NCBI GenBank assembly: GCA_023229245.1
Contig: JALNZU010000004.1
Span: 11,411 to 75,410, forward strand
Direction: 5' to 3'
Length of the DNA: 64,000 nucleotides
Source: Bacteroidales bacterium
GTDB lineage: Bacteria > Bacteroidota > Bacteroidia > Bacteroidales > F082
Below, piece by piece: positions 1 to 64,000 of the stretch. How positions within the stretch are numbered: position 1 is the first letter of the stretch; every line of letters starts with the position of its first letter. The position numbers were made by a program, and so were the translations under genes. The notes under the pieces were generated by a model. That model was not told where the DNA came from. It did not search any database and worked only from the letters and a program-made list of their open reading frames with translations.

Positions 1-1
1 C

Positions 2-2164
2 GCCGATCAGGATTTTGTAGATAGGATGGTAAGCGCTACACGCAATGTGAAGCTAAGTGATATAACCAGCTTGTCTGAGGAAAAACTATATAAAAAATAT
101 AAGCCGGAGCAAATTGAAGTAGGCCGTAAACTGATAGAAAAATCCATAGAACCGACGCTGGAAGGGAAGATACTTAAGAATGCCGTAGCAGTGGAAGGCC
201 TCATACGTAATACTGGAGTACATGCCTGCGGACATGTGATAGCACCTTCAGACCTACGAGAGCATGTACCAGTCACCATTAGCAAAGAATCTAACTTATG
301 GACTATACAGTACGATAACTCGGTAGCCGAAAAAGCAGGCCTGTTAAAGATTGATTTTTTAGGCCTGAAAACCCTGTCATTGATCAAAGAAACTATTGAG
401 ATCGTCAAACAACGAACCGGAAAAGTGGTAGACCCGGATAATATTCCATGGGACGATCCTAAAACTTTTGAGCTTTTTCAGAAAGGTGAGACCATTGGAA
501 TCTTTCAATACGAAAGTGTGGGTATGCGTAAATATCTGCGCGAACTCAAGCCGACTACCTTTACTGATCTGATCAATATGAATGCATTGTATCGACCAGG
601 TCCTATGGCTTATATACCTGATTATATCAAACGGAAACATGGAAAAGAACCGGTAGTATATGACCTGGAAGACATGAGAGAGATACTGGAGGAAACCTAT
701 GGGATCACCGTGTTTCAGGAACAAGTTATGTTGCTTTCGCAAAAATTAGCCGGATTCACTAAGGGACTAGCAGATACTTTACGCAAGGCTATGGGGAAGA
801 AACTGCATAATCTGCTGGCTGACCTATATTCCCAGTTCATAGATGGAACCAAAGGTAAAGGCTACCCCGAAGGAGCTTTGAAAAAGATTTGGAACGATTG
901 GATGGCCTTTGCCGAATATGCCTTTAATAAATCGCATGCAACCAGCTATGCCTATATAGCTTTTCAAACAGCATATCTGAAAGCCAACTTCCCGGCCGAA
1001 TACATGGCTTCAGTGCTGAATAACTCCATTGGAGATATAAAACAACTAACTTTTTTTATGGAGGAATGCAAGCGGATGAAAATCAATGTGCTTGGACCCG
1101 ATATCAACGAATCAGAGTATAAATTTGCGGTAAACCACAAAGGCGAGATACGTTTTGGGTTAGGGGCTATAAAAAATATGGGGGAAGCAGCAGCCCAGAG
1201 CATATTGGAAGAGCGTCGAACAAACGGCCATTATCAGACTGTCTTCAACTTTTTAAGCCGCTCCAACTTTAAAAGCCTCAACAAAAGAAATATTGAAGCC
1301 CTGACTACTGCCGGAGCATTCGATTCGTTTGAAGGCATACATAGAGCTCAGTTTTTTTATCAGGAAGAAAACGAAAACCAGACATTCCTCGAAAAAGCTA
1401 TCCGGTTTGCAATACAACAACAGGAAGCAAAAAAGTCGGCCCAGATCAATTTGTTTGGTGAACTGATGGAACAAGAATCTATGGACCCGAAATTCCCGGT
1501 TTGCGAACCTTGGTCTAAACTAAAAGAATTACAAATGGAAATGGATTCTATTGGGTTCTATCTTAGCGCACATCCATTGGATTCGTTTAAAGTAGCAATA
1601 GAGTATTTCACCAATACCGATCTGCAATACCTGAACCATAATATAGCTCAGTTGCAAGGCCATGAGATGAGGTTTGCAGGACAGATAGTGTATGTGTCGC
1701 ATCAGGTCAGCCAGCAAGGCAGACCTTATGGAAGATTTAAAATAGAAGATCACAACGGAGCGCTTGAGCTTTCAGTATTTAATGAACAGTATCTGAAAGT
1801 CAAACACCTTCTTGAGAATGGAATATTTGTGTTGATAACAGCAAGCATACAACCAAGCTATAAAGATAAAACTAAGATGGAACCCAGATTGATTGATATG
1901 CAACTGCTTGATACAGTTGTAGAAAAATCACACAAAAAAGTGATATTGAGTTTGAATGTCAACAATATTGGAACCGATCAGATAGAGCAATTCATTGCTT
2001 TAATCAAACAGCATAGTGAAGGCAATCATTCATATGAAGTGCTGTTGTCTGATGAAGAAAGAAATATGAATTGCAGCCTTAGCGCTGGTAGCGGGAAAGT
2101 GAATGCAGCTACATTATTGCCTCAGTTAGACGACCTCGACTGGGTGAAGTACGGCCTTAAATAA
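2..2164 (+). CDS. dnaE: DNA polymerase III alpha subunit, C-terminal ~720 aa (5' end lies left of the window)
   Basis: Frame is open from nt 2, with no stop before the first ATG at 26. The translation carries DnaE finger/HhH/OB-region motifs (GLLKIDFLGLKTLS, FNKSHATSYAYIAFQTAYLKANFPAEY, SIGFYLSAHPLD). Confidence 0.9.
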   Translation, partial: ADQDFVDRMVSATRNVKLSDITSLSEEKLYKKYKPEQIEVGRKLIEKSIEPTLEGKILKNAVAVEGLIRNTGVHACGHVIAPSDLREHVPVTISKESNLWTIQYDNSVAEKAGLLKIDFLGLKTLSLIKETIEIVKQRTGKVVDPDNIPWDDPKTFELFQKGETIGIFQYESVGMRKYLRELKPTTFTDLINMNALYRPGPMAYIPDYIKRKHGKEPVVYDLEDMREILEETYGITVFQEQVMLLSQKLAGFTKGLADTLRKAMGKKLHNLLADLYSQFIDGTKGKGYPEGALKKIWNDWMAFAEYAFNKSHATSYAYIAFQTAYLKANFPAEYMASVLNNSIGDIKQLTFFMEECKRMKINVLGPDINESEYKFAVNHKGEIRFGLGAIKNMGEAAAQSILEERRTNGHYQTVFNFLSRSNFKSLNKRNIEALTTAGAFDSFEGIHRAQFFYQEENENQTFLEKAIRFAIQQQEAKKSAQINLFGELMEQESMDPKFPVCEPWSKLKELQMEMDSIGFYLSAHPLDSFKVAIEYFTNTDLQYLNHNIAQLQGHEMRFAGQIVYVSHQVSQQGRPYGRFKIEDHNGALELSVFNEQYLKVKHLLENGIFVLITASIQPSYKDKTKMEPRLIDMQLLDTVVEKSHKKVILSLNVNNIGTDQIEQFIALIKQHSEGNHSYEVLLSDEERNMNCSLSAGSGKVNAATLLPQLDDLDWVKYGLK

Positions 2165-2384
2165 ATTCCAGTATCAGTACTGATTGTTTGTACAACTGAT
2201 CAACAGAAATTGTTAAGATTATTGAACAATTTCCACCAGTCAGATGTATCATTTGATTAAGGCATGTCCTATGCAACCGGTTGAATTAGTGTCTATCTTT
2301 TTGCAATAAAGATCAGTTTTTAAGAATATCAGAGTATAGATCTCTTAACAGTTCATAAAATGCTATGGAATAGCTATAAAGGCA

Positions 2385-2414
2385 TTGAAAATACAATTAT
2401 TGTAGCTATTTTTG
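2385..2414 (+). promoter_or_regulatory. Candidate Bacteroidetes-type promoter (TTG -33 at 2385-2387, 19-nt spacer, TATTTTTG -7 box at 2407-2414)
   Basis: Matches the TTG / TAnnTTTG consensus described for Bacteroidetes sigma-A promoters. Lies ~45 nt upstream of the 2458 start. Confidence 0.35.
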
Positions 2415-2457
2415 CCAAAAATAATTTGCCGTTGAATGACCAAGCAACCTACATAGT

Positions 2458-4422
2458 ATGAGTTATATAGCTTTTGACAAAACACAGTTGATCAATCTTG
2501 AGTTTTCACTTGCCCGTGAGTTGTTGCGTTCCAACAGATCAGGATCTTATGCAAGTACCACTATTACAGGCTGTAATACCCGTAAATACCATGGCCTTCT
2601 GGTTTCGCCCCAGCCCTGGTTAGATCATAACAAGCATGTGCTGCTTTCGGCTATAGACGAGAGCATCATTCAACATGATGAGGTGTTTAATTTCGGCGTA
2701 CGCATGTATCCTAACGGAGTATATAATCCGAAAGGACATAAATATTTACGTGAGTTTAAAGGCGAACCTATTCCTAAGATTGTCTATAGGGTAGGAGGGG
2801 TGTTGCTGAGCAAAGAGATGATCTTTACCGACAACGAAGCTCGCATATTGATCAAATATACGCTTGAAGATGCCCATTCTAAGACTATACTGCGGCTAAA
2901 GCCTTTTCTTGCATTTCGAAATGTCCATCAACTCACAACGGCCAATATACATGCCAATAACAAATATGAAGCATGTCCGGACGGCGTTTCATGGCAGATG
3001 TATCCCGGCTATTCACGGTTGTATATGCAGTTGAGCAAACAAAGCGAATACACCCATGTACCCGACTGGTATTATAATATCGAATATATACGTGATCGGG
3101 ATATGGGGCTGCCGGCCACCGAAGATTTGTTTGTACCTGGATTTTTTGATGTGGAAATAAAAAAAGGCGAGAGCATTATCGTTTCAGCTTCTACCGAAGA
3201 AGCACGCCCCGAACAGCTCAAAAGTATGTTTCAAAAAGCTTTTAAAAAAAGAACTCCACGCGATAATTTTGAGAACTGCCTGATTAATGCTGCCGAACAA
3301 TTTCTGATCAAACAACAGCAAAAGACAGAGATTATGGCCGGTTTCCCCTGGTTCAACACCTGGAGCAGGGATACGTTTATCGCATTACCGGGTATCACAC
3401 TTAGCCGTAACGATGAAGCCAGTTTTAAAGCTGTGTTGGATACGAAACTGAGTACTATGCAAGGCCCATTGTTTCCAAATATCTCATGCGATAACCGACC
3501 CAATTTTGCTTCAGCCGATGCGCCGCTCTGGTTTTTCTGGACCTTGCAGCAATATACCGGTCGAAATGCTCAGCTAACCCAGGTATGGAAAAAATATAAA
3601 AAACCTATAATTACAATATTAGAAGGATACCGGCAAGGTAGCTCTTATAATATTCGCATGTTAGATAATTATCTGATCACTGCCGGTGAACCAGGTATGG
3701 CGCTGACATGGATGGATGTGTTCCATAATGGAAAACCTGTTACAGCCCGTACAGGTATGGCAGTAGAGATTAATGCCCTGTGGTATAATGCAATACAGTA
3801 TGCCCTTGAGCTGGCCCAAGCTGCCAAAGACTATGAGTTCATTCAAGTCTGGAAGGATTATCCCGAAAACATACAAACATCCTTTATCAATGAGTTTTGG
3901 GATGAACAAAAAGCTTACCTGGCTGACTATATACATGGTGATGATAAAGACTGGACAGTACGTCCGAATATGTTGCTGGCTGCCTCTATGCCTTATTCCA
4001 TGCTCACCGACGAGATGCAACAAAGGGTGTTGAATCGGGTCAAATCGGAGCTGCTTACCGAGCGAGGCCTTAGGTCGCTCACACCTACTCATCCCGATTA
4101 TAAAGGTAATTATAAAGGTAATCAGGAAGAGCGCAATATGGCCTACCATCAGGGAACGGTTTTCCCTTGGCTGCTATCTCATTTTGCAGAAGCCTGGCTA
4201 AGATTATATGGGCAATCGGGTATAGGATTGGTAGAAGAGCTGTATTCCAATTTTGAGCCGGCTCTTTTTGAAGGCGGATTAGCAACCATCTCAGAAGTCT
4301 TTGATGGTGACCCGCCTCACGAATCGCGGGGAGCTATCTCACAAGCATGGAGCGTAGCAGCACTGATCAGGATAAAAGAGCTTATCGGGCAATTCAAAAA
4401 CAATAAAAACAAAGGCACATGA
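2458..4422 (+). CDS. Glycogen debranching enzyme-like protein (GDE_N + amylo-alpha-1,6-glucosidase-type GDE_C, archaeal type)
   Basis: 654-aa ORF. Motifs RKYHGLLV, GFPWFNTWSRDTFIALPG, EINALWYNA, RPNMLLAASMPYSML, LTERGLRSL and YHQGTVFPWL are typical of putative archaeal-type debranching enzymes. Confidence 0.8.
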   Translation: MSYIAFDKTQLINLEFSLARELLRSNRSGSYASTTITGCNTRKYHGLLVSPQPWLDHNKHVLLSAIDESIIQHDEVFNFGVRMYPNGVYNPKGHKYLREFKGEPIPKIVYRVGGVLLSKEMIFTDNEARILIKYTLEDAHSKTILRLKPFLAFRNVHQLTTANIHANNKYEACPDGVSWQMYPGYSRLYMQLSKQSEYTHVPDWYYNIEYIRDRDMGLPATEDLFVPGFFDVEIKKGESIIVSASTEEARPEQLKSMFQKAFKKRTPRDNFENCLINAAEQFLIKQQQKTEIMAGFPWFNTWSRDTFIALPGITLSRNDEASFKAVLDTKLSTMQGPLFPNISCDNRPNFASADAPLWFFWTLQQYTGRNAQLTQVWKKYKKPIITILEGYRQGSSYNIRMLDNYLITAGEPGMALTWMDVFHNGKPVTARTGMAVEINALWYNAIQYALELAQAAKDYEFIQVWKDYPENIQTSFINEFWDEQKAYLADYIHGDDKDWTVRPNMLLAASMPYSMLTDEMQQRVLNRVKSELLTERGLRSLTPTHPDYKGNYKGNQEERNMAYHQGTVFPWLLSHFAEAWLRLYGQSGIGLVEELYSNFEPALFEGGLATISEVFDGDPPHESRGAISQAWSVAALIRIKELIGQFKNNKNKGT

Positions 4423-5702
4423 AAGTAATGATGTTTGGATGGGAGTTTCCTCCCCATATCACCGGGGGCCTTGGAACAGCCTGCTTCGGGCTTACCAAAG
4501 GATTAGCCAAACATGGCGTAGAAGTGCTGTTTGTGGTGCCTAAAGCTTATGGCGATGAAAGTCAGGAAGCCGTCAGACTGCTCAATGCCAGCGATGTAAC
4601 TATTGATATAGACAAAGAGGAAAATCGTACCTATTGGGAACGTGTGCAATATATGGAAATAGGCTCTAATATTATTCCTTATGTAGGTCCTGAACAATTT
4701 GAAAAGTTGAATGAGGAATCCTTTTTACAAAGTGAGTCAGATAGAAGCCCAGTGTTTTCACAGCATTACGAGTTTTCTGGTAAATATGGCAGCAATCTCA
4801 TGGAAGAGGTGGCACGCTATGCATTAGTAGGATCAGCCCTTGCTACTCAACATGATTTTGATGTCATCCATGCCCACGATTGGCTGACCTACCCAGCTGG
4901 TGTTGCAGCCAAAGAATCCACAGGTAAACCATTGATAGTCCATATGCATGCTACCGAGTTCGACCGCTCGGGTGAAAACGTTAATACACAGGTGTATGCA
5001 ATGGAGCGTCATGGGATGGAAATGGCCGACAGAGTGATTACGGTGAGCAACCTGACACGACGAACGGTTATTGAAAAATATGGCATAGACCCTCGCAAAG
5101 TGTTTACAGTACATAATGCCGTAGAACCGGTCGACAAATCAGATATCACTTTACCCGAAAAAGGGGTGACCGAAAAGGTAGTTACATTCTTAGGACGTAT
5201 CACGTATCAGAAAGGCCCTGAATATTTTGTGGAAGCAGCCCGAAAAATACTCAACAAAGACCAGAATATTCGATTTGTGATGGCTGGTACAGGCGATCTG
5301 CTCAATAAAACAGTACAGCGGGTAGCCCAGCTGCGCATCGGACATAGGTTTCACTTTACCGGCTTCCTGAAAGGCGAAGATGTGGATAAAATGTTTGCAA
5401 TGAGTGATGTGTTTGTGATGCCATCCATTTCCGAGCCTTTTGGCATAGTCCCTTTGGAAGCCATGCGGTCTAATGTGCCTGTGGTCATATCCAAACAATC
5501 GGGAGTAGCCGAAGTACTTAAACATGCCCTGAAAGTTGACTTTTGGGATGTGGATGGATTAGCAGATGCCATCTATGGGCTGTGCCATTACGATGCATTG
5601 TCGGATATATTTATTAAACACGGCAAAGAAGAAGTGGACAGCCTTAAATGGGAACATGCAGCAAAACTTGTGAAAAATGTATATGAATCCATCTTTTTGT
5701 AA
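4419..5702 (+). CDS. GT-B retaining glycosyltransferase (GT4/GT5, archaeal-type glycogen synthase-like)
   Basis: Start ATG overlaps the upstream stop (ATGA at 4419-4422). N-terminal FGWEFPPHITGGLG and E-x7-E motif EPFGIVPLEAM. Sits inside the glycogen locus. Confidence 0.75.
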   Translation: MKVMMFGWEFPPHITGGLGTACFGLTKGLAKHGVEVLFVVPKAYGDESQEAVRLLNASDVTIDIDKEENRTYWERVQYMEIGSNIIPYVGPEQFEKLNEESFLQSESDRSPVFSQHYEFSGKYGSNLMEEVARYALVGSALATQHDFDVIHAHDWLTYPAGVAAKESTGKPLIVHMHATEFDRSGENVNTQVYAMERHGMEMADRVITVSNLTRRTVIEKYGIDPRKVFTVHNAVEPVDKSDITLPEKGVTEKVVTFLGRITYQKGPEYFVEAARKILNKDQNIRFVMAGTGDLLNKTVQRVAQLRIGHRFHFTGFLKGEDVDKMFAMSDVFVMPSISEPFGIVPLEAMRSNVPVVISKQSGVAEVLKHALKVDFWDVDGLADAIYGLCHYDALSDIFIKHGKEEVDSLKWEHAAKLVKNVYESIFL

Positions 5703-5737
5703 GAGAGCGAGTTACAGAAAAAATTACACCATGACTT

Positions 5738-7321
5738 ATGAGATCAATTTGTTTTTATTTTCAGGTTCATCAGCCATTCAGACTTAGGACATACCGGTTT
5801 TTTGATATAGGTAAGAACCAGTATTATTTCGATGAATACTATAATCGAACGATTATGCGTAGGATAGCTGAGAAGAGCTATCTCCCAATGAATGAGCTGC
5901 TTATGGAGCTTATTGAAGAATATGGTGCGCAGTTCAGGATAAGCTTGTCCTTTTCAGGCATTGCCATTGAGCAAATGGAAGTGTATGCACCTGAGGTATT
6001 AGATAGCTTTAAAAAGCTTATCGCAACTGGTCAGGTAGAGGTGTTGGGCGAGACATATGCACACTCACTAAGCGCATTGAAAGATATGACAGAGTTTAAA
6101 AAACAGATAAGCAGTCATATAGAAAAAATACAAAAAACCTTTGGAGTTAGTCCGGTCACTTTTCGCAATACAGAGCTGATCTACTCGGATGAGATAGGCG
6201 CCCAAGTAGCCGATATGGGTTTCTCACTCATGCTTACCGAAGGAGCTAAGCATGTGCTTGGATGGAAAAGCCCAAATTATATGTATGCCAATGCCATCAA
6301 TCCAAAGCTTAAAGTGTTGCTACGTAATTTCCGGTTAAGTGATGATATCTCATTACGCTTCTCACAGCAAAACTGGTCGGAATGGCCTCTGACAACAGAG
6401 AAATTTGTTGGATGGCTGAACGAAATTAATCCTAAAGAAGAGGTGGTTAATATCTTTATGGATTACGAGACCTTTGGTGAATACCAATGGGCAGGCAGCG
6501 GTATTTTTGACTTTATGAAAGTGTTGCCAGCAGCCATATTGAGTAAGACAGACCTGAAGTTCGCCACACCTGGTCAATTGGTTCACACACTACAGCCAGT
6601 GTCGGCTATTCATGTGCCATATCCTATTTCCTGGACTGATGAAGAACGCGATCTGACAGCATGGATGGGTAATAATATGCAAAATGAAGCTTTGGAACGA
6701 CTATACGATCTGACCTCCAAGGTGCAACATATTCATGATGAAGAACTCTTACGCGACTGGAACTATCTGCAAGCATCCGATCATTTTTATTTTATGAGTA
6801 CCAAATGGTTCTCCGATGGAGGATTGCACGCACACTTCAACCATTATCCATCACCTTATGAAGCCTATATCAACTATATGAACGTGTTGGCCGACTTCAG
6901 CATACGGGTCGAAAATCAGTCAGCAGGTTTTCTTGAACGATCAGAAGAGCTGTTGGAAAAAGGTATAAAGTTAGGTAAGGAATTAGGGAAAAGTGCAATA
7001 AAAGGATTGGAGAAAACAAGGAAATCTGTACAGGATACACTGAAAAAAGGAGAAGAAACTGTTCAGCCTATATTCGAGGATCTACTTAATATGTCGAACG
7101 TCAAACTAAAACAATTACTCAGAGAACTTGAAACCGATGATCTTGTCGTAGCACTTAAGGAAGCCGGAGATGAACTAAGAAATAAAGTCATGCCTAATCT
7201 GACTGTAAAAACTAGAAAAGCAGTGGAAGAGGCTAGCTCAAAAATTGAGAAAGTAACCCGCCAACAAGTCAAAAAGGTGCGTAAAACCATAGACAATAAA
7301 ATGCACCAGCTGTTTGGATGA
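5738..7321 (+). CDS. Glycoside hydrolase family 57 enzyme with a ~130-aa C-terminal extension ending in a FliG_C-like domain
   Basis: GH57 conserved-region-like motifs: VHQPFRL, GQVEVLGETYAH, FRNTELIYSD (candidate nucleophile Glu), FMDYETFGE (candidate acid/base Asp), LQASDHFYFM. The tail is Lys/Glu-rich, then FEDLLNMSNVKLKQLLRELETDDLVVALKEAGDELRNKV... Confidence 0.8.
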   Translation: MRSICFYFQVHQPFRLRTYRFFDIGKNQYYFDEYYNRTIMRRIAEKSYLPMNELLMELIEEYGAQFRISLSFSGIAIEQMEVYAPEVLDSFKKLIATGQVEVLGETYAHSLSALKDMTEFKKQISSHIEKIQKTFGVSPVTFRNTELIYSDEIGAQVADMGFSLMLTEGAKHVLGWKSPNYMYANAINPKLKVLLRNFRLSDDISLRFSQQNWSEWPLTTEKFVGWLNEINPKEEVVNIFMDYETFGEYQWAGSGIFDFMKVLPAAILSKTDLKFATPGQLVHTLQPVSAIHVPYPISWTDEERDLTAWMGNNMQNEALERLYDLTSKVQHIHDEELLRDWNYLQASDHFYFMSTKWFSDGGLHAHFNHYPSPYEAYINYMNVLADFSIRVENQSAGFLERSEELLEKGIKLGKELGKSAIKGLEKTRKSVQDTLKKGEETVQPIFEDLLNMSNVKLKQLLRELETDDLVVALKEAGDELRNKVMPNLTVKTRKAVEEASSKIEKVTRQQVKKVRKTIDNKMHQLFG

Positions 7322-7437
7322 CCCTTTTTATTCTGAAATGTTTGTTGAAAAATAATTTATCTGCTCATCATAGAAAACTGTTGAGCAAGAGAAACGCATA
7401 TCTTATTGTAAATAAAAAAAATTAAACCTGAATATAT

Positions 7438-10400
7438 ATGAGAAAACCATCTTATGTGTTTGAAGTCAGTTGGGAAGTAAGTAATATGGTTGGAGGGATT
7501 TATACCGTACTTTCCAGCAAAGCAAATGTGATGCGTAAAACCTGGGGTGATAATTATATCACCATAGGTCCGGATGTATGGATGGAAACGCGTACCAATC
7601 CCTATTTTACCGAAGATACCACCTTGTTTGAACAATGGAAGCAGAAGCTTGCCAACCAAGGTTTTAAGGTTCGTATTGGTCGATGGAATATTCCTGCCCG
7701 ACCTATTGCAATATTGATTGACTTTACACCACTACTCAGCGAAAAAGATCGCATTTTTGCCGACTTGTGGGAGACCTATAAACTTGATTCTATCCATGGA
7801 CAATGGGACTATATCGAGCCTGCCATGTTTGGATACGCTTCTGGAAAGTTAATAGAGAGCTTCTATAACTTCTTCCTGACCGGCTATGACGATGTGCTGG
7901 CACATTACCATGAATGGATGACTGGAACCGGGATACTTTATCTGAAGCAGCACTGCCCTCAAATAGCTACAGCCTTTACAACGCATGCGACATTTCTTGG
8001 ACGCTCCTTAGCAGGAAATAACCTGCCTTTGTACAAAGATCTTGAAGCTTATAACCCATCGGCTATGGCCAACCGGTTTAATATCACCGCACAACAATCG
8101 CTTGAGAGCCTGTCGGCACAACAGACTGACGCATTTACCACTGTAAGCCAGATCACGGCAAAAGAATGTAAACAGTTCTTAGGACGACAGCCTGATGTGA
8201 TCACAAATAACGGCTTCGATGATGAGTTTAGTGGAACTATTGAACAACAAGCATCAAAACGAAATGCCGCACGTGAAAAAATTCTCTCGGTAGCCTCAAA
8301 ACTTTATGGAAGTACACTAAACGATGATACCATACTCATATTGAACAGCGGTCGCTATGAGTTTAAAAACAAAGGTATCGATTTGTATATAGATGCGTTA
8401 GCACAACTCAACAATGATAAAAACCTAAAAAAGGATATTTTAGCTGTGATAGCTGTACCGGCCAATAGCAGCGGCCCTAACCTGAAGCTACAGCAGTGCC
8501 TTAGCGATGATGAATGTCAGGCAGCTTACCCGGATAATATTGCAAGTCATCATTTGCACGATGCCGATCATGACCCTGTTTTAGTGCGCCTCAAAGAAAA
8601 AGGGCTGATCAATGGAAAAGGTAATCGGATAAAGATGATGTATGTACCCGTATATCTGAATGGGAACGACGGAATCTTTGACCTGAAATATTACGATTTT
8701 CTGGCCGGCTTTGATTTGACGGTTTTCCCTTCTTATTACGAGCCATGGGGCTACACACCTCTTGAAAGTATTGCCTTTGGAATACCTACCATAACAACTG
8801 ATCTGGCAGGCTTCGGATTATGGGTTCAGTCGTTGCAACTGAAAACAAAAGCCGTGCAAGTCATTCCACGACAGGAAGATATACACGAAAAAGCAGTAGA
8901 TGAACTGACAAAGGCGATCAACACTTTTATCCATCTCAATCCGACTGAGTTGCAACAGTGTGTATCCGATGCAAGAAATATTGCCTCAAAAGCTCAATGG
9001 ACAGAATTGATATCCAACTATTTCGAGGCATGGGATATGGCGCTGTCTAAACTTGAACAACGGGAATCTGTCTTTGTAGCTCAAAAGACTGCCGAAACTC
9101 TGCGAACCATTACTCTTAGCAAGCAAGACCAGCCGACCTGGAAAAAAATACTCTTCCAACCGGTTTATACCCAAGAGCTTAATAAACTACACGAGATGGC
9201 ACAAAACCTCTGGTGGTCGTGGAACACTGATGCTATCAGCTTGTTTGAGTCAATAGATGCAGAGGCATGGGAAAAGCACGAACAAAACCCTATCGCATTG
9301 ATGGAAGAGCTTACTTCCGAACAGATGGAAGCCTTAGAAAACGATCAGGAATTTATTGCCCAACTTAATATGGTATATACTAAGTTTCAGGACTATATGA
9401 CGGCTGAAGTTGCTGCCGACGATTTGATAGCTTATTTCAGCATGGAATATGGCCTGCACAAAAGTCTGAAGATATATTCCGGTGGCCTGGGAGTGTTGGC
9501 TGGCGACTATCTGAAAGAAGCCAGCGATTCACGTGTCAACCTGATTGCGATGGGCTTGCTGTATAGATACGGCTACTTCCAACAGGATATTTCTTTGATA
9601 GGTGATCAATTAGCACAATATATCCCTCAAAAATTTACCCATCTGCCGCTTGAACCTGTTCGGGATGCCGATGGTAACTGGGTTATCGTTCGTATTGCTT
9701 TTCCGGGCAGGGTGGTCACTGCCAAAGCCTGGAAAGTGAAAGTCGGCCGTATTTCCCTGTTTTTGTTGGATACGGATATTGAAGAAAATAGCATGGAAGA
9801 CAGGCGTATCACACATCAGCTATACGGTGGAGATAGTGAAATGCGTTTCAAACAGGAGATGATACTTGGAATAGGCGGGATACGGCTGTTGAAAAAGCTG
9901 AATATCAATCCGGTCATCTATCACAGCAACGAAGGCCATTCGGCTTTTATCGGATTAGAACGCTTACGTATGCTGATTGAAAAGAAGCAGCTTAATTTTT
10001 CTCAGGCACAGGAAGTTGTCAGAGCTTCCACATTGTTTACAACGCACACACCTGTCCCCGCAGGGCATGATGCTTTTGAAGAGCATGTGCTGCGAACCTA
10101 TATGCCACATTATGCCGAACGTCTGAATATCAGTTGGGAAGAGTTCATCGGTCTTGGACGCTTCCATCCCAACGATCCCAATGAAAAATTTTCTATGAGT
10201 GTGTTGGCAGCTAATCTCAGTCAGGAGGTCAATGGAGTAAGCCAGATACATGGCCGGGTATCGCGTGAGATGTTTCAGCAGCTTTATCCGGGATATTTTG
10301 CCAATGAGCTGCATATCAGTCATGTAACTAATGGAGTTCATTATTTTACCTGGACTAATCGCTTGTTTCAAGAGCTGTATGAGAATAATTTCCCAAAAAG

Positions 10401-11664
10401 TTTTCTAACCGATCAATCCAATCCGGCTCACTGGGAACAAATCCATCAGATCGATTCGGCTGCTATCTGGTCAATACGCAGGCAGCTTAAAAAAGAGCTG
10501 ATCAGCTATTTGAAGAACAAGATCAGGAATGACCTTACCAAGCGTCAGGAAAGCCCGAAGCTTATCTTAAAAACTATTGATGCCTTGAACGATCATGCGT
10601 TGATAATCGGCTTTGCCCGTAGATTTGCTACCTATAAGCGAGCTCACCTGTTGTTCTCTAATTTAGAGCGTCTGTCCGAATTAGTGAATAAGACCGATCG
10701 CCAACTTATCTTCTTGTTTGCTGGCAAAGCACATCCGAATGATAAGGCTGGGCAAGACCTGATCAAACGAATTATTGAGATAAGCAAAACTCCTCCATTC
10801 ATAGGTAAGATAGTGTTTGTCGAAAACTATGATATGGAACTTGGACATAAGCTTACCAGCAGCTGTGACATATGGCTGAACACGCCAACACGGCCTTTGG
10901 AGGCTTCGGGAACTAGCGGTGAGAAAGCGGTGATGAACGGAGTCTTGAACTTCTCTGTGTTAGACGGATGGTGGGCCGAAGGATACAAACCTAATGCTGG
11001 TTGGGCCATTGAAGAGCAGCGAATGTATCAAAATCAGTCCTTTCAGGATGAACTGGACGCTGAGACCATATACACACTGCTTGAAACAGAAATAATACCT
11101 GCCTTTTTCGATAGAAACTCGGAAGGTATACCGGAAAAGTGGATAGGATTTATTCGAAATAATATCGCCCAGATAGCACCGCACTTCACTATGAAACGGA
11201 TGTTGGACGATTATTTTGAAAAGTTTTATCACAAATTGGCTGCTCGTACCAAAGCGTTAGTGGATAATCATTATGAAAAAGCTATCAGTCTGACGGCCTG
11301 GAAGCAAAAAGTCAGTGCAGCATGGGAACATATTGAAGTAGCTTCTATCAAAGTCCCTGATCCTACTATTCGTCCGTTGAATTTTGGAGAAAACTTTGTA
11401 GCCGAGATTACCTTGAAAACTCCTGGCTTGCTGCCGGGCGATATATGTATTGAACTGATGTTTGGCAGGAAATTATTCGACAAAATTGATGAGATCGTTT
11501 TTGTTGAACGCATGAGTATTATAGGTTCTGGCGAAGACTGGGTGCAATATCATGTGAATGTAGCTGTCAATCGGGCAGGAGTATATGATTATACATTCCG
11601 TATCAGTCCACAGCATGCCGAGCTACCTCATCGTCAGGATTTTCCTTTGGTAAAATGGATCTGA
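7438..11664 (+). CDS. Fusion protein: GT3 glycogen synthase (N-terminal ~540 aa) + GT35 alpha-glucan phosphorylase (C-terminal ~830 aa)
   Basis: Single uninterrupted 1408-aa frame. GT3 motifs: FEVSWEVSNMVGGIYTV and FPSYYEPWGYTPLES (E-x7-E). GT35/DUF3417-type motifs: NLWWSWN, YFSMEYGLH..YSGGLGVLAGD, GKAHPNDKAGQ, EASGTSGEKAVMNG (PLP-lysine position retained). Confidence 0.85.
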   Translation: MRKPSYVFEVSWEVSNMVGGIYTVLSSKANVMRKTWGDNYITIGPDVWMETRTNPYFTEDTTLFEQWKQKLANQGFKVRIGRWNIPARPIAILIDFTPLLSEKDRIFADLWETYKLDSIHGQWDYIEPAMFGYASGKLIESFYNFFLTGYDDVLAHYHEWMTGTGILYLKQHCPQIATAFTTHATFLGRSLAGNNLPLYKDLEAYNPSAMANRFNITAQQSLESLSAQQTDAFTTVSQITAKECKQFLGRQPDVITNNGFDDEFSGTIEQQASKRNAAREKILSVASKLYGSTLNDDTILILNSGRYEFKNKGIDLYIDALAQLNNDKNLKKDILAVIAVPANSSGPNLKLQQCLSDDECQAAYPDNIASHHLHDADHDPVLVRLKEKGLINGKGNRIKMMYVPVYLNGNDGIFDLKYYDFLAGFDLTVFPSYYEPWGYTPLESIAFGIPTITTDLAGFGLWVQSLQLKTKAVQVIPRQEDIHEKAVDELTKAINTFIHLNPTELQQCVSDARNIASKAQWTELISNYFEAWDMALSKLEQRESVFVAQKTAETLRTITLSKQDQPTWKKILFQPVYTQELNKLHEMAQNLWWSWNTDAISLFESIDAEAWEKHEQNPIALMEELTSEQMEALENDQEFIAQLNMVYTKFQDYMTAEVAADDLIAYFSMEYGLHKSLKIYSGGLGVLAGDYLKEASDSRVNLIAMGLLYRYGYFQQDISLIGDQLAQYIPQKFTHLPLEPVRDADGNWVIVRIAFPGRVVTAKAWKVKVGRISLFLLDTDIEENSMEDRRITHQLYGGDSEMRFKQEMILGIGGIRLLKKLNINPVIYHSNEGHSAFIGLERLRMLIEKKQLNFSQAQEVVRASTLFTTHTPVPAGHDAFEEHVLRTYMPHYAERLNISWEEFIGLGRFHPNDPNEKFSMSVLAANLSQEVNGVSQIHGRVSREMFQQLYPGYFANELHISHVTNGVHYFTWTNRLFQELYENNFPKSFLTDQSNPAHWEQIHQIDSAAIWSIRRQLKKELISYLKNKIRNDLTKRQESPKLILKTIDALNDHALIIGFARRFATYKRAHLLFSNLERLSELVNKTDRQLIFLFAGKAHPNDKAGQDLIKRIIEISKTPPFIGKIVFVENYDMELGHKLTSSCDIWLNTPTRPLEASGTSGEKAVMNGVLNFSVLDGWWAEGYKPNAGWAIEEQRMYQNQSFQDELDAETIYTLLETEIIPAFFDRNSEGIPEKWIGFIRNNIAQIAPHFTMKRMLDDYFEKFYHKLAARTKALVDNHYEKAISLTAWKQKVSAAWEHIEVASIKVPDPTIRPLNFGENFVAEITLKTPGLLPGDICIELMFGRKLFDKIDEIVFVERMSIIGSGEDWVQYHVNVAVNRAGVYDYTFRISPQHAELPHRQDFPLVKWI

Positions 11665-11687
11665 GGGTAGGTGGCAAGTCCTTTTAA

Positions 11688-11724
11688 ACAATCAGGCGGA
11701 TACAAAAAGTATCCGCCTGATTGT
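11688..11724. terminator. Bidirectional rho-independent terminator between convergent genes
   Basis: Perfect 16-bp stem (acaatcaggcggatac / gtatccgcctgattgt) with an aaaaa loop. Lies between the stop at 11664 (+) and the stop at 11734 (-). Confidence 0.75.
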
Positions 11725-11733
11725 TATTGGCTT

Positions 11734-13197
11734 TTATTTTTCCGGGATATTTTTCAATATATCTAAGGTAAGGTCCCAGAATTTTTGTACCGTACTTATT
11801 TCGATGCGCTCATCTGGTGAGTGGGCACCTTTTATAGTAGGACCATAGGAGATCATATCCATCCCCGGGTATTTGTCTCCTATAAGACCACATTCAAGTC
11901 CGGCGTGTATGGCTTTTACTACAGGTTGTGTAGTAAACAGTTTATTGTAGGATGCTACGGTGATTTCGCGTATAACTGAATCAGGGTTTGGTTCCCAGCC
12001 CGGATATCCATTGCTGTGTTCGACTTGTGCTCCGGCTAACTCAAAGCAAGCACGTACCATATTAGCTACGTCTTCTTTAGCCGATTCAACCGAGCTACGC
12101 TGACTGGTAGTAATCAGAAAATGATCTGGCTCCATGCGTACTGCTGCTAAATTAGTTGAGGTCTCTACAAAATCAGGTATGCGTTGCGACCAGGCAATCA
12201 CCCCATGTGGACAAGCGTATAAGCTGGAAAATAAACGCCCTTGAGCTGATCGGGAAACGATTTTGTCGATGGATTGCTCATGAACAGCATGGTGTATATG
12301 CAGATTGGGTTCGATAACAGCAAATTCATTGCGTATGTCATGAGCCAACTGCCGGACGAAAGCTTCAAAATCATTTTGATGCTGGAGTGGTACTAAAACA
12401 ACAGCCTTAGCTTCTCTTGCGATGGCATTGCGCAAATTGCCCCCTTCCAGAAAAGCAAGCCGTATCTCAAAACTGTGATGAGCACCCCATAAAATTCTGG
12501 TGATAATTTTGTTGGCATTGCCTAATCCTTTGTGGATATCATCACCCGAATGACCGCCTTTTAAGCCTGATACAGTGATTTCAAATGCCTGATGATCAGT
12601 CGGAGGATACTCGAGAGTGTATGGCAGTTGGATCACCGTATCTTTTCCACCAGCACATCCAATAAATAGCTCGCCTTCATCTTCTGAATCTAAATTAAGT
12701 AAAATACGACCTTTCATAAACTCACTATCCAAACCGAAAGCACCTGTCAACCCCGTTTCTTCATCTACAGTAAAAAGCGCTTCGATGGGCCCATGAGCTA
12801 TGTCATCCGCAGCCAAAATTGCAAGTTGTGCCGCCACACCTATACCGTCATCAGCGCCTAAGGTAGTGCCATTGGCTTTAACCCAGCCGCCCTCAATGAG
12901 TACTTCAATAGGATCGCGATCGAAATCATGAACCTTGTCGCTGTTTTTCTCACATACCATATCTACATGGCTCTGTAGGACAACCGTTTTACGGTTTTCC
13001 ATGCCCGGTGTGGCAGGCTTTCGGATCAACACATTCCCTACCGTATCCTGCTCGTGATCCAACGAATGCTTCTGTGCAAAATCAAGCAGGTATTTAATGA
13101 TTTGTTCTTCTTTTTTAGAAGGTCTGGGTATCAAAGTGATATCACGGAAATAAGTCCAAACCTCTTTAGGAGCTAATTCAAGCAAAATAGTATTCAT
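11734..13197 (-). CDS. pepD: Aminoacyl-histidine (Xaa-His) dipeptidase, M20C family
   Basis: 487 aa. PepD-like N-terminus (LAPKEVWTYFRDITLIPRPSKKE), metal-site motifs HVDMV, DDGIGVA and DEETGLTGA, and C-terminal GPTIKGAHSPDERI. Confidence 0.85.
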   Translation of the reverse strand: MNTILLELAPKEVWTYFRDITLIPRPSKKEEQIIKYLLDFAQKHSLDHEQDTVGNVLIRKPATPGMENRKTVVLQSHVDMVCEKNSDKVHDFDRDPIEVLIEGGWVKANGTTLGADDGIGVAAQLAILAADDIAHGPIEALFTVDEETGLTGAFGLDSEFMKGRILLNLDSEDEGELFIGCAGGKDTVIQLPYTLEYPPTDHQAFEITVSGLKGGHSGDDIHKGLGNANKIITRILWGAHHSFEIRLAFLEGGNLRNAIAREAKAVVLVPLQHQNDFEAFVRQLAHDIRNEFAVIEPNLHIHHAVHEQSIDKIVSRSAQGRLFSSLYACPHGVIAWSQRIPDFVETSTNLAAVRMEPDHFLITTSQRSSVESAKEDVANMVRACFELAGAQVEHSNGYPGWEPNPDSVIREITVASYNKLFTTQPVVKAIHAGLECGLIGDKYPGMDMISYGPTIKGAHSPDERIEISTVQKFWDLTLDILKNIPEK

Positions 13198-13390
13198 AAG
13201 AGTTGTATTAAATAAGCTACAAATGTAATGAATGCGAATGAAAGACCAAACCTCTTACAATGGATTCTCAACAAGGATTTTCACAATAGCCCCTACTATA
13301 TGAGAGATGACAGGCTCAACGGTATCGATGACTTGGTCTTACCGTACCAGTTTGTAGTCAAAGCTAAATGGAAATGATGCAGCTATACGC

Positions 13391-14050
13391 TTAGCTGGTA
13401 TGGCAGTTTTTAAGTTGATGTATGATCTCCTGAGGATTATCAGCACTAAAAATGGCATTTCCGGCAACTAAAATATCAGCTCCGTGTCGTACTAATTTAG
13501 CTGCATTTTCAACATCTACACCTCCATCCACTTCTATAAGTGCTTGTGATCCCCGACCTATCAGCATCTCTTTTAACTCGCTTATCTTGCGGTAGCTATG
13601 CTCGATGAATTGTTGCCCGCCAAAGCCTGGGTTGACCGACATCAGCAAAATATAATCTACCTCTTCGACTATATATTCCAACAGCGAGAGAGCAGTATGC
13701 GGGTTAAGTACTATACCTGCCTTCATGCCAAGGCTACGAATCTGTTGCAGGCTTCTATGGGCATGTATGGATGCTTCTATATGTATGGAGAGCATATCGG
13801 CACCAGCATCGTGAAACGCAGCTATATAGCGTTCGGGTTCTACTATCATCAGATGCACGTCAAGTGGTTTTTGTGCCAGCTTTTTGATAGCTCTTATAAC
13901 TGGTAACCCAAAGGAGATATTAGGTACAAATCTGCCGTCCATCACATCGCAATGGATCCAGTCGGCCTCACTTTGGTTGATCATATGAATAGCTTTTCCT
14001 AATTCTAAGAAATCAGCCGAAAGTAAAGAAGGTGCGATGAGTGGTTTCAT
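13391..14050 (-). CDS. rpe: Ribulose-phosphate 3-epimerase
   Basis: 219 aa. IAPSLLSADF, HCDVMDGRFVPNISFG, HLMI and MSVNPGFGGQQF are canonical Rpe motifs. Confidence 0.92.
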   Translation of the reverse strand: MKPLIAPSLLSADFLELGKAIHMINQSEADWIHCDVMDGRFVPNISFGLPVIRAIKKLAQKPLDVHLMIVEPERYIAAFHDAGADMLSIHIEASIHAHRSLQQIRSLGMKAGIVLNPHTALSLLEYIVEEVDYILLMSVNPGFGGQQFIEHSYRKISELKEMLIGRGSQALIEVDGGVDVENAAKLVRHGADILVAGNAIFSADNPQEIIHQLKNCHTS

Positions 14051-14110
14051 TAGTTTTGATGTTGTTCATGCAAAAGTATGCGTTTTCAGCCGGTTTTGTA
14101 TCTGTAAATA

Positions 14111-14139
14111 AAAAAACCTTACTAACTGCAAGGTTTTTT
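14111..14139 (-). terminator. Candidate rho-independent terminator downstream of rpoD
   Basis: aaaaaacctt / aaggtttttt stem with a 9-nt loop, 9 nt beyond the rpoD stop. AT-rich, with a T-run on the minus strand. Confidence 0.45.
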
Positions 14140-14147
14140 TAAGCTGT

Positions 14148-15008
14148 TTACAGATATGTCTTCAGGATTTTACTTCTGCTGGTATGTTTCAGGCGGCGTA
14201 TAGCTTTTTCTTTGATCTGCCTTACCCGTTCACGGGTGAGATCGAATTGTTCGCCTATTTCTTCTAGTGTCATCGGATGGCCGCCATTCAATCCAAAATA
14301 CAGTCTGATCACATTTGCTTCACGTTGGGTGAGGGTTGAGATGGCACGGTCTATCTCTTTTCTTAGTGATTCGTACAGCAGTTCGGTTTCCGGTGTGATG
14401 GCTTCTTCGCTTTTGAGCACATCGTACATAGTGTTGTCCTCGTCCTGAATAAGGGGTGCATCCATTGAGATATGTCTTCCCGCATTCTTCATAGACTCTT
14501 TGACTTCATTCTCGGTGATTTCGAGCAGACCAGCAATTTCTGTTGCATTGGGTTCGCGCTCGTATTCTTGTTCCAACTTAGCATAGGCTTTGTTGATCTT
14601 GTTGATCGACCCAATTTTGTTGAGTGGTAAACGCACTATGCGCGACTGCTCGGCCAGGGCTTGCAGGATAGACTGACGTATCCACCATACGGCATAAGAG
14701 ATGAACTTAAAGCCACGTGTCTCATCAAATCGTTGAGCTGCTTTTATCAAGCCTAAATTCCCTTCATTAATCAGGTCGGGTAGGCTAAGCCCTTGATTTT
14801 GATATTGTTTGGAAACAGAAACCACAAAACGTAAGTTGGCTTTGGTTAGTTTTTCCAAAGCTGATTTATCGCCTTGTTTTATACGTTGAGCCAGCTCTAC
14901 CTCTTCTTCTGCTGTGATCAGTTCAACCTTCCCTATCTCCTGAAGGTATTTATCCAGCGAAGCATTTTCACGATTTGTAACTTGTTTGGTGATCTTAAGT
15001 TGCCTCAT
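14148..15008 (-). CDS. rpoD: RNA polymerase primary sigma factor (Bacteroidetes-type short sigma-70)
   Basis: 286 aa. Regions 2-4 recognisable ([59 protein letters not shown]). The short N-terminus is typical of Bacteroidetes SigA. Confidence 0.9.
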
Positions 15009-15074
15009 GTACTCAAAATTTCGGTTTATGTATCTTTATTCTTTTCTTACGCAATTAGTTGAACAATTGTTGCA

Positions 15075-17216
15075 TTATTTTTGACGGTTTTCGGGCTTTG
15101 GCAGTAAAACTTTACGCGAGAGCTTCATCTTATTGGTTTTGGCATCTACTCCAACTAACTTAACTTTCACTTTGTCGCCTACCTTTAACACACTCTCTAC
15201 ATTTTCCAGCCTTCTCCATTCGATTTCAGATATATGTAATAGCCCATCTTTTCCTGGAAATATCTCTACGAATGCTCCAAAAGGTACGATACTTTTTACG
15301 GTGCCCAGATATACTTCGCCTACTTCAGGTACGGCTACTATAGCCCGGATACGTGCTTTTGCCAATTCAATAGATTCTTTATTGGGCGACACTATATCGA
15401 TCACTCCAAAGTCACCCTTTTCTTCAATAACGATCACTGTATTGGTTTCACGTTGCATTTCTTGTATGATCTTTCCGCCAGGTCCTATGATGGCACCAAT
15501 AAACTCTTTATCAACCACCATCTTCTCGATGCGTGGTACTATGTCTTTATAGTCGGGGCGCGGATCGGTAATCGTCTTTGCCATCTCATCAAGTATGTGC
15601 AGACGTCCTTTTTTTGCCTGTTCTAATGCTATCTGAAGGACTTCGTAGGTCAGGCCGTCTACTTTAATATCCATCTGACAGGCTGTGATACCGTCTTTAG
15701 TGCCTGTAACCTTGAAGTCCATATCGCCTAAATGGTCTTCATCGCCTAAAATATCCGATAATACTGCATACTTTCCGTCACGACCTTCCGAGATGAGTCC
15801 CATTGCTATCCCGGCTACTGGTTTTTTAATCTTCACACCGGCGTCCAACAAAGCTAATGTGCCGCCACAAACCGAGGCCATAGACGATGATCCATTGGAT
15901 TCGAGTATGTCGGATACCACACGTATGGTATATGGATTTTCGTCTCCGTTTGGTATCATAGGTTTGAGAGCTCTCTCAGCCAGGTTGCCATGGCCTACCT
16001 CTCTGCGGCTTACGCTACGCATTGGCTTAACCTCACCAGTGCTGAACCCCGGAAAGTTATAGTGAAGCATGAAGTTGGATGTGCCTTCTATCACTGCCCC
16101 GTCTATGGTTTGTTCATCCATTTTATTACCTAAAGTAACTGTCACTAATGATTGGGTCTCACCTCTTGTAAAGATAGCCGAGCCATGGGTAGAGGGTAAA
16201 TAATCTACTTCGCACCATATAGGTCTTATTTCATCTAATTTTCTGCCATCTAGCCTTACTCGTTCGTTGAGTATGACATCGCGCACCGCTTTTTTCTCCA
16301 CTTCATGGAAATAGCGTTTAACCAATGGCTCTTTTTCTTCCCTTTCTTCTTCTGCTATGCCTTCCATAAACTGTTCTCTTATAGCTTTAAAAGCATCGGA
16401 GCGCTCATGTTTGTTAGGATTGCCTTTCAATGCTAATTCGTAGCAAGGAGTATAAGCAAAAGCTACTACAGCAGCTTTTAGTTCTTCATCATTATCCTCA
16501 TGGTTATACTCACGTTTAGGAGAAGCTTTCCCGACTTGAGATGCTAATTGAAGCTGTGCCTCACATTGTACTTTAATGGCATCGTGGGCAAACTTAAGTG
16601 CTTCTAACATCACTTCTTCCGAAACCTCTTTCGATTCGCCTTCTACCATCATAATATTATCTTTGGTAGCGGCTACCATCAGATCAAGATCGGCTTCTTC
16701 AAGTAAGGACATTGATGGATTGACAACAAACTCACCATTGATGCGGGCTACCCGTACTTCCGATATAGGGCCGCCAAACGGTATATCCGATACGGACAAG
16801 GCTGCTGATGCAGCTAATGCTACAAATGAATCGGGCAATACATCGTTTTCACCAGAAATAAGATTGATAATCACTTGGGTATCTGCATGATAATCATCAG
16901 GAAACAAAGGGCGCAGGGCCCGATCGGCTAGACGTGCTATGAGTACTTCATAGTCGGACGGACGTCCTTCACGTTTGAAAAAACCACCTGGAAATTTACC
17001 GGTAGCTGCATATTTTTCTTTGTACTCAACAGAAAGCGGCATGAAGTCGACATCAGCACGTGCTTCTTCTTCCGATACAACCGTAGCAAGCAGCATGGTT
17101 TTGCCAACTGTTACTACAACGGCACCGTCGGCCTGCTTTGCTAACCTGCCCGTTTCAAGAGTTACTATCCTTCCGTCAGGCAGTTCAAACGATTGTTTAA
17201 TTCCTTGTGGACTCAT
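15075..17216 (-). CDS. pnp: Polyribonucleotide nucleotidyltransferase (PNPase)
   Basis: Two RNase PH domains plus KH and S1 ([20 protein letters not shown]). The ORF-track start at 17258 would run into the rpsO terminator hairpin. The ATG at 17216 ([16 protein letters not shown]) fits PNPase N-termini. Confidence 0.92.
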
Positions 17217-17260
17217 AAATTCAGGTAATTGGATTTGTTCAGACCTTGCAAAATGCAAAA

Positions 17261-17287
17261 AAAAGGCAATTCAACTGATTGCCTTTT
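17261..17287 (-). terminator. Hairpin in the rpsO-pnp spacer (terminator/processing stem)
   Basis: aaaaggcaat / attgcctttt 10-bp stem with a 7-nt loop, followed by a T-run on the minus strand. Lies 26 nt downstream of the rpsO stop. Confidence 0.6.
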
Positions 17288-17312
17288 TTAGACGCTAAAG
17301 TCATTTGTTATC

Positions 17313-17582
17313 TTATTTGCGGATACCTAATTTCTTAATGATCTCGCGGTACCTTTCAATGTCTTTCTCCTTTAAATAATCAAGAAGCTTTCTTCTCTTA
17401 CCTACTAAACGTACTAACGCACGCATGGTGGCCATATCCTTTTTGTGGGTCTTTAAGTGTTCGGTCAGATGTTTGATCCTGAAAGAAAACAGAGCAATCT
17501 GGCCTTCAGCAGAACCGGTATCAACAGCACTCTGACCATATTCAGTGAAAATTCCCGTCTTTTTTTCTGCGGTTAAATACAT
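17313..17582 (-). CDS. rpsO: 30S ribosomal protein S15
   Basis: 89 aa. GSAEGQIALFSFRIKHLTEHLKTHKKD...LVGKRRKLLDYL is canonical S15. Confidence 0.95.
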   Translation of the reverse strand: MYLTAEKKTGIFTEYGQSAVDTGSAEGQIALFSFRIKHLTEHLKTHKKDMATMRALVRLVGKRRKLLDYLKEKDIERYREIIKKLGIRK

Positions 17583-17610
17583 AGTATGTGTGTTACAAAA
17601 TTTAAGCCTG

Positions 17611-17643
17611 CAAAAATAGTACTTTTTCTTAATCTATTGCAAA
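17611..17643 (-). promoter_or_regulatory. Candidate rpsO promoter (TTTG -33, 21-nt spacer, TATTTTTG -7 box)
   Basis: The minus strand reads gcTTTGcaatagattaagaaaaagtacTATTTTTGcagg, ~28 nt upstream of the rpsO ATG. Confidence 0.4.
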
Positions 17644-17837
17644 GCTAAAGCGTTTTTTTCAAAAACTTACTACTAATGCGGGTTTTATAAGGGCAAAAAA
17701 AGTTAAAAGATTGAAAACAAGGCAAAGATAGCAGTTTTATTGACAGCTAAGACTATTTTTGCCCGTATAAGCCAGAAATTATTTTGTTGATCAAGGCTTA
17801 TGAATTACAACTTACTGCTAATTAAACAAAAAAAGTT

Positions 17838-18368
17838 ATGGAGAAAGAATTTGTCGTCTTAGTTGATCCTCAAGATAATCCGATCGGATTAATGGAAAAA
17901 ATGGAGGCTCATCAGAAAGCTGTGTTACACAGAGCTTTCTCGGTGTTTATTTTTAATGGCAAAGGTGAGATGTTGCTGCAACAGCGTGCCTTTAGCAAAT
18001 ATCATACACCCGGTCTGTGGACAAACGCCTGCTGCAGCCATCCCCGAAATGGCGAATCGTTGGAACAAGCTACCGCCCGTCGATTAAAAGAAGAAATGGG
18101 AATGCAATGCGAGATCACCAAGGCATTCGATTTTTTGTATAAAGCCGATGTAGGTCAGGGACTCATAGAACATGAAGTGGATCATGTGTTCTTAGGTATA
18201 ACAGATCAGCAACCAACTATTAATCCTGATGAGGTAGCTTCATGGAAGTATATGCCTATGGATGAACTTAAAAAAGACATACAAACAAATCCAGAAAACT
18301 ATACCGCATGGTTTAAAATTGCGTTCGACCGGCTTGTAGCTTTTTATGAGGAACAGCAAGCCAAATAG
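17838..18368 (+). CDS. idi: Isopentenyl-diphosphate delta-isomerase, type 1 (Nudix fold)
   Basis: 176 aa. LHRAFSVFIFN, QQRAFSKYHTPGLWTNACCSHP, EEMG and EHEVDHVF align with E. coli Idi. Confidence 0.85.
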   Translation: MEKEFVVLVDPQDNPIGLMEKMEAHQKAVLHRAFSVFIFNGKGEMLLQQRAFSKYHTPGLWTNACCSHPRNGESLEQATARRLKEEMGMQCEITKAFDFLYKADVGQGLIEHEVDHVFLGITDQQPTINPDEVASWKYMPMDELKKDIQTNPENYTAWFKIAFDRLVAFYEEQQAK

Positions 18369-18465
18369 TAGGTAAATATACATCCGATTGAATGAGCCCT
18401 GCTGTATTTTTGTTAGGACTATATTGAAGTTCAGGCTTGAATAAATGAGATGTTTTTTATAAAAA

Positions 18466-18490
18466 AAAGCCCGCTTTTACAGCAGGCTTT
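18466..18490 (-). terminator. Candidate terminator downstream of the beta-barrel protein gene
   Basis: The minus strand reads aaagcctgct-gtaaa-agcgggcttt (one mismatch) followed by tttttttt. Confidence 0.5.
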
Positions 18491-18514
18491 CTCACAATAA
18501 ACAAAATTTCAATC

Positions 18515-19027
18515 CTAAAACTTGAGTGTTAATCCTACGTTAAGTAATGAAATTCCGTATCCTAATTCGGCAAACAATCCAAAACTTTCGCCAAAGTGAT
18601 ATCTTGCTCCCACAAAGCCCGCATAGGCTAATCCCCCAACAGTGGGAAGCGGTAGATTAGATGAGCCATCTTCTTTTATCGAAGCGATGTTGTAGCCTAA
18701 TAAAGCACCCCCATACGTGTCAATATTATCTACTAAGTCTAAATGATACGCACCACGAGCACCTACGATCATATAGGTGTAATTCCATGAATAGAAAACG
18801 GCATCAAGTTTTGAACTGGTATAGCCAAAATATCCGCCAATACTTATCTGATCGTTGATTCCCACGTCAAAAGATAAAGATATAGGTGGAATAGAGGCTT
18901 TACCGGCTATAAAACCGGAACCAAATCCTACACCAATATTGAGGTCCTTTTGACCTTTCTCATACTGCGCAAATGTGAAACTGGCAAAACCAAACACTAA
19001 AATTAAAATAAAGCTAATCTTTTTCAT
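18515..19027 (-). CDS. Small outer-membrane beta-barrel (porin-family) protein
   Basis: 170 aa. Signal peptide (MKKISFILILVFGFASFTFA), alternating Gly/aromatic beta-strand pattern, and a C-terminal ...GLTLKF ending in Phe. Confidence 0.6.
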   Translation of the reverse strand: MKKISFILILVFGFASFTFAQYEKGQKDLNIGVGFGSGFIAGKASIPPISLSFDVGINDQISIGGYFGYTSSKLDAVFYSWNYTYMIVGARGAYHLDLVDNIDTYGGALLGYNIASIKEDGSSNLPLPTVGGLAYAGFVGARYHFGESFGLFAELGYGISLLNVGLTLKF

Positions 19028-19338
19028 TTAATTCGTTTTTTAAAAATGCCTACTCTGAATGCTTTTCGGCTTCCGCAAAAGGATATACGGCAAAAATCAA
19101 GTGAAAAAGAGGGTGTGCATCTACGTAAAAAGTCGTATTTATCTACGACTTAACACTATAAAAAAGGCGTTAAAGGATTTATAATCAGGTAAAGACAAGT
19201 TAATTCATCTGCTATGAGATATCTGGCAGAAAATTCAGTGTTGAAGACTGTAAACCAAAAATAGTTTCTTATGGCACTATAAACCAATGTCCTAAAACTT
19301 TCAGCTGACGGCTGATACTGCTTTTACCAGGCTATATT

Positions 19339-19935
19339 TCACAATGTATGCGCTATTTCAATAAATCCAGGATAGGCTAATTGGGTTAGTCCTACCTGAA
19401 TATATGGTTTCACTTTGAAGAGCAGATCAACCGGCTGACTGCTGCTACCGGTCAGCTTAAATCCTAAATTTGAGATCATGTCAATGCTCTGCCCTGACAA
19501 GACCTGAAATAATTCCGTCGTAATAGGGATATGTACCAAAGTTTGACCTTCTGGCTCAATCTCATATCGCTTTTCCATTTGACCTGAGATAAGCTCTAAT
19601 CCGTCAATCAGCAGGCTATAGTCCATACGCGATAAGGCAGCCTTTTTATCATTAGGATTTTTTATACTGACTAACAAGTTTAGCTTTAATGGTAACTGTT
19701 TGCTGAACACTGCATTAGTCAATTGCATGATCTGGGCAGCGTTCAGGTCTTTACGTCCCATACCCTCATCTAAACTGATGCCGGCCAACTGAATATTGTC
19801 AACCCCTTGAACATCGAAAGTACATAACGACAAGCGCTTCATCTGAGCAGCCTGTTGTATGATGCTACAGGAAGGTAACAAAGCAAGCTGTATTCCTGCA
19901 ATCAGAAAAAAGATTAAAAAACGTTTTGACTTCAT
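19339..19935 (-). CDS. Lipoprotein with LEA_2 / WHy-like domain
   Basis: Lipobox LALLPSC. The body resembles bacterial LEA type-2 proteins (LNLLVSIKNPN..., MDYSLLIDGLELISG..., TLVHIPITT). Confidence 0.5.
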   Translation of the reverse strand: MKSKRFLIFFLIAGIQLALLPSCSIIQQAAQMKRLSLCTFDVQGVDNIQLAGISLDEGMGRKDLNAAQIMQLTNAVFSKQLPLKLNLLVSIKNPNDKKAALSRMDYSLLIDGLELISGQMEKRYEIEPEGQTLVHIPITTELFQVLSGQSIDMISNLGFKLTGSSSQPVDLLFKVKPYIQVGLTQLAYPGFIEIAHTL

Positions 19936-20188
19936 ATCTAATGATTTATAAAAAGTGAATCGATTAATTTTTACAATATAGTCTTTGACCGCTCAATGAA
20001 ATAAAGTCTCATATTGTTTGGTGTGTCTTGGCTTGAATCAAAATAGTTTATGCACCGATCAAACTAAATACACAACTTTTCATCTTAAATGATGACCTTT
20101 TTCAAGCCAGTAAAGTTAGGCTTTTCCCTGAAGAAGTCCTTATAGAAAAACCTTTATTTTTGCGCCGATGTAAGTTAGGCACTAAACT

Positions 20189-21169
20189 ATGATAGAGCTT
20201 GTTAAACCTGATACAGACCCTTGGTTCAATATTGCAGCCGAAGAATATGTAACCCACCATATGGAAGATGAGGTCTTTATGCTGTGGGAGAATACTGATT
20301 GTGTGGTGATAGGCAAACATCAGCATGCTTTATCAGAAGTGAATTTGATGTGGTTGGAAAATGCTGACATACCGGTTATACGACGGATTTCCGGAGGAGG
20401 AACGGTTTTTCAAGGTGTTGGAAATATTAACTATTCTTTTGTAACTAATCATCATACAAATAAAGACAGGGTAAGCTTCGAACGGGCTACAGCACCTATC
20501 AGAGCGTTCCTCAAGGCTAAGGATTTGGATGTGGAGCTGACCGGGAAAAGCAACCTTACCATAAAAGGTAAAAAAATATCAGGTAATGCAGCACATCTAT
20601 ATAAAAACCGGAGCCTTCATCATGGGACTCTCTTGTTTGATGCTCATTTGGAGACTATCCGACAGGCTCTTGACAGCCGGCCTGAGAACTATCTCACCAA
20701 GGCTATTCAATCGAACAGGGCAGAAATCATCAACCTGAACTCTTTACTTAGAGAGCAGATAAGTCGTGAAGAATTCTTATCTGAGCTGAGACAGTTTATC
20801 CGAGACCAACTCCAAATTTCAGATAGCCGTAGCTTTACTCAAGCTGAACTGAATGATATTGAGCAACTGGCAGAGCAGAAATACCGAAGTTGGGATTGGA
20901 ATATAGGATATTCACCTGATTATCAACTAACCAGAACCATTGGATTCAATAGGGAAACAGTCGAAATATCATTGCATGTAAGCAAGGGAATGATAAAAGA
21001 TATATGTGCTTCGAAGGATACGGATCCATCTCTGACACATTTGTTGCAAGAACATCTGATCGGATGCTACCACCGTAGAAATGACCTGATCCAACGATTG
21101 AAACATCAGGATTTTAGTCCCTATATTGCACAAGACCATTGCCAGAAAGTAGCCCAACTCTTGCTCTGA
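20189..21169 (+). CDS. lplA: Lipoate-protein ligase A
   Basis: 326 aa. PWFNIAAEEY, GKHQ, VIRRISGGGTVFQGVGNINYSF, KKISGNAAH and HHGTLLFD are LplA signatures. Confidence 0.85.
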   Translation: MIELVKPDTDPWFNIAAEEYVTHHMEDEVFMLWENTDCVVIGKHQHALSEVNLMWLENADIPVIRRISGGGTVFQGVGNINYSFVTNHHTNKDRVSFERATAPIRAFLKAKDLDVELTGKSNLTIKGKKISGNAAHLYKNRSLHHGTLLFDAHLETIRQALDSRPENYLTKAIQSNRAEIINLNSLLREQISREEFLSELRQFIRDQLQISDSRSFTQAELNDIEQLAEQKYRSWDWNIGYSPDYQLTRTIGFNRETVEISLHVSKGMIKDICASKDTDPSLTHLLQEHLIGCYHRRNDLIQRLKHQDFSPYIAQDHCQKVAQLLL

Positions 21170-21315
21170 CAGTTAGGCTGAAAACAGACTGTGCTTTATT
21201 GGTATTGAAATCATTCTTATTGATTAAGCTTGTATTTTTACATCTCGGATTACATCAGTCGGACCGAAAAGAATTTATGTATGAAAGCGAAGCTGTTTAA
21301 CAGACCATCTCAATA

Positions 21316-24267
21316 GTGTCGGAACTCAATGTATATAGTGCGTTAGCAGACTTGCGGCAGGAGTTAGCCGGAGATTTATTGCTTGATGAAGCCAATCGTG
21401 TGTTTTATAGTACCGATGCATCGGTCTATCGCGAGAAGCCGTTAGCTGTAGCCCGACCATTTGATGAGCAGGATGTCATCCGGTTAGTCCGGTTTGCCAA
21501 TGAGCGATCTGTATCCCTTATCCCGCGGGCAGCAGGTACTTCATTAGCAGGTCAGGTGGTGGGTAACGGAATAGTGGTAGATGTGTCACGCTATATGAAC
21601 CGTATCTTAGAATTTAATGCAGCCGAGAGATGGGTGAAGGTTCAACCAGGTGTCATACTAAGCGAGCTCAACCAATATCTGTTAGCCTCCGGACTTTTCT
21701 TTGCACCCGAAACTTCTACCGCAGATTATTGCACTATAGGAGGCATGGTAGGTAATAATGCCTGCGGAGCTAACTCATTGATATATGGCAGTACACGCGA
21801 CCACCTGATTGAGATGGAAATAGTTTTAAGTAATGGCAATCAGATTGTGGTCGGTCCTGTGTCAAAAAAAGCTTTTGATGAGAAATGCAAACTAGATAGC
21901 TTGGAAGGTGCACTTTATAGAAATATGCGTGATATCTTATCCGATCCTATCAATCAGACGGAAATCCGACGGGAATATCCCGATAAAGAACTCAAAAGGC
22001 GCAACACAGGCTATGCAATTGATTTACTGCTTGATTCGGAGGTTTTTTCACCCGAAGGGACCGCTTTTAATTTTTGTCAACTTTTGGCTGGTTCCGAAGG
22101 TACTTTAGCTTTCACTACAGCTATCAAGCTGAATTTGGTTCCATTACCTCCGGCTCATAACGCATTGGTTTGTGTGCATATAGAAAGTGTACAAGATGCA
22201 TTACAAGCTAATCTCATCGCCTTAGAATTCAATCCGGTAGCTGTTGAACTGATGGATAAAACCTTATTGGATCTTTCCAAAAAGAATAGCAGTCAGCTTG
22301 CCAATCGTTTTTTTATTCAAGGTGATCCGGCAGCTTTGCTTGTCGTAGAATTTGCAGAAGAGCAAGCCGATCTGATCCTGGATAAAGTAGAAGCGATGAA
22401 ACAGGCTTTGCAAGCTAAATCATTAGGCTATCATTTTCCTGTCGTAAAGGGATCAGACATACAAAAGGTATGGGCATTGCGTAAGGCCGGACTGGGAATA
22501 TTGAATAATATGGTTGGCGATGCCAAGCCCGTAGCGGTTGTCGAAGACACAGCAGTACACCCCAAGCGATTGCCGGAATATATTACTGCTTTCGATACTA
22601 TGCTTAGCCGGTTTGATAAAACTTGTGTGTATTACGGCCATGTATCTACAGGTGAGTTACATCTGAGACCAGTGATGAATCTCAAAGATCCCGCAGAGGT
22701 GGAGCTGTTTTATACTATTGCACATGAAACAGCCAGGATAGTGAAGCAGTTCAAAGGATCGCTCAGTGGCGAGCATGGTGATGGACGACTTAGAGGACAG
22801 TTTATCCCTTTGATGATAGGACAAACAAACTATTCACATCTGAAATCTATTAAGCAATGCTGGGATGCTGATGGCATATTTAATCCGCACAAAATAGTGG
22901 ATACACTTCCAATGAACAGTTCATTGCGTTACCAAGCTGGTCAAAAGACAAGAGAGTTTGATACGGTCTTTGATTTTTCTGCAGATCAGGGCATACTGAG
23001 GGCTGCCGAGAAATGCAATGGTACGGCCGTATGCCGGACAACAGAACTGACTGGAAGAATGATGTGTCCGTCCTATATGGCAATGCGTGATGAACGTACT
23101 ACTACTCGTGCACGGGCAAATCTGTTACGCGAAGTACTTACCTATTCCAATGCATCGAATCCATTCGATGATCAGGCATTGTTTGAAACTATGGAATTAT
23201 GCCTTTCATGCAAAGCCTGTAAATCAGAGTGCCCCAGCTCGGTTGATGTAGCTAAACTGAAAGCCGAGTTTCTTCAACAGTATTACGATGCCAACCGTAT
23301 CCCATTACGAACCCGTATGATAGCTCATATAGCTGATATTAACCATTTTGGAAGCTTTTTACCCGGGCTGACTAATTTTTTCCTGAGTAATAGATGGACA
23401 GCTACTATGCTGAAAAAAATACTTGGCATTGCGACTGAAAGAAACTTCCCTTTGTTGTACCATACAACTCTCGATAACTGGTTCAGAAAAAACAGCCCCA
23501 ACATAAAGAGTACATATTCTGCCGGGAGCTTGCTGTTGTTTAATGACGAGTTTACCCGCTTTACTGATACCGGGATCGGGATTGAAGCCATACTGCTGTT
23601 GACTCATCTCGGGTTTGATGTGCAAATTCCACGGCATACACAAAGTGGTCGTGCCATGATCAGCAAGGGTTTGTTGCGTAAAGCCCGTAGTATGGCCGAC
23701 GAAAATGTAGAACGTTTGTGGAGCATAGTGAGCAGCCATCGACCTTTGGTAGGGATAGAACCTTCGGCAGTGCTAAGCTTCAGAGATGAATATCCCGAAT
23801 TGGTAAGCCCTAAGCTACGCACCAAAGCGAAGCAATTAGCTGAAAATTGCTTTACCATAGAAGAATTCCTATATCAAAAGGTTCAGGAAGGTAAGATCAA
23901 CCGAGACCTGTTTACCAACCAGCCTGCTACTGTGTTTTATCATGGCCATTGCCATCAGAAGGCGCTGGCGTCAACAAAAGAAGCAGTAGGTATATTAGGC
24001 CTTCCAAAAAACTGGATAGTGAAAGAAATACAAGCCGGATGTTGCGGTATGGCAGGATCGTTTGGCTACGAAGCCGAATATTATAAGCTTTCGATGAAAA
24101 TAGGAGAGCTAAAGCTGTTTCCTGCTGTCAGAAAATTGGAAGCGAACAATCTGATAGCTGCCTCTGGCACCTCCTGTCGGCAACAGATAGCTGATGGGAC
24201 AGGCCGCATAGCTCTACATCCGATCAGCCTGCTGTACAGAGCTTTGAACGACCATCCCTTCCAATAA
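21316..24267 (+). CDS. FAD-linked oxidase fused to a 4Fe-4S/CCG-domain Fe-S oxidoreductase (YdiJ-like)
   Basis: 983 aa with a GTG start. N-terminal PCMH-type FAD domain (RAAGTSLAGQ, GGMVGNNACG), a dicluster motif (CLSCKACKSECPS), and C-terminal Cys-rich CCG-type repeats (CCGMAGSFG). Confidence 0.8.
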   Translation: MSELNVYSALADLRQELAGDLLLDEANRVFYSTDASVYREKPLAVARPFDEQDVIRLVRFANERSVSLIPRAAGTSLAGQVVGNGIVVDVSRYMNRILEFNAAERWVKVQPGVILSELNQYLLASGLFFAPETSTADYCTIGGMVGNNACGANSLIYGSTRDHLIEMEIVLSNGNQIVVGPVSKKAFDEKCKLDSLEGALYRNMRDILSDPINQTEIRREYPDKELKRRNTGYAIDLLLDSEVFSPEGTAFNFCQLLAGSEGTLAFTTAIKLNLVPLPPAHNALVCVHIESVQDALQANLIALEFNPVAVELMDKTLLDLSKKNSSQLANRFFIQGDPAALLVVEFAEEQADLILDKVEAMKQALQAKSLGYHFPVVKGSDIQKVWALRKAGLGILNNMVGDAKPVAVVEDTAVHPKRLPEYITAFDTMLSRFDKTCVYYGHVSTGELHLRPVMNLKDPAEVELFYTIAHETARIVKQFKGSLSGEHGDGRLRGQFIPLMIGQTNYSHLKSIKQCWDADGIFNPHKIVDTLPMNSSLRYQAGQKTREFDTVFDFSADQGILRAAEKCNGTAVCRTTELTGRMMCPSYMAMRDERTTTRARANLLREVLTYSNASNPFDDQALFETMELCLSCKACKSECPSSVDVAKLKAEFLQQYYDANRIPLRTRMIAHIADINHFGSFLPGLTNFFLSNRWTATMLKKILGIATERNFPLLYHTTLDNWFRKNSPNIKSTYSAGSLLLFNDEFTRFTDTGIGIEAILLLTHLGFDVQIPRHTQSGRAMISKGLLRKARSMADENVERLWSIVSSHRPLVGIEPSAVLSFRDEYPELVSPKLRTKAKQLAENCFTIEEFLYQKVQEGKINRDLFTNQPATVFYHGHCHQKALASTKEAVGILGLPKNWIVKEIQAGCCGMAGSFGYEAEYYKLSMKIGELKLFPAVRKLEANNLIAASGTSCRQQIADGTGRIALHPISLLYRALNDHPFQ

Positions 24268-24331
24268 CACCCCTTTTTATTGGAAGCCTCTTCTGATCCC
24301 ACCAAAGAAAATTAAAGTTTTTTATGAAAAA

Positions 24332-24357
24332 AATAGTGGACAATCATGTCCATTATT
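24332..24357. promoter_or_regulatory. 26-bp imperfect palindrome, candidate Rrf2 operator (AATAgTGGACAatcaTGTCCAtTATT)
   Basis: 10 of 13 positions are self-complementary. The perfect core is TGGACA-N4-TGTCCA (24337-24352). It is centred ~57 nt upstream of the Rrf2 gene start. Rrf2 regulators bind palindromes of roughly this length. Confidence 0.45.
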
Positions 24358-24400
24358 CGATTTTATTTGTTTCTTTTGTGTGAGTGAATGAATTGTTACT

Positions 24401-24835
24401 ATGTTTTCGAAAGCTTGTGAATATGGCATCAGGGCTACTGTGTATTTGGTAGGTCAATCTCTGGCAGACAAAAAGACCAATTTGAAAGACCTGGCTGAGG
24501 CTATTGACTCGCCGGCTGCCTACACATCGAAAATATTGCAGCAATTGGTTCGCAGCCGGCTTATTATATCTGAAAAGGGACCAGGTGGTGGATTTTCGGT
24601 AGAGAAATCCAGGATACAGACTCTCAAGCTCAGTCATGTGGTGCAGGCAATCGACAATGATGATATTTATCATGGCTGCGGCTTAGGATTTCCCAACTGC
24701 AGTGAAAGCCAGCCTTGCTTGATCCATCATCAGTTTAAAGCCATACGGAACGACTTGAAATATATGCTTGAGACCACAAGTTTAGTGGATCTGGCAAATG
24801 ATATCGACAAGGGAATCTCATTTTTAAAACGTTAA
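24401..24835 (+). CDS. Rrf2-family transcriptional regulator (NsrR/IscR-like, Cys-containing)
   Basis: 144 aa. The N-terminal wHTH MFSKACEYGIRATVYL is a family hallmark. A three-Cys cluster (CGLGFPNCSESQPC) sits at the usual Fe-S ligand region. Confidence 0.85.
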   Translation: MFSKACEYGIRATVYLVGQSLADKKTNLKDLAEAIDSPAAYTSKILQQLVRSRLIISEKGPGGGFSVEKSRIQTLKLSHVVQAIDNDDIYHGCGLGFPNCSESQPCLIHHQFKAIRNDLKYMLETTSLVDLANDIDKGISFLKR

Positions 24836-24848
24836 TAATAAATCAGGT

Positions 24849-26399
24849 ATGAAACCATATACTAATCCTATAACAGAAGGTAAATCTTTAGAGATGAAAA
24901 AGCATCTTACCTTGGATGAAGAACGCATTCGTAAGATGATTGACATAAAGCTAAAGCTTTTCAACAAAGAGATCACTCTGGCTGAGGCAAAAGAGATAGT
25001 CAATGCGACTTTTGACCATATTACGGCTGAAGAGTTTGCGTATGGCGAGCAGCATTTGTTGGACGCCGGTATCACCGATGAGATCATGGCTCAAGGGATG
25101 GATGAGGTGTTAGATGTTTTCAGAGATGTATTGGCAGAAAACATATTGAACCTGCCAAAGGGGCATCCTATACAGACTTATGCCGATGAAGCTGCTGCTA
25201 TCACTAAGATAGTGAATAAGATGGAGCAAAAACTCAAAGCAAGGTTTATCAAAAACGAATGGCTGGAGCTATATGATCAGCTTAGTCAGATCAACATACA
25301 TTTTAGCCGCAAACAGCATCAACTATTCTCGGCTTTAGAGCGCAAAGGTTTTGACCGGCCTTCAAAGATCATGTGGACCTTCGATGATGGGGTTAGAGAT
25401 ACTATCAGAGCTTCTTTTGCCCTGCTTCAGGATGATAAAGATCAGGCTTTTTTGGATGCACAGCCAGAAGTGATCTTTTTAGTACGCGATATTTTGGTAA
25501 AAGAGCGGGATGTGCTTTATCCTACATCACTCAGGCTGCTTAGCGATGATGAGTTTGTGAAAATGCGTATCAGTGATGACGAGATAGGCTATTGCCTGAT
25601 AGATAATCCGCCACCTTATCCAGGAAAAGAAACAACTACACCTGAGGTGGCTTCTGCTGGAAAAGAGGCTTTGCTGAGCGATATACAGGCAGTATTGGAA
25701 AAGCATGGGTTAGAAATTAAACAGGCTGATACCTTATTAGATGTTGCTACAGGAAAACTCACCTTAGAGCAGATCAATCTGTTGTATCAGCATATGCCTA
25801 TTGACTTGTCGTTTGTAGATGAGAATAATGAGGTTCGCTTTTATACTGATACCAAACATCGTATTTTCCCACGTAGTGCTGGTGTCATAGGGCGTAAAGT
25901 ACAAAACTGTCACCCGCGGGAAAGTCTTGATAAGGTTGAAGGGGTCATCAATGCTTTTCGTAGCGGCGAACAAGATACAGCAGAGTTTTGGCTCGACAAA
26001 GGGGAAAAGTTCATATATATTTTATTTACTGCAATTCGCGATGAGCAAGGCAACTACAGGGGTACTCTGGAATCTATGCAAGAGGTAGCCCATATTCGTA
26101 GTCTAAGCGGAAGCCGACGATTATTGACATGGGATAAATCCCCAAAACAATCTGCTCCAAAAACCGATAATCATTTGGAGATAACACCCAAAACATTGAT
26201 TGCTAAGCTGATATTACAATATCCGCCATTGAAGGAATTTATGATCTCGCTTTCACCTGCCTATCATAACTTGAACAATCCAACCATATTCAATACGATG
26301 AAAGATGTGGCTACACTAGAAATAGTCAGTCAGATAGGCGGCTTTGAGGTGAAAGAACTGATACAAAAAATAACACAATTTATTAACTCTAACTCCTAA
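24849..26399 (+). CDS. DUF438 / hemerythrin-like / PAS / DUF1858 multidomain protein
   Basis: 516 aa. PAS-like core: PIDLSFVDENNEVRFYTDTKHRIFPRSAGVIGRKVQNCHP...FWLDKGEKFIYILFTAIRDEQGNYRGTLE. The N-terminal helical region has spaced His/Glu residues. The C-terminal DUF1858-like segment reads ITPKTLIAKLILQYPPLKEFM. Starts 13 nt after the Rrf2 gene. Confidence 0.65.
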   Translation: MKPYTNPITEGKSLEMKKHLTLDEERIRKMIDIKLKLFNKEITLAEAKEIVNATFDHITAEEFAYGEQHLLDAGITDEIMAQGMDEVLDVFRDVLAENILNLPKGHPIQTYADEAAAITKIVNKMEQKLKARFIKNEWLELYDQLSQINIHFSRKQHQLFSALERKGFDRPSKIMWTFDDGVRDTIRASFALLQDDKDQAFLDAQPEVIFLVRDILVKERDVLYPTSLRLLSDDEFVKMRISDDEIGYCLIDNPPPYPGKETTTPEVASAGKEALLSDIQAVLEKHGLEIKQADTLLDVATGKLTLEQINLLYQHMPIDLSFVDENNEVRFYTDTKHRIFPRSAGVIGRKVQNCHPRESLDKVEGVINAFRSGEQDTAEFWLDKGEKFIYILFTAIRDEQGNYRGTLESMQEVAHIRSLSGSRRLLTWDKSPKQSAPKTDNHLEITPKTLIAKLILQYPPLKEFMISLSPAYHNLNNPTIFNTMKDVATLEIVSQIGGFEVKELIQKITQFINSNS

Positions 26400-26401
26400 A
26401 T

Positions 26402-27073
26402 ATGAAACAGTATATCTTGAAAGTTATCTCAGTAGAAAAAGTTACCCATGATGTTTTACAGATCAGGCTTGAGAAGCCGGCGCATTTTCAATTCAGGCCT
26501 GGTCAGGCTACTGATTTGGCAATTAATAAGGAGGGCTGGAAAAACGAGATACGGCCATTCACCTTTACCGCATTGCCAAGCGCTGACTATCTGGAGTTTA
26601 ACATCAAAACCTACCCACAGCATCAAGGTGTGACCAACCAATTGCTACAGCTAAAACCTGATGACGAGCTGATTATCAGTCAGCCATGGGGTACAATAGC
26701 ATATAAAGGACCCGGCGTCTTTATTGCAGGAGGAGCAGGGATCACTCCATTTCTGGCTATCTTAAGGCTGCTGAACAGCGAAAATAAATTGGCCGATAAT
26801 AAATTGATCTTTGCCAACAAAACGGCTAATGATATTATTCACAAAGAAGAGTTTGAGAATCTCTTAGGTGCTAATTTTATCAATATACTGTCGGATGAAG
26901 AGCATGCAACCTATGCACATGGGTTTATTAGCAAAGATTTCCTGCAGCAACATTTGGCCGGCCCAACACATTATTACTATGTATGCGGACCGCGACCGAT
27001 GATGAATAGTGTGCTTAATCAATTGCATGAGTTGGGCGTGAAAGATGAGTGGATTGTAAAAGAAGAGTTTTAA
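26402..27073 (+). CDS. Ferredoxin-NADP reductase-like FAD/NAD(P)-binding oxidoreductase
   Basis: 223 aa. R-x-[YF]-[ST] flavin motif (RPFTFT), GGAGITPF nucleotide-binding motif, and C-terminal YVCGP. Starts 2 nt after the preceding gene. Confidence 0.7.
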   Translation: MKQYILKVISVEKVTHDVLQIRLEKPAHFQFRPGQATDLAINKEGWKNEIRPFTFTALPSADYLEFNIKTYPQHQGVTNQLLQLKPDDELIISQPWGTIAYKGPGVFIAGGAGITPFLAILRLLNSENKLADNKLIFANKTANDIIHKEEFENLLGANFINILSDEEHATYAHGFISKDFLQQHLAGPTHYYYVCGPRPMMNSVLNQLHELGVKDEWIVKEEF

Positions 27074-27220
27074 GTTATGAATGCATAATCTCAAAAATAA
27101 AAGATCATATCACCGAAGAATACAATAGTTTTGTATTTTGCAAGGCGAGATGACAGAAACCTGTGATTGAATTGTCGTAACCGTTTTTTTTAAGTATTCA
27201 TTATTTAATTTTTAGTTATT

Positions 27221-27550
27221 ATGGATCATTCTTTATATCCAAAGGCATCCAAGGAGTTGGCTGATCAACGTGCGGCTTTATCTCCCGAGATGACTGAAGC
27301 ATGGACGCAATTCAGTCGTACTGTTTTCAAAGAAGGTGTATTACCGGAGAAGACCAAGCAACTGATTGCTGTTGCTGTTGCACATGTTACCCAATGTCCG
27401 TATTGTATCCGATCGCATACTAAACAAGCTTTGCGTAAGGGTGCCAGCAAAGCCGAGATTATGGAGGCTGTGTGGGTAGCTGCAGAAATGCGCTCCGGAG
27501 CTGCTATGGCACACTCGGCTATCGCACTTGACGAAATGAATAATATATAA
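27221..27550 (+). CDS. Carboxymuconolactone decarboxylase (AhpD-like) family protein
   Basis: 109 aa. The CPYCIRSH CxxC motif in a helical CMD fold is typical of AhpD-like proteins. Confidence 0.75.
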   Translation: MDHSLYPKASKELADQRAALSPEMTEAWTQFSRTVFKEGVLPEKTKQLIAVAVAHVTQCPYCIRSHTKQALRKGASKAEIMEAVWVAAEMRSGAAMAHSAIALDEMNNI

Positions 27551-27552
27551 AA

Positions 27553-28974
27553 ATGAAGGATGTTTCTTTTAGTATGGGGCTGTTTACCGACCACTATGAA
27601 CTGACAATGGCCGAAGGCTATTTTCATGCAGGGCAGAATGGAGGTACAGCAAATTTCGATTATTTCTTCAGAAAAAATCCTTTTGGTTCGGGATATACCG
27701 TGTTTGCCGGATTAGACGAACTGCTGGAAATGGTACTAGAGTTCAACTACGACCATAATGCCATTGATTACCTATCAACACGAGGCTTTTCGGATGATTT
27801 TTTAGAGTATCTGAAGACTTTCCGGTTTCAAGGCGATATATATGCACCTAAAGAAGGAGAAATAGTTTTCCCTAACGAGCCAATATTGAGAGTTACGGGT
27901 GATATTATCGAAACTCAACTTTTGGAAACACTGATACTGAATGTGTTGAATTTTCAATCGCTCATAGCAACCAAAGCTAACCGTATCCGGCAGTCGGCCG
28001 GTAATCGTTTGTTAATGGAGTTTGGTATGCGCAGGGCACAAGGTTGGGCTGCTGTAGCAGCCAGCAGAGCTGCTATCATAGGCGGAATTGACAGCACATC
28101 AAATGTGGTGAGTGCCTACAGCTACGGAATACCTTCTACCGGAACTATGGCGCATTCATGGATACAAAGCTTTGAAGATGAGCTGACAGCTTTCAGGGCT
28201 TATGCCAAAACACATCCCGACGACTGCATATTATTAGTAGATACTTATCATACCCTGAAAAGTGGAATACCCAACGCAATAATTGTCGCAAAGGAGTTGG
28301 AAAAGACAGGCCATAAACTCAAAGGGATCAGATTGGATAGCGGCGACCTGGCCTACCTATCCAAACAAGCCAGAAAACGACTTGATGAAAATGGCCTGGA
28401 CTATGTGAAAATAGTAGCTTCCAATCAGTTAGATGAATATATCATCAAAAGCCTTATCGAGCAGGGAGCACCTATTGAGTCATTTGGAGTAGGAACTAAT
28501 TTGATCACCGGTAGAAATGATGCGGCACTTGATGGAGTATATAAGCTTAGTCTGATACACGATCGACCTACATTAAAACTATCGGACGACCTGATCAAGC
28601 TTACATTACCAGGCGAGAAAAAAGTACTTCGCTATTTCAACGGCCAAAATAAATTTTATGCCGATGCCATTGCATTAGCCCATGAGAACCTTAACGAGAT
28701 AACAACTATTTATCATCCGCACGATGCCGAAAAAAATACCTCAGTGATTGAATTGACCAGCGAGGCTATACAATCAAAAGTCATGGATAAAGGTAAGAGA
28801 CTATCTGAGAGAACTTCAATACAGCAAAGTTCGGACTACAGAAAACTACGCATCTCGCAATTGCCCGACGAACATAAGCGCTTTGAATATCCACACTTAT
28901 ATAAAGTAGGTATTAGTGAAAAACTTATGCAAATACGCGATACATTAGTACGAAATATTAAAAAAGAAACATAA
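27553..28974 (+). CDS. pncB: Nicotinate phosphoribosyltransferase
   Basis: 473 aa. TDHYELTMAEGYF, MEFGMRRAQG, GTMAHSWIQSF and GIRLDSGDLAYLS are PncB motifs. Starts 2 nt after the CMD gene. Confidence 0.85.
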   Translation: MKDVSFSMGLFTDHYELTMAEGYFHAGQNGGTANFDYFFRKNPFGSGYTVFAGLDELLEMVLEFNYDHNAIDYLSTRGFSDDFLEYLKTFRFQGDIYAPKEGEIVFPNEPILRVTGDIIETQLLETLILNVLNFQSLIATKANRIRQSAGNRLLMEFGMRRAQGWAAVAASRAAIIGGIDSTSNVVSAYSYGIPSTGTMAHSWIQSFEDELTAFRAYAKTHPDDCILLVDTYHTLKSGIPNAIIVAKELEKTGHKLKGIRLDSGDLAYLSKQARKRLDENGLDYVKIVASNQLDEYIIKSLIEQGAPIESFGVGTNLITGRNDAALDGVYKLSLIHDRPTLKLSDDLIKLTLPGEKKVLRYFNGQNKFYADAIALAHENLNEITTIYHPHDAEKNTSVIELTSEAIQSKVMDKGKRLSERTSIQQSSDYRKLRISQLPDEHKRFEYPHLYKVGISEKLMQIRDTLVRNIKKET

Positions 28975-29102
28975 ATCAGACACAAGACTTTTTATTCCTA
29001 TCCTGATATGGTAGGATAAAGAAATTATATTGAAAATGATGCTGTTATACTCTATAAAAATGTTAAAACAGCTTCACACATAAAATTTAACCTTTGAATA
29101 AG

Positions 29103-29654
29103 ATGAAAGCATTATTATTAGTTGACGTACAAAATGATTTTTGCCCTGGCGGCGCACTGCCTGCACCTTTTGGAGATGAGGTAGTGCCAGTGATTAACAG
29201 CCTGTTGGACTCTTTTGATTTGGTTGTCGCTTCCAAAGACTGGCATCCGCCACAGACAGTACATTTCGAGAAGTGGCCTCCGCATTGTGTGCGTGATACC
29301 CATGGGGCTGAGTTTCACCCCGGGCTGAAGGCAGAAAAGATAGACAAAATCTTTTTGAAAGGCACAGACGATAAAGATGATGGATACTCAGCTTTTGAGG
29401 CAACCAATGCCGATCTGACGGATTATCTACGTGGGAAAGGCATCAAACAGTTGTTTGTGACCGGCCTGACGACCGAATACTGTGTCAAGGAAAGCGTTAT
29501 GGAAGCATTGCGACAAGGGTTTGAAACCTTTATGATAGAAGATGCAGTGAAGGGAATAGGTGTACATCCGGATGATATACCCAACGCCATAAGCGACATG
29601 CAAAAAGCTGGGGCCAAAATGATAAGCTCGTATGACCTTTTGAAACCAAATTGA
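29103..29654 (+). CDS. pncA: Nicotinamidase / pyrazinamidase (isochorismatase family)
   Basis: ALLLVDVQNDFCPGGALP, KDWHPP..HF, and the catalytic-Cys motif TGLTTEYCV. The ORF-track start at 29094 is a TTG, so the ATG at 29103 (MKALLL) is preferred. Confidence 0.85.
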   Translation: MKALLLVDVQNDFCPGGALPAPFGDEVVPVINSLLDSFDLVVASKDWHPPQTVHFEKWPPHCVRDTHGAEFHPGLKAEKIDKIFLKGTDDKDDGYSAFEATNADLTDYLRGKGIKQLFVTGLTTEYCVKESVMEALRQGFETFMIEDAVKGIGVHPDDIPNAISDMQKAGAKMISSYDLLKPN

Positions 29655-29725
29655 ATCAAACAACCGATATTACACTATATATGTACTAGTAAACAAATTT
29701 ATTAATCTATAAAAACAACAACATA

Positions 29726-30199
29726 ATGAATGCTAGATTGAACTATGCCGGCGTTTCGCCCGAAGCATTACGTGCCATGTTGCACCTTGAAAAATACATG
29801 GCCGGTAGCGGTTTAGAACGTCCTTTATATGAATTGATTAAAATAAGGGCTTCACAGATCAACGGCTGTGCCTATTGTTTGGATATGCATACCAAAGATG
29901 CACGTCATGCCGGCGAGACAGAACAACGTATCTATGCGTTGAATGCCTGGCGTGATACACCTTTTTATACCGATCGTGAGAGAGCTGCTCTGGAATGGAC
30001 AGAAGCTCTCACACTGATTTCCCAAAATAGGGTTGAAGACCAGTTGTATGAAGCCGTGAGCAAACATTTTAACGAAAAAGAGCTTGTAGCAATAACTATG
30101 GCAGTCATAGCTATAAATGGATGGAACCGGTTAGCTATCAGCTTTAGGACGCCAGCAGGAAGTTATCAGCCGGGCGACCACGACCATGCTCCCCATTAA
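29726..30199 (+). CDS. Carboxymuconolactone decarboxylase (AhpD-like) family protein
   Basis: 157 aa. The INGCAYCLDMH CxxC motif and ...NAWRDTPFYTDRERAALEWTEA are typical of this family. Confidence 0.75.
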   Translation: MNARLNYAGVSPEALRAMLHLEKYMAGSGLERPLYELIKIRASQINGCAYCLDMHTKDARHAGETEQRIYALNAWRDTPFYTDRERAALEWTEALTLISQNRVEDQLYEAVSKHFNEKELVAITMAVIAINGWNRLAISFRTPAGSYQPGDHDHAPH

Positions 30200-30346
30200 C
30201 AAAAGGCTGAACAACTCAATAAAAAACAGATAAATACTTTTTTAATGATATCCATATGATTATGGCTACAAGAGGAAATGGTATATCAAAACAACTCAGT
30301 AGTATAATGATATTGGAATTACAACAAACGCTAAAATTATAAATCA

Positions 30347-30973
30347 ATGAAACGATGGTTGATATTCCTGTTTATCACAGGTTTAGCAGCGGCTTGTTCG
30401 CATCCGGTTGAGCGGCTGCCCGTGTATGGTAAAACGACCATAGTAGGCGAAGATACCCTGCATTCGGTGGTACGTCCATTTTCGTTTATCAATCAGGATA
30501 GCATAGAGATAACGAATCACAGCTTCGAATCGAGGATATATGTGACTGATTTTATTTTCTTGTCCTGCCCGAGTATATGTCCAATAATGACCCAGCAATT
30601 GAAAAGAGTGTATGAGATGTACCGGACTGATCCAAATGTGTTCTTTCTTTCGCATACTATAGATCCTGAGAATGATACTATCCCCCGGCTCAAAGCTTAT
30701 ACAGAAGATTTGGGAATAGATTCGGATAAATGGTTTTTCGTTACCGGTGATAAAGACAGCATTTTTTCTATTGCCAACGATAGCTATTTTGCAACTGCAT
30801 TTGCCGACAGTACAGCACCGGGCGGGTTTATACATAGTGGAGCCTTTCTGCTTATAGACACACACCGACAAATACGAGGAGCTTATGATGGAACCGATCC
30901 GGTAGAGGCTGAAAGACTGATGGATGACATACAAATTTTGCTTGCCGAAGAGTTTCCCCAACAATATAAATAA
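30347..30973 (+). CDS. SCO/SenC-family copper chaperone (thioredoxin fold), lipoprotein
   Basis: Lipobox LAAC. CxxxC copper motif CPSIC (Cys74/Cys78, nt 30566-30580) and the Sco signature HTIDPENDT. Confidence 0.8.
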   Translation: MKRWLIFLFITGLAAACSHPVERLPVYGKTTIVGEDTLHSVVRPFSFINQDSIEITNHSFESRIYVTDFIFLSCPSICPIMTQQLKRVYEMYRTDPNVFFLSHTIDPENDTIPRLKAYTEDLGIDSDKWFFVTGDKDSIFSIANDSYFATAFADSTAPGGFIHSGAFLLIDTHRQIRGAYDGTDPVEAERLMDDIQILLAEEFPQQYK

Positions 30974-31014
30974 CCTGTAAATCAATGAATCATTAACTAA
31001 AAATTTAAACGACC

Positions 31015-31557
31015 ATGCACCAAAATTCTATTCTACTGCTTTTTTTCTTTTTAATGGGTATTGCTTTGATTGTCTTCACCTACATTTTCTTCTCATCGAA
31101 GAAAGCTGATCAGGGCATGTCGAACCCTTTGAAGAAGCGATTCTGGTTTTTTCTTATTTTAGTTTTCATACTAGGTATTTTTGCTTCGGTAACCATTCCC
31201 AATTCACCTTATTTTGCTCATGCAGGCGAGACACCTGCTAAGGTAGTCCATGTGGCTGCTGCCCAGTTTATTTTTTATATGTCTGAGCAGGCTATTGATC
31301 CGGCTAAGCCAAGTGGCCATCCTATTGAGTTGCCTGCGAATGAAGTGGTTGAGTTTCGTGTTACCAGCCTGGATGTAAATCATGGCTTTGCAATTTACGA
31401 TGAAACGGGCAGACTTATCACACAAACACAGGCGATGCCAGGTTACGTGAACCGGTTGCGATACAAATTCGACCAGCCGGGTAAATACCATGTCCTTTGC
31501 TTAGAATATTGTGGCATTGCCCACCAGATCATGCGTACTTCATTTACTGTTAATTAG
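31015..31557 (+). CDS. Heme-copper oxidase subunit II-like cupredoxin protein with a complete CuA site
   Basis: 180 aa. Two N-terminal TM helices. CuA ligands are His123 (DVNHGF) and C162-x3-C166-x3-H170-x2-M173 (CLEYCGIAHQIM, nt 31498-31533). No cytochrome c domain. Confidence 0.75.
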   Translation: MHQNSILLLFFFLMGIALIVFTYIFFSSKKADQGMSNPLKKRFWFFLILVFILGIFASVTIPNSPYFAHAGETPAKVVHVAAAQFIFYMSEQAIDPAKPSGHPIELPANEVVEFRVTSLDVNHGFAIYDETGRLITQTQAMPGYVNRLRYKFDQPGKYHVLCLEYCGIAHQIMRTSFTVN

Positions 31558-31577
31558 CCAACTAAAACTGTATTATC

Positions 31578-33017
31578 ATGGAATCCATAAAAATAAAAAA
31601 GATTACCTCGGTGTGGATCATCACCGTACTAGTGTTGTTTGTTGCCTCTATTGTATTGGGTATTTTGATGCGACTCAATCAGGGTGGAGCCTTAAATCAG
31701 GCTCCTATAAATTTTTATTCTAATATGACTATTCATGGGCTTACTATGATAGGTATCTGGTTTGTAGCCGGTATGGCAGGTATTAATTTCCTGATGGAGC
31801 GTTATGTAAAAACCAGTTATAAAGCCAATCTTACTGCATTTATCCTCACAGTGATAGGTGTAGTGATGCTTTGGGTCATCACCCTTGTTGGGAAATTTCA
31901 CGTAGCCTGGACTTTTCTGTATCCGATGCCGTTCAAAATAATGTGGGCTAAATGGGCAACACCAGCTTTTTTAGTTGCAATGTCGATATTATCAATAGGA
32001 TGGCTGATTTGGAGTATCAGCATGATGACACAGATACTGAAAAAATATTCTATTGCACAAGCGTTTGCCTGGCAGCATTTCACTAAAGACCCATCCGTAA
32101 AGACCCCGCCTTTCATCCTGATATCTATGATCACCTTAGTTGGGGTGATCACTTGTCTGTTTGTAGCAGTAGTATTGATGGCGCTTTATTTTGCCGAGTT
32201 TTTGTCCAAAGGTAGTTTTGTGAATGATGCATTATTAATGAAAAACCTCACCTATTTTTTTGGTCATACTATTGCTAATGAAATGCTGTATCTGGGCCTT
32301 GCCGTATTGTATGAGTTATTTGCCGAAGTAGGTGGCAAAGCAAAGTGGCAGACAAGCTGGTATGTGGCACTGGCCTGGAACTTTACCCTTATTTTCATTC
32401 TGACAGCCTTTTTCCATCATTTGTATATGGACTTTGTACAGCCTGAAGGGTTTCAGATCATCGGACAGTTGGCCTCGTATATGGCCAGTTTGCCGGCAGC
32501 GGCAGTAACTGTGTTCAGTGTGTGGGTAGCGGTATATCGAACAAAGATCAAGTGGTCGCTGACTAATCTGTTATTCTTTATTGGAGTGGCAGGCTGGGTG
32601 ATAGGTGGTTTCGGAGCTGTGATTGATGCAACTATCTCCAATAATGTAGTCTTACACAACACCTTATGGGTGCCTGCACATTTTCATTCTTATAATGTGA
32701 TGGGAAATGTGTTGTTCAGTCTGGCCTTCTTCTATTGGTTTTCTATACAATTCACCGAAAAAGTGGTGAACGAACGACTTTCAAAGCTTGTCTTAAGTCT
32801 GCTGATCATCGGTGGTGCTGGTTTTCTGTTGGCTTTTTATCTCGGTGGTGCCGATTCTATCCCCCGCCGATACAGCAATTATCCGGCAGAGTTCACATCA
32901 GCTAAGCCATTGGCATTAGTCGGGGCAGCCTTTGCAACCGTATATCTGATTCCGATTCTGATTTTGTTTGTTACTATTACCAAACGATGTATAAAAGTTT
33001 TGTTTTCTTCGCGCTGA
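31578..33017 (+). CDS. Heme-copper oxidase superfamily catalytic subunit I, B-family-like, lacking the cross-link Tyr (possible NOR-type)
   Basis: 479 aa, polytopic. Aligns by eye to T. thermophilus ba3 subunit I: MTIHGL (His53), FFGHTIAN (His230, with Asn234 where ba3 has GHPIVY), FFHHLY (His280/281), HNTLWVPAHFH (His368/370), IPRRY. Confidence 0.8.
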   Translation: MESIKIKKITSVWIITVLVLFVASIVLGILMRLNQGGALNQAPINFYSNMTIHGLTMIGIWFVAGMAGINFLMERYVKTSYKANLTAFILTVIGVVMLWVITLVGKFHVAWTFLYPMPFKIMWAKWATPAFLVAMSILSIGWLIWSISMMTQILKKYSIAQAFAWQHFTKDPSVKTPPFILISMITLVGVITCLFVAVVLMALYFAEFLSKGSFVNDALLMKNLTYFFGHTIANEMLYLGLAVLYELFAEVGGKAKWQTSWYVALAWNFTLIFILTAFFHHLYMDFVQPEGFQIIGQLASYMASLPAAAVTVFSVWVAVYRTKIKWSLTNLLFFIGVAGWVIGGFGAVIDATISNNVVLHNTLWVPAHFHSYNVMGNVLFSLAFFYWFSIQFTEKVVNERLSKLVLSLLIIGGAGFLLAFYLGGADSIPRRYSNYPAEFTSAKPLALVGAAFATVYLIPILILFVTITKRCIKVLFSSR

Positions 33018-33739
33018 TAGTTTTGCTAACTCACTCATCATCGGCTCAGAGCTTTTCCGATGCGATGAAAGAGGAGATCAATATCTATCAGAAAATTTAT
33101 GATGCACCCTTGCAGGTGGCTGGAAAGCCACCTGCAAGTTTTAAAGAGTTTTATTCGCAGCAACCGTTTGTACTAGCTTTAGTTTTTACCCGATGCGTAG
33201 GAATATGTAGCCCGTTTTTGGTGAACCTGAAGGAAACTATACAACTACAGCCTTTTGAGAAAGATTTTAAAATAATTGTAGTCAGTTTCGATCCATGGGA
33301 TACGGCAGACGAAATGGAACTGCTTGCCCGCAACTTAGGATTGAAATCCGACCCAAAATGGATATTTGCCGTTACAGACAGCATTGACCAAATGAATCGT
33401 TCGCTTGGTTTTGATCCTGTTTGGGATAGTGTACGCATGCAGTTCGACCACGATGCCCTTTTAGTTGGAATCAATGGTGACGGCTATATCACTAAAAAAC
33501 TTATTGGACTTAGAGAGCGAAACGAGTTGAACCAATTAGTAGCAAGCATACATAATGTGTTTTCGCCTACTTATCGCCTGCCAAACCCTAATATTCTATT
33601 CTCCTGTTTTAATTATGATCCGATAAGTGGTAAAAACAAACCCGGATTAGGCCTTGCCTTTCTTGCGTTACCAGCAGTGATGGCAGTAGGAGTGCTATTG
33701 ATAGTCAGTATGTCTGTCAGAAAAAGAAAAATACTCTGA
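32987..33739 (+). CDS. Second SCO-like thioredoxin-fold protein with signal peptide and C-terminal TM anchor
   Basis: 250 aa. CVGIC CxxxC motif (Cys70/74) and VSFDPWDT (Sco-like DPxxDT). C-terminal hydrophobic helix then RKRK. Overlaps the end of subunit I by 31 nt. Confidence 0.6.
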   Translation: MYKSFVFFALIVLLTHSSSAQSFSDAMKEEINIYQKIYDAPLQVAGKPPASFKEFYSQQPFVLALVFTRCVGICSPFLVNLKETIQLQPFEKDFKIIVVSFDPWDTADEMELLARNLGLKSDPKWIFAVTDSIDQMNRSLGFDPVWDSVRMQFDHDALLVGINGDGYITKKLIGLRERNELNQLVASIHNVFSPTYRLPNPNILFSCFNYDPISGKNKPGLGLAFLALPAVMAVGVLLIVSMSVRKRKIL

Positions 33740-33977
33740 TTTTGGTATGTCTAATTAGCTTTGTACTTCACCGTAAAGCGACATAATTGCATGAGTTTAC
33801 AGAAAAGGCTGTTTTGATTACACTACTCACGCAAATAGCTAAAGACTATTAGCTTTTTAATTGCAATCCAAATTCAGTATGATGTCTGACAAGCAGATAG
33901 ATTCAATCAAGCCAATATCAAATTATTTTTTTGGGAGTTTTCTGTTCACCTTTTCTGAAGACAAATTTTTTTAATCA

Positions 33978-35063
33978 TCAGCCTTTATAGAATGGCAGTT
34001 TGACGATGGTAGCCGGCATCAGCTTTTCCCGTATCTTGATATAGATACGGTCTCCTAACTTGCTGTGTTCTTTGGCTATGTAGCCCATTCCTATTCCTTT
34101 TTTCAGCATAGGCGACATAGTTCCTGAGGTTACTTCGCCAATTCGGGTTCCATCTTCTAAGCATATCTCGTGATGCTGGCGCGGAATGCCGCGTTCTAAT
34201 TCAAAAGCTTTTAGCAACCGTTTAGTGCCATTGGTTTTATGTTCAAAATTCAGCTCACGGTCGATAAAGTCATTCCCGTCAGTAAACTTGGTGATCCAAC
34301 CTAATCCTGCTTCGATAGGGGAAGTGGTTTCATCTATATCATTTCCGTAGAGGCAGTATCCCATCTCCAATCGGAGGGTGTCGCGTGCTGCCAGTCCTAT
34401 AGGCTTGATTCCGTATGGTTCACCTGCTTTTAATATGGCTTTATATACCTTTTCAGCATCTTTATTATCAAGGTATATCTCACATCCACCTTCACCTGTA
34501 TAGCCAGTTGTGGAGAAGAGTACATCAGATACTCCGGCAAATTCTATGTTGGTGAAGCTGTAGTGTTCCATTTCTGTGATTGGTGTATCGGTAAGCTCTT
34601 GCATAGCTTTCAAAGCCAAAGGCCCTTGAATGGCAAACACAGAAGTGCTGTCAGAAGTGTTGGAAAGCTTAGCACCTGTATCGTTATGTTGTTCTATCCA
34701 AGCCCAGTCCTTGTCGATATTGCTGGCATTGACTACCAATAAAAACCTGTTGTTCTCAAACCGATAAACTAAAAAATCGTCAACGATACCGCCTTTCCCA
34801 TTAGGGAAACAACTATATTGTATTTTTCCTGGCTTTAACAGATTGATATCGTTAGAGCTTACTTTTTGAATTAACTCTATGGCACCTGATCCTTCTATCC
34901 ATATTTGTCCCATATGTGATACGTCGAAAACGCCAAGAGCTTTGCGTACGGTTTCGTGTTCAAGATTGATGCCTTCAAACTGTATAGGCATTTCAAAACC
35001 TGCGAAAGGTACCATTTTAGCGCCCATTTCATGATGCAGGTGATTCAGAGCAGTCTTTTTCAT
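33978..35063 (-). CDS. gcvT: Glycine cleavage system aminomethyltransferase (T protein)
   Basis: 361 aa. [46 protein letters not shown] and VTSGTMSP are canonical GcvT. Confidence 0.92.
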
Positions 35064-35180
35064 TTTGTGTATTTTATTGATTTATCGTTAAATTCATGAT
35101 TATACGGTTTCACTGAGTTTTTGTTTAAAGTAATGGCTTTAGTTGTATGCAGTTACCTATCACTGTGTTTGGTCAAGGCT

Positions 35181-36095
35181 TTAAAACACTGATTTTCCGA
35201 GATAGGTTGTAAATCGTTCTAAGGCTTCAAATCCTACTACCGAGTTTCCCATGCTGTTGAGCGGAGGCGACCACACTACCATACTCAGCAGATCGGGTAT
35301 CAATGCTGCTATACCTCCTCCGACACCACTTTTGCCTGGCATACCCACCCTGAAAGCAAACTCGCTGGATTCATTATACAAGCCTGTAGTCAGCATCAGG
35401 GCTTTGAGGCGCTTAGCCCGGCTTGAATCTAGTATCTGAACGCCATCCTGAGGGTTAATGCCGTTATTGGCTAAATACAAAAAAGCTGTAGCCAATTGTG
35501 AGCTCGTCATTTCAATAGCACATTGGTGAAAATAGATTTCCAACACCTGATCCACATCATGGTGAATATTCCCAAAGCTCTTCATGAAATGAGCCAATGC
35601 CAGATTCCTATGACCGTATATACGCTCTGAAGCAGCTACCACAGGATTGTAATGAATAGTAGCATCACCGGCAAGCTGCCTGACAAATCTCAGCATCTCT
35701 TGTAGCGGATCGGGAAATATGTCTAACAAAATGTCGGCAACCACTATAGCACCGGCATTGATGAATGGATTACGAGGAATGCCGTTTTCGTATTCAAGCT
35801 GTATCAACGAATTAAAAGCCGTTCCTGAAGATTCTTTGCCTATCCTGTTCCAAATATCATCTCCTCTGTGTTTATAGGCCAAAGTAAAACTGAACACTTT
35901 GGAAATACTTTGAATAGAAAATGGAATATGTGCGTCGCCTATATGGTAAGCCGACTGGTCTATACTAACCACGCTGATGCCATAACGACTCGGATCAATA
36001 CTTGCCAGGGCAGGTATATAATCAGCTACTTTTCCCTGAGTGAACATAGGTCTGGTCTCATAAAAAATACGCTGAAGTATCGCTTGGTAATCCAT
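35181..36095 (-). CDS. glsA: Glutaminase A
   Basis: GKVADYIPALA, FSIQSISKVF (serine-beta-lactamase-like S-x-x-K), PRNPFINAGAI and PGKSGVGGGI. The ATG at 36095 (MDYQAILQRI) is preferred over the longer ORF-track start. Confidence 0.85.
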   Translation of the reverse strand: MDYQAILQRIFYETRPMFTQGKVADYIPALASIDPSRYGISVVSIDQSAYHIGDAHIPFSIQSISKVFSFTLAYKHRGDDIWNRIGKESSGTAFNSLIQLEYENGIPRNPFINAGAIVVADILLDIFPDPLQEMLRFVRQLAGDATIHYNPVVAASERIYGHRNLALAHFMKSFGNIHHDVDQVLEIYFHQCAIEMTSSQLATAFLYLANNGINPQDGVQILDSSRAKRLKALMLTTGLYNESSEFAFRVGMPGKSGVGGGIAALIPDLLSMVVWSPPLNSMGNSVVGFEALERFTTYLGKSVF

Positions 36096-36205
36096 CTTCC
36101 GGTTTTCTTGCAAAGGTAGAAAATGTATTTGCATAATGCCTCAGGCAGCTAAATATTGGTGTTGTATTAGATGTGAAGAAAAAACTGATGTATAAGCTTA
36201 CTTGA

Positions 36206-36236
36206 TTGCTTACACACAGATTATCGCATATATTTG
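36206..36236 (+). promoter_or_regulatory. Candidate promoter (TTG at 36206-36208, 20-nt spacer, TATATTTG at 36229-36236)
   Basis: Matches the Bacteroidetes TTG/TAnnTTTG architecture, ~43 nt upstream of the 36279 start. Confidence 0.4.
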
Positions 36237-36278
36237 CATAAACTAATTGAACCTTTGAAGGCATAATACCTGTTTATC

Positions 36279-36839
36279 ATGGCAAAGAAAAAACCTGCGA
36301 AGAAGAAAAAACCGGTTCGACGCTCTACTGCACCTAAGAAAAAAACAAGTGACAGATATTTACGTCTGATTCTTCGTTTTTTGGTAGTCGTATTGATACT
36401 TGTGTTCATAGCTTATGTGGCAAGCTATGTCTTTTTGCGTTCCTCATCAACCGTACCACCTGTCAAAAAAGAGCTGAGGGCTGACGATACCTCAAATGCT
36501 GATATGTCAAGTGAATCCCGTACTCCTATTAATAATCAGTTTGTAGTTTCCGTTTTAGACGGTACCTGGGTAAGTACCGAAAATGGTGCCTTGTTTACTA
36601 TTGACAGAGGGGGCTATACTTTGGAAGTTCCTTCGGTGGAGAATACCGATCCTCTCAAAGGGAATATCCTTGTCACAGATTCCCGGATCGAATTAGTAGG
36701 AGCGTCTACTTCTGTATGTGCCGGTATTTCGGGTATCTATTCATTTCAGTTGCATGACGATGAGATAATGCTTGCACTTCAAGCAGATAGCTGTATTAGA
36801 CGATCGCAGCTACTAGAAGGTAAATGGTTTAAGCTTTGA
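36279..36839 (+). CDS. Hypothetical single-pass membrane protein with a Lys-rich N-terminus
   Basis: 186 aa. MAKKKPAKKKKPVRRSTAPKKK, then a TM helix (LILRFLVVVLILVFIAYVASYVF), then a ~120-aa beta-rich ectodomain. I recognise no family. It has a promoter-like element upstream. Confidence 0.4.
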   Translation: MAKKKPAKKKKPVRRSTAPKKKTSDRYLRLILRFLVVVLILVFIAYVASYVFLRSSSTVPPVKKELRADDTSNADMSSESRTPINNQFVVSVLDGTWVSTENGALFTIDRGGYTLEVPSVENTDPLKGNILVTDSRIELVGASTSVCAGISGIYSFQLHDDEIMLALQADSCIRRSQLLEGKWFKL

Positions 36840-39800
36840 TCAGTCAATTTGTGCGACTATCCATTCGCGTGCATTTACAAAGGCTTCCATCCATGGGCTG
36901 ACTTCATCCTGCCTTCTTTGCTCCGGGTAGTATGGCCATTGCCAAGGCAGGAATGCGCGTTCTATATGAGGCATCATCGCCAGATGGCGTCCGTTATTTG
37001 AACAAAGGGCGGCAGTACCCCAGTCGCTTCCGTTTGGATTGCCCGGGTAATCCTCATAGCCATAAGTCATAGCAATATTGTATTTATCTCTGTAACAAGG
37101 GAAGCTGAACTTGCCCTCGCCATGCGAGACCCAAACACCTAACCGTTTGCCGGCCAAACTGCTTAACATGATGCTATTGTTAGACGGTATCTCAACAGTC
37201 AGAAAAGCAGATTCAAATTTCTGCGAATCATTGGGCAGTATCTTCACCTGCTCGGGATGCTCGGGGTAGATCAGGTTCAGCTCAACCATCAGCTGACAGC
37301 CATTACACACTCCTAAACTAAGGGTATCGGGTCGTTTATAGAAGTTGGTCAGTGCGTCTTTGGCTTTTTCGTTATACAGAAAAGCTCCGGCCCAGCCTTT
37401 GGCCGATCCCAATACATCGGAGTTGGAAAAACCACCTACGAAAGCAATCATATGGACATCCGAAAGGTCTTCACTCCCGTTGATGAGATCGGTCATATGT
37501 ACGTCTTTCACGTCAAAGCCAGCTAAGTATAGGGCATAAGCCATCTCACGGTCGCCGTTGACACCCTTCTCGCGAATAATGGCAGCTTGTATCCCCGAGG
37601 AAACTCTACGATTGAACTGAATTTGAAACTGAGAAGCTTGACCGCTAAACAAATGTCCAAAGCTGAAGCGGAGCTCTTGCCTTTTGTAGTTTTTAAATCG
37701 CTGAAGCGCATACCGCTCGCCGCTCTGATGACGATCAAACTCATACGAAGTGCTGAACCACTGATCGCGTAAGGCATGGATATCGAATAAGTGTTTTTGT
37801 GCTCCATGGCTGATATGAAGCTCTGCTTTTTCAATGGCATGACCAATATCCTGATAACGAATGCCGGCTTCTTTCAGAATGGCAAAAGCACTGCTGTTGC
37901 TTTCAACTTGTATGACAACTGAAGGTTTTTCACAAAACAGCAGATCAACGATATGAATATCTTCCCAGTGGCTAAGGTCAATCTGCATACCAGTATCCGG
38001 GTTGGAGAAATTCATTTCCAACAATGTAGTGATCAGTCCGCCAGCCGATACGTCGTGTCCGCTTAGGATAAGCCCTTTGTTGATCAATTGCTGCAGGGCT
38101 TCAAATGCTTGAGCAAAATAGCTGATATCTTCTATTTCAGGGCTTTGGTCTCCTAACTGATTCAGTGTTTGTGCCAGACTGCTTCCTCCAAGATGAAAGC
38201 CACCTCCGGCTAAGTCAATATACAGCAAGCGGCTGTTCCGATCGGGTTTGAGACGAGGCGTAACGGTTTTTCGTATGTCTTTCACTTCTCCAACTGCTGT
38301 AACTATGACAGTTCCTGGAGCTAATACACGTGTCCCGTCAGGATATTGCTGTGTCATTGAGAGTGAATCTTTTCCGGTAGGTACGTTGATTCCAAGGCTT
38401 ACGCACATATCGCTTAAAGCTTCAACAGCCTGATACAGCCTTGCATTTTCACCTGCATTTTTTGCCGGCCACATCCAGTTAGCGCTGAGCGAAACCCCTT
38501 TCAACCCGCCTTCTATTGGTGTCCAAACGATATTCGTAAGTGCTTCGGCTACTGCCAGTTGCGAACCCGCCTGTGCATTGATCAAGGCAGCTGCCGGAGC
38601 ATGCCCAATAGCAGTGGCAATACCTCGGCTGCCTGTGTAATCAATGGTTATAACGCCTAGATTGTTGAGCGGAAGCTGTATGGGGCCTGTGGTTTGCTGG
38701 GTGGCTACACGTCCACTTACCGATCTGTCTGCTTTGTTGGTCAGCCAATCTTTACAGGCTACCGCCTCTAACTTCAATACTGCATTCAGATAGCTATGGA
38801 GTTGGTGTTCGTGGGTGTTAACAGGCTTATATGAGTTAGAGCTTGTCAGGTCGGTCAGCTGGGTCATAGGAGGTTTTCCCAACAAGTCTTTTAATTTCAT
38901 ATGAACCGGAAACAAGGTTTCGCTTCGTTTGATACGCAGCATTCCGTCGTCGTATACAGTGCCTACCTCAAAAAGTGGTGCTCGTTCTCTTTCGGCTACC
39001 TTTTTCAGCAGCACTACATCATTGGCATCAATAACCAATCCCATTCGTTCCTGCGATTCGTTTCCTAATATCTCTTTATCCGATAAGGTAGGATCGCCTA
39101 CGGGTAATTTGTCCATATAAACCATGCCTCCGGTAGCTTCAACTAGTTCTGAAAGGCAGTTGAAATGCCCGCCGGCTCCGTGATCATGTATGGAGCGTAT
39201 GGGGTTGTGATCGGCTTCGGCCATAGCTCGTATCACATTGGCAATGCTTTTCTGCATTTCGGGGTTGGCCCGTTGCACCGCATTCAGTTCAATAGTGCTG
39301 CTGAGTTGACCAGTATCCACACTTGACACAGCACCTCCTCCCATTCCAATCCGATAATTATCACCTCCCATGACTATGATCGTATCACCTTCCAAAGGTT
39401 TTTCCTTTATGGCGTCCTCTACTTTGGCATATCCAACACCTCCGGCCAGCATGATCACCTTATCGTATCCATACAATTGGTTGTTTTCCTGATGCTCGAA
39501 GGTAAGCAGACTGCCGTTGATCAGTGGCTGTCCGAATTTGTTTCCGTAGTCGGATGCTCCATCGGATGCTTTGATGAGTATATCAAGTGGTGATTGGTAC
39601 AGCCAAGGTCTGGGGGGATATTTTCCTTCCCAAAGGCGTTGGTTATTCATCCTGGGGTAGGAGGTCATATATACTGCTGTCCCGGCCAATGGGATGCTGC
39701 CTTTACCACCTGCCATACGGTCGCGTATCTCACCGCCTGATCCGGTAGCAGCTCCATAAAAAGGTTCTACGGTAGTAGGGAAGTTATGGGTCTCTGCTTT

Positions 39801-40529
39801 AAGCGAGATCACTGTTTTGATATCTTTGAGATGAAAAAAATCAGCCCTGTCGTGCCTCAATGGAGCAAACTGTATGGCTGGCGGTCCTTGAATAAAGGCT
39901 ACATTATCGCTATAAGCCGAGACTAATCGGTTGGGATTAACAGCAGAGGTACGGCGTATCAAGCTAAAAAGAGTCTTAGGCATAGTTTCTCCGTTAATGA
40001 TAAAACTGCCGTTGAAAATTTTATGACGACAATGCTCGGAGTTGGCCTGAGCAAACCCGTACACCTCGCTGTCGGTCAAAAACCTTCCAAGTTTCTGGCT
40101 GAGATTCTCTAAATAGCTTACCTCATCTTCACTCATAGCTAAGCCGTGTGCCTGATTATATGCTGCAATGTCTTCAACCTCTTGCTGAGGCTGGGTTAGT
40201 CCGAAGGTCTGAAAGTCAGCTTCTTTAAGCCCATGATAAAGCATTTGGAGCATAGGATCAAAAGGATGATCGGCACCTACTTTGGTGAAATGCTCGATCC
40301 GTTGAATACCGGTTATACCCATGTTTTTGGTGATCTCAACTGCATTGGTGCTCCATGGGCTGATCATCTCCTTACGGGGACCTAAAAAATAGCCGGATAA
40401 CTGGCTTTGTCTAAGCGACGGGGCATTGCCAAAAAGCCATGACAGCTTAGGACAATCAATATCGCTTGGCTTTTGATCTGAGATTACTACAATAAATTCT
40501 CTTTCAGAAAGTTGAAAAAATGATATCAT
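36840..40529 (-). CDS. purL: Phosphoribosylformylglycinamidine (FGAM) synthase, single-chain large form
   Basis: FGAM synthetase motifs ([27 protein letters not shown], two AIR-synthase-like repeats) plus a C-terminal glutaminase domain (GVCNGCQ). The start at 40529 (MISFFQLSE) is preferred because a promoter-like box lies inside the longer ORF. Confidence 0.9.
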
Positions 40530-40570
40530 GCTGGCTTGTTTTGCATCCAACCCCTTTATTAAACTGAAAG

Positions 40571-40604
40571 CAAAGATATAAAATAGCGATAAAAGTGAAT
40601 CAAA
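40571..40604 (-). promoter_or_regulatory. Candidate purL promoter (TTTG, 22-nt spacer, TATCTTTG)
   Basis: The minus strand reads ttTTTGattcacttttatcgctattttaTATCTTTGc, ~42 nt upstream of the 40529 ATG. Confidence 0.35.
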
Positions 40605-40850
40605 AACTATCACTAAGTTGGGCGGTTTCTGAAAAATAGTACATAACTCTGCATGTAGCAATCAATCGAATGAGATTCTTACAGAAACATCAGACAAACC
40701 AAGGTAATAATTTTCTTTTTTTAGGTATAAGTTAGGTTAAAATAGCTACTTTTGTATGGTTTTCGTAGCTTTTACATACTTATAAATTACGTTTAATTAA
40801 GTCAATACACCTTCAGGAGGAAGGGGTACACACTCAAAAAAATTAAAAAG

Positions 40851-41345
40851 ATGAAAGAAAAATCAAAACGAAGCATTGAATTACTTAACAAGGCTATTTC
40901 TGAAGAATTAACTGCTGTTCATCAATATATGTATTTTCATTTTCATTGTGATGATCAGGGTTATGATCTGTTGGCTGGTTTATTTCGCCGTACTGCCATA
41001 GAGGAGATGGTTCATGTGGAAACATTGGCCGAGCGTATTTTGTTTTTGAAAGGTGATGTGCAGATGAAGTGGGCCGGAGAGGTAAAACCGGTACATGAGG
41101 TAAAAGATATGCTGCAATTAGCGGCTGAGATGGAACAGCAAAGTGCGCATGATTATAATATGTGGGCTAATGAGTGTGCTCAGAATGCGGATGCAGCTAC
41201 CAAGAAGATTTTCGAGTCGTTAGTGGATGATGAAGAACGTCATTTTGATCAGTTTGACGTGGAAATGGAAAACTTAGTGAAATTTGGAGATCATTATTTG
41301 GCGTTGCAATCTATAGAACGTAGCAAGAATATAGCCGGGGGTTGA
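40851..41345 (+). CDS. bfr: Bacterioferritin
   Basis: 164 aa. Aligns with E. coli Bfr: LNKAISEELTAVHQY, the ferroxidase-centre motif EEMVHVETLAERILFL (with Met at the heme-ligand position), and DDEERHFDQ. Confidence 0.85.
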   Translation: MKEKSKRSIELLNKAISEELTAVHQYMYFHFHCDDQGYDLLAGLFRRTAIEEMVHVETLAERILFLKGDVQMKWAGEVKPVHEVKDMLQLAAEMEQQSAHDYNMWANECAQNADAATKKIFESLVDDEERHFDQFDVEMENLVKFGDHYLALQSIERSKNIAGG

Positions 41346-41365
41346 GTGATATGCCTGAGGATAAC

Positions 41366-41399
41366 AAAAAAACGCAGCTTGATCAAGCTGCGTTTTTTT
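41366..41399. terminator. Bidirectional rho-independent terminator
   Basis: A7-acgcagcttgatcaagctgcgt-T7. This is a perfect 22-nt palindrome flanked by A and T runs, between convergent genes (stops at 41345 and 41407). Confidence 0.8.
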
Positions 41400-41406
41400 G
41401 TAGTAA

Positions 41407-41619
41407 CTATATATCTTTGATTAGAGAATGTTTGTGTTCGCAGGATGGTTTTACTAATCCGCTGCTGCATGCGCAACCAATCTTTTTACCATGTGCATCT
41501 AAACTGCTGCTGCAATGCTTTTTGAATTCGCCGTTCTTTTGAACGAACATTTTAATGGCTATACCGGCGAAAGCAATGCCAACAATGAATACGCTGAGTA
41601 TGATAAGTTTTAAATACAT
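41407..41619 (-). CDS. Small single-pass membrane protein with a four-Cys tail (family unresolved; NqrM/DUF539-like pattern possible)
   Basis: 70 aa. An N-terminal TM helix, then KKHC-x12-CAC-x8-C. The ORF ends at a strong terminator. See the finding at these coordinates. Confidence 0.4.
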   Translation of the reverse strand: MYLKLIILSVFIVGIAFAGIAIKMFVQKNGEFKKHCSSSLDAHGKKIGCACSSGLVKPSCEHKHSLIKDI

Positions 41620-41697
41620 GAGCTTTTAAATTTTAAGCAAAAGTAAGCTTTTTCATTTCAACAAGCCGTATGAAAGAATGTTCACCTCAAAAAAAAA

Positions 41698-42459
41698 TCA
41701 ATTTTTCATTTTAAATGCAGCTAATATGATAGAAGTTGCGATGGCTGCATTTAATGAATCGGTTTGGCCGCTATCCGAATAGGAGGGGATGGTAATTTGG
41801 TTTTGGAGGAAAGGATATAAATATTCACCTATTCCATGCGATTCGCTTCCAACAACTAACACATTGCTTGTGCTCTTTAATCCGGCTTCAAATACGTTCT
41901 CACCTTCGAGGGTGGCACCTGTGATGCTGAATGCATGCTGTGTCAGCTCATGGCATAAGATATCCAATGGTGTTTCAGTCAATGGTACCCTGAAAATAGA
42001 ACCCATGCTTGCCTGCACAACTTTTGAGTTGTATGGGTCAACCGTATCGGGGCTATAAAAAATATGTGCTACTCCAAACCAATCGGCTGATCGAATGATG
42101 CTACCTAAGTTACCCGGGTCGTTGATACCGTCAAGTGCTACTATTGTCTTCCCTTTAAGCTGTTTAACATCTGCTTCGTGATGAACTATAGGAGCTATAG
42201 CCAGAATTCCCGGTGGGGTATGGAGTTGGCTGAGGGTTTTCATTTCTTGGTCGGTGATCACCTTGTAATGCAGGCCTGTCAGTAAACTGTCATTTCTTGT
42301 CAGCCACTGCTGTGTCACAAAAATTTCTGTCAGTGGAATATCACTTCGTATAGCTTCGCTTAGCAGCTTGGTGCCTTCAATAATAAATTCCTGCCGGCTT
42401 AGTCGAAACTTTTTCATGCGCAGACTTCTAATATATTTCAGCTGTTTGGCACTAAGCAT
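41698..42459 (-). CDS. TrmH/SpoU-family RNA 2'-O-methyltransferase
   Basis: SpoU substrate-binding N-domain plus a trefoil-knot domain (DGINDPGNLGSIIRSADWFG, VVGSESHGI, SLNAAIATSI). The start at 42459 (MLSAKQLKYIRSL) avoids overlap with the rplI terminator. Confidence 0.8.
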   Translation of the reverse strand: MLSAKQLKYIRSLRMKKFRLSRQEFIIEGTKLLSEAIRSDIPLTEIFVTQQWLTRNDSLLTGLHYKVITDQEMKTLSQLHTPPGILAIAPIVHHEADVKQLKGKTIVALDGINDPGNLGSIIRSADWFGVAHIFYSPDTVDPYNSKVVQASMGSIFRVPLTETPLDILCHELTQHAFSITGATLEGENVFEAGLKSTSNVLVVGSESHGIGEYLYPFLQNQITIPSYSDSGQTDSLNAAIATSIILAAFKMKN

Positions 42460-42502
42460 AAGCGTGTTGTATAAAATACCAAGCGAAGATATCAAAAAAA
42501 AG

Positions 42503-42535
42503 AAAACCTGACTTTGGCTTACAAAATCAGGTTTT
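42503..42535 (-). terminator. Candidate terminator downstream of rplI
   Basis: The minus strand reads aaaacctga-(15-nt loop)-tcaggtttt followed by cttttttttg. Confidence 0.5.
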
Positions 42536-42554
42536 ACTAATCAGTATTGTTGAG

Positions 42555-43004
42555 TTATTCAGCGAAAACTTCGAATTCAATTTCAAGTTGTACCTCTCTG
42601 TGGAGCTTGATCTTAGCTTGATAATTTCCTAATTCTTTGATAGCTTCTTCATCAAGATGAATTTTTTTCCGGTCTATTTCAATATTTCGGGCTTCTTTGA
42701 TGGCATTGGCAATCTGTACGGTGTTGACCGATCCAAATATCTTACCAGAGGTACCTGCTTTGGCTGGAATGCGTAAGCTCAGTCCTTCCAATGCTTTAGC
42801 TATTGTAAGTGCTTCATTTTTGATTTTATCAGCTTTGAAAGCTTGCTGTTTTTTTAGCTCAGCTAAAATTTTACGGTTTGTGTCGTTGGCTATTATAGCT
42901 AATCCTTTAGGTATTAAATAGTTTCTGGCATATCCGTCTTTTACCCTTACGATATCGTTGGTAAAGCCTAATTTCTCGATATCTTGTTTTAAAATTACTT
43001 CCAT
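42555..43004 (-). CDS. rplI: 50S ribosomal protein L9
   Basis: 149 aa. MEVILKQDIEKLG...VKDGYARNYLIPKGLA is canonical L9. Confidence 0.93.
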   Translation of the reverse strand: MEVILKQDIEKLGFTNDIVRVKDGYARNYLIPKGLAIIANDTNRKILAELKKQQAFKADKIKNEALTIAKALEGLSLRIPAKAGTSGKIFGSVNTVQIANAIKEARNIEIDRKKIHLDEEAIKELGNYQAKIKLHREVQLEIEFEVFAE

Positions 43005-43023
43005 GGTATTACTCCTCTTTATT

Positions 43024-43293
43024 TTATTTCAACAGATCGGCTACATAAGGCATTAGAGCAAGGTGACGGGCACGTTTGACAGCCTGTGCAACTTTTTTCT
43101 GGTATTTGGTTGATGTTCCTGTGATTCTACGAGGCAAGAGTTTGCCCTGTTCGTTGACGAACCTCAACAGGAAATCGGCATCTTTATAGTCGATATATTT
43201 GATTCGGTTTTTCTTGAACCGGCAGTATTTTTTTCTCTTAGTATCAACTGCTATCGGAGTTAAATATTTAATTTCTGAAGTTCCTTGTGCCAT
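43024..43293 (-). CDS. rpsR: 30S ribosomal protein S18
   Basis: 89 aa. KKYCRF...IDYKD...[41 protein letters not shown] is canonical S18. Confidence 0.93.
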
Positions 43294-43320
43294 TTTTTCT
43301 TTGTTTTATGGTTACTGAAT

Positions 43321-43683
43321 TTATGCCTGAGCTTCTGTAGTTACTGTTTGAGCTTCCTGAGCTTTTTTACGCTTCTTCTCGTTATAAGTAATCGCATGCT
43401 TATCGAGTTTCACAGTAAGGAAGCGGATGATACGTTCATCGCGCTTAAGTTGTGTCTCAAGCTCGGCTATCAAGCTGCCTTCGGCCTTGTACTCAATCAG
43501 ATGATACAAACCGGTGGTCTTCTTTTGAATGGGATATGCTAATTTACGCATCCCCCAGTGTTCTTCGTGAACGATCTCAGCACCATGCTGTTTCAGATAG
43601 TCCTGATACTTCTTTACCGCTTCCTTCATCTGATCATCAGACAAAACGGGAGTTACAATGAAAACGGTTTCGTACTGGTTCAT
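43321..43683 (-). CDS. rpsF: 30S ribosomal protein S6
   Basis: 120 aa. [16 protein letters not shown]...[14 protein letters not shown] is canonical S6. First gene of the rpsF-rpsR-rplI operon. Confidence 0.93.
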
Positions 43684-43726
43684 AAGTGTAAGATTAATTA
43701 AAAAATAAAATTAAAAATTTGGAGTG

Positions 43727-43756
43727 CAAAATTATACAATCTTTTGAAACTAACAA
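43727..43756 (-). promoter_or_regulatory. Candidate rpsF operon promoter (TTG, 19-nt spacer, TAATTTTG)
   Basis: The minus strand reads gcTTGttagtttcaaaagattgtaTAATTTTGcac, ~43 nt upstream of the rpsF ATG. Confidence 0.4.
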
Positions 43757-43769
43757 GCGAATCTATTGC

Positions 43770-44216
43770 CTATTTTTCAATAGCCCGACTTGATGAGGGT
43801 TTTTTTAGTCGATACCAATGAACTAAAACGATCAGAACCAACATAAATAAATCCATATAAAACTTATGGAAACCCGCTTCATTGATAATACTGGCCTGAA
43901 CAGCCAGAATTATTACTGATCCGGTCAGAAAAAAGATCAACCCTAATCTGTAATGGTTGTTATACAATAGTATCAGGCCGGCCAAAAGCAAAAGATACAC
44001 TCCAAACAAAATGAATATCAACAGAAAAAAACCAAACGGCGAGAATGAAAAACCATCTAAATACTGATTGGCTAAAGAGGTTAAAAACTCATTATAAACT
44101 AATGCAAGAAAGAATCCGATGGCAGTAATGGCGTAATAAATAAATGAAAAGATAAAGATCAGTTTGTATGTCAGCTTAGGGCGCTTGCGTGTGTCGCTAA
44201 CCGGCTTATTTGTCAT
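43770..44216 (-). CDS. Hypothetical polytopic membrane protein (downstream member of a tandem pair)
   Basis: 148 aa, ~4 predicted TM helices. N-terminal SDTRKRPKLTYKLIFIFSFI resembles the N-terminus of the upstream neighbour. Confidence 0.4.
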   Translation of the reverse strand: MTNKPVSDTRKRPKLTYKLIFIFSFIYYAITAIGFFLALVYNEFLTSLANQYLDGFSFSPFGFFLLIFILFGVYLLLLAGLILLYNNHYRLGLIFFLTGSVIILAVQASIINEAGFHKFYMDLFMLVLIVLVHWYRLKKPSSSRAIEK

Positions 44217-44664
44217 GGTCTGAAGGATTGGTAGCAGTATTGATCAACCTGAGGTATAGCAATATAAACATCGAGCTGAGTAAAAGATCAAAGGTAGGAA
44301 ATTGGCCTGAAGGCCTGTACACATAAATAGTGGAGACGATCAACAATAGTATTTGTGACAGGGTATAGACATGAAATCCCGATTTGCGAAGCTGCCATAA
44401 ATAGCGTACCCCGATGAAAGAGATAATATTTAGCAAACCGGTCAGAAAGAAATAGACCTTATCAACTGATAAAATAATGGCGGGGTCTAAATCCCATACC
44501 GACCAGTCTATCTGTTGAATAGTATGGGTGACCAAGTCGAAATTCAGATACACAAAAAGATTGCTGAAAGCCAATAATCCACTCCCTATGAAGCTTAAAA
44601 TACATAAAAACGTTAACAGTGCAGGTCGCTTGCCGGAGGTGTTACTGATCTGAGGTGTATCCAT
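44206..44664 (-). CDS. Hypothetical polytopic membrane protein (upstream member of a tandem pair)
   Basis: 152 aa, ~4 predicted TM helices. N-terminal SNTSGKRPALLTFLCILSFI. Overlaps the downstream gene by 11 nt. Confidence 0.4.
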   Translation of the reverse strand: MDTPQISNTSGKRPALLTFLCILSFIGSGLLAFSNLFVYLNFDLVTHTIQQIDWSVWDLDPAIILSVDKVYFFLTGLLNIISFIGVRYLWQLRKSGFHVYTLSQILLLIVSTIYVYRPSGQFPTFDLLLSSMFILLYLRLINTATNPSDHDK

Positions 44665-44821
44665 AAAAAAATTAGGTTTTAGAGCGTTTGACTATGTGTG
44701 AAACGGCTTTGACCGAATTATACCATCAAACTGCCTATTGAATGTTCAACGGGCTGATGGGCCAAAATTACGACTTTTTTACGCGTGTATTCTTGATATC
44801 TTTGCCAAAACTTTTGAGCTG

Positions 44822-45142
44822 ATGGATATACAGGAATTACAATATAAAATTGAACATTCTGATGCATTAATGGTGTATTTTTTTAGCGACCATTGCGCTC
44901 CATGTATCAGCTTGCGCCCTAAAATACAAGCCTTGCTCAGGGATGATTTCTTGAGTATTGAGCTGTTGTTTATAGATTCAGAAGCTTTACCCGAGCTGTC
45001 GGCTTATTATCAGGTGTTTTCATTGCCAACCTTTATCTTGTATTTTCAAGGAAAAGAGTTTCAACGATGGAGCAAATACGTGTCGATCGGACAGCTGTCG
45101 CAAGCAATTGCACGGCCTTATCAACTGCTTTTCAGCGAATAA
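44822..45142 (+). CDS. Thioredoxin-fold protein (CAPC active site)
   Basis: 106 aa from the ATG at 44822. VYFFSDHCAPCISLRP, then LPTFILYFQGKE (cis-Pro loop). A TATCTTTG -7 box at 44797-44804 lies inside the longer ORF-track version, which argues for the shorter start. Confidence 0.65.
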   Translation: MDIQELQYKIEHSDALMVYFFSDHCAPCISLRPKIQALLRDDFLSIELLFIDSEALPELSAYYQVFSLPTFILYFQGKEFQRWSKYVSIGQLSQAIARPYQLLFSE

Positions 45143-45147
45143 GTCTC

Positions 45148-46665
45148 TTATATTCCATCTATCAACCTGTCGCTAACCTTCAGTGGTACCGATCGGATAA
45201 ATTCTGCTGTTTTAGCAATATCTGTATAAATGATCTTATCTTCTCCCATGAATCCCACCTGTTTGCGATAGTCTGCCACAAAGTCTTCTATAAATGGAGA
45301 AGATCGCAGAGGGCGACGGAAATCAAGGGCCTGTGCTGCATTCAGCAACTCTATCGCTAATATCTGTTCTAAGTTCATCACTACTTTATAGGTGCGTGTG
45401 GCAGCATTAGCTCCCATACTGACATGGTCTTCCTGCCCTTGTGAGGATACGATGGAATCCGTTGAGGCAGGAGTACACAGTTGTTTGTTTTGACTGACCA
45501 GACTGGCTGCCGTATATTGCGGGATCATAAAGCCGGAGTTCAAGCCTGAGTTTGCTACTAAAAACGATGGCAGACCACGTTTCCCATTGATAAGCTGATA
45601 AGTCCGGCGTTCGGAGATATTGCCCAATTCCGATAAAGCTATCGCTAATAGATCAAATGCAATTGCTAAGGGCTGTCCATGAAAGTTGCCGGCTGAAATG
45701 ATCAGGTCTTCTTCGGGAAATATGGTAGGATTGTCAGTGACGGCATTGATCTCATTGCTGAAAACCTTAGCCACATGATTGATAGAATCTTTGGAAGCAC
45801 CATGTACCTGAGGGATGCATCGGAAACTGTAGGGATCTTGTACGTGAATTTTCTTTTGACCGATCAGCTCGCTACCCTCTAAAAGATAGCGTATGCGTGC
45901 AGCAGTATCGATCTGGCCTTTGTGATGCCGTATGAGGTGTACTTGCTCAAAAAAGGCTTCTATCCTGCCGTCAAAAGCATCTAATGAAATTGCCGCAATG
46001 ATGTCTGATAATATGGATAATCGTATGGATTTCAATAGTATAAATACTCCATATGCGCTCATGAACTGGGTGCCGTTGAGCAGAGCTAATCCTTCTTTCG
46101 ATTGCAGTTCGATTGCTTTCCAGCCTAAGCGATCCATTACGGCTTGTGCAGCGAATCGCTCGCCTTGATAGTTTACTTCGCCAAGACCTAACAATGGCAG
46201 GCTCAGATGTGCCAAAGGTGCCAAATCGCCTGATGCACCCAACGACCCTTGCTGATACACCACCGGATATATCTCAAGGTTATACATCTCAATCAGCCGT
46301 TCGACAGTTTGTAGCTGCACGCCGGAATGCCCATACGAGAGGCTTTGTATTTTAAGCAACAGCATCAGTTTGACTATCTCCTGCGGCACTTCTTCCCCAA
46401 CGCCACACGCATGCGACATGACTAAATTCTTTTGTAGTATGCCTAAATCGGACGGTGGTATATTGGTGTCATAAAGCGAACCAAATCCGGTAGTGATACC
46501 ATATACCGGCTCGGTCTGTCTGGCCATCTTTTGGTCTAAATACCTGCGGCAAGCTATGACCTTTTCTTTGGATGAGCTGCTGAGACCTAATTTGTAATTT
46601 TCTGTAATAATCTGAAAAATGCGTTGGAAAGTGAGTTTGTCGGAACTGATCAGATGTATGTTCAT
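45148..46665 (-). CDS. hutH: Histidine ammonia-lyase
   Basis: 505 aa. MIO-forming GSLGASGDLAPLAHL. The selectivity motif NLVMSHACGVG (Ser-His) is characteristic of HAL rather than TAL/PAL. Confidence 0.85.
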   Translation of the reverse strand: MNIHLISSDKLTFQRIFQIITENYKLGLSSSSKEKVIACRRYLDQKMARQTEPVYGITTGFGSLYDTNIPPSDLGILQKNLVMSHACGVGEEVPQEIVKLMLLLKIQSLSYGHSGVQLQTVERLIEMYNLEIYPVVYQQGSLGASGDLAPLAHLSLPLLGLGEVNYQGERFAAQAVMDRLGWKAIELQSKEGLALLNGTQFMSAYGVFILLKSIRLSILSDIIAAISLDAFDGRIEAFFEQVHLIRHHKGQIDTAARIRYLLEGSELIGQKKIHVQDPYSFRCIPQVHGASKDSINHVAKVFSNEINAVTDNPTIFPEEDLIISAGNFHGQPLAIAFDLLAIALSELGNISERRTYQLINGKRGLPSFLVANSGLNSGFMIPQYTAASLVSQNKQLCTPASTDSIVSSQGQEDHVSMGANAATRTYKVVMNLEQILAIELLNAAQALDFRRPLRSSPFIEDFVADYRKQVGFMGEDKIIYTDIAKTAEFIRSVPLKVSDRLIDGI

Positions 46666-46726
46666 AAACGAGATATTGTGATTTTGTTGACGTTCGATTT
46701 GGAGTCGGAGAATATTTATAAGTGTT

Positions 46727-48121
46727 TTATAGCTTGATATCTATATCGTTGATAGATTGATAATAATGCTCCAGCACTTGTATCAACCCGGTACTGGGTA
46801 TCTCTTTCTGATCGCCTGACTGCATCCATTTCACACTGAAAAGTTGTTGTTGAATCTCCTTTTCGCCTGCCATAACCACTATAGGTATTTGCTTGTTATC
46901 GGCATACTTCAGTTGCTTTCTGATCTTGTCGGCATCAGGATATAGTTCTGCGCTCAGATTTTTCATTCGTAACTCTTGCAGATAAGGCAGGCAGTATGCT
47001 GATTCTTTTTTGCCAAAGTTGAGGAAGAGTATTTGGGTAGTGTGATACGTTTTCTGAGGGAAGAGATTTTTCTCCATCATCACATCATATATCCTGTCGG
47101 CACCAAAGCTTATCCCTATGCCTGAGATACCTTCTAATCCGAATACTCCGGTAAGGTCGTCGTAGCGGCCTCCACCGCATATACTTCCTATCTGCACATC
47201 TACTGCTTCAACCTCTATGATAGCACCTGTATAATAGTTCAGCCCGCGTGCAAGGGTGAGGTCTAAATCCCAATTAAGATTCAGCTTCATTTGATCTAAA
47301 TAATCAAACAGCTCATTTGTTTCTTCAATTCCTTTGCGACCTATAGATGAGTCATCTAACAAAGAAGATAGCTTCCCGAGCTTTTCCCGGCTATTGCCCT
47401 CCATGAATAATACTGGTTGTAGTTTTTGGATAGCTGCATGAGGTATGCCTTTGTCAACCAGCTCCTTAGTGACTTCTTCTAATCCAATCTTATCTAATTT
47501 GTCAATAGCTATGGTGATTGGGATCAACTTGTCGGGATGTCCTATATATTCTGCTATCCCTGATAGTATTTTACGGTTGTTGATCTTCACCTCAACATTG
47601 ATATTGAGTTCACCGAACACATCGTCCACTAAACTGACTAATTCGGCTTCGTTAAGCAATGAGTCGCTTCCTATCACATCGGCATCGCACTGATAAAACT
47701 CACGGTATCTGCCTTTTTGAGGTCTGTCGGCTCTCCACACGGGCTGAATCTGGTAGCGCTTAAACGGAAAGGTGATCTCATGGCGATTTTGTACTATATA
47801 GCGTGCAAAAGGAACCGTAAGGTCGTACCTAAGTCCTTTCTCACTGATACGGCCTGATAATTTGTCAGCAACCAATGATTCACCCGGATCGATTCCTTTG
47901 AGGAAATCGCCTGAATTCAGGATACGGAACAATAATTTATCTCCTTCATCCCCATATTTTCCTAAAAGGGTTGACAAGTTTTCCATAGCTGGAGTTTCGA
48001 TGGGCATATAGCCGTATCGCTTGAACATCGTACGTATGACATCGAAGATATAGTTTCGTCGCGACATGACCATAGGACCAAAATCGCGGGTTCCTTTAGG
48101 TATGGAAGGTTTAAACACCAT
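46727..48121 (-). CDS. hisS: Histidine--tRNA ligase
   Basis: 464 aa. Class II motifs (PKGTRDF, FRILNSGD..., YQIQPVWRADRPQKGRYREFYQCD, GGGRYDDL) and a C-terminal anticodon-binding domain. Confidence 0.92.
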   Translation of the reverse strand: MVFKPSIPKGTRDFGPMVMSRRNYIFDVIRTMFKRYGYMPIETPAMENLSTLLGKYGDEGDKLLFRILNSGDFLKGIDPGESLVADKLSGRISEKGLRYDLTVPFARYIVQNRHEITFPFKRYQIQPVWRADRPQKGRYREFYQCDADVIGSDSLLNEAELVSLVDDVFGELNINVEVKINNRKILSGIAEYIGHPDKLIPITIAIDKLDKIGLEEVTKELVDKGIPHAAIQKLQPVLFMEGNSREKLGKLSSLLDDSSIGRKGIEETNELFDYLDQMKLNLNWDLDLTLARGLNYYTGAIIEVEAVDVQIGSICGGGRYDDLTGVFGLEGISGIGISFGADRIYDVMMEKNLFPQKTYHTTQILFLNFGKKESAYCLPYLQELRMKNLSAELYPDADKIRKQLKYADNKQIPIVVMAGEKEIQQQLFSVKWMQSGDQKEIPSTGLIQVLEHYYQSINDIDIKL

Positions 48122-48242
48122 GATGATTTATTTGAGCTGCAAAATTAGGAAAAAACACGGGTTTTGTGGCAATAACAGTATTTGTGTGGATAGAAACTGT
48201 TTGAAATACTATGCTGTGTGGTTACACTATATATTGGTCTTT

Positions 48243-48272
48243 CTATCAGTCTTCGATTCACTATCAGTCTTC
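48243..48272. repeat. Two exact copies of ctatcagtcttc, 18 nt start-to-start
   Basis: Copies at 48243-48254 and 48261-48272, read directly. They lie in the spacer between the cupin-gene stop (48276) and the hisS upstream region. Confidence 0.6.
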
Positions 48273-48275
48273 AGA

Positions 48276-48749
48276 CTAACTTAGTCCAAGTTGCTGCAAT
48301 ATTTTTGTGTTGAACATACCGGCCTCGGGTTCATCTTCACCTGGTGCCCACGAAGCAAATTTTTTATCTGTCTTAGGATCATATGGGCCGTCTTTCACTT
48401 CATAGGCTACTGATCCTGTCTGAAGGCTTATGATGCTGTGCCAGCGACCTGCTGCTATCTCACAGCCGTAATTTCCGGTTGCCGCATCCAACACTATATG
48501 GTCTGCTATCTCACCTTGATTTGTGTATTCAACCACCAGTATCCGTCCTCTCAAACAGAAAAAGACTTCTGTTTTGTCGGGTAGTTCGTGTTTATGTGGC
48601 TGTATATAGGTTTCGGGCTCCATCGCATTCAACATACGCTGTATCAGTGAATCGGGGTTAGGATGGAAATTAAATATCTGCCTTTTGCGCTTGCTTTGCC
48701 GAGCCTGAGCGATCAGTGTGTCAATGATAGAATCATCTATGCGGATCAT
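48276..48749 (-). CDS. WbuC-family cupin-fold protein
   Basis: 158 aa from the ATG at 48749 (MIRIDDSIID...). RKRQIFNFH..., IQPHKHE and a small beta-barrel pattern. The longer ORF-track N-terminus overlaps ettA and is discounted. Confidence 0.55.
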   Translation of the reverse strand: MIRIDDSIIDTLIAQARQSKRKRQIFNFHPNPDSLIQRMLNAMEPETYIQPHKHELPDKTEVFFCLRGRILVVEYTNQGEIADHIVLDAATGNYGCEIAAGRWHSIISLQTGSVAYEVKDGPYDPKTDKKFASWAPGEDEPEAGMFNTKILQQLGLS

Positions 48750-48756
48750 AGGTTTG

Positions 48757-50433
48757 CTATGTGTATAGTTTTTTATATCTGATTCGTGTGGGGCCTTTAT
48801 CGCCCAACCGTTTTTTTCTGTTTTCCTCATATTCCGTATAGCTACCCTCAAAGAAATAGACTTGTGAATTGCCTTCAAAGGCGAGGATATGGGTTGCGAT
48901 TCGGTCGAGAAACCATCGGTCGTGCGAGATGATGACGGCACATCCGGCAAAGTTTTCTATTCCTTCTTCCAATGCTCGTAAGGTGTTGATGTCTATGTCG
49001 TTGGTAGGCTCGTCAAGTAGCAGCACATTAGCTTCCTGACGCAGGGTGAGAGCTAAATGCATGCGGTTTCTTTCACCTCCCGACAAGATACCGGCTTTTT
49101 TGTTTTGGTCGTTACCCGTGAAGTTGAATCGGGCTACATACGCTCTAGCGTTGATAGTACGATTTCCAAGCCGGATCTCATCATGACCGCCTGAAATTAC
49201 TTCGAACACATTTTTTTCAGGATCAATATTAGCATGTGCTTGATCTACATATCCTAATTTGACGGTCTCTCCCAGTTCAAAAGTGCCACTATCGGGTTGT
49301 TCGTGCCCCATTATCAGTCGGAACAAGGTTGTTTTTCCGGCTCCATTAGGTCCTATCACTCCCACTATTCCGGCAGGTGGCAGGCTGAAGCTGAGATCAT
49401 CGAATAACAGCTTGTCGCCATATGCTTTACGTAGGTTCTTACATTCAATCACTTTGTTTCCAAGTCGGGGGCCATCGGGTATGAACAACTCAAGTCTTTC
49501 CTCCTTTTGTTTCACGTCTTCCTGTAGCATTTTTTCGTAGGAAGATAGCCTTGCCTTTGATTTGGCATGGCGTGCCTTAGGAGCCATTCGGACCCATTCT
49601 AATTCCCGCTCTAATGACTTTCTTCGACGGCTTTCAGTTTTTTCTTCCATCTCTAATCGCCTGGCTTTTTGTTCTAACCAAGACGAATAATTGCCTTTCC
49701 ATGGTATGCCTTCTCCTCTGTCTAACTCCAGTATCCATCCTGCTACATGGTCTAAGAAATAGCGGTCGTGTGTAACAGCTATCACTGTGCCTTTGTATTG
49801 TTGTAGGTGCTGTTCAAGCCACTCAACCGATTCGGCATCTAAATGATTGGTTGGCTCATCAAGCAGCAAGATATCCGGTTCACTGAGCAAGAGACGACAC
49901 AATGCCACCCTTCTTCGCTCTCCACCAGAGAGAGTGCGTATAGAAGTGTCAGGCTCGGGACATCGTAAGGCATCCATAGCTCTTTCTAACTTACTGTCTA
50001 ACTCCCAGGCGTTTTTTTGTTCAATCAGATCAGTCAGCCGACCTTGTTCTTCAATCAGCTGATTCATTTCATCATCCGACATAGGCTCCATAAATCGGTT
50101 GTTCACCTCTTCATAGGCTTTCAGTATATCAACTACCTCTTGTACCCCTTCTTCCACTACTTGCCTGACAGTTTTATCTGCATCTAACTCAGGCTCCTGG
50201 TCTAACATACCTACTGAATATCCAGGCGAAAAGGCTAGCTTGCCCTGATACGACTTGTCTTTTCCGGCTATGATCCGCAGCAGGGTTGATTTTCCTGAGC
50301 CATTCAATCCTATGATACCTATCTTGGCACCATAAAAGAATGATAAATAAATGTCTTTTAATATGGTACGGGATAGAGGGATCAGCTTACTGACCCCTAC
50401 CATAGAAAAAATTACTTTTTTATCGTCCGACAT
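48757..50433 (-). CDS. ettA: Energy-dependent translational throttle protein (ABC-F ATPase)
   Basis: 558 aa. Two ABC cassettes (GLNGSGKST, LSGGERRRVAL, GPNGAGKTT, LSGGERNRMHL). Strong N-terminal similarity to E. coli EttA (ILKDIYLSFFYGAKIGIIGLNG). Confidence 0.9.
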   Translation of the reverse strand: MSDDKKVIFSMVGVSKLIPLSRTILKDIYLSFFYGAKIGIIGLNGSGKSTLLRIIAGKDKSYQGKLAFSPGYSVGMLDQEPELDADKTVRQVVEEGVQEVVDILKAYEEVNNRFMEPMSDDEMNQLIEEQGRLTDLIEQKNAWELDSKLERAMDALRCPEPDTSIRTLSGGERRRVALCRLLLSEPDILLLDEPTNHLDAESVEWLEQHLQQYKGTVIAVTHDRYFLDHVAGWILELDRGEGIPWKGNYSSWLEQKARRLEMEEKTESRRRKSLERELEWVRMAPKARHAKSKARLSSYEKMLQEDVKQKEERLELFIPDGPRLGNKVIECKNLRKAYGDKLLFDDLSFSLPPAGIVGVIGPNGAGKTTLFRLIMGHEQPDSGTFELGETVKLGYVDQAHANIDPEKNVFEVISGGHDEIRLGNRTINARAYVARFNFTGNDQNKKAGILSGGERNRMHLALTLRQEANVLLLDEPTNDIDINTLRALEEGIENFAGCAVIISHDRWFLDRIATHILAFEGNSQVYFFEGSYTEYEENRKKRLGDKGPTRIRYKKLYT

Positions 50434-50519
50434 TTCTTATAAGATTTGCGTTGATATTTGTGCTAGTATTCATGTTAAATTCCCTGCATTTATAATCAGA
50501 CCTTCCAGATAGCTTTGTT

Positions 50520-51707
50520 TTATTTTGTATGTGCAGCCATCATTTCTGACATAGCCTTTATGAGGAGTTGCGTACTTGAAGTCCAATGATATTCTTGTTT
50601 TACGAAGTCTTGTCCTTGTTGAGCTATTCGTTGTGCGAATTCTGTGTCTGTCAACAGGTGAACGACTGAGTCGGCAAGTTCAGCAGCTGTATCGCCTACT
50701 AATATTTCTTCCCCTATTCTTCCACCTAACGCACTATGAGCCAATGGTGTTGTTATTGAAGGTAGCTGCATAGACATAGCTTCTAATAGTTTGTTTTGCA
50801 GGCCTGTACCTATTCGCATAGGTGCAATAAACACTTTGGCTGCTGCATAGGCATCGCGTATGTCGTCTATCCAACCGCTGATAATTACCTTGTCAGAAGC
50901 TAAGGCTCGTACTTGCTTATCCGGTGTAGCTCCGGCAATCAGCACAGTGGCTTGTGGGAGTTCCTTCCATACGTAAGGCATGATTTCACGTACGAGAAAC
51001 AAAGCGGCATCCACATTAGGCGGATAAGCCATATTACCGATAAACACTATATCGTATCTCTTGGGTATATCTCTTGGCTGGAAAAACTCCTGATCAACCC
51101 CATTAGGTATGATGAGTATCTGTTGGTTGTCGGGATGTGGTATCAGGTCTCTGTCTGGGATGCTGATAATGGTTTTCACGTCAAAATCATCGAATATGGA
51201 AGCTTCGTAACGCAGCAGACGTTTGTACTCCATATGAAAGAACGGCTTCAAGAAAAATGCTGCTATTTCTTTTCTCCTTTGCACGCCTTTTGAAAAGACA
51301 TCCTGATAGTCTAATGCCTTAGGTAGCTTGCTGTATCGGATGTATTCAGCCACTCTGAGGAGTTGGCCGTATAATACATCAGGTTTATGCTGGCTGATCA
51401 GTTTTTCTGTTTTAGATGCTGCACGCTTGTTATAAAAATAACCTGTCTGCAACGGCTTGCCGGATATCCACGCCTTGAATACATTGAACATAATACCTGT
51501 AAAAGGCAGATCAATAAAGTTGATAGATACACAATAGGGTTGCAAAGCCCTGAAAGCGGCTTCCTTATCTGTTGTGGCTTTGGAGTTTAATGCACATAAC
51601 ACTATCTCGTGTGTGGAAGCCAGCTCTTTTATTTGATGAAACGCCCGAAGCTTATCGCCCTTTTCAAGAGGCCAGGGGATGCGCGACAGCAACACAAAAA
51701 TCTTCAT
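50520..51707 (-). CDS. Glycosyltransferase family 4 (group 1)
   Basis: The preferred start MKIFVLLSRIPWPLEKGDKLRAFHQIKEL resembles the PyPpnKGDKiR N-terminus of a GT4 subgroup. C-terminal GT-B motif with E-x7-E-like GLQNKLLEAM. Confidence 0.7.
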   Translation of the reverse strand: MKIFVLLSRIPWPLEKGDKLRAFHQIKELASTHEIVLCALNSKATTDKEAAFRALQPYCVSINFIDLPFTGIMFNVFKAWISGKPLQTGYFYNKRAASKTEKLISQHKPDVLYGQLLRVAEYIRYSKLPKALDYQDVFSKGVQRRKEIAAFFLKPFFHMEYKRLLRYEASIFDDFDVKTIISIPDRDLIPHPDNQQILIIPNGVDQEFFQPRDIPKRYDIVFIGNMAYPPNVDAALFLVREIMPYVWKELPQATVLIAGATPDKQVRALASDKVIISGWIDDIRDAYAAAKVFIAPMRIGTGLQNKLLEAMSMQLPSITTPLAHSALGGRIGEEILVGDTAAELADSVVHLLTDTEFAQRIAQQGQDFVKQEYHWTSSTQLLIKAMSEMMAAHTK

Positions 51708-51798
51708 ACCCGAATGGTCAAAAGTTGATACAGTGATATGGGGCAAAGATAACAAGGAAAAAACATGCAGGCAATATCAAGAGGAGCGGTTTGTCTTA

Positions 51799-53016
51799 CT
51801 ATTTTAGTTTGCTTTGTTTACGGATCAACTCTTTGTAAAAAAGCAGCATACGATCAATGATCCTGCGATGGTCATACATTTCCTCAACTAATAAACGGGC
51901 TTGATGACCCATCTGACTTGCTGTTTCCGGCTGACGGATCAGTTGTTCTACGGCATCGGCAAATTCTTCCGGCTGATGAGCTATGAACAGATGCTTTCCT
52001 GATGTATAGAAAATACCTTCGGCACCAACTTCTGTAGTAATGACGGCTTTGGCTAATGCCATTGCCTCTATGATCTTGATACGTATCCCGCTTCCAGAGA
52101 GTAAAGGTACTACAGCTATTCCATGATCCCGTATAAATTCCTGAGCATCCGGTACTTCGCCTACAACTTCAACCTTAGGAAAAGATTGTTGCAGTAGCCA
52201 TGAAGGCATAAAACGACCTGCCAGTACAAACCGAAGCTTTGGTAACCGATGATGTATCAATGGCCATACATTCTCCAAAAACCATCTGATCCCCTCTTCA
52301 TTAGGTATCCAGTTCATCGCACCAATATGAAAAATGGTATCTGGATATCTTGGCGTTGAATCAGATAGCAAATATTTTTCGGGCGACACGCCAAAAGGTA
52401 TATCAATGACCGGACAAGATGAGTATTGTCTGAAAAACTGTGCATCCTTACGTGTAATGGCAGCTATGCCGTCCATACTTCTCAGGCTGTTCAACTCAAA
52501 TTGTTTGAGTGTGGTAGCTAAATGACGGATATACCATCGTTTTGGGAAAAATCGGGTTTGATCAGCTATGCGTTCCCATATCAGGTGTTCTATATTATGG
52601 GCTCGCAACACTATCACTGCCTTACTGTGTTTTCGAATGACAGGTATATAAGGTGCCATGAAAAGTGTTTCTAACTGTACCACATCATATGAGCTGCTAT
52701 GTAGCAACTGAATTAGCTTTTCTTTGAAAGTAGCGGATATAAACCGTTCGACATGATATGATCGTCCGGCTAACATGGTCATCAAGGCATCCCACACTTT
52801 AATACGGAGATCTATATGTATTAGCTCTATACCTGTCTTCTGGCGATAATCACTTGGGATGTCTTGTGCTTGTATATGATATTTTTCGGAGTTGACTGCC
52901 AACACCTTGACTTGATGCCCAGCTTCTATCATGCCTTCTATCATGCTGTTCATAGCCATTGGCCCGCCTTCTAAAGCCGGATAAGGTGATTTATTGCATA
53001 GAAAAAGCAGTTTCAT
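51799..53016 (-). CDS. Glycosyltransferase family 4 (group 1)
   Basis: 405 aa. N-terminal SPYPALEGGPMAM and C-terminal SGSGIRIKIIEAMALAK GT-B signature. The start overlaps the upstream stop by 4 nt. Confidence 0.7.
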   Translation of the reverse strand: MKLLFLCNKSPYPALEGGPMAMNSMIEGMIEAGHQVKVLAVNSEKYHIQAQDIPSDYRQKTGIELIHIDLRIKVWDALMTMLAGRSYHVERFISATFKEKLIQLLHSSSYDVVQLETLFMAPYIPVIRKHSKAVIVLRAHNIEHLIWERIADQTRFFPKRWYIRHLATTLKQFELNSLRSMDGIAAITRKDAQFFRQYSSCPVIDIPFGVSPEKYLLSDSTPRYPDTIFHIGAMNWIPNEEGIRWFLENVWPLIHHRLPKLRFVLAGRFMPSWLLQQSFPKVEVVGEVPDAQEFIRDHGIAVVPLLSGSGIRIKIIEAMALAKAVITTEVGAEGIFYTSGKHLFIAHQPEEFADAVEQLIRQPETASQMGHQARLLVEEMYDHRRIIDRMLLFYKELIRKQSKLK

Positions 53017-54530
53017 ACTGTGTTGGCTTTTTTATGTAAACGATGTATCACTCTCTTTAAAAATTTTTGCCAGCTCTCGGCATCCAATAGTGCAGCATCA
53101 GTTGTAGATTTGAAGGTAAGAAATAACCCTAATGGCAACAGTACTATACTCGACAGCCATACCCCTTCAAAAGTCTTGAGGTCGCCAACTATAGCCATCT
53201 TCTCGCCGGTGATACTCAAAATATGATAAATGACAAATAGGATCACCGCCATCACTACCGGCAGTCCTAACCCACCTTTACGAACGATAGCTCCTAACGG
53301 GGCACCTATGAAAAAGAGAATCAAACAGGCGATGGAAAGCGAATGTTTTTTGTGCCAGGCAATCTCATGCTTGCGAATATTTTCAGCTAATGAAACCAAT
53401 GACTTTCTATTGTCGGTAATATTATTGCGGTTGCTTCTGACAACTGTCAAAGCATTCTCAATGATATTAAACTGGTCGGCTACCTGAAAATTGTTCAACA
53501 GTGGATACTGCAGCTCGTAGGTTTGCAGGCTGTCGGGAATAGTGTCGGTTGCCGCACTGCTAAGCTGTTTCTTTTGATATTTCTTGGGAATTGGGACAAG
53601 TTCGGTCTGAGAGACAGTATCTAAAGTTGATAAGAACTGAAAACGACTATAGAAGTTTTGTATATAGCGTTCGTTCCTATTCTCGAAGTTGTTGTTCAAT
53701 GAATCAATAAAGATAGTAAGCTGTCGTGTGTTGAGCATCCCGTAATGGTTTTTGAACAATACTTCATCAGTACGGGTCAGGTCGAACTCACTTAAGTCAA
53801 ATTTCAACCGTTGCTGCTCAAAAGTAGTTCGCTCGAATGGTCTGTTGTCGCGATATGTTCGTGTGCTAATGACATCGGTGTAATTATATCCGTCGAACAA
53901 GGTGAAGATGACATGACGTTGGTCAGGACTGAGTTCCATATAGCCTTTCTGGGCAGTGGTAACCTTGATATTACCCATACGGTTGGTGTGATCATAAATT
54001 TTGACATCATAAATAGTCCGACCGTCTTTGTCTTTACGACCTACACGTATGATATAGTTCTCGATACCATTATAAAACATGCCTTCGTTGATGTTGAAAG
54101 CCAATTTCTGTTGTCGTATATCGTATAATAGAGACTGAAACTTCAGGTTGGCAACAGGTAATACATTGTTGGAAAAAACAAAAGCCAATGCGCTGATAAA
54201 GAGTGATAGGATAACTAATGGGCGCATGATCTTCCAAACTGATATGCCTGATGCTTTCATTGCTACCAACTCATAATGCTCGCCTAAGTTCCCGAATGTC
54301 ATCAGCGACGACAGCAAGATGGCTAAAGGTAGAGCCATAGGCACAAAAGTAGTGCTGGCATAAAATATTAAGCGTAGTATAACGGTGGCCTCCAAACCTT
54401 TACCTACTAAGTCATCAATATATTTCCACAAAAATTGCAGCAAAATGATGAATAAAGAAATGAAGAAGGTCAGAACTAAAGGACCTAAATAAGACCTGAC
54501 TACATAAGCGTATAATTTCTTTAGACCCAT
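53013..54530 (-). CDS. LptF/LptG-family (YjgP/YjgQ) permease
   Basis: The N-terminus YVVRSYLGPLVLTFFISLFIILLQFLWKYIDDLVGKGL is the family hallmark. Six TM helices with a large periplasmic insert. The start at 54530 is preferred because a TATTTTTG box at 54550-54557 lies inside the longer ORF. Confidence 0.75.
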   Translation of the reverse strand: MGLKKLYAYVVRSYLGPLVLTFFISLFIILLQFLWKYIDDLVGKGLEATVILRLIFYASTTFVPMALPLAILLSSLMTFGNLGEHYELVAMKASGISVWKIMRPLVILSLFISALAFVFSNNVLPVANLKFQSLLYDIRQQKLAFNINEGMFYNGIENYIIRVGRKDKDGRTIYDVKIYDHTNRMGNIKVTTAQKGYMELSPDQRHVIFTLFDGYNYTDVISTRTYRDNRPFERTTFEQQRLKFDLSEFDLTRTDEVLFKNHYGMLNTRQLTIFIDSLNNNFENRNERYIQNFYSRFQFLSTLDTVSQTELVPIPKKYQKKQLSSAATDTIPDSLQTYELQYPLLNNFQVADQFNIIENALTVVRSNRNNITDNRKSLVSLAENIRKHEIAWHKKHSLSIACLILFFIGAPLGAIVRKGGLGLPVVMAVILFVIYHILSITGEKMAIVGDLKTFEGVWLSSIVLLPLGLFLTFKSTTDAALLDAESWQKFLKRVIHRLHKKANTV

Positions 54531-54936
54531 AGTAAGTCGTATGGACACGCAAAAATAAGCCATAAAATGGTAATCATGTCGATTCGACTGACCAAAATCC
54601 CTTTGACCTGTGTAGCAACCGTTTATAGGATAAGCGAATTACAGCCTGGGTAATCATTGTAATCAGACAATTATACCTGGTGTCAAAGATGTTTTCCCAA
54701 GCAAAAAAAGAAATAATTCGTGTGATAATGATTCTTTGCGGAAAAGGCTGCCTCAGTCAAATAAAAAAACACAAAGAAAACATTGGTGATAACACTAACC
54801 TAAGGGTTGTTTCAGGATTTCAAAAAATACTACCCAACGATTAAAATAGCCATTTCATTGAGTTTTAAAATTACTTTTGCATAGTAAATATTTTCTCTGC
54901 TTTAAAAACCGTCAGTAAACCACATTCATTTTTCGT

Positions 54937-55722
54937 ATGAGACCACTCAGAAATGTTTTATTTTTCCTTGTTTTATCAAGTACTGCCTGCCGGTCAACAA
55001 CAGTACCCACAGAAAAAGAGTTTACTCCACCTGATATGCATACTAATAAAATATCGTTGGATTGGGAGGGTAGGTATGAGGGGGTTCTGCCTTGTGCCGA
55101 TTGCGAAGGAATTGCTATAACTGTTGAGCTGATAGCTCCGGATCAATACCGAATCACTAATGTATATAAGGGAAAAGCTGATGTCAGTTTTGTGGAAACC
55201 GGAAGTTTTAATTGGAGCCAGAATGAAAGTAGCATAATGTTGATGGATGGTGAGGATATACATATGAGCTTTTTGGTCGGTGAGAATCAGTTGATTATGT
55301 TGGACACAGAAGGGCGGGAAATAGAAGGTGAGTTGGCACCTTATTATCGGCTGACAAAAAGTGAAGGATCATTTACCCTTTATGGGATACACTGGCAATT
55401 AGTTAAACTGTCAGATAACGCCATTGAACTTTCGGATGATCGGAGACAGGCCTTCATTGCATTCGACCGGCAGGAGCAAAGGGTTTATGGGAATGCGGGA
55501 TGCAATCTTTTTCATGGAAGCTATCACAGTTCCGAACAAGGACGTATTGAGCTGAGACCTCTTGCATCAACTATGATGGCCTGCCCTGAGATGGAGACAG
55601 AACAATTATTCTTTCAGGTTTTGGAAAATGTAGTCAGCTATACTATTATTGATGGAAGTCTGTGGCTGAATACATCCGATCATGAAGCTGCGGCAAGCTT
55701 TAAAGCCATTGGGTTTGAATAA
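54937..55722 (+). CDS. NlpE N-terminal-domain + META (HslJ-like) domain protein, secreted/lipoprotein
   Basis: Signal peptide with Cys (LSSTAC). NlpE_N CxxC motif YEGVLPCADCEGIAITVEL. META domain WQLVKLSDN...VYGNAGCNLFHGSY...STMMACPE. Confidence 0.7.
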   Translation: MRPLRNVLFFLVLSSTACRSTTVPTEKEFTPPDMHTNKISLDWEGRYEGVLPCADCEGIAITVELIAPDQYRITNVYKGKADVSFVETGSFNWSQNESSIMLMDGEDIHMSFLVGENQLIMLDTEGREIEGELAPYYRLTKSEGSFTLYGIHWQLVKLSDNAIELSDDRRQAFIAFDRQEQRVYGNAGCNLFHGSYHSSEQGRIELRPLASTMMACPEMETEQLFFQVLENVVSYTIIDGSLWLNTSDHEAAASFKAIGFE

Positions 55723-56055
55723 AAGCTGCCTAATCGGTTATGTCAACACCTTAAAAAACTACTGTTTTCCCTTTGATCAGAGATTTGGAATATACAATGA
55801 AGCCAAAGAGTTTTGCGGTACTCATCTGTTCAATTGATAAAGCAAATACGTATGTGAGTCCTATGCGACTTCAAGGCTTCATTCTGGTTTAAATCGGTTA
55901 TTCATACAGTTTTTTGACCGCTTTTTGTGCAGAAAACCGTACTTTTAACATTTTATTTCTTGAAGGATCTGATTTATTCTGCATCAAAATAAATCTTTTC
56001 AGTGCAATCAGGTTCATACATTTAGTTTTTGACAAGCTAAATTAAACGACAGTAT

Positions 56056-57924
56056 ATGAGGTATTTATATTTTTTAAAACATTTTTCTAAATGGTTTTTA
56101 CTCTTAGCACTTCTGCTGCCTTTTGTTGCGTTTCCGCAGAGTATCACAACAGTTGAACCGCCTTTTTGGTGGGCTGGTATGAATCATACCGAATTGCAGC
56201 TTATGGTTTATGGTAAAGAATTAGCACAGACAAAACCACAGATACAGCATCCGGGAATCACCCTGAAAGAAACTACCTATTCTAACAATCCAAACTATTT
56301 GTTCCTGACGATTGAGATCACTCCTGAAACGGGTCCTACGATATTTCAAATCCGATTTGAGACCGGCAAAAGAAAAGCACCTATAATCAACTATGAGTTA
56401 AAGGAAAGGGAGGAAGGATCGTCTCAGCGGCAAGGATTCACTGCCAGTGATGTGATCTATCTGCTAATGCCCGATCGGTTTGCCAACGGAGACCCTGATA
56501 ATGATCATACGAAAGGAATGCTTGAGACGGCCGATAAAACCAAACCCGATGGACGTCATGGAGGCGATCTCAATGGAATCATAGACCATTTAGACTATTT
56601 CAATGAGCTGGGTGTTACAACTTTATGGATCAATCCAGTGTTAGAAAATAGTATGCCCGACTATTCCTATCATGGCTATGCGATAACCGATTTTTATAAA
56701 GTTGATCCCCGTCTGGGGAGTAATGAAGAATACCGTTTGTTGATACAATTGGCACATAAAAGAGGATTGCGCATAGTAAAAGATATGGTATTCAATCATT
56801 TTGGCACGAATCATTGGTGGATGAATGATCTGCCTATGAGCGACTGGATACATCAATGGCCCGAATTCACCCGCTCAAACTACAGAAGTGGTACCTTGAC
56901 AGACCCGTATGCCTCTCAATGGGATAAAGACCTTATGTTGAAAGGTTGGTTCGACCATAGCATGGCCGACTTGAATCAGGATAACCCATTTGTAGCTGAA
57001 TACCTGATCCAAAACAGCATCTGGTGGATTGAATATGCCGGATTGGATGGCATCCGCATGGATACCTATCCGTATTCGGGGAAGAGGTTTATGGCCGAAT
57101 GGATGCAACGGATACGTAATGAATATCCTGATTTTTCGGTGGTGGGTGAGGTATGGTTGAATACCACTCCACAAGTGGCCTATTGGATGAATGATGCTCA
57201 TAATTCAGATAGCTTTAATTCGTATCTGGACTATGTATTTGATTTTCCTTTGAAATATGCGTTAGCAGAAGCATTCAACGAAGAGAACGGCTGGAGTAGC
57301 GGCATTGCACGACTATATGAATCACTAAGTTTAGATTTTCTATATCCTTATCCGCAACAGCTGGTGGTTTTTGCTGATAACCACGATACCGATCGTATCT
57401 TCAGTGTCTTGAAGCACGATATCCGAAAGTTTAAAATGGCAATGGCCTTTTTGATGACAGTGCGTGGGATTCCTCAGATATACTATGGTACCGAGATTCT
57501 GATGACAGGGTGGGAACATCAGGGACATGGATTTATACGGGAAGACTTTCCCGGTGGATGGATGCACGACAGTGTGAATGCGTTTACACAAACAGGACTA
57601 ACAGCTGATCAGTACGATGCCTGGACTTATATGCGGCTACTGCTGCAATGGCGAAAAAATAAAAAAGTGATCCACGAAGGGAAAACGACACATTATATAC
57701 CTGAAGAAGGTGTTTATGTGTATTTCAGACATCTTGACGGTGAATCCATCATGGTAGTGTTAAATAATAACAATGAAAGCAAGACGTTTAAAACCGAGCG
57801 ATATACCGAGAATCTTAAAGGATATAGTACCGGAACAGATGTATTGCATAGAACCTATTTCGACCAACTGAGAATCATTTCGGTTCCGGCTATGTCGGCA
57901 CGTATTATCGAACTTAAAAGATAA
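56056..57924 (+). CDS. GH13 alpha-amylase-family enzyme (cyclomaltodextrinase/neopullulanase-like) with signal peptide
   Basis: 622 aa. Cyclomaltodextrinase-type N-domain (VEPPFWWAGM). GH13 regions DMVFNHFG, GLDGIRMDTYPY (nucleophile Asp), VGEVW (acid/base Glu) and FADNHDTDR. Confidence 0.85.
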   Translation: MRYLYFLKHFSKWFLLLALLLPFVAFPQSITTVEPPFWWAGMNHTELQLMVYGKELAQTKPQIQHPGITLKETTYSNNPNYLFLTIEITPETGPTIFQIRFETGKRKAPIINYELKEREEGSSQRQGFTASDVIYLLMPDRFANGDPDNDHTKGMLETADKTKPDGRHGGDLNGIIDHLDYFNELGVTTLWINPVLENSMPDYSYHGYAITDFYKVDPRLGSNEEYRLLIQLAHKRGLRIVKDMVFNHFGTNHWWMNDLPMSDWIHQWPEFTRSNYRSGTLTDPYASQWDKDLMLKGWFDHSMADLNQDNPFVAEYLIQNSIWWIEYAGLDGIRMDTYPYSGKRFMAEWMQRIRNEYPDFSVVGEVWLNTTPQVAYWMNDAHNSDSFNSYLDYVFDFPLKYALAEAFNEENGWSSGIARLYESLSLDFLYPYPQQLVVFADNHDTDRIFSVLKHDIRKFKMAMAFLMTVRGIPQIYYGTEILMTGWEHQGHGFIREDFPGGWMHDSVNAFTQTGLTADQYDAWTYMRLLLQWRKNKKVIHEGKTTHYIPEEGVYVYFRHLDGESIMVVLNNNNESKTFKTERYTENLKGYSTGTDVLHRTYFDQLRIISVPAMSARIIELKR

Positions 57925-57928
57925 GGCC

Positions 57929-60793
57929 ATGCTGCTGATCTTAAGAATGAGGACGAGGGCACATCAAAGTATCGGAAATATTTTAACTTTCTTAGCGCTG
58001 ATATGTCTGTTGGCTTTTTCAGCTCCTGCACAGGAAATTGTTGTACGGCCAACTTCACCCGAAATGACTGATACTATCACTGTTTCCTATGATGCTGCAC
58101 AGGGCAACCGTGCTTTAGCTGATTATGATGGAGCAGTATATTTTCATGCCGGTCTTATCACTACGCTAAGTCTTGACGGGCATGACTGGAAAAATACTGT
58201 AGGTCAATGGGGAACCGCAGACGCCAGAGTACGTATGCAAAAAGCTGCCGACAATCTGTATGTTGCCAGTTTTGTCCCGGATCAGCTGTTTCAAATAGCT
58301 GAAGGCACTCAGGTTCAGCAGCTAGCTTTCGTCTTTCGAAACGAAGATGGAACCAAGGTGGGAAAAACAGCCTCAGAAGAAGATATTTTTATTCCTGTGG
58401 CTGGCTATCAGCCTCCTGTTGCACAAACTAAGGTGGATCTTTTCGACCATCTACTTTTTCAAGGGATAGAAGAGCATGAATCTTTTCTGTTGCTACAAAC
58501 TGATCATGGTGACATAACCTTCAGACCTTTTAGCGATAGTATCATTGAGACTTGTTGGCATCCTACCGGTTTTACCGGTTTTGAAGTGTCACATGCTGTA
58601 GCAATGTCTCCTGATCCGGTGAAGACCTTTCTTGCAGAAGCCGAAAATCAGTTGATCTACGATTTACCCGGTATTCAAGTCCTGATACAAAAGCAACCTT
58701 TTCATATCAGCTATATCAATAACGGAAAAACCATACTAAGTGAGGAAAAAGGTTTTTTTGCCAGGCATGATGCTTCGGGTATGCGCTTCAGATTAGAACA
58801 GGATGAGAAGCTGTATGGGAGTGGCGGCAGAGCCGGCGGACTAAACCAGCGTGGCAAAAAGCTTCAATTGTATAACCGGCCTCAATACGGATATGAAATC
58901 GGGGCTGATAATCTGAATTACCAGATCCCATTATTGGTATCGGATAAAAAATATATATTACTGATTGACAATCCGCATAAAGCCTGGCTTGATGTGGGCA
59001 GCAAAGAGGATAATATATTGGAGTTCAATGCCCAGGGAGGTCCTATGCGCTATTTTCTGATTAGCGGGAACAGGTATACCGCTATTTTAGAACAGTACAG
59101 CCGATTGACTGGTAAGCAACCCATGCTTCCCCGTTGGGCTTTTGGCAACCTGCAATCGCGCATGGCATACAGAAATCAGGATGAGACCGTTCGAATAGTG
59201 GATCAAATGATAGCAGGCGACTTTCCTATAGATGCCGTCATTATTGACTTCTACTGGTTTGGCGATAGTATCTTAGGCCATTTGGGACGGTTTGACTGGT
59301 GGCATCAGGCATGGCCCGATCCCGGGAAAATGATTGCCGACTTCAAGGCTAAAGGCATACAAACCATCACTATATCGGAGCCTTATATCATAGATAGCCT
59401 ACACAACTGGCGTATAGCTGATTCGTTGGGAATATTGGTAATCGATTCGGCCGGGAAATCCTATATTGATACGCATTTTTATTTTGGTCATGGCAGCCTG
59501 ATAGATATTTTCAAGCCTGAAGCCCGCTCATGGCTTTGGAGTCAATACCGTAAGCAGTTCGATATTGGAGTAGAAGGTCTTTGGGGCGATCTGGGTGAGC
59601 CGGAAAGCCACCCTTCTGATATTATTCATAGCTGGGGAAAAGCCGATGCGGTGCATAATATTTACGGGCATTACTGGACAAAAGCTGTGTATGAGAATTT
59701 TAGAAAAGAGTTTCCCGATAAACGCTTGTTCTTTTTAGCACGCAGCGGATTTGCCGGCACTCAACGTTATGGGATAGTACCGTGGAGCGGTGATGTAAGT
59801 CGTAGTTGGGGTGGCTTGCAGGCACAATTGCCGGCTATGCTTAATATGAGCCTTTCGGGTGTGCCTTATATGCATTCCGATGCTGGAGGTTTTGCCATGG
59901 GCGTGAAAGACGAGGAGCTTTACACCAGATGGCTACAGTTTGCCGTCTTTACTCCTGTGCTGCGCCCTCATGGCTCGGGCATACCCTCGGAACCGGTGTT
60001 TTTTAATGATACCACCCAAAAGATCGTAAGGCGTTTTATGAAGCTGCGATACGAACTTTTGCCTTATTTATATACCGCTAGCTGGAACAACAGCATAAGT
60101 GGAAGACCTATAGTGGCTCCTGTTTTTTTCTATCATCCGGATGACGAACGCTTTGCAAGCAGCTTTGAAAGCTTTTATTTCGGACCTGATATATTAGTTG
60201 CTCCGGTTACGCATGCAGGCAGCCGACTGATGAATATTGAACTGCCAAAAGGCTTGTGGTATCACTTCTGGTCTGGTAATAAGGTCGTGGGAGGCAGGCA
60301 GATACAGTTACAGCTCTCGTTGGAAACTATTCCGGTGTTTGTGAGAGAGGCAAGCATCATCCCTAAAGTGAAGGCTGTGAATACGACCGCTCAGTACAGC
60401 TCCCGATATCTTGAACTGCATACTTATCTGCCGGGATATGATGGTGAGTTTTCCGGACAGATGTATGAAGACGACGGACAGCTGTTTGACAGCTACGGTA
60501 AAGGAGCTTACGAGCTGATACAGATAAATGGAAAATTGGAAAATGGAAGCCTGAGCTTGCAACTCAGCCGAAGCGGAAAAGGATATGCAGCTATGCCCGA
60601 AGCCAGAATGGTCGAATTTGTGCTCTATGGGTTAGAGAAAAATTTACGTCAGTTGGCACATGACGATAAAGCCATGGAAATCACCAAGGCAGCGCCTCCC
60701 AAAAATGAACCCGGTGTATGGAAAGACCAGGAAGGAAGATGGCGTATCCGTGTCGTATGGTACGGTCAGACAAGTGAAATACAAGCCCGATAA
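57929..60793 (+). CDS. GH31 alpha-glucosidase/transglucosidase with an extra N-terminal putative carbohydrate-binding module
   Basis: 954 aa with a signal peptide. GH31 core: IDAVIIDFYWFGD, GVEGLWGDLGEPE (candidate nucleophile region), YMHSDAGGF, RWLQFAVFTPVLRPHG. The start could alternatively be the ATG at 57947. Confidence 0.85.
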   Translation: MLLILRMRTRAHQSIGNILTFLALICLLAFSAPAQEIVVRPTSPEMTDTITVSYDAAQGNRALADYDGAVYFHAGLITTLSLDGHDWKNTVGQWGTADARVRMQKAADNLYVASFVPDQLFQIAEGTQVQQLAFVFRNEDGTKVGKTASEEDIFIPVAGYQPPVAQTKVDLFDHLLFQGIEEHESFLLLQTDHGDITFRPFSDSIIETCWHPTGFTGFEVSHAVAMSPDPVKTFLAEAENQLIYDLPGIQVLIQKQPFHISYINNGKTILSEEKGFFARHDASGMRFRLEQDEKLYGSGGRAGGLNQRGKKLQLYNRPQYGYEIGADNLNYQIPLLVSDKKYILLIDNPHKAWLDVGSKEDNILEFNAQGGPMRYFLISGNRYTAILEQYSRLTGKQPMLPRWAFGNLQSRMAYRNQDETVRIVDQMIAGDFPIDAVIIDFYWFGDSILGHLGRFDWWHQAWPDPGKMIADFKAKGIQTITISEPYIIDSLHNWRIADSLGILVIDSAGKSYIDTHFYFGHGSLIDIFKPEARSWLWSQYRKQFDIGVEGLWGDLGEPESHPSDIIHSWGKADAVHNIYGHYWTKAVYENFRKEFPDKRLFFLARSGFAGTQRYGIVPWSGDVSRSWGGLQAQLPAMLNMSLSGVPYMHSDAGGFAMGVKDEELYTRWLQFAVFTPVLRPHGSGIPSEPVFFNDTTQKIVRRFMKLRYELLPYLYTASWNNSISGRPIVAPVFFYHPDDERFASSFESFYFGPDILVAPVTHAGSRLMNIELPKGLWYHFWSGNKVVGGRQIQLQLSLETIPVFVREASIIPKVKAVNTTAQYSSRYLELHTYLPGYDGEFSGQMYEDDGQLFDSYGKGAYELIQINGKLENGSLSLQLSRSGKGYAAMPEARMVEFVLYGLEKNLRQLAHDDKAMEITKAAPPKNEPGVWKDQEGRWRIRVVWYGQTSEIQAR

Positions 60794-60816
60794 TACAATA
60801 ATCAAAATCCTTAATA

Positions 60817-62205
60817 ATGAAAAAAACTGTTCTTCAATTACTAAGTGTCTCAGCAATATGGATGATCATGCTGGGACTTTTTTCGTGTGCAGGCAATGCC
60901 AAGCAGGAGCAACAGACTAATCTGAAACCTTATTCAGAGGTTGTTACTCCGGTATGGGCTAAAAATGCTGTTATTTATGAAGTGAATATACGTCAATATA
61001 CTCCCGAAGGCAGCTTTGATGCATTTGCAAGGCATCTGCCACGACTGAAAGAACTTGGAGTAGATATCCTATGGTTGATGCCTATACATCCGATCGGGCA
61101 GCTAAACCGCAAAGGTAGCCTTGGAAGCTATTATTCGGTAAAAGATTATAAAGCGATCAACCCGGAATTTGGGAGCATAGATGATTTTAAAAGTTTAGTC
61201 AATCAGGCGCATGAGTCAGGTTTTAAAGTGATCATTGATTGGGTGGCCAATCATACTGCATTCGATCACGAGTGGACACAACAGCATCCCGAGTGGTATT
61301 ATAAAGACGAACATGGTAAGTTGGTCTCGCCTTACGATTGGACTGATGTGGCTCATCTCGACTACGAGCAGCATCCCGATTTATGGGACGCCATGATAGA
61401 TGCCATGAAATACTGGGTCATTGAGACTAATATAGATGGGTATCGTTGTGATGTGGCCGGTATGGTGCCTACTGCTTTTTGGGAGCGTGCCCGCCTGGAA
61501 TTGGATGCCTTAAAGCCTGTCTTTATGCTGGCCGAAGATGAAGCACAGCGCAATCTGACGCAAAAGGCTTTCGATGCTAATTATGGATGGGAGTTCCATC
61601 ATCTGATGAATCGTATGGCAAAAGGTGAGAAAAATCCGAGCGATGTATGGGATTATTTTGCCCGGCAGGATACCCTCTTTGCACCTTCCACATATAGAAT
61701 GATGTTTACTTCTAATCACGATGAAAATTCATGGAATGGAACAGTGTTTGAACGATTAGATCAGGGTGCACCGGCTTTTGCAGTGATGAGCTATACAGTG
61801 CCGGGATTTCCCCTTATTTATAACGGTCAGGAAGTAGCTCTGAACCATAGGCTACAGTTTTTTGAGAAAGATGAAATCAACTGGGATACAGCAACGATAT
61901 ACACTGACTTTTATACTCAGCTCAATCAAATAAAAAAATCTAACGAAAGCCTGTGGAATGCTGATTCAGGTGGTGCTATGATAGCCGTTGAGACCGATAA
62001 GCCAGAAGCAGTACTCTCCTTTATCAGGCAAAAAAATGATAACGAAGTACTTGTGTTTATCAATTGTACAGCTATCGAACAAGATGTTCAGGTGAAAGAT
62101 GAACATCTTTATAAAAGTTATATCGATTTGTTCACCAATGATACAACTCACCTGCAGGCAGCGCCCTTTAAGATGGGAGCATGGAGCTTTAAGTTATTGA
62201 GATAG
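60817..62205 (+). CDS. GH13 alpha-amylase, lipoprotein
   Basis: 462 aa. Lipobox LFSCAG. GH13 regions DWVANHTAFDH, IDGYRCDVAGM, FMLAEDE and FTSNHDENS. Confidence 0.85.
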   Translation: MKKTVLQLLSVSAIWMIMLGLFSCAGNAKQEQQTNLKPYSEVVTPVWAKNAVIYEVNIRQYTPEGSFDAFARHLPRLKELGVDILWLMPIHPIGQLNRKGSLGSYYSVKDYKAINPEFGSIDDFKSLVNQAHESGFKVIIDWVANHTAFDHEWTQQHPEWYYKDEHGKLVSPYDWTDVAHLDYEQHPDLWDAMIDAMKYWVIETNIDGYRCDVAGMVPTAFWERARLELDALKPVFMLAEDEAQRNLTQKAFDANYGWEFHHLMNRMAKGEKNPSDVWDYFARQDTLFAPSTYRMMFTSNHDENSWNGTVFERLDQGAPAFAVMSYTVPGFPLIYNGQEVALNHRLQFFEKDEINWDTATIYTDFYTQLNQIKKSNESLWNADSGGAMIAVETDKPEAVLSFIRQKNDNEVLVFINCTAIEQDVQVKDEHLYKSYIDLFTNDTTHLQAAPFKMGAWSFKLLR

Positions 62206-62254
62206 AACTGTATGTGCTATTATAGCTATATATGTACGAAAGACAACAATCTTA

Positions 62255-64000
62255 TTATTTGTCTTTATCGGAAGATGATTTCTTCCAGGAAAGACCGATG
62301 AACTCGTTAAATAGCACTTGCAGATAAGCTTTTCCTTCTTTGAGTACCTGCTCTTCCTTACCGCCTTGTATTTCTTTTTGGTAATATCTGTCGGCAAAGC
62401 AGTTCCATGCAAAGTGACCATCGGCGTTTTTCCAACCTAATCCTTCTATCAGCTCGAAATAGGCAAATTGGGGTGTATAAGGATTGAATAAGTTTTTGCT
62501 CCAAAAATAATTGTCAGAAGTTAATCCTAACTGATGGAGTAGGGTAGCTGGTAAATCAGTGTTACCCGAAATAATATCCATTTGCTTGTTGCGAAATTCG
62601 GGCTTCAATGCCGGACCTACCAACAATAATGGTATTTTATGATATTCAAAACTCTCAAGAGGGTGGTTTTTATATGAGTTTTTGCTGTGATCGGCTACTA
62701 AAATGAACAGGGTATGCTCGTACCAATCCGTTGTTTTTACTGCTTCAAAAAAAGTTCCTATAGCCATATCTGTATAATATGCACCGTTGACATAAGGCTT
62801 TTCAATTTCAGGCCAATGAATGACCCATTCCATTGGGAAGTCGTAAGGCGAGTGGGAGCTAAGGGTAAATATAGTGCTAAAGAAAGGTTCTGGTAGTTCG
62901 GAAAGCTGATCGGCAGCCCATGGCAGGAAAATCCCGTCGTGCACTCCAAGCTTGCCGCGTGGCATGCTGCCAGGCAAGTCTTTCCCTTCAATGATATGAT
63001 CTAATTCGTTGTATATCAGGTATGAAAGTATATTCCCGTAATTTAACTGTCCGCCGAAGTAGAAAGAAGTGTGATAACTGGCTTTGTTCAGGTCTTTACT
63101 AAGCGATGGCAAAGCAGCATACTTTTCAGGATGATTGGTGATGGTAGTGATCGGTATGCCGGGTAACCCAGCGTAAAGCGATCCTATGGCCTGCTGCGAA
63201 CGGTTGCCACTGGCATAAAAACGGGTGAAAAGCAACCCTTCCTTTTCTAATTCACGAAAATTTGGTGTGATACCTTCAACACCTCCAAGACTCTCAATCA
63301 GATCAGCCGACCAACTCTCAAGCAATAACACCACTATATTAGGACGATCAGTAGTAAGAACCGAAACCGTGGTATCTTTTTTCAGCTGATGAAGGGCTTG
63401 AACTAACTCGATTGCTTCATCCTCCGGCATGGATTGAAAAACATTCTCTTTCAACATATTTTGCGAGTTGAGCACACTGAAGACAATGTTGTAGAATGGA
63501 TTGACAGCCACTAAATTAACTATCTGATGCTTACTGAAATATGCCGAACTGATACTGATAGGGATAGCTTGTATGCCGCCTCTTGCCCCTAAAAACAGTA
63601 ATGGCACACCAAGAAAGAACAGCAACAAGCCAGGCCAAAAGGAAGTAGCTCTTTGAGATATCCTATAAAAGAAAAAACGATTATATATCTTAAAACTTCC
63701 CCAAGTGATCAATGCCAGGAGCAGCAAAAGCAGAAATAACATGAAGGGGTGTACGGTTTGAACAATCTCCGATGGTTGACGAAGATACGCAAGTGCCTTA
63801 TAGGATAGCTTAGTTTTCCATTCGCCATAAATACCGATCTCGGCTAAGGCTGTCAGACTATATACTAGAATCAATACTAAAACATAAACCTGTATGATTT
63901 TTTGAAAAACGGTATAAGGCAAATGCCTCCAGACAAGCAACAATAGGAATGGGATCAGGGTGAAATAACAAGTAGTGGCTAAATCTAAAGGTAAAGCTGC
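62255..64000 (-). CDS. LTA synthase-family / sulfatase-domain membrane protein (5' end lies right of the window)
   Basis: The frame stays open from 63943 to nt 64000, and the ORF-track start is a TTG, so the N-terminus is probably truncated by the window edge. N-terminal TM helices then an alkaline-phosphatase-superfamily domain (NIVVLLLESWSADL, ADHS). Confidence 0.75.
   Translation of the reverse strand, partial: AALPLDLATTCYFTLIPFLLLLVWRHLPYTVFQKIIQVYVLVLILVYSLTALAEIGIYGEWKTKLSYKALAYLRQPSEIVQTVHPFMLFLLLLLLALITWGSFKIYNRFFFYRISQRATSFWPGLLLFFLGVPLLFLGARGGIQAIPISISSAYFSKHQIVNLVAVNPFYNIVFSVLNSQNMLKENVFQSMPEDEAIELVQALHQLKKDTTVSVLTTDRPNIVVLLLESWSADLIESLGGVEGITPNFRELEKEGLLFTRFYASGNRSQQAIGSLYAGLPGIPITTITNHPEKYAALPSLSKDLNKASYHTSFYFGGQLNYGNILSYLIYNELDHIIEGKDLPGSMPRGKLGVHDGIFLPWAADQLSELPEPFFSTIFTLSSHSPYDFPMEWVIHWPEIEKPYVNGAYYTDMAIGTFFEAVKTTDWYEHTLFILVADHSKNSYKNHPLESFEYHKIPLLLVGPALKPEFRNKQMDIISGNTDLPATLLHQLGLTSDNYFWSKNLFNPYTPQFAYFELIEGLGWKNADGHFAWNCFADRYYQKEIQGGKEEQVLKEGKAYLQVLFNEFIGLSWKKSSSDKDK

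Follow-up and report, generated by a model that had tools for sequence, protein, structure and literature searches.

The locus lies in a window of 64,000 nucleotides from a Bacteroidales genome, the whole stretch of DNA analysed here, and is occupied by an ATG-to-stop frame of 1408 codons without internal stops (ORF listing and translation). The preliminary description had read this frame as a single uninterrupted polypeptide joining a glycogen synthase (GS) to an alpha-glucan phosphorylase (GP), and profile searches recovered both domains within it. The ORF occurs once in the 3.5-Mb source genome, a 78-contig draft that is 96% complete, and represents both the only GT35 match and the only GT3 synthase found there. 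The three genes preceding it (2458..7321), encoding a debranching enzyme (GDE), a GT4 glycosyltransferase and a GH57 protein, are probably co-transcribed with the fusion as one operon; about 45 of 80 related loci retain the GDE-GT4-GH57-fusion order. The fusion is the last gene of this putative glycogen operon and is followed by a strong terminator.

Table. Features of the glycogen locus, with positions counted along the window
Feature	Position	Strand	Basis
GH133-type debranching enzyme (GDE)	2458-4422	+	Domain search
GT4 glycosyltransferase	4419-5702	+	Domain search
GH57	5738-7321	+	Domain search
Whole fused ORF (GT3 glycogen synthase, linker, GT35 phosphorylase)	7438..11664	+	1408 aa plus stop
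Glycogen synthase half, aa 1-540, GT3 / PF05693, GT-B fold	7438..9057	+	Pfam, structure alignments
HEW motif, aa 158-160; E159, N-domain acidic residue of GT3 synthases	7909..7917	+	Aligned with AHFHEW of human, worm and yeast GS
GRYEFKNKG, aa 305-313; R306 and K312, nucleotide-sugar phosphate binding	8350..8376	+	Aligned with GRYEF/YxNKG of eukaryotic GS
E-x7-E motif EPWGYTPLE, E435...E443	8740..8766	+	GS alignment, motif search
Junction/linker, aa 541-563	9058..9126	+	Limits of GS and GP structure alignments
Alpha-glucan phosphorylase half, aa 564-1408, clade 2 GT35	9127..11661	+	Colinear with full-length Segatella copri GP (ScGP)
DUF3417 N-terminal helical domain, aa 579-677	9172..9468	+	PF11897, E 7e-31
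ARRFATYKRAH, aa 1060-1070; phosphate/substrate site and proximal AMP site	10615..10647	+	ScGP alignment
H1137, at ScGP R583 position	10846..10848	+	Counted from ScGP alignment
EASGTSGEKAVMNG, aa 1155-1168, PLP lysine K1163	10900..10941	+	ScGP alignment
C-terminal beta-sheet domain, ~aa 1300-1408	11335..11661	+	AF2 strands, alignment to end of 9L6I
Hairpin terminator, 17-bp stem	11687..11725		Common to convergent M20 peptidase gene; operon end

The N-terminal half scored 335.3 bits for Glycogen_syn (Pfam; cut-off 27), the match falling into two stretches that comprise aa 9-342 and the C-domain. A match to human GYS1 was obtained with an E-value of 5e-83, the C. elegans synthase and yeast Gsy2 were also matched, and the last synthase helix of the AF2 model covers aa 521-540. 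Comparison with the structures of human GYS1 (8CVX/7Q0B), the C. elegans enzyme (4QLB) and yeast Gsy2 (3NAZ) aligned E159, R306, K312, E435 and E443 with their counterparts in all three. By comparison with the Gsy2 and GYS1 structures, E159, R306...K312 and the E-x7-E motif have catalytic and donor-binding roles. The last of these had been proposed earlier as YYEPWGYTPLE (aa 433-443, nt 8734-8766), and both of its glutamates are indeed present and aligned to the eukaryotic enzymes. In an alignment of 63 fused proteins (62 homologues and the window protein), E435 is invariant, E443 is found in 60, the R306 column is Arg in 62 and the K312 column Lys in 61, with Glu in 58 and Asp in 4 at the position of E159.

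The window protein therefore shares PF05693, the GT-B fold and the HEW, GRYEFKNKG and E-x7-E motifs with the eukaryotic GT3 synthases; unlike them, it lacks the arginine cluster used for glucose-6-phosphate and phosphorylation control. The RQR..QRNRTER stretch of GYS1 aligns with NPTELQQCVSDARNIASKAQW, and a single arginine is present in the aligned region. Phosphorylatable tails are likewise absent from the alignment, no extension being found past aa 1 or aa 540 except the phosphorylase. The synthase is also about 48 residues shorter than GYS1 at an alignment break (human 378-440 versus query 350-364). The arginine cluster and the phosphorylated tails define eukaryotic regulation, not membership of the GT3 family.

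The C-terminal half matched the full length of TIGR02094 (model positions 1-600) at aa 664-1266 with 833.9 bits against a cut-off of 191.7 (NCBIfam), and Phosphorylase PF00343 at aa 826-1177 (Pfam). NF041129, a maltodextrin phosphorylase equivalog model from Thermococcales, reached 751 bits, well short of its cut-off of 1500, indicating a related protein and not an equivalog. This half had been treated as unstudied, but a 48%-identical stand-alone relative, ScGP, has already been assayed and solved (PDB 9L6I, 9MA8, 9U3A, 9UTG and 20YR; Shobu et al., PNAS 2026, PMC12912991). The phosphorylase half aligned with residues 9-851 of 9L6I (E 1e-276), with the ScGP alignment reaching the final residue of that structure, and gave a Foldseek TM of 0.82 normalised to the target. 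H870, R1061, R1062, K1067 and K1163 correspond to H316, R507, R508, K513 and K609, which contact PLP, phosphate or glucan in ScGP; R1061, R1062 and K1067, together with Y1066 (ScGP Y512), are invariant or nearly so across the fused homologues. The proposed PLP-lysine motif, EASGTSGEKAVMNG, was located where ScGP carries its PLP lysine, K1163 aligning to K609, and that column is Lys in 62 of 63 fused sequences.

ScGP forms a pentamer that wraps glycogen and is inhibited by AMP, which also shifts its oligomeric state by inducing a decamer (PMC12912991). Its alpha-helical domain takes part in pentamer assembly, and a C-terminal beta-sheet domain is characteristic of clade 2 phosphorylases (PMC12912991); in the AF2 model the corresponding beta strands fall at model residues 1092-1183, that is, protein residues 1300-1391. 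The distal AMP-site arginine of ScGP, R583, whose loss (R583A) abolishes decamer formation (PMC12912991), is replaced by H1137 in the window protein. The column holds Lys in 51, Arg in 23 and His in 3 of the fused proteins, with other residues in the remainder, and Arg in 45 and Lys in 11 of the stand-alone ones. Because the distal arginine is a histidine here, AMP control of the window phosphorylase may differ from that of ScGP.

Some variation was observed within the family. One homologue, L045, has substitutions at key residues in both halves, the second glutamate of the E-x7-E motif is missing from two others (L057 and L071), and the synthase half varies more than the phosphorylase half (e.g. 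61% versus 72% identity in the same loci). Such degenerate sites and the weaker conservation of the synthase would be compatible with one half being catalytically silent and serving the other as a glycogen-binding or regulatory appendage. We consider this very unlikely, since all catalytic residues checked in the window protein are canonical in both halves, and the PLP, phosphate/glucan and synthase catalytic residues are almost invariant in the 62 fused homologues and in 26 more distant fused representatives. Judged by these residues, both active sites of the window protein are intact.

Between the two halves, about 23 residues (541-563) aligned to neither a synthase nor a phosphorylase structure, leaving a junction of roughly 20 residues in which the codon list contains no in-frame ATG, GTG or TTG. 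The earlier estimate of about 30 residues for the linker is close, as 30 separate the conserved anchors in the window protein; of 89 fused proteins compared, 70 have an anchor-to-anchor length of 29-31 residues, and part of the linker sequence is also conserved inside the clade of the window protein. The AF2 model has a pLDDT below 50 at aa 543-559 and 570-578. Because aa 541-581 are modelled as low-confidence coil and the pTM is 0.58, no fixed interdomain pose is predicted, and the linker is predicted to be disordered.

The fusion protein is a genuine single polypeptide. An assembly or sequencing error that lost a stop codon or introduced a frameshift, merging two genes, might be imagined from the 78-contig draft and from the fact that one stop codon makes the whole difference between the fused state and some relatives. 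The preliminary description had asked for the junction to be confirmed, and the artefact is now effectively refuted: the same colinear frame runs through the junction in 62 independently assembled loci, isolate and closed genomes among them (Carboxylicivirga caseinilyticus, a Marinilabiliaceae chromosome and Sulfidibacter corallicola). Of 151 Bacteroidales genomes sampled, about 100 carry the gene fused, and the nearest relatives keep the linker length and part of its sequence. More than 8000 homologues of near-full length were found. Planctomycetota MAGs and Sulfidibacter (Acidobacteriota) encode the same domain arrangement. The fusion persists down to 33% identity and over three phyla.

The fusion is therefore not unusual but the commonest arrangement in Bacteroidales, and it is already catalogued in databases. 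As anticipated, the names used are generic: homologues 59-72% identical to the window protein are called 'glycogen phosphorylase/synthase' or 'phosphorylase/glycogen(starch) synthase' in IMG, and NCBI uses 'alpha-glucan family phosphorylase'. The KEGG entry K16153 is likewise 'glycogen phosphorylase/synthase'. It serves as a marker of alpha-glucan synthesis (PMC11093988). A literature search found no experimental paper on the fused form behind the K16153 label and no biochemical study or enzyme assay of any fused member, in agreement with the preliminary description.

In Bacteroides, Caecibacteroides, Mediterranea, Prevotellaceae and some Paludibacter, synthase and phosphorylase are encoded by adjacent genes, GS always preceding GP, with the same orientation and 25-170 nt apart. 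The 4-10 kb of sequence available upstream of these split loci contained no GH133-GT4-GH57 genes. In other Bacteroidales genomes a single in-frame TAA is all that separates the halves. Because split forms nest within the fused sequences on the phosphorylase tree, including the split clade to which a Prevotellaceae locus (L077; ScGP itself was left out of the tree) belongs, secondary fission is suggested, and the split genes of Bacteroides and Segatella seem to derive from a gene that was once fused. The fusion had also been thought to imply a non-canonical pathway. That the halves are adjacent genes elsewhere and that the two states lie one stop codon apart argues against any radical version of this idea.

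On the basis of these features, the window protein is probably a bifunctional glycogen enzyme whose two independent modules are flexibly tethered, the fusion providing co-expression and placement on the same particle while supply and effectors provide control. The gene would have arisen by read-through of a neighbouring synthase-phosphorylase gene pair. The N-terminal GT3 module would extend alpha-1,4 chains from nucleotide-glucose, UDP-glucose being the likely donor from the family, and the clade 2 GT35 module, with PLP on K1163, would trim those chains phosphorolytically, releasing glucose-1-phosphate. One point against this reading is that no glgC or galU, for making ADP- or UDP-glucose, was recognised in the genome, so that the choice of donor is tentative. 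Folding independently and linked by a disordered tether whose length is fixed, the modules would gain mainly from equimolar co-expression and from both activities being held on the same glycogen particle, around which the phosphorylase of this clade would form a pentamer. The net direction would depend on how substrates are supplied and on small effectors of the individual modules, such as AMP for the phosphorylase. It would not be under eukaryote-style phosphorylation or glucose-6-phosphate control, because the apparatus for these is missing from the window protein.

The narrow range of linker lengths and the deep persistence of the fusion hint at a structural coupling tighter than a mere tether. 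The phosphorylase helical domains might assemble into a pentameric ring like that of ScGP and hold the synthases at a fixed distance, with a ligand bound in one half allosterically switching the other; the particle would then toggle between building and degrading without a futile cycle, and the split Bacteroides and Segatella proteins would form a non-covalent complex. We regard this as possible but distinctly less probable than independent modules. It would account for the 29-31-residue linker with its partly conserved sequence, the retention of the fusion over deep divergence in three phyla and the unbroken gene order of split genomes with gaps of at most about 170 nt, and it agrees with the way in which the ScGP pentamer wraps around glycogen and with the AMP-dependent oligomeric state of that enzyme. 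However, the linker is predicted to be disordered with a pTM of just 0.58, lineages in which the gene was split have kept it so, and ScGP alone is active and regulated in vitro. A strict form, in which synthase and phosphorylase make one obligate assembly with reciprocal allosteric switching and the split proteins still associate, is slightly more doubtful again; if true, the stand-alone structure of ScGP and its AMP regulation would describe half of the native machine.

The phosphorylase could instead work mainly in the synthetic direction, converting glucose-1-phosphate into short maltodextrin primers that the GT3 module elongates and so standing in for a missing glycogenin. Eukaryotic GT3 synthases require a glycogenin primer, according to a review (Chem Rev 2024, PMC11046441), and no ADP- or UDP-glucose pyrophosphorylase (glgC, galU or UDPGP) was recognised in the 96%-complete genome. 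This role is nevertheless improbable, because the reverse kcat of ScGP is much lower than that of other GPs, phosphorylases themselves require a primer, and the genome has no other phosphorylase, so that glycogen mobilisation would be left without its usual enzyme; the uncharacterised GT4 of the operon offers an alternative primer maker.

Glycogen turnover in Bacteroidales, which include abundant gut and digester organisms, proceeds through these two enzymes. Most families of the order carry the opposing activities on one chain, whereas biochemical and structural studies have so far addressed separate proteins. An assay of a fused member would bear on how a futile cycle is avoided without eukaryotic phospho-control, on the sugar donor of a bacterial GT3 synthase, and on whether the AMP-inhibited phosphorylase pentamer ordinarily acts together with a synthase, be it tethered or bound. 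The NCBI name masks the synthase half, and pathway reconstructions that use it can miscall such genomes as lacking glycogen synthase.

Compared with known systems, the window protein is a typical representative of the catalogued but uncharacterised K16153/IMG family, with the same architecture, domain order and length (~1400 aa). The proteins of the split GS-GP pairs are homologous to its halves at 44-52% identity and differ in being two polypeptides. ScGP shares the DUF3417 helical domain, GT-B core, C-terminal beta-sheet domain and PLP lysine; it is, however, a stand-alone protein of 852 aa with R583 in place of H1137, whereas the window module sits fused behind a synthase. Fused alpha-glucan enzymes named in the searchable text of that review include TreS-Mak, GlgB-MalQ of Neisseria and GlgA-GlgB of Waddlia, and that text makes no mention of a GT3-GT35 fusion (Chem Rev 2024, PMC11046441). 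As described there, these enzymes also place two steps of alpha-glucan metabolism on one polypeptide, but they combine consecutive steps in the same direction or contain one inactivated half, whereas the modules of the window fusion catalyse opposing reactions at the same chain ends.

The fusion gene reads as a single frame of 1408 codons from ATG to stop, with no internal stops in the ORF listing or its translation, and joins a GT3 glycogen synthase (GS) half to a GT35 glycogen phosphorylase (GP) half. Family models cover both halves (table), and the motif positions of the preliminary description proved right, with YYEPWGYTPLE at aa 433-443 and EASGTSGEKAVMNG at aa 1155-1168. The gene is present once in a 3.5-Mb, 78-contig, 96%-complete genome, and the closest relatives of its product come from Lentimicrobiaceae MAGs (76% identity). 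One polypeptide with two complete active sites, encoded in a glycogen operon, is the sole synthase and the sole phosphorylase of this cell. The observation behind the preliminary description therefore stands, and its interpretation is supported only in part; the fusion protein is an ordinary member of a known, widespread family and is modest in interest.

The synthase half aligns to human GYS1, Caenorhabditis elegans GS and yeast Gsy2 (E 5e-83 to 1e-72), and in this alignment it keeps E159 of the HEW motif, R306 and K312 of GRYEFKNKG, and E435 and E443 of the E-x7-E motif. The phosphorylase half is colinear with the entire 852-aa stand-alone glycogen phosphorylase of Segatella copri (ScGP, PDB 9L6I; E 1e-276), with 48% identity and a TM of 0.82 in Foldseek. 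The ScGP residues K609 (PLP), H316, R507/R508, Y512 and K513, assigned to the PLP, phosphate, glucan and proximal AMP sites (PMC12912991), align with K1163, H870, R1061/R1062, Y1066 and K1067 of the window protein. Degeneracy of one half, envisaged in the preliminary description, was rejected for the window protein by this residue-by-residue alignment, in which both halves are intact. In 62 fused homologues, taken at full length from translated public contigs, the catalytic positions of both halves are invariant or nearly so, and degeneracy is true only of rare outliers. One of these, a fused locus of Bacteroidales bacterium Bact_19 (L045), combines key substitutions in both halves with a very long branch (3.6) and, judging from these features, may be a catalytically dead paralogue. 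The second Glu of E-x7-E is also lost in two further loci, L057 and L071.

Features of the fusion protein, its operon and related loci (nt positions in the window unless stated; G000 is the window's own genome, other G- and L-handles are genomes and homologous loci)
Feature	Position	Strand	Remark
GH133-type debranching enzyme	2458-4422	+	stop overlaps GT4 start
GT4 glycosyltransferase	4419-5702	+	
GH57 protein	5738-7321	+	C-terminal tail matches FliG_C (PF01706, E 9e-13) and MgtE_N
Fusion gene	7438-11664	+	
Glycogen_syn PF05693 (Pfam)	synthase half		335 bits
DUF3417 (Pfam)	aa 579-677		
TIGR02094 "alpha-glucan family phosphorylase" (NCBIfam)	aa 664-1266		834 bits, cut-off 192
Phosphorylase PF00343 (Pfam)	aa 826-1177		
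Hairpin, perfect 17-bp stem	11687-11725		between fusion gene and convergent M20 peptidase gene
GH13-family ORFs	56593-57066; 60955-61467	+	627- and 467-aa frames; weak branching-enzyme-model matches
GlgA (GT5) fragment, 270-aa ORF	G000 C57:34241-34918	-	matches only N-terminal half (positions 2-218) of ADP-glucose-type GlgA
Nucleotidyltransferase, 304 aa	G000 C41:~3245-4160	-	weak PF00483, 28.6 bits
Fused gene of L045	L045:10001-14209		E159K, R306H, E443K, G682H, H870S, K1067D, K1163T
In-frame halves parted by TAA	L081, L082, L084, L085, L086, L088		genomes G299, G031, G376, G401, G388, G301

A word-indexed search with the fusion protein returned at least 8000 matches, and the best 120 of these are all 1401-1428 aa long with an identical domain set. 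With each species represented by a single genome, a scan found 80 homologous loci, among which the fused gene occurs in Lentimicrobiaceae, Marinilabiliaceae (one closed chromosome), the isolate Carboxylicivirga caseinilyticus, Odoribacter, Draconibacterium and Paludibacter propionicigenes. In 151 genomes sampled from the order of the window, at about one per family, the frame runs uninterrupted across the junction in about 100; nine have a colinear match with one to three in-frame stops, two adjacent genes are present in about 20, and 15 gave no match at E <= 1e-60. An assembly artefact or chimera was rejected, since the uninterrupted frame is kept in independent assemblies and in isolates. 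Full-length alignments, with identities as low as 33%, were obtained for at least 26 representatives of about 1400 aa from a library clustered at 50% identity; those with names include Planctomycetota MAGs and the Acidobacteriota isolate Sulfidibacter corallicola, and all named representatives carry the same three Pfam domains. On the basis of these counts, the fusion is old and diverse, and it is the state of most Bacteroidales.

The suggestion that such fusions sit in databases under generic names was borne out. Among the best 120 of at least 8000 matches, the NCBI label for fused homologues is only "alpha-glucan family phosphorylase", and some IMG names state the fusion itself ("glycogen phosphorylase/synthase", "phosphorylase/glycogen(starch) synthase"). 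KEGG K16153 is the catalogue entry for the fused GS-GP architecture. In a literature search for K16153, GT3-GT35, DUF3417 and bifunctional synthase/phosphorylase, K16153 appeared only in KO lists, and no report of a fused GS-GP protein being purified or assayed was found, in agreement with the preliminary description, which knew of no biochemical characterisation. A 2024 Chem Rev review of prokaryotic alpha-glucan enzymes treats Bacteroidetes GT3 synthases but, in the text searched, not the GT3-GT35 fusion (PMC11046441), and the word "synthase" occurs nowhere in the 2026 ScGP paper (PMC12912991).

The last synthase helix ends at about aa 540, and aa 564 aligns with ScGP residue 9. An AF2 model of aa 209-1408, built from a 36-sequence alignment (mean pLDDT 78.5, pTM 0.58), places a coil at aa 541-581, where pLDDT drops under 50 at 543-559 and 570-578. 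In 70 of 89 fused proteins, 29-31 residues separate the AWDMAL and PTW anchors flanking this junction, and the linker sequence is partly conserved in the nearest relatives of the window. An internal start yielding a separate phosphorylase was rejected, because aa 535-575, which include the linker, hold no in-frame ATG, GTG or TTG; the only nearby start, M534, lies within the last synthase helix.

Split homologues, in which the halves are two adjacent genes, were found in Caecibacteroides pullorum, a Bacteroides sp., Mediterranea, a Prevotellaceae MAG and several Paludibacter spp. Their layout is a synthase of 547-559 aa followed 25-170 nt downstream by a phosphorylase of 852-854 aa with the N-terminus MKIKVSN. 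In five further genomes the halves share a frame that is broken by a single TAA, with a few more codons ahead of the phosphorylase ATG; a sixth (locus L088) has two TAA codons between in-frame halves. In a seventh genome (locus L083, G312), TAA replaces the second Glu codon of E-x7-E. Since in-frame halves are parted by one TAA, a single base change can interconvert the fused and split states. Such easy interconversion argues that fusion creates no new pathway, and hence against the non-canonical pathway proposed in the preliminary description.

The phosphorylase core was placed in an IQ-TREE of 53 rows and 694 columns, with stand-alone TIGR02094 enzymes as outgroup. All fused and split sequences form one clade (SH-aLRT 97), within which the split sequences group together as a single clade (100) and have fused Marinilabiliaceae as their sister (97). 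A tree constrained to keep the fused rows monophyletic was 212 log-likelihood units worse (AU p = 4e-6). This curated tree requires two state changes, with one fused clade and one split clade nested in it. Its rows were picked after a 187-row FastTree had been seen, and its root depends on outgroup choice. The larger tree implies at least 10 fused/split changes, some of which may be fragmentary gene calls. The 53 rows exclude seven stand-alone representatives (P0131, P0137, P0160, P0173, P0179, P0199 and P0219) whose genomic context is unknown and which the larger tree places among fused sequences. Several independent origins of the fusion, to which the count of at least 10 would point, were rejected because two changes suffice in the 53-row tree. 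With these caveats, the simplest history would be a single ancient fusion, reversed later by fission on the way to Bacteroidaceae, Prevotellaceae and some Paludibacter. The points added here are small: the split pair apparently arose by fission, single stops mark intermediates between the fused and split states, and linker length is conserved.

The fusion gene is the final gene of a same-strand GH133-GT4-GH57-fusion block, an order shared by about 45 of the 80 related loci, including those of Paludibacter propionicigenes and Carboxylicivirga. The hairpin downstream is likely a bidirectional terminator. Among the nearer relatives (loci L001-L021), GT4 is the most conserved gene of the operon, at 78-86% identity versus 53-72% for the synthase half. 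Its best NCBIfam match is TIGR02149 "glgA_Coryne", a family of GlgM type, at 130 bits and under the cut-off of 302. The GT4 protein could serve as a primer maker, a second synthase or a maltose-1-phosphate synthase. Two further GH13-family ORFs suggest additional alpha-glucan genes toward the distal end of the window. Outside the operon, the genome carries one gene resembling a GH13 branching enzyme and one GH77 gene. No second phosphorylase was found in the genome, and no GT5 GlgA except a 270-aa N-terminal fragment. This fragment fits a remark in the 2024 Chem Rev review that Bacteroidetes retain a GlgA-GT5 fragment (PMC11046441). A genome search for glgC, galU and UDPGP-family genes gave none above threshold, matching instead RmlA, ManC-like and MurU-like enzymes and a 304-aa nucleotidyltransferase, which is thus a candidate sugar-nucleotide source for the synthase.

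The N-terminal module would use a nucleotide sugar to extend non-reducing ends by glucose, and the C-terminal module would release glucose as glucose-1-phosphate. UDP-glucose is the default donor of the GT3 synthase family, and Prevotella extracts reportedly use it. The modules most likely fold separately while tethered to each other, and fusion would give 1:1 expression and keep both on the glycogen particle; ScGP-type pentamers wrap this particle (PMC12912991). A more tightly coupled GS-GP assembly, for which the conserved tether length leaves room, appears rather unlikely. The direction of turnover would depend on metabolite levels and on effectors, among them AMP, an inhibitor of ScGP (PMC12912991), and not on covalent control.

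In eukaryotic GS, an arginine cluster relays control by glucose-6-phosphate and phosphorylation, whereas the window synthase half lacks both this cluster and the phosphorylated tails. It is also about 48 residues shorter than GYS1 at an alignment break (query 350-364 versus human 378-440), and the missing residues may correspond to the eukaryotic tetramerisation insert. A Prevotellaceae locus sits within the split clade, and ScGP is not among the tree rows; if ScGP belongs to that clade, its only characterised enzyme derives from a fused ancestor. ScGP carrying the R583A substitution at the distal AMP site no longer forms decamers, and its glycogenolysis is no longer inhibited by AMP (PMC12912991). 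A clean contrast between fused and split proteins at this position was rejected, as the position changes only in preference, from mainly Arg to mainly Lys; the window protein differs from ScGP in having His (H1137) here.

Follow-up and report, generated by a model that had tools for sequence, protein, structure and literature searches.

A heme-copper enzyme encoded between two Sco genes

A gene cluster in the 64-kb window, which is the whole stretch of Bacteroidales DNA analysed here (64,000 nucleotides), raises the question of which substrate is reduced by a two-subunit heme-copper enzyme that combines a CuA site and a full set of histidine ligands with an asparagine at the position of the cross-linked tyrosine. 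The cluster comprises four genes on the plus strand, encoding a Sco lipoprotein (30347–30973; 208 aa; PF02630, E 4.6e-23), a CuA-bearing subunit II of the NorS/CoxB type (31015–31557; 180 aa; PF00116), a heme-copper subunit I of the NorY/CoxA type (31578–33017; 479 aa; PF00115, E 7.8e-52) and a divergent, membrane-anchored Sco/SenC paralogue (32987–33739; 250 aa) that has profile matches to Sco structures and corresponds to the senC gene of the cluster. The next gene in the 3' direction is gcvT, which lies on the opposite strand. A preliminary description of this DNA had reported the same gene order and likened it to norSY-senC, and both points hold, since all four reading frames are present and annotations of N. 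oceani and of Bacillus/Geobacillus show that order too. Moreover, the order CoxII-CoxI-Sco-like recurs in 75–79 of the 84 related loci.

Subunit II begins with two N-terminal transmembrane helices (residues 6–24 and 43–61, by hydropathy), which are followed by the cupredoxin domain. The CuA site is complete, as noted before, with His123, Cys162, Cys166, His170 and Met173 invariant in all 79 homologous subunits II, and Glu164 as the backbone ligand. The previous reading of a subunit II without cytochrome c is likewise borne out across the family, where the CxxCH heme c motif is found in 0 of the 79 sequences. The best solved relative is subunit II of the T. thermophilus ba3 oxidase (E 1.4e-14).

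The two Sco proteins differ in how widely they are distributed. The upstream Sco, a predicted lipoprotein with the lipobox LAAAC at Cys17, carries a CxxxC motif (Cys74/Cys78; nt 30566–30580) together with His163, and these four residues are conserved in 13 of 13 homologs; the gene is an accessory one, present in 13 of the 84 related loci. The fourth reading frame by itself scores under the Pfam Sco cut-off (21.3 vs 22.8 bits), and PF02630 matches 25 of its 26 homologs. Its profile also matches solved Sco structures (1XZO/1ON4, E 7e-7; 4HDE; Bradyrhizobium ScoI), and BLAST relates it to the upstream Sco with an E-value of 8e-6. Together with a thioredoxin-like domain in which a Cys70-x3-Cys74 motif and a distal His155 are conserved, these matches show the protein to be a genuine Sco/SenC. 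It has an N-terminal signal peptide, a predicted C-terminal transmembrane anchor (residues 222–240) and a conserved C-terminal extension with Cys207 and Tyr210. Its gene begins 31 nt before coxI ends, an overlap that is conserved among the related loci. A downstream senC is present in 75 of the 84 loci and belongs to sNOR clusters, so that the former remark that two bracketing Sco paralogues are unusual was overstated; only the upstream copy is extra.

Asparagine replaces the cross-linked tyrosine in subunit I

All six metal-ligand histidines named in the preliminary description are present in subunit I and invariant in its relatives, with His53 and His370 as ligands of the low-spin heme, His368 as ligand of the high-spin heme, and His230, His280 and His281 at the CuB site. 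HMMER alignments of subunit I to bovine COX1 and to ba3 place Asn234 (within GHTIAN; 32277–32279) at the position of the cross-linked tyrosine, where it aligns with Tyr244 of the bovine enzyme and Tyr237 of ba3. The original observation of genes, ligands and an Asn substitution is thereby confirmed, and Asn234 is invariant in the 84 related loci as well as in all representatives of the Asn clade. Nor is there a cbb3-style substitute tyrosine, as had been anticipated: the residue six positions before the HH pair is Ile274, and Ile or Val is found here in 84 of 84 loci. Two other tyrosines of subunit I, Tyr238 (His+8) and Tyr283 (HH+2), are near-invariant.

Subunit I has 12 transmembrane helices and was modelled by AF2 with a pLDDT of 82.9 and a pTM of 0.87. 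In Foldseek, the TM-score is 0.80 to A-family COX1 and 0.66–0.72 to ba3, and no cNOR or qNOR is found among the top 50 structural matches. The enzyme shares with T. thermophilus ba3 subunit I the ligand set, Thr312 (here Thr311), Tyr248 (here Tyr245) and the equivalents of His376/Asn377 and Asp287. In contrast, the His233-Tyr237 cross-link of ba3 is lost through Asn234, and Ser309 of ba3 aligns with Ala307, a position occupied by Ala in 66 of the 84 loci and by Ser in the other 18. The ba3 oxidase, moreover, counts 13 helices, has a subunit II with a single helix, and reduces O2.

The cluster probably belongs with the sNOR family

By sequence, the cluster is supported as an sNOR-type, tyrosine-less enzyme derived from the B-family, in line with the earlier reading. 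Among full-length representatives of 50% clusters, all relatives from 60% identity down to an E-value of approximately 6e-36 carry GHxxxN and the HH pair, and tyrosine-bearing GHPxVY enzymes first appear at E 4e-31 and weaker. Phylogeny, which the preliminary description had proposed as a check, returns the Asn clade as monophyletic with respect to the tyrosine-bearing B-like enzymes and ba3, and not nested within the B-type oxidases, in 79 of 100 replicates of a neighbor-joining tree that took in NC10/Methylomirabilis and Cytobacillus sequences and left out references for NorY of the ammonia oxidisers (AOB), bNOR, eNOR, gNOR and nNOR. Within this clade, the Bacteroidota/Ignavibacteriota sequences form a separate subclade (91/100). 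The NC10/Methylomirabilis member (37% identity and E 5e-77 to subunit I) is identified as an sNOR by elimination only, its genome encoding a qNOR, an Asp-type gNOR and a single sNOR; the Cytobacillus member has 34% identity and, with 493 aa, the length of the "type II" CuA-NOR of B. azotoformans/Geobacillus. Relatives are present in at least 590 species genomes, and cultured carriers include Gelidibacter japonicus, Cerina litoralis and Draconibacterium.

Asn is the sNOR-defining residue in the scheme of Hemp & Gennis (table in PMC8756737), and sNOR encodes CuA subunits (Murali et al.). Thus, of the former label "sNOR/eNOR-like", the first half stands and the second does not apply, because eNOR carries Gln at the tyrosine position (PMC8756737). 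The sNOR family is already named, and in the literature no member has been purified or biochemically characterised, nor did we find there a demonstration of NO reductase activity for any member. The enzyme described here shares with sNOR (NorS/NorY-SenC; Stein et al. 2007, Hemp & Gennis 2008, Murali et al. 2024) the six histidines and the Asn at the tyrosine position. It also resembles the sNOR of ammonia oxidisers and Ca. Methylomirabilis in having a CuA subunit II without heme c and, as far as the alignment shows, in lacking ba3 Ser309, a residue reported to be missing in sNOR, which has a conserved Glu elsewhere (Murali et al.). The N. oceani cluster (Noc2967–2971) similarly combines coxB-coxA-senC with an adjacent NsrR, the likeness to the AOB being one of description, not of sequence. 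Unlike the nitrifiers, the hosts here are mostly fermentative or anaerobic heterotrophs, and some of their lineages have the extra upstream Sco lipoprotein.

A further close counterpart is the "type II" CuA-NOR of B. azotoformans/Geobacillus (cbaB2-cbaA2-senC2-cbaC2; Heylen & Keltjens 2012), which later authors count as sNOR. Both have a short subunit I (493 vs 479 aa here) with 12 transmembrane helices and the Tyr-to-Asn exchange, a subunit II with two N-terminal transmembrane helices and CuA, and a senC directly downstream. However, the gene for a "subunit III" of 4–5 transmembrane helices after senC is absent here, and the Bacillus enzymes are those of denitrifiers that also possess qNOR and bNOR. 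The pattern of three histidines and Asn recurs, together with a CuA subunit and a SenC encoded nearby, in bNOR (qCuANOR) of Bacillus azotoformans, for which electrogenic NO reduction has been proven biochemically and whose active site is identical to that of sNOR (Murali et al.). bNOR is nevertheless not closely related (convergent) and is restricted to Bacillales, with a subunit I of approximately 568 aa and 13 transmembrane helices, a one-helix subunit II and a retained K-channel Ser of the ba3 type; assignment to bNOR was rejected on the basis of the 479 aa and 12 helices, Ala307, the two-helix subunit II and the Bacteroidota host.

The remaining families are rejected on individual residues. 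A C-family (cbb3) oxidase does not fit Ile274 at the helix VII tyrosine position and a CuA partner in place of CcoO/CcoP, and a ba3-type B-family O2 reductase would have the GHPxVY cross-link tyrosine where Asn234 is found. The eNOR assignment fails on Asn234 instead of Gln, and gNOR, defined by Asp for a CuB-site histidine and the lack of CuA ligands (Murali et al., PMC8756737), is inconsistent with His230/His280/His281 and the complete CuA site. In nNOR, cNOR and qNOR, Glu at the tyrosine position provides the fourth FeB ligand; here Asn is at His+4 and Glu at His+5. [quoted passage not shown] The best NCBIfam matches of subunit I are of the CtaD/CoxA type, far under their cut-offs.

An Rrf2-family regulator and the genomic neighbourhood

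A gene for an Rrf2-family regulator (24401–24835, plus strand; PF02082) lies on the upstream side of the cluster, with its start 5.9 kb and the end of its three-gene unit 3.3 kb before sco, which corrects the 4 kb given previously. The protein contains the motif Cys93-x6-Cys100-x5-Cys106 of the Fe-S type and is a candidate NO/redox sensor. It passes the NCBIfam superfamily model only, the scores being 28 bits for NsrR (cut-off 182) and 47 bits for IscR (cut-off 208). A palindromic operator candidate (24332–24357, no strand assigned; core at 24338–24351) with the sequence AATAGTGGACA-ATCA-TGTCCATTATT is located 49 bp before the start codon of Rrf2, and a window-wide scan finds its core, GGACA-N4-TGTCC, as the only perfect copy in the window. 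In 8 loci (this one and 7 others; approximately 0.1 expected by chance) the core precedes Rrf2, and in 7 it precedes coxII by 80–210 bp (0.6–0.8 expected by chance). The 147-bp gap before sco contains no copy, even with 2 mismatches allowed, and therefore regulation at this locus would act by proximity or by read-through across seven genes.

Recurrent neighbours among the 84 loci include Rrf2 (19 loci), Sco (13), the RIC/ScdA hemerythrin (9) and cytochrome c (6), as well as DUF2249/DUF1858 proteins, CopD, an Fe-S assembly protein and AhpD-like proteins. A regulon with this content (RIC, DUF2249, cox) looks like one for NO stress. Genes for nirK, nirS, nosZ, nar or nap form no recurrent cluster within 7 kb in the 84 loci, and none is present in the window. 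Among the relatives, Lentimicrobium-type anaerobes with a fermentative lifestyle are the closest, and many carriers come from nitrogen-removal reactors. As a separate observation, the AhpD-like neighbours fit oxidative stress equally well.

Proposed function

We suggest that the cluster encodes a NorS/NorY enzyme of the sNOR family that probably serves, in this Bacteroidales lineage of strictly anaerobic type, to detoxify NO to N2O under the control of an Fe-S Rrf2 repressor, and is not part of a full denitrification chain. NO as the substrate is inferred from the missing tyrosine together with the genomic context. In the mechanism that we envisage, the SenC copper chaperone, translationally coupled downstream, and the second Sco lipoprotein upstream would supply copper to the periplasmic CuA site in subunit II and perhaps to the site in subunit I as well. 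CuA would then be reduced by an electron carrier in the periplasm, probably a small c-type cytochrome, and would pass the electrons on via the low-spin heme (His53/His370) to a binuclear site formed by the high-spin heme (His368) and a metal, presumably copper, on His230/His280/His281. Since Asn234 replaces the redox-active cross-linked tyrosine, the fourth electron for O2 cleavage would be unavailable, and the reaction is expected to be 2 NO + 2 H+ + 2 e- -> N2O + H2O. The proton path probably starts on the cytoplasmic side and follows helices VI and VII, by way of Glu250, Glu246, Tyr245, Thr311/Ser314 and Tyr238, and then Asn234/Glu235.

It seems unlikely that the enzyme is instead a high-affinity terminal O2 reductase or scavenger that works without the His-Tyr cofactor and guards an anaerobe against traces of O2. 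Such a role would agree with the three-histidine CuB-type site and CuA retained from B-family oxidases, with the AhpD-like, peroxidase-related genes nearby and with the ability of Fe-S Rrf2 regulators to sense O2 or redox state, and an oxidase function has been argued in print for N. europaea, where transcript levels of sNOR increase 2.7- to 10.8-fold when O2 is limiting. Yet the cross-linked tyrosine is common to all heme-copper oxidases characterised as O2 reducers, and its loss is regarded by Murali et al. as ruling out O2 reduction, whereas here Asn is kept clade-wide with no tyrosine at the cbb3-type position, and the RIC/ScdA, DUF2249 and DUF1858 neighbours belong typically to NO stress and not to respiration.

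More unlikely still is a respiratory NO reductase of denitrification, conserving energy during growth on nitrate or nitrite, although the conserved polar residues Glu250, Glu246, Tyr245, Thr311, Ser314 and Tyr238 could form a cytoplasmic proton channel and make the enzyme electrogenic, as argued for sNOR, and Bacillota sNORs are found in complete denitrifiers. The provenance of many carriers from nitrogen-removal reactors would fit this reading too, but the fermentative lifestyle of the closest relatives does not. As the regulator and neighbours are of the nitrosative-stress type, with no nir or nos genes recurring within 7 kb in the 84 loci, NO detoxification is favoured over respiratory denitrification.

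Glutamates on helix VI set a Bacteroidota/Ignavibacteriota subgroup apart

Helix VI of subunit I carries three subgroup-specific glutamates, Glu235 (32280–32282), Glu246 (32313–32315) and Glu250. Glu235, which directly follows Asn234, is invariant in 84 of 84 subgroup loci, and the equivalent residue is Leu or Ile in other sNOR lineages and Ser in the Cytobacillus form. Neither this glutamate nor Glu246, Glu250 or Asn268, which are also invariant in the Bacteroidota/Ignavibacteriota subgroup, is found in the NC10 and actinobacterial forms. Glu246 is shared by the subgroup and the Cytobacillus representative, and is a candidate for the conserved, relocated K-channel Glu of sNOR, though it is lacking in the NC10/actinobacterial forms.

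The invariance of Glu235 could be taken to mean that the site is remodelled, possibly into an iron-binding His3-Glu centre, for another reaction such as NO dismutation, N2O reduction or peroxynitrite/peroxide reduction; this is the least likely of the alternatives, for although further tyrosine-less offshoots have been proposed as NO dismutases or N2O reductases and AhpD-like genes recur nearby, no particular other substrate is indicated, the site is otherwise the same in sister lineages that lack Glu235, and Glu235, at His+5, lies approximately 100 degrees round the helix from the His+4 position of the Tyr/Glu ligand in cNOR, so that by helical-wheel reasoning it more likely points sideways into a proton relay with Glu246/Glu250.

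Returning to an NO-reducing sNOR, a more speculative extension, unlikely when its parts are taken jointly, is that the Bacteroidota/Ignavibacteriota enzymes constitute a functionally distinct subfamily, in which the Asn234-Glu235 dyad and Glu246/Glu250 would give the enzyme its own proton path through carboxylates or, going further, would add Glu as a fourth ligand and hence create an iron-type site convergent with cNOR/nNOR. Under an Rrf2 regulon (GGACA-N4-TGTCC) not previously described, such enzymes would act as an energy-conserving NO sink in strict anaerobes. If true, hundreds of Bacteroidota species annotated as having a "cbb3 oxidase" would in reality be unrecognised sources of N2O in wastewater and sediments. 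NCBI names the proteins studied here cbb3 oxidase, a mislabel that is routine in public databases.

Gene cluster and its conserved core

The oxidase cluster at 30347–33739 (forward strand) comprises four close-packed ORFs that share one strand direction. The first encodes a 208-aa Sco protein (PF02630, E 4.6e-23), the second a 180-aa cytochrome oxidase subunit II (PF00116) and the third a 479-aa subunit I (PF00115, E 7.8e-52), the end of which is overlapped by 31 nt by a fourth, 250-aa ORF (ORF4) that lies just below the Pfam Sco threshold. NCBIfam provides no equivalog for either oxidase subunit, the top matches, CtaD and CoxB, being far under their cut-offs. ORF4 has a signal peptide and a membrane anchor at its C-terminus, 25 of its 26 homologs match PF02630, its profile retrieves solved Sco proteins, and its homologs keep Cys70-x3-Cys74 and His155. 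Judged on these features, ORF4 is a genuine, though divergent, Sco/SenC protein, and the Sco, subunit II, subunit I, Sco-like layout put forward in the preliminary description is thereby borne out. Among solved structures, subunit II comes closest to the CuA domain of T. thermophilus ba3 (E 1.4e-14); it also has two N-terminal transmembrane helices. The CuA ligands His123, Cys162, Cys166, His170 and Met173 do not vary across 79 subunit II homologs, none of which (0/79) carries a heme c motif, in agreement with the complete CuA site without heme c described for this subunit.

Clustering of the ORFs within ±7 kb at 84 related loci, with recurrent clusters named by Pfam, reveals a fixed core of CoxI (84/84), CoxII (79/84) and a SenC-like protein (75/84). 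The overlap between coxI and senC is also conserved: 40 loci show −31 nt, and another 32 show values of −19 to −58 nt. An upstream Sco is present at 13/84 loci. The two flanking Sco genes, previously considered unusual, are therefore the ordinary downstream senC and a lineage-specific extra chaperone upstream. The composition of the window is flat and the flanks hold housekeeping and glycogen/starch genes, which places the cluster in the core chromosome and leads us to reject a horizontal-island origin. Among the glycogen genes we note two unusual domain combinations, namely a GH57 enzyme with a C-terminal FliG_C-like domain (5738–7321) and a 1408-aa ORF joining glycogen synthase, DUF3417 and phosphorylase domains (7438–11664).

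Active site of subunit I

The six canonical histidines of subunit I (His53, His230, His280, His281, His368 and His370) were correctly identified as metal ligands and show no variation among relatives. Two independent HMMER alignments, one against bovine COX1 and one of the profile against ba3, both place Asn234 on the cross-link Tyr, and the position of the alternative Tyr of cbb3-type enzymes is occupied by Ile274, so that the reported absence of either tyrosine is confirmed. In addition, Ser309 of the ba3 K-channel aligns with Ala307. AlphaFold2, given a 62-sequence alignment, yields a confident model (pLDDT 82.9, pTM 0.87) with 12 long helices. In terms of global similarity, Foldseek matches it to A-family COX1 with a TM-score of 0.80 and to ba3 with 0.66–0.72, and neither cNOR nor qNOR is found among the top matches.

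Proposed placement within the sNOR family

An exhaustive homolog search covered 1.84 billion cluster representatives. All full-length representatives in the range between 60% identity and E 6e-36 carry GHxxxN and the HH pair, and Tyr-bearing GHPxVY proteins, the Caldivirga and Kariarchaeaceae enzymes among them, first appear at E 4e-31 and weaker. A tree built by neighbour-joining and rooted on ba3 shows the Asn-bearing proteins (Asn clade) to be monophyletic (79/100), and likewise the Bacteroidota/Ignavibacteriota subgroup that contains the window protein (91/100). The Asn clade includes a Ca. Methylomirabilis/NC10 protein with 37% identity to the window subunit I; since this organism has exactly one sNOR (Damo_0801-0802), alongside a qNOR and an Asp-type gNOR, the NC10 protein is by elimination the sNOR. 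A 493-aa Cytobacillus protein also falls within the clade and matches the "type II" CuA-NOR of B. azotoformans/Geobacillus, which combines a 493-aa subunit I with 12 transmembrane helices and a Tyr-to-Asn exchange, a CuA subunit II with two transmembrane helices and a linked senC.

The family-diagnostic active-site residue is Tyr in oxidases, Glu in cNOR and qNOR, Asn in sNOR and CuANOR, Gln in eNOR and Asp in gNOR (Hemp & Gennis table, PMC8756737). Moreover, sNOR is reported to lack the ba3 Ser309 (Murali et al.), whose place in the window protein is taken by Ala307, and the window cluster has the architecture of the Nitrosococcus oceani sNOR cluster, in which NorS-NorY-SenC ("coxBA-senC") are annotated and an NsrR gene lies at a distance of two loci. 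The norSY-senC gene logic suggested earlier is hence upheld. On the strength of the clade, its named members, the Asn residue, Ala307 and the gene order, we file the window enzyme under sNOR and not eNOR, the match to ammonia-oxidiser NorY being made via the literature. Thus, the earlier view of a Tyr-less NO-reductase-type enzyme was essentially correct, and of its "sNOR/eNOR-like" label the first half stands and the second, which would require Gln, does not. The labels gNOR, nNOR, bNOR and cbb3 are likewise rejected, as their defining residues do not fit. Homolog searches with the window protein and profiles, as well as cluster-name searches, did not find NorY of Nitrosomonas or Nitrosococcus; the same searches returned members from NC10, Cytobacillus, Ginsengibacter, Methanomicrobiales, Chloroflexota, Dormibacterota, Actinomycetota, Deltaproteobacteria and Vicinamibacterales.

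Proposed function

The reading best supported by the sequence data is that of a NO reductase which depends on CuA, oxidises cytochrome c and would serve in nitrosative-stress defence. Electrons from cytochrome c would enter via CuA, NO would be reduced to N2O by the sNOR-type enzyme with protons probably drawn from the cytoplasm, and the two Sco chaperones would act in assembly. Besides the core, the genes that recur across the 84 loci encode an Rrf2 regulator (19 loci), two families of AhpD-like proteins (14 and 11), a short-chain dehydrogenase (13), a CopD-like protein (9), a RIC/ScdA protein with DUF2249, ScdA_N and hemerythrin domains (9), DUF1858/DUF2249 proteins (8, 6 and 5), an Fe-S assembly protein (8) and, directly upstream, a small cytochrome c (6). 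Reductases for nitrite or nitrous oxide are not among the genes that recur within ±7 kb at these loci. The main rival is that sNOR acts as a high-affinity O2 reductase, a role that published work proposes for N. europaea; the invariant loss of the Tyr cofactor and the NO-stress type of the neighbourhood, however, speak against it. A strictly respiratory role and other chemistries are less likely.

A 424-aa polytopic membrane protein is encoded near the oxidase in nine loci (9259–10533 on the reverse strand of L049, and eight more; also 13172–13819 of L007). Its COX1 match is weak and partial (PF00115, E 2.4e-9), confined to the final ~85 positions of the profile.

Glutamates on helix VI

Adjacent to Asn234, Glu235 (32280–32282) is present at 84/84 loci and in the 60%-identity representative, and is replaced elsewhere in the Asn clade by Leu or Ile, or by Ser in Cytobacillus. 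Glu246 (32313–32315) and Glu250 (32325–32327) are invariant at the 84 Bacteroidota/Ignavibacteriota-type loci. Glu246 adjoins Tyr245, the equivalent of ba3 Tyr248, and occurs, as does Asn268, in Cytobacillus and in certain other lineages, but in neither the NC10 nor the actinobacterial forms, whereas Glu250, like Glu235, is confined to the subgroup of the window protein. From helical periodicity, the three glutamates would share one face of helix VI, ~100 degrees off the His230/Asn234 face, spanning from the level of the active site to the cytoplasmic end. They may form a carboxylate proton relay beside the K-channel remnants Tyr245, Thr311, Ser314 and Tyr238. Glu246 may correspond to the "conserved glutamate in a structurally different location" of Murali et al., and Glu235 may provide an extra metal ligand.

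Rrf2 regulator and candidate operator

The Rrf2 gene (24401–24835, forward strand) encodes a protein with a three-Cys Fe-S-type motif that is not assignable by sequence to NsrR, IscR or another characterised Rrf2 subfamily. A candidate operator palindrome, AATAGTGGACA-ATCA-TGTCCATTATT (24332–24357), precedes the start of Rrf2 by 49 bp. When no more than one mismatch is allowed, its core GGACA-N4-TGTCC is found again ahead of Rrf2 in seven other loci (L014, L019, L024, L029, L055, L082 and L085), and 80–210 bp upstream of coxII, with no genes between, in L027, L031, L047, L053, L056, L070 and L074. Related loci also carry it before DUF2249 genes and AhpD-like genes, the latter exemplified by L018. 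Chance expectation from the observed background is ~0.6–0.8 matches over all coxII-upstream windows and ~0.1 over the Rrf2-upstream windows. The core thus occurs before both genes above chance, from which we predict that, for some of the clade at least, the oxidase operon is a member of the Rrf2 regulon. GGACA-N4-TGTCC seems to serve an uncharacterised Rrf2 regulator as its operator, and the literature searched describes neither the motif nor the regulon.

Within the 64-kb window the candidate operator is restricted to the Rrf2 promoter, where the perfect copy at 24338 alone is given weight, loose matches being no commoner than in shuffles; directly before sco there is no copy even at two mismatches. 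From Rrf2 to senC, eleven co-directional genes follow one another with no more than 147 bp between neighbours, and terminator-like sites are absent from every intergenic gap, making read-through from the Rrf2 promoter to senC possible. A sigma-70 scan was uninformative, yielding fewer matches than shuffles; Bacteroidota promoters differ in any case.

Immediately downstream of Rrf2 (24849–27073, gaps of 13 and 2 bp) follow a 516-aa PAS_10 and DUF1858 protein not covered by any NCBIfam family, together with a 223-aa FAD/NAD-binding reductase, a pair that looks like a NO- or redox-responsive unit. The reductase resembles the reductase module of flavohemoprotein. Between this unit and the sco-cox cluster lies a NAD-salvage block (27221–30199) of nicotinate phosphoribosyltransferase and nicotinamidase, flanked by two AhpD/CMD-family genes, which represent the two AhpD-like families seen near the oxidase at 14 and 11 of the 84 loci. 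On the other side, a 983-aa FAD-binding oxidase that also bears Fe-S cluster domains (FAD_binding_4, FAD-oxidase_C, Fer4; 21316–24267) lies upstream of Rrf2 on the same strand and stops 133 bp short of its start, with the palindrome within the gap.

Distribution and annotation

Scanning of species genomes with two family peptide patterns identifies relatives in at least 590 species genomes among the matches listed. A genome-collection scan, restricted to the best 80 loci, all of which belong to the subgroup of the window protein, spans 59–88% identity in Ignavibacteriota and Bacteroidota, the latter with Lentimicrobium, Cyclobacteriaceae, Flavobacteriaceae, Saprospiraceae, Chitinophagales and Prolixibacteraceae. 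Many of these 80 are metagenome-assembled genomes from wastewater, anammox and activated sludge, with a few isolates, such as Gelidibacter japonicus and Cerina litoralis. The closest relatives are Bacteroidales/Lentimicrobium metagenome-assembled genomes (85–88% identity), and the source contig is identical to one of metagenome-assembled genome GCA_025563055.1.

Almost all of these Tyr-less homologs with a CuA partner, including proteins P0002, P0005 and P0011, are named "cbb3-type cytochrome c oxidase subunit I" at NCBI, which, as the residue tests contradict it, is a systematic mis-annotation by sequence criteria. Reading the Tyr-less gene as aerobic respiration in metabolic reconstructions would be wrong, and the cbb3 naming would lead to underestimation of the N2O-forming potential of carrier communities. 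This bears on sNOR as one proposed "missing" NOR, which may supply a large share of natural N2O and of which no member has ever been purified or assayed. As a member of a family named in 2007–2008 and surveyed in 2024, the window enzyme is not categorically new; rather, its locus reveals a very abundant, tightly conserved sNOR branch in Bacteroidota and Ignavibacteriota, and the value of the find lies in the size and mis-annotation of this branch, the Glu signature, the predicted operator and the cultured carriers. The cultured Gelidibacter japonicus, Cerina litoralis and Draconibacterium offer handles for a first functional test of sNOR, as do the predicted Rrf2 operator and the subgroup-specific Glu235, Glu246 and Glu250.

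Actinobacterial and other Asn-clade subunit I proteins bear a C-terminal extension of 170–330 aa, reaching ~808–811 aa in P0332, P0382, P0391, P0396, P0398, P0410 and P0417 and ~660–700 aa in P0339, P0380 and others. A subunit I-SenC fusion in these long (590–810 aa) relatives was discarded, as BLAST with ORF4 gave no match; some of the extensions carry a fused cytochrome c domain (PF00034/PF13442).
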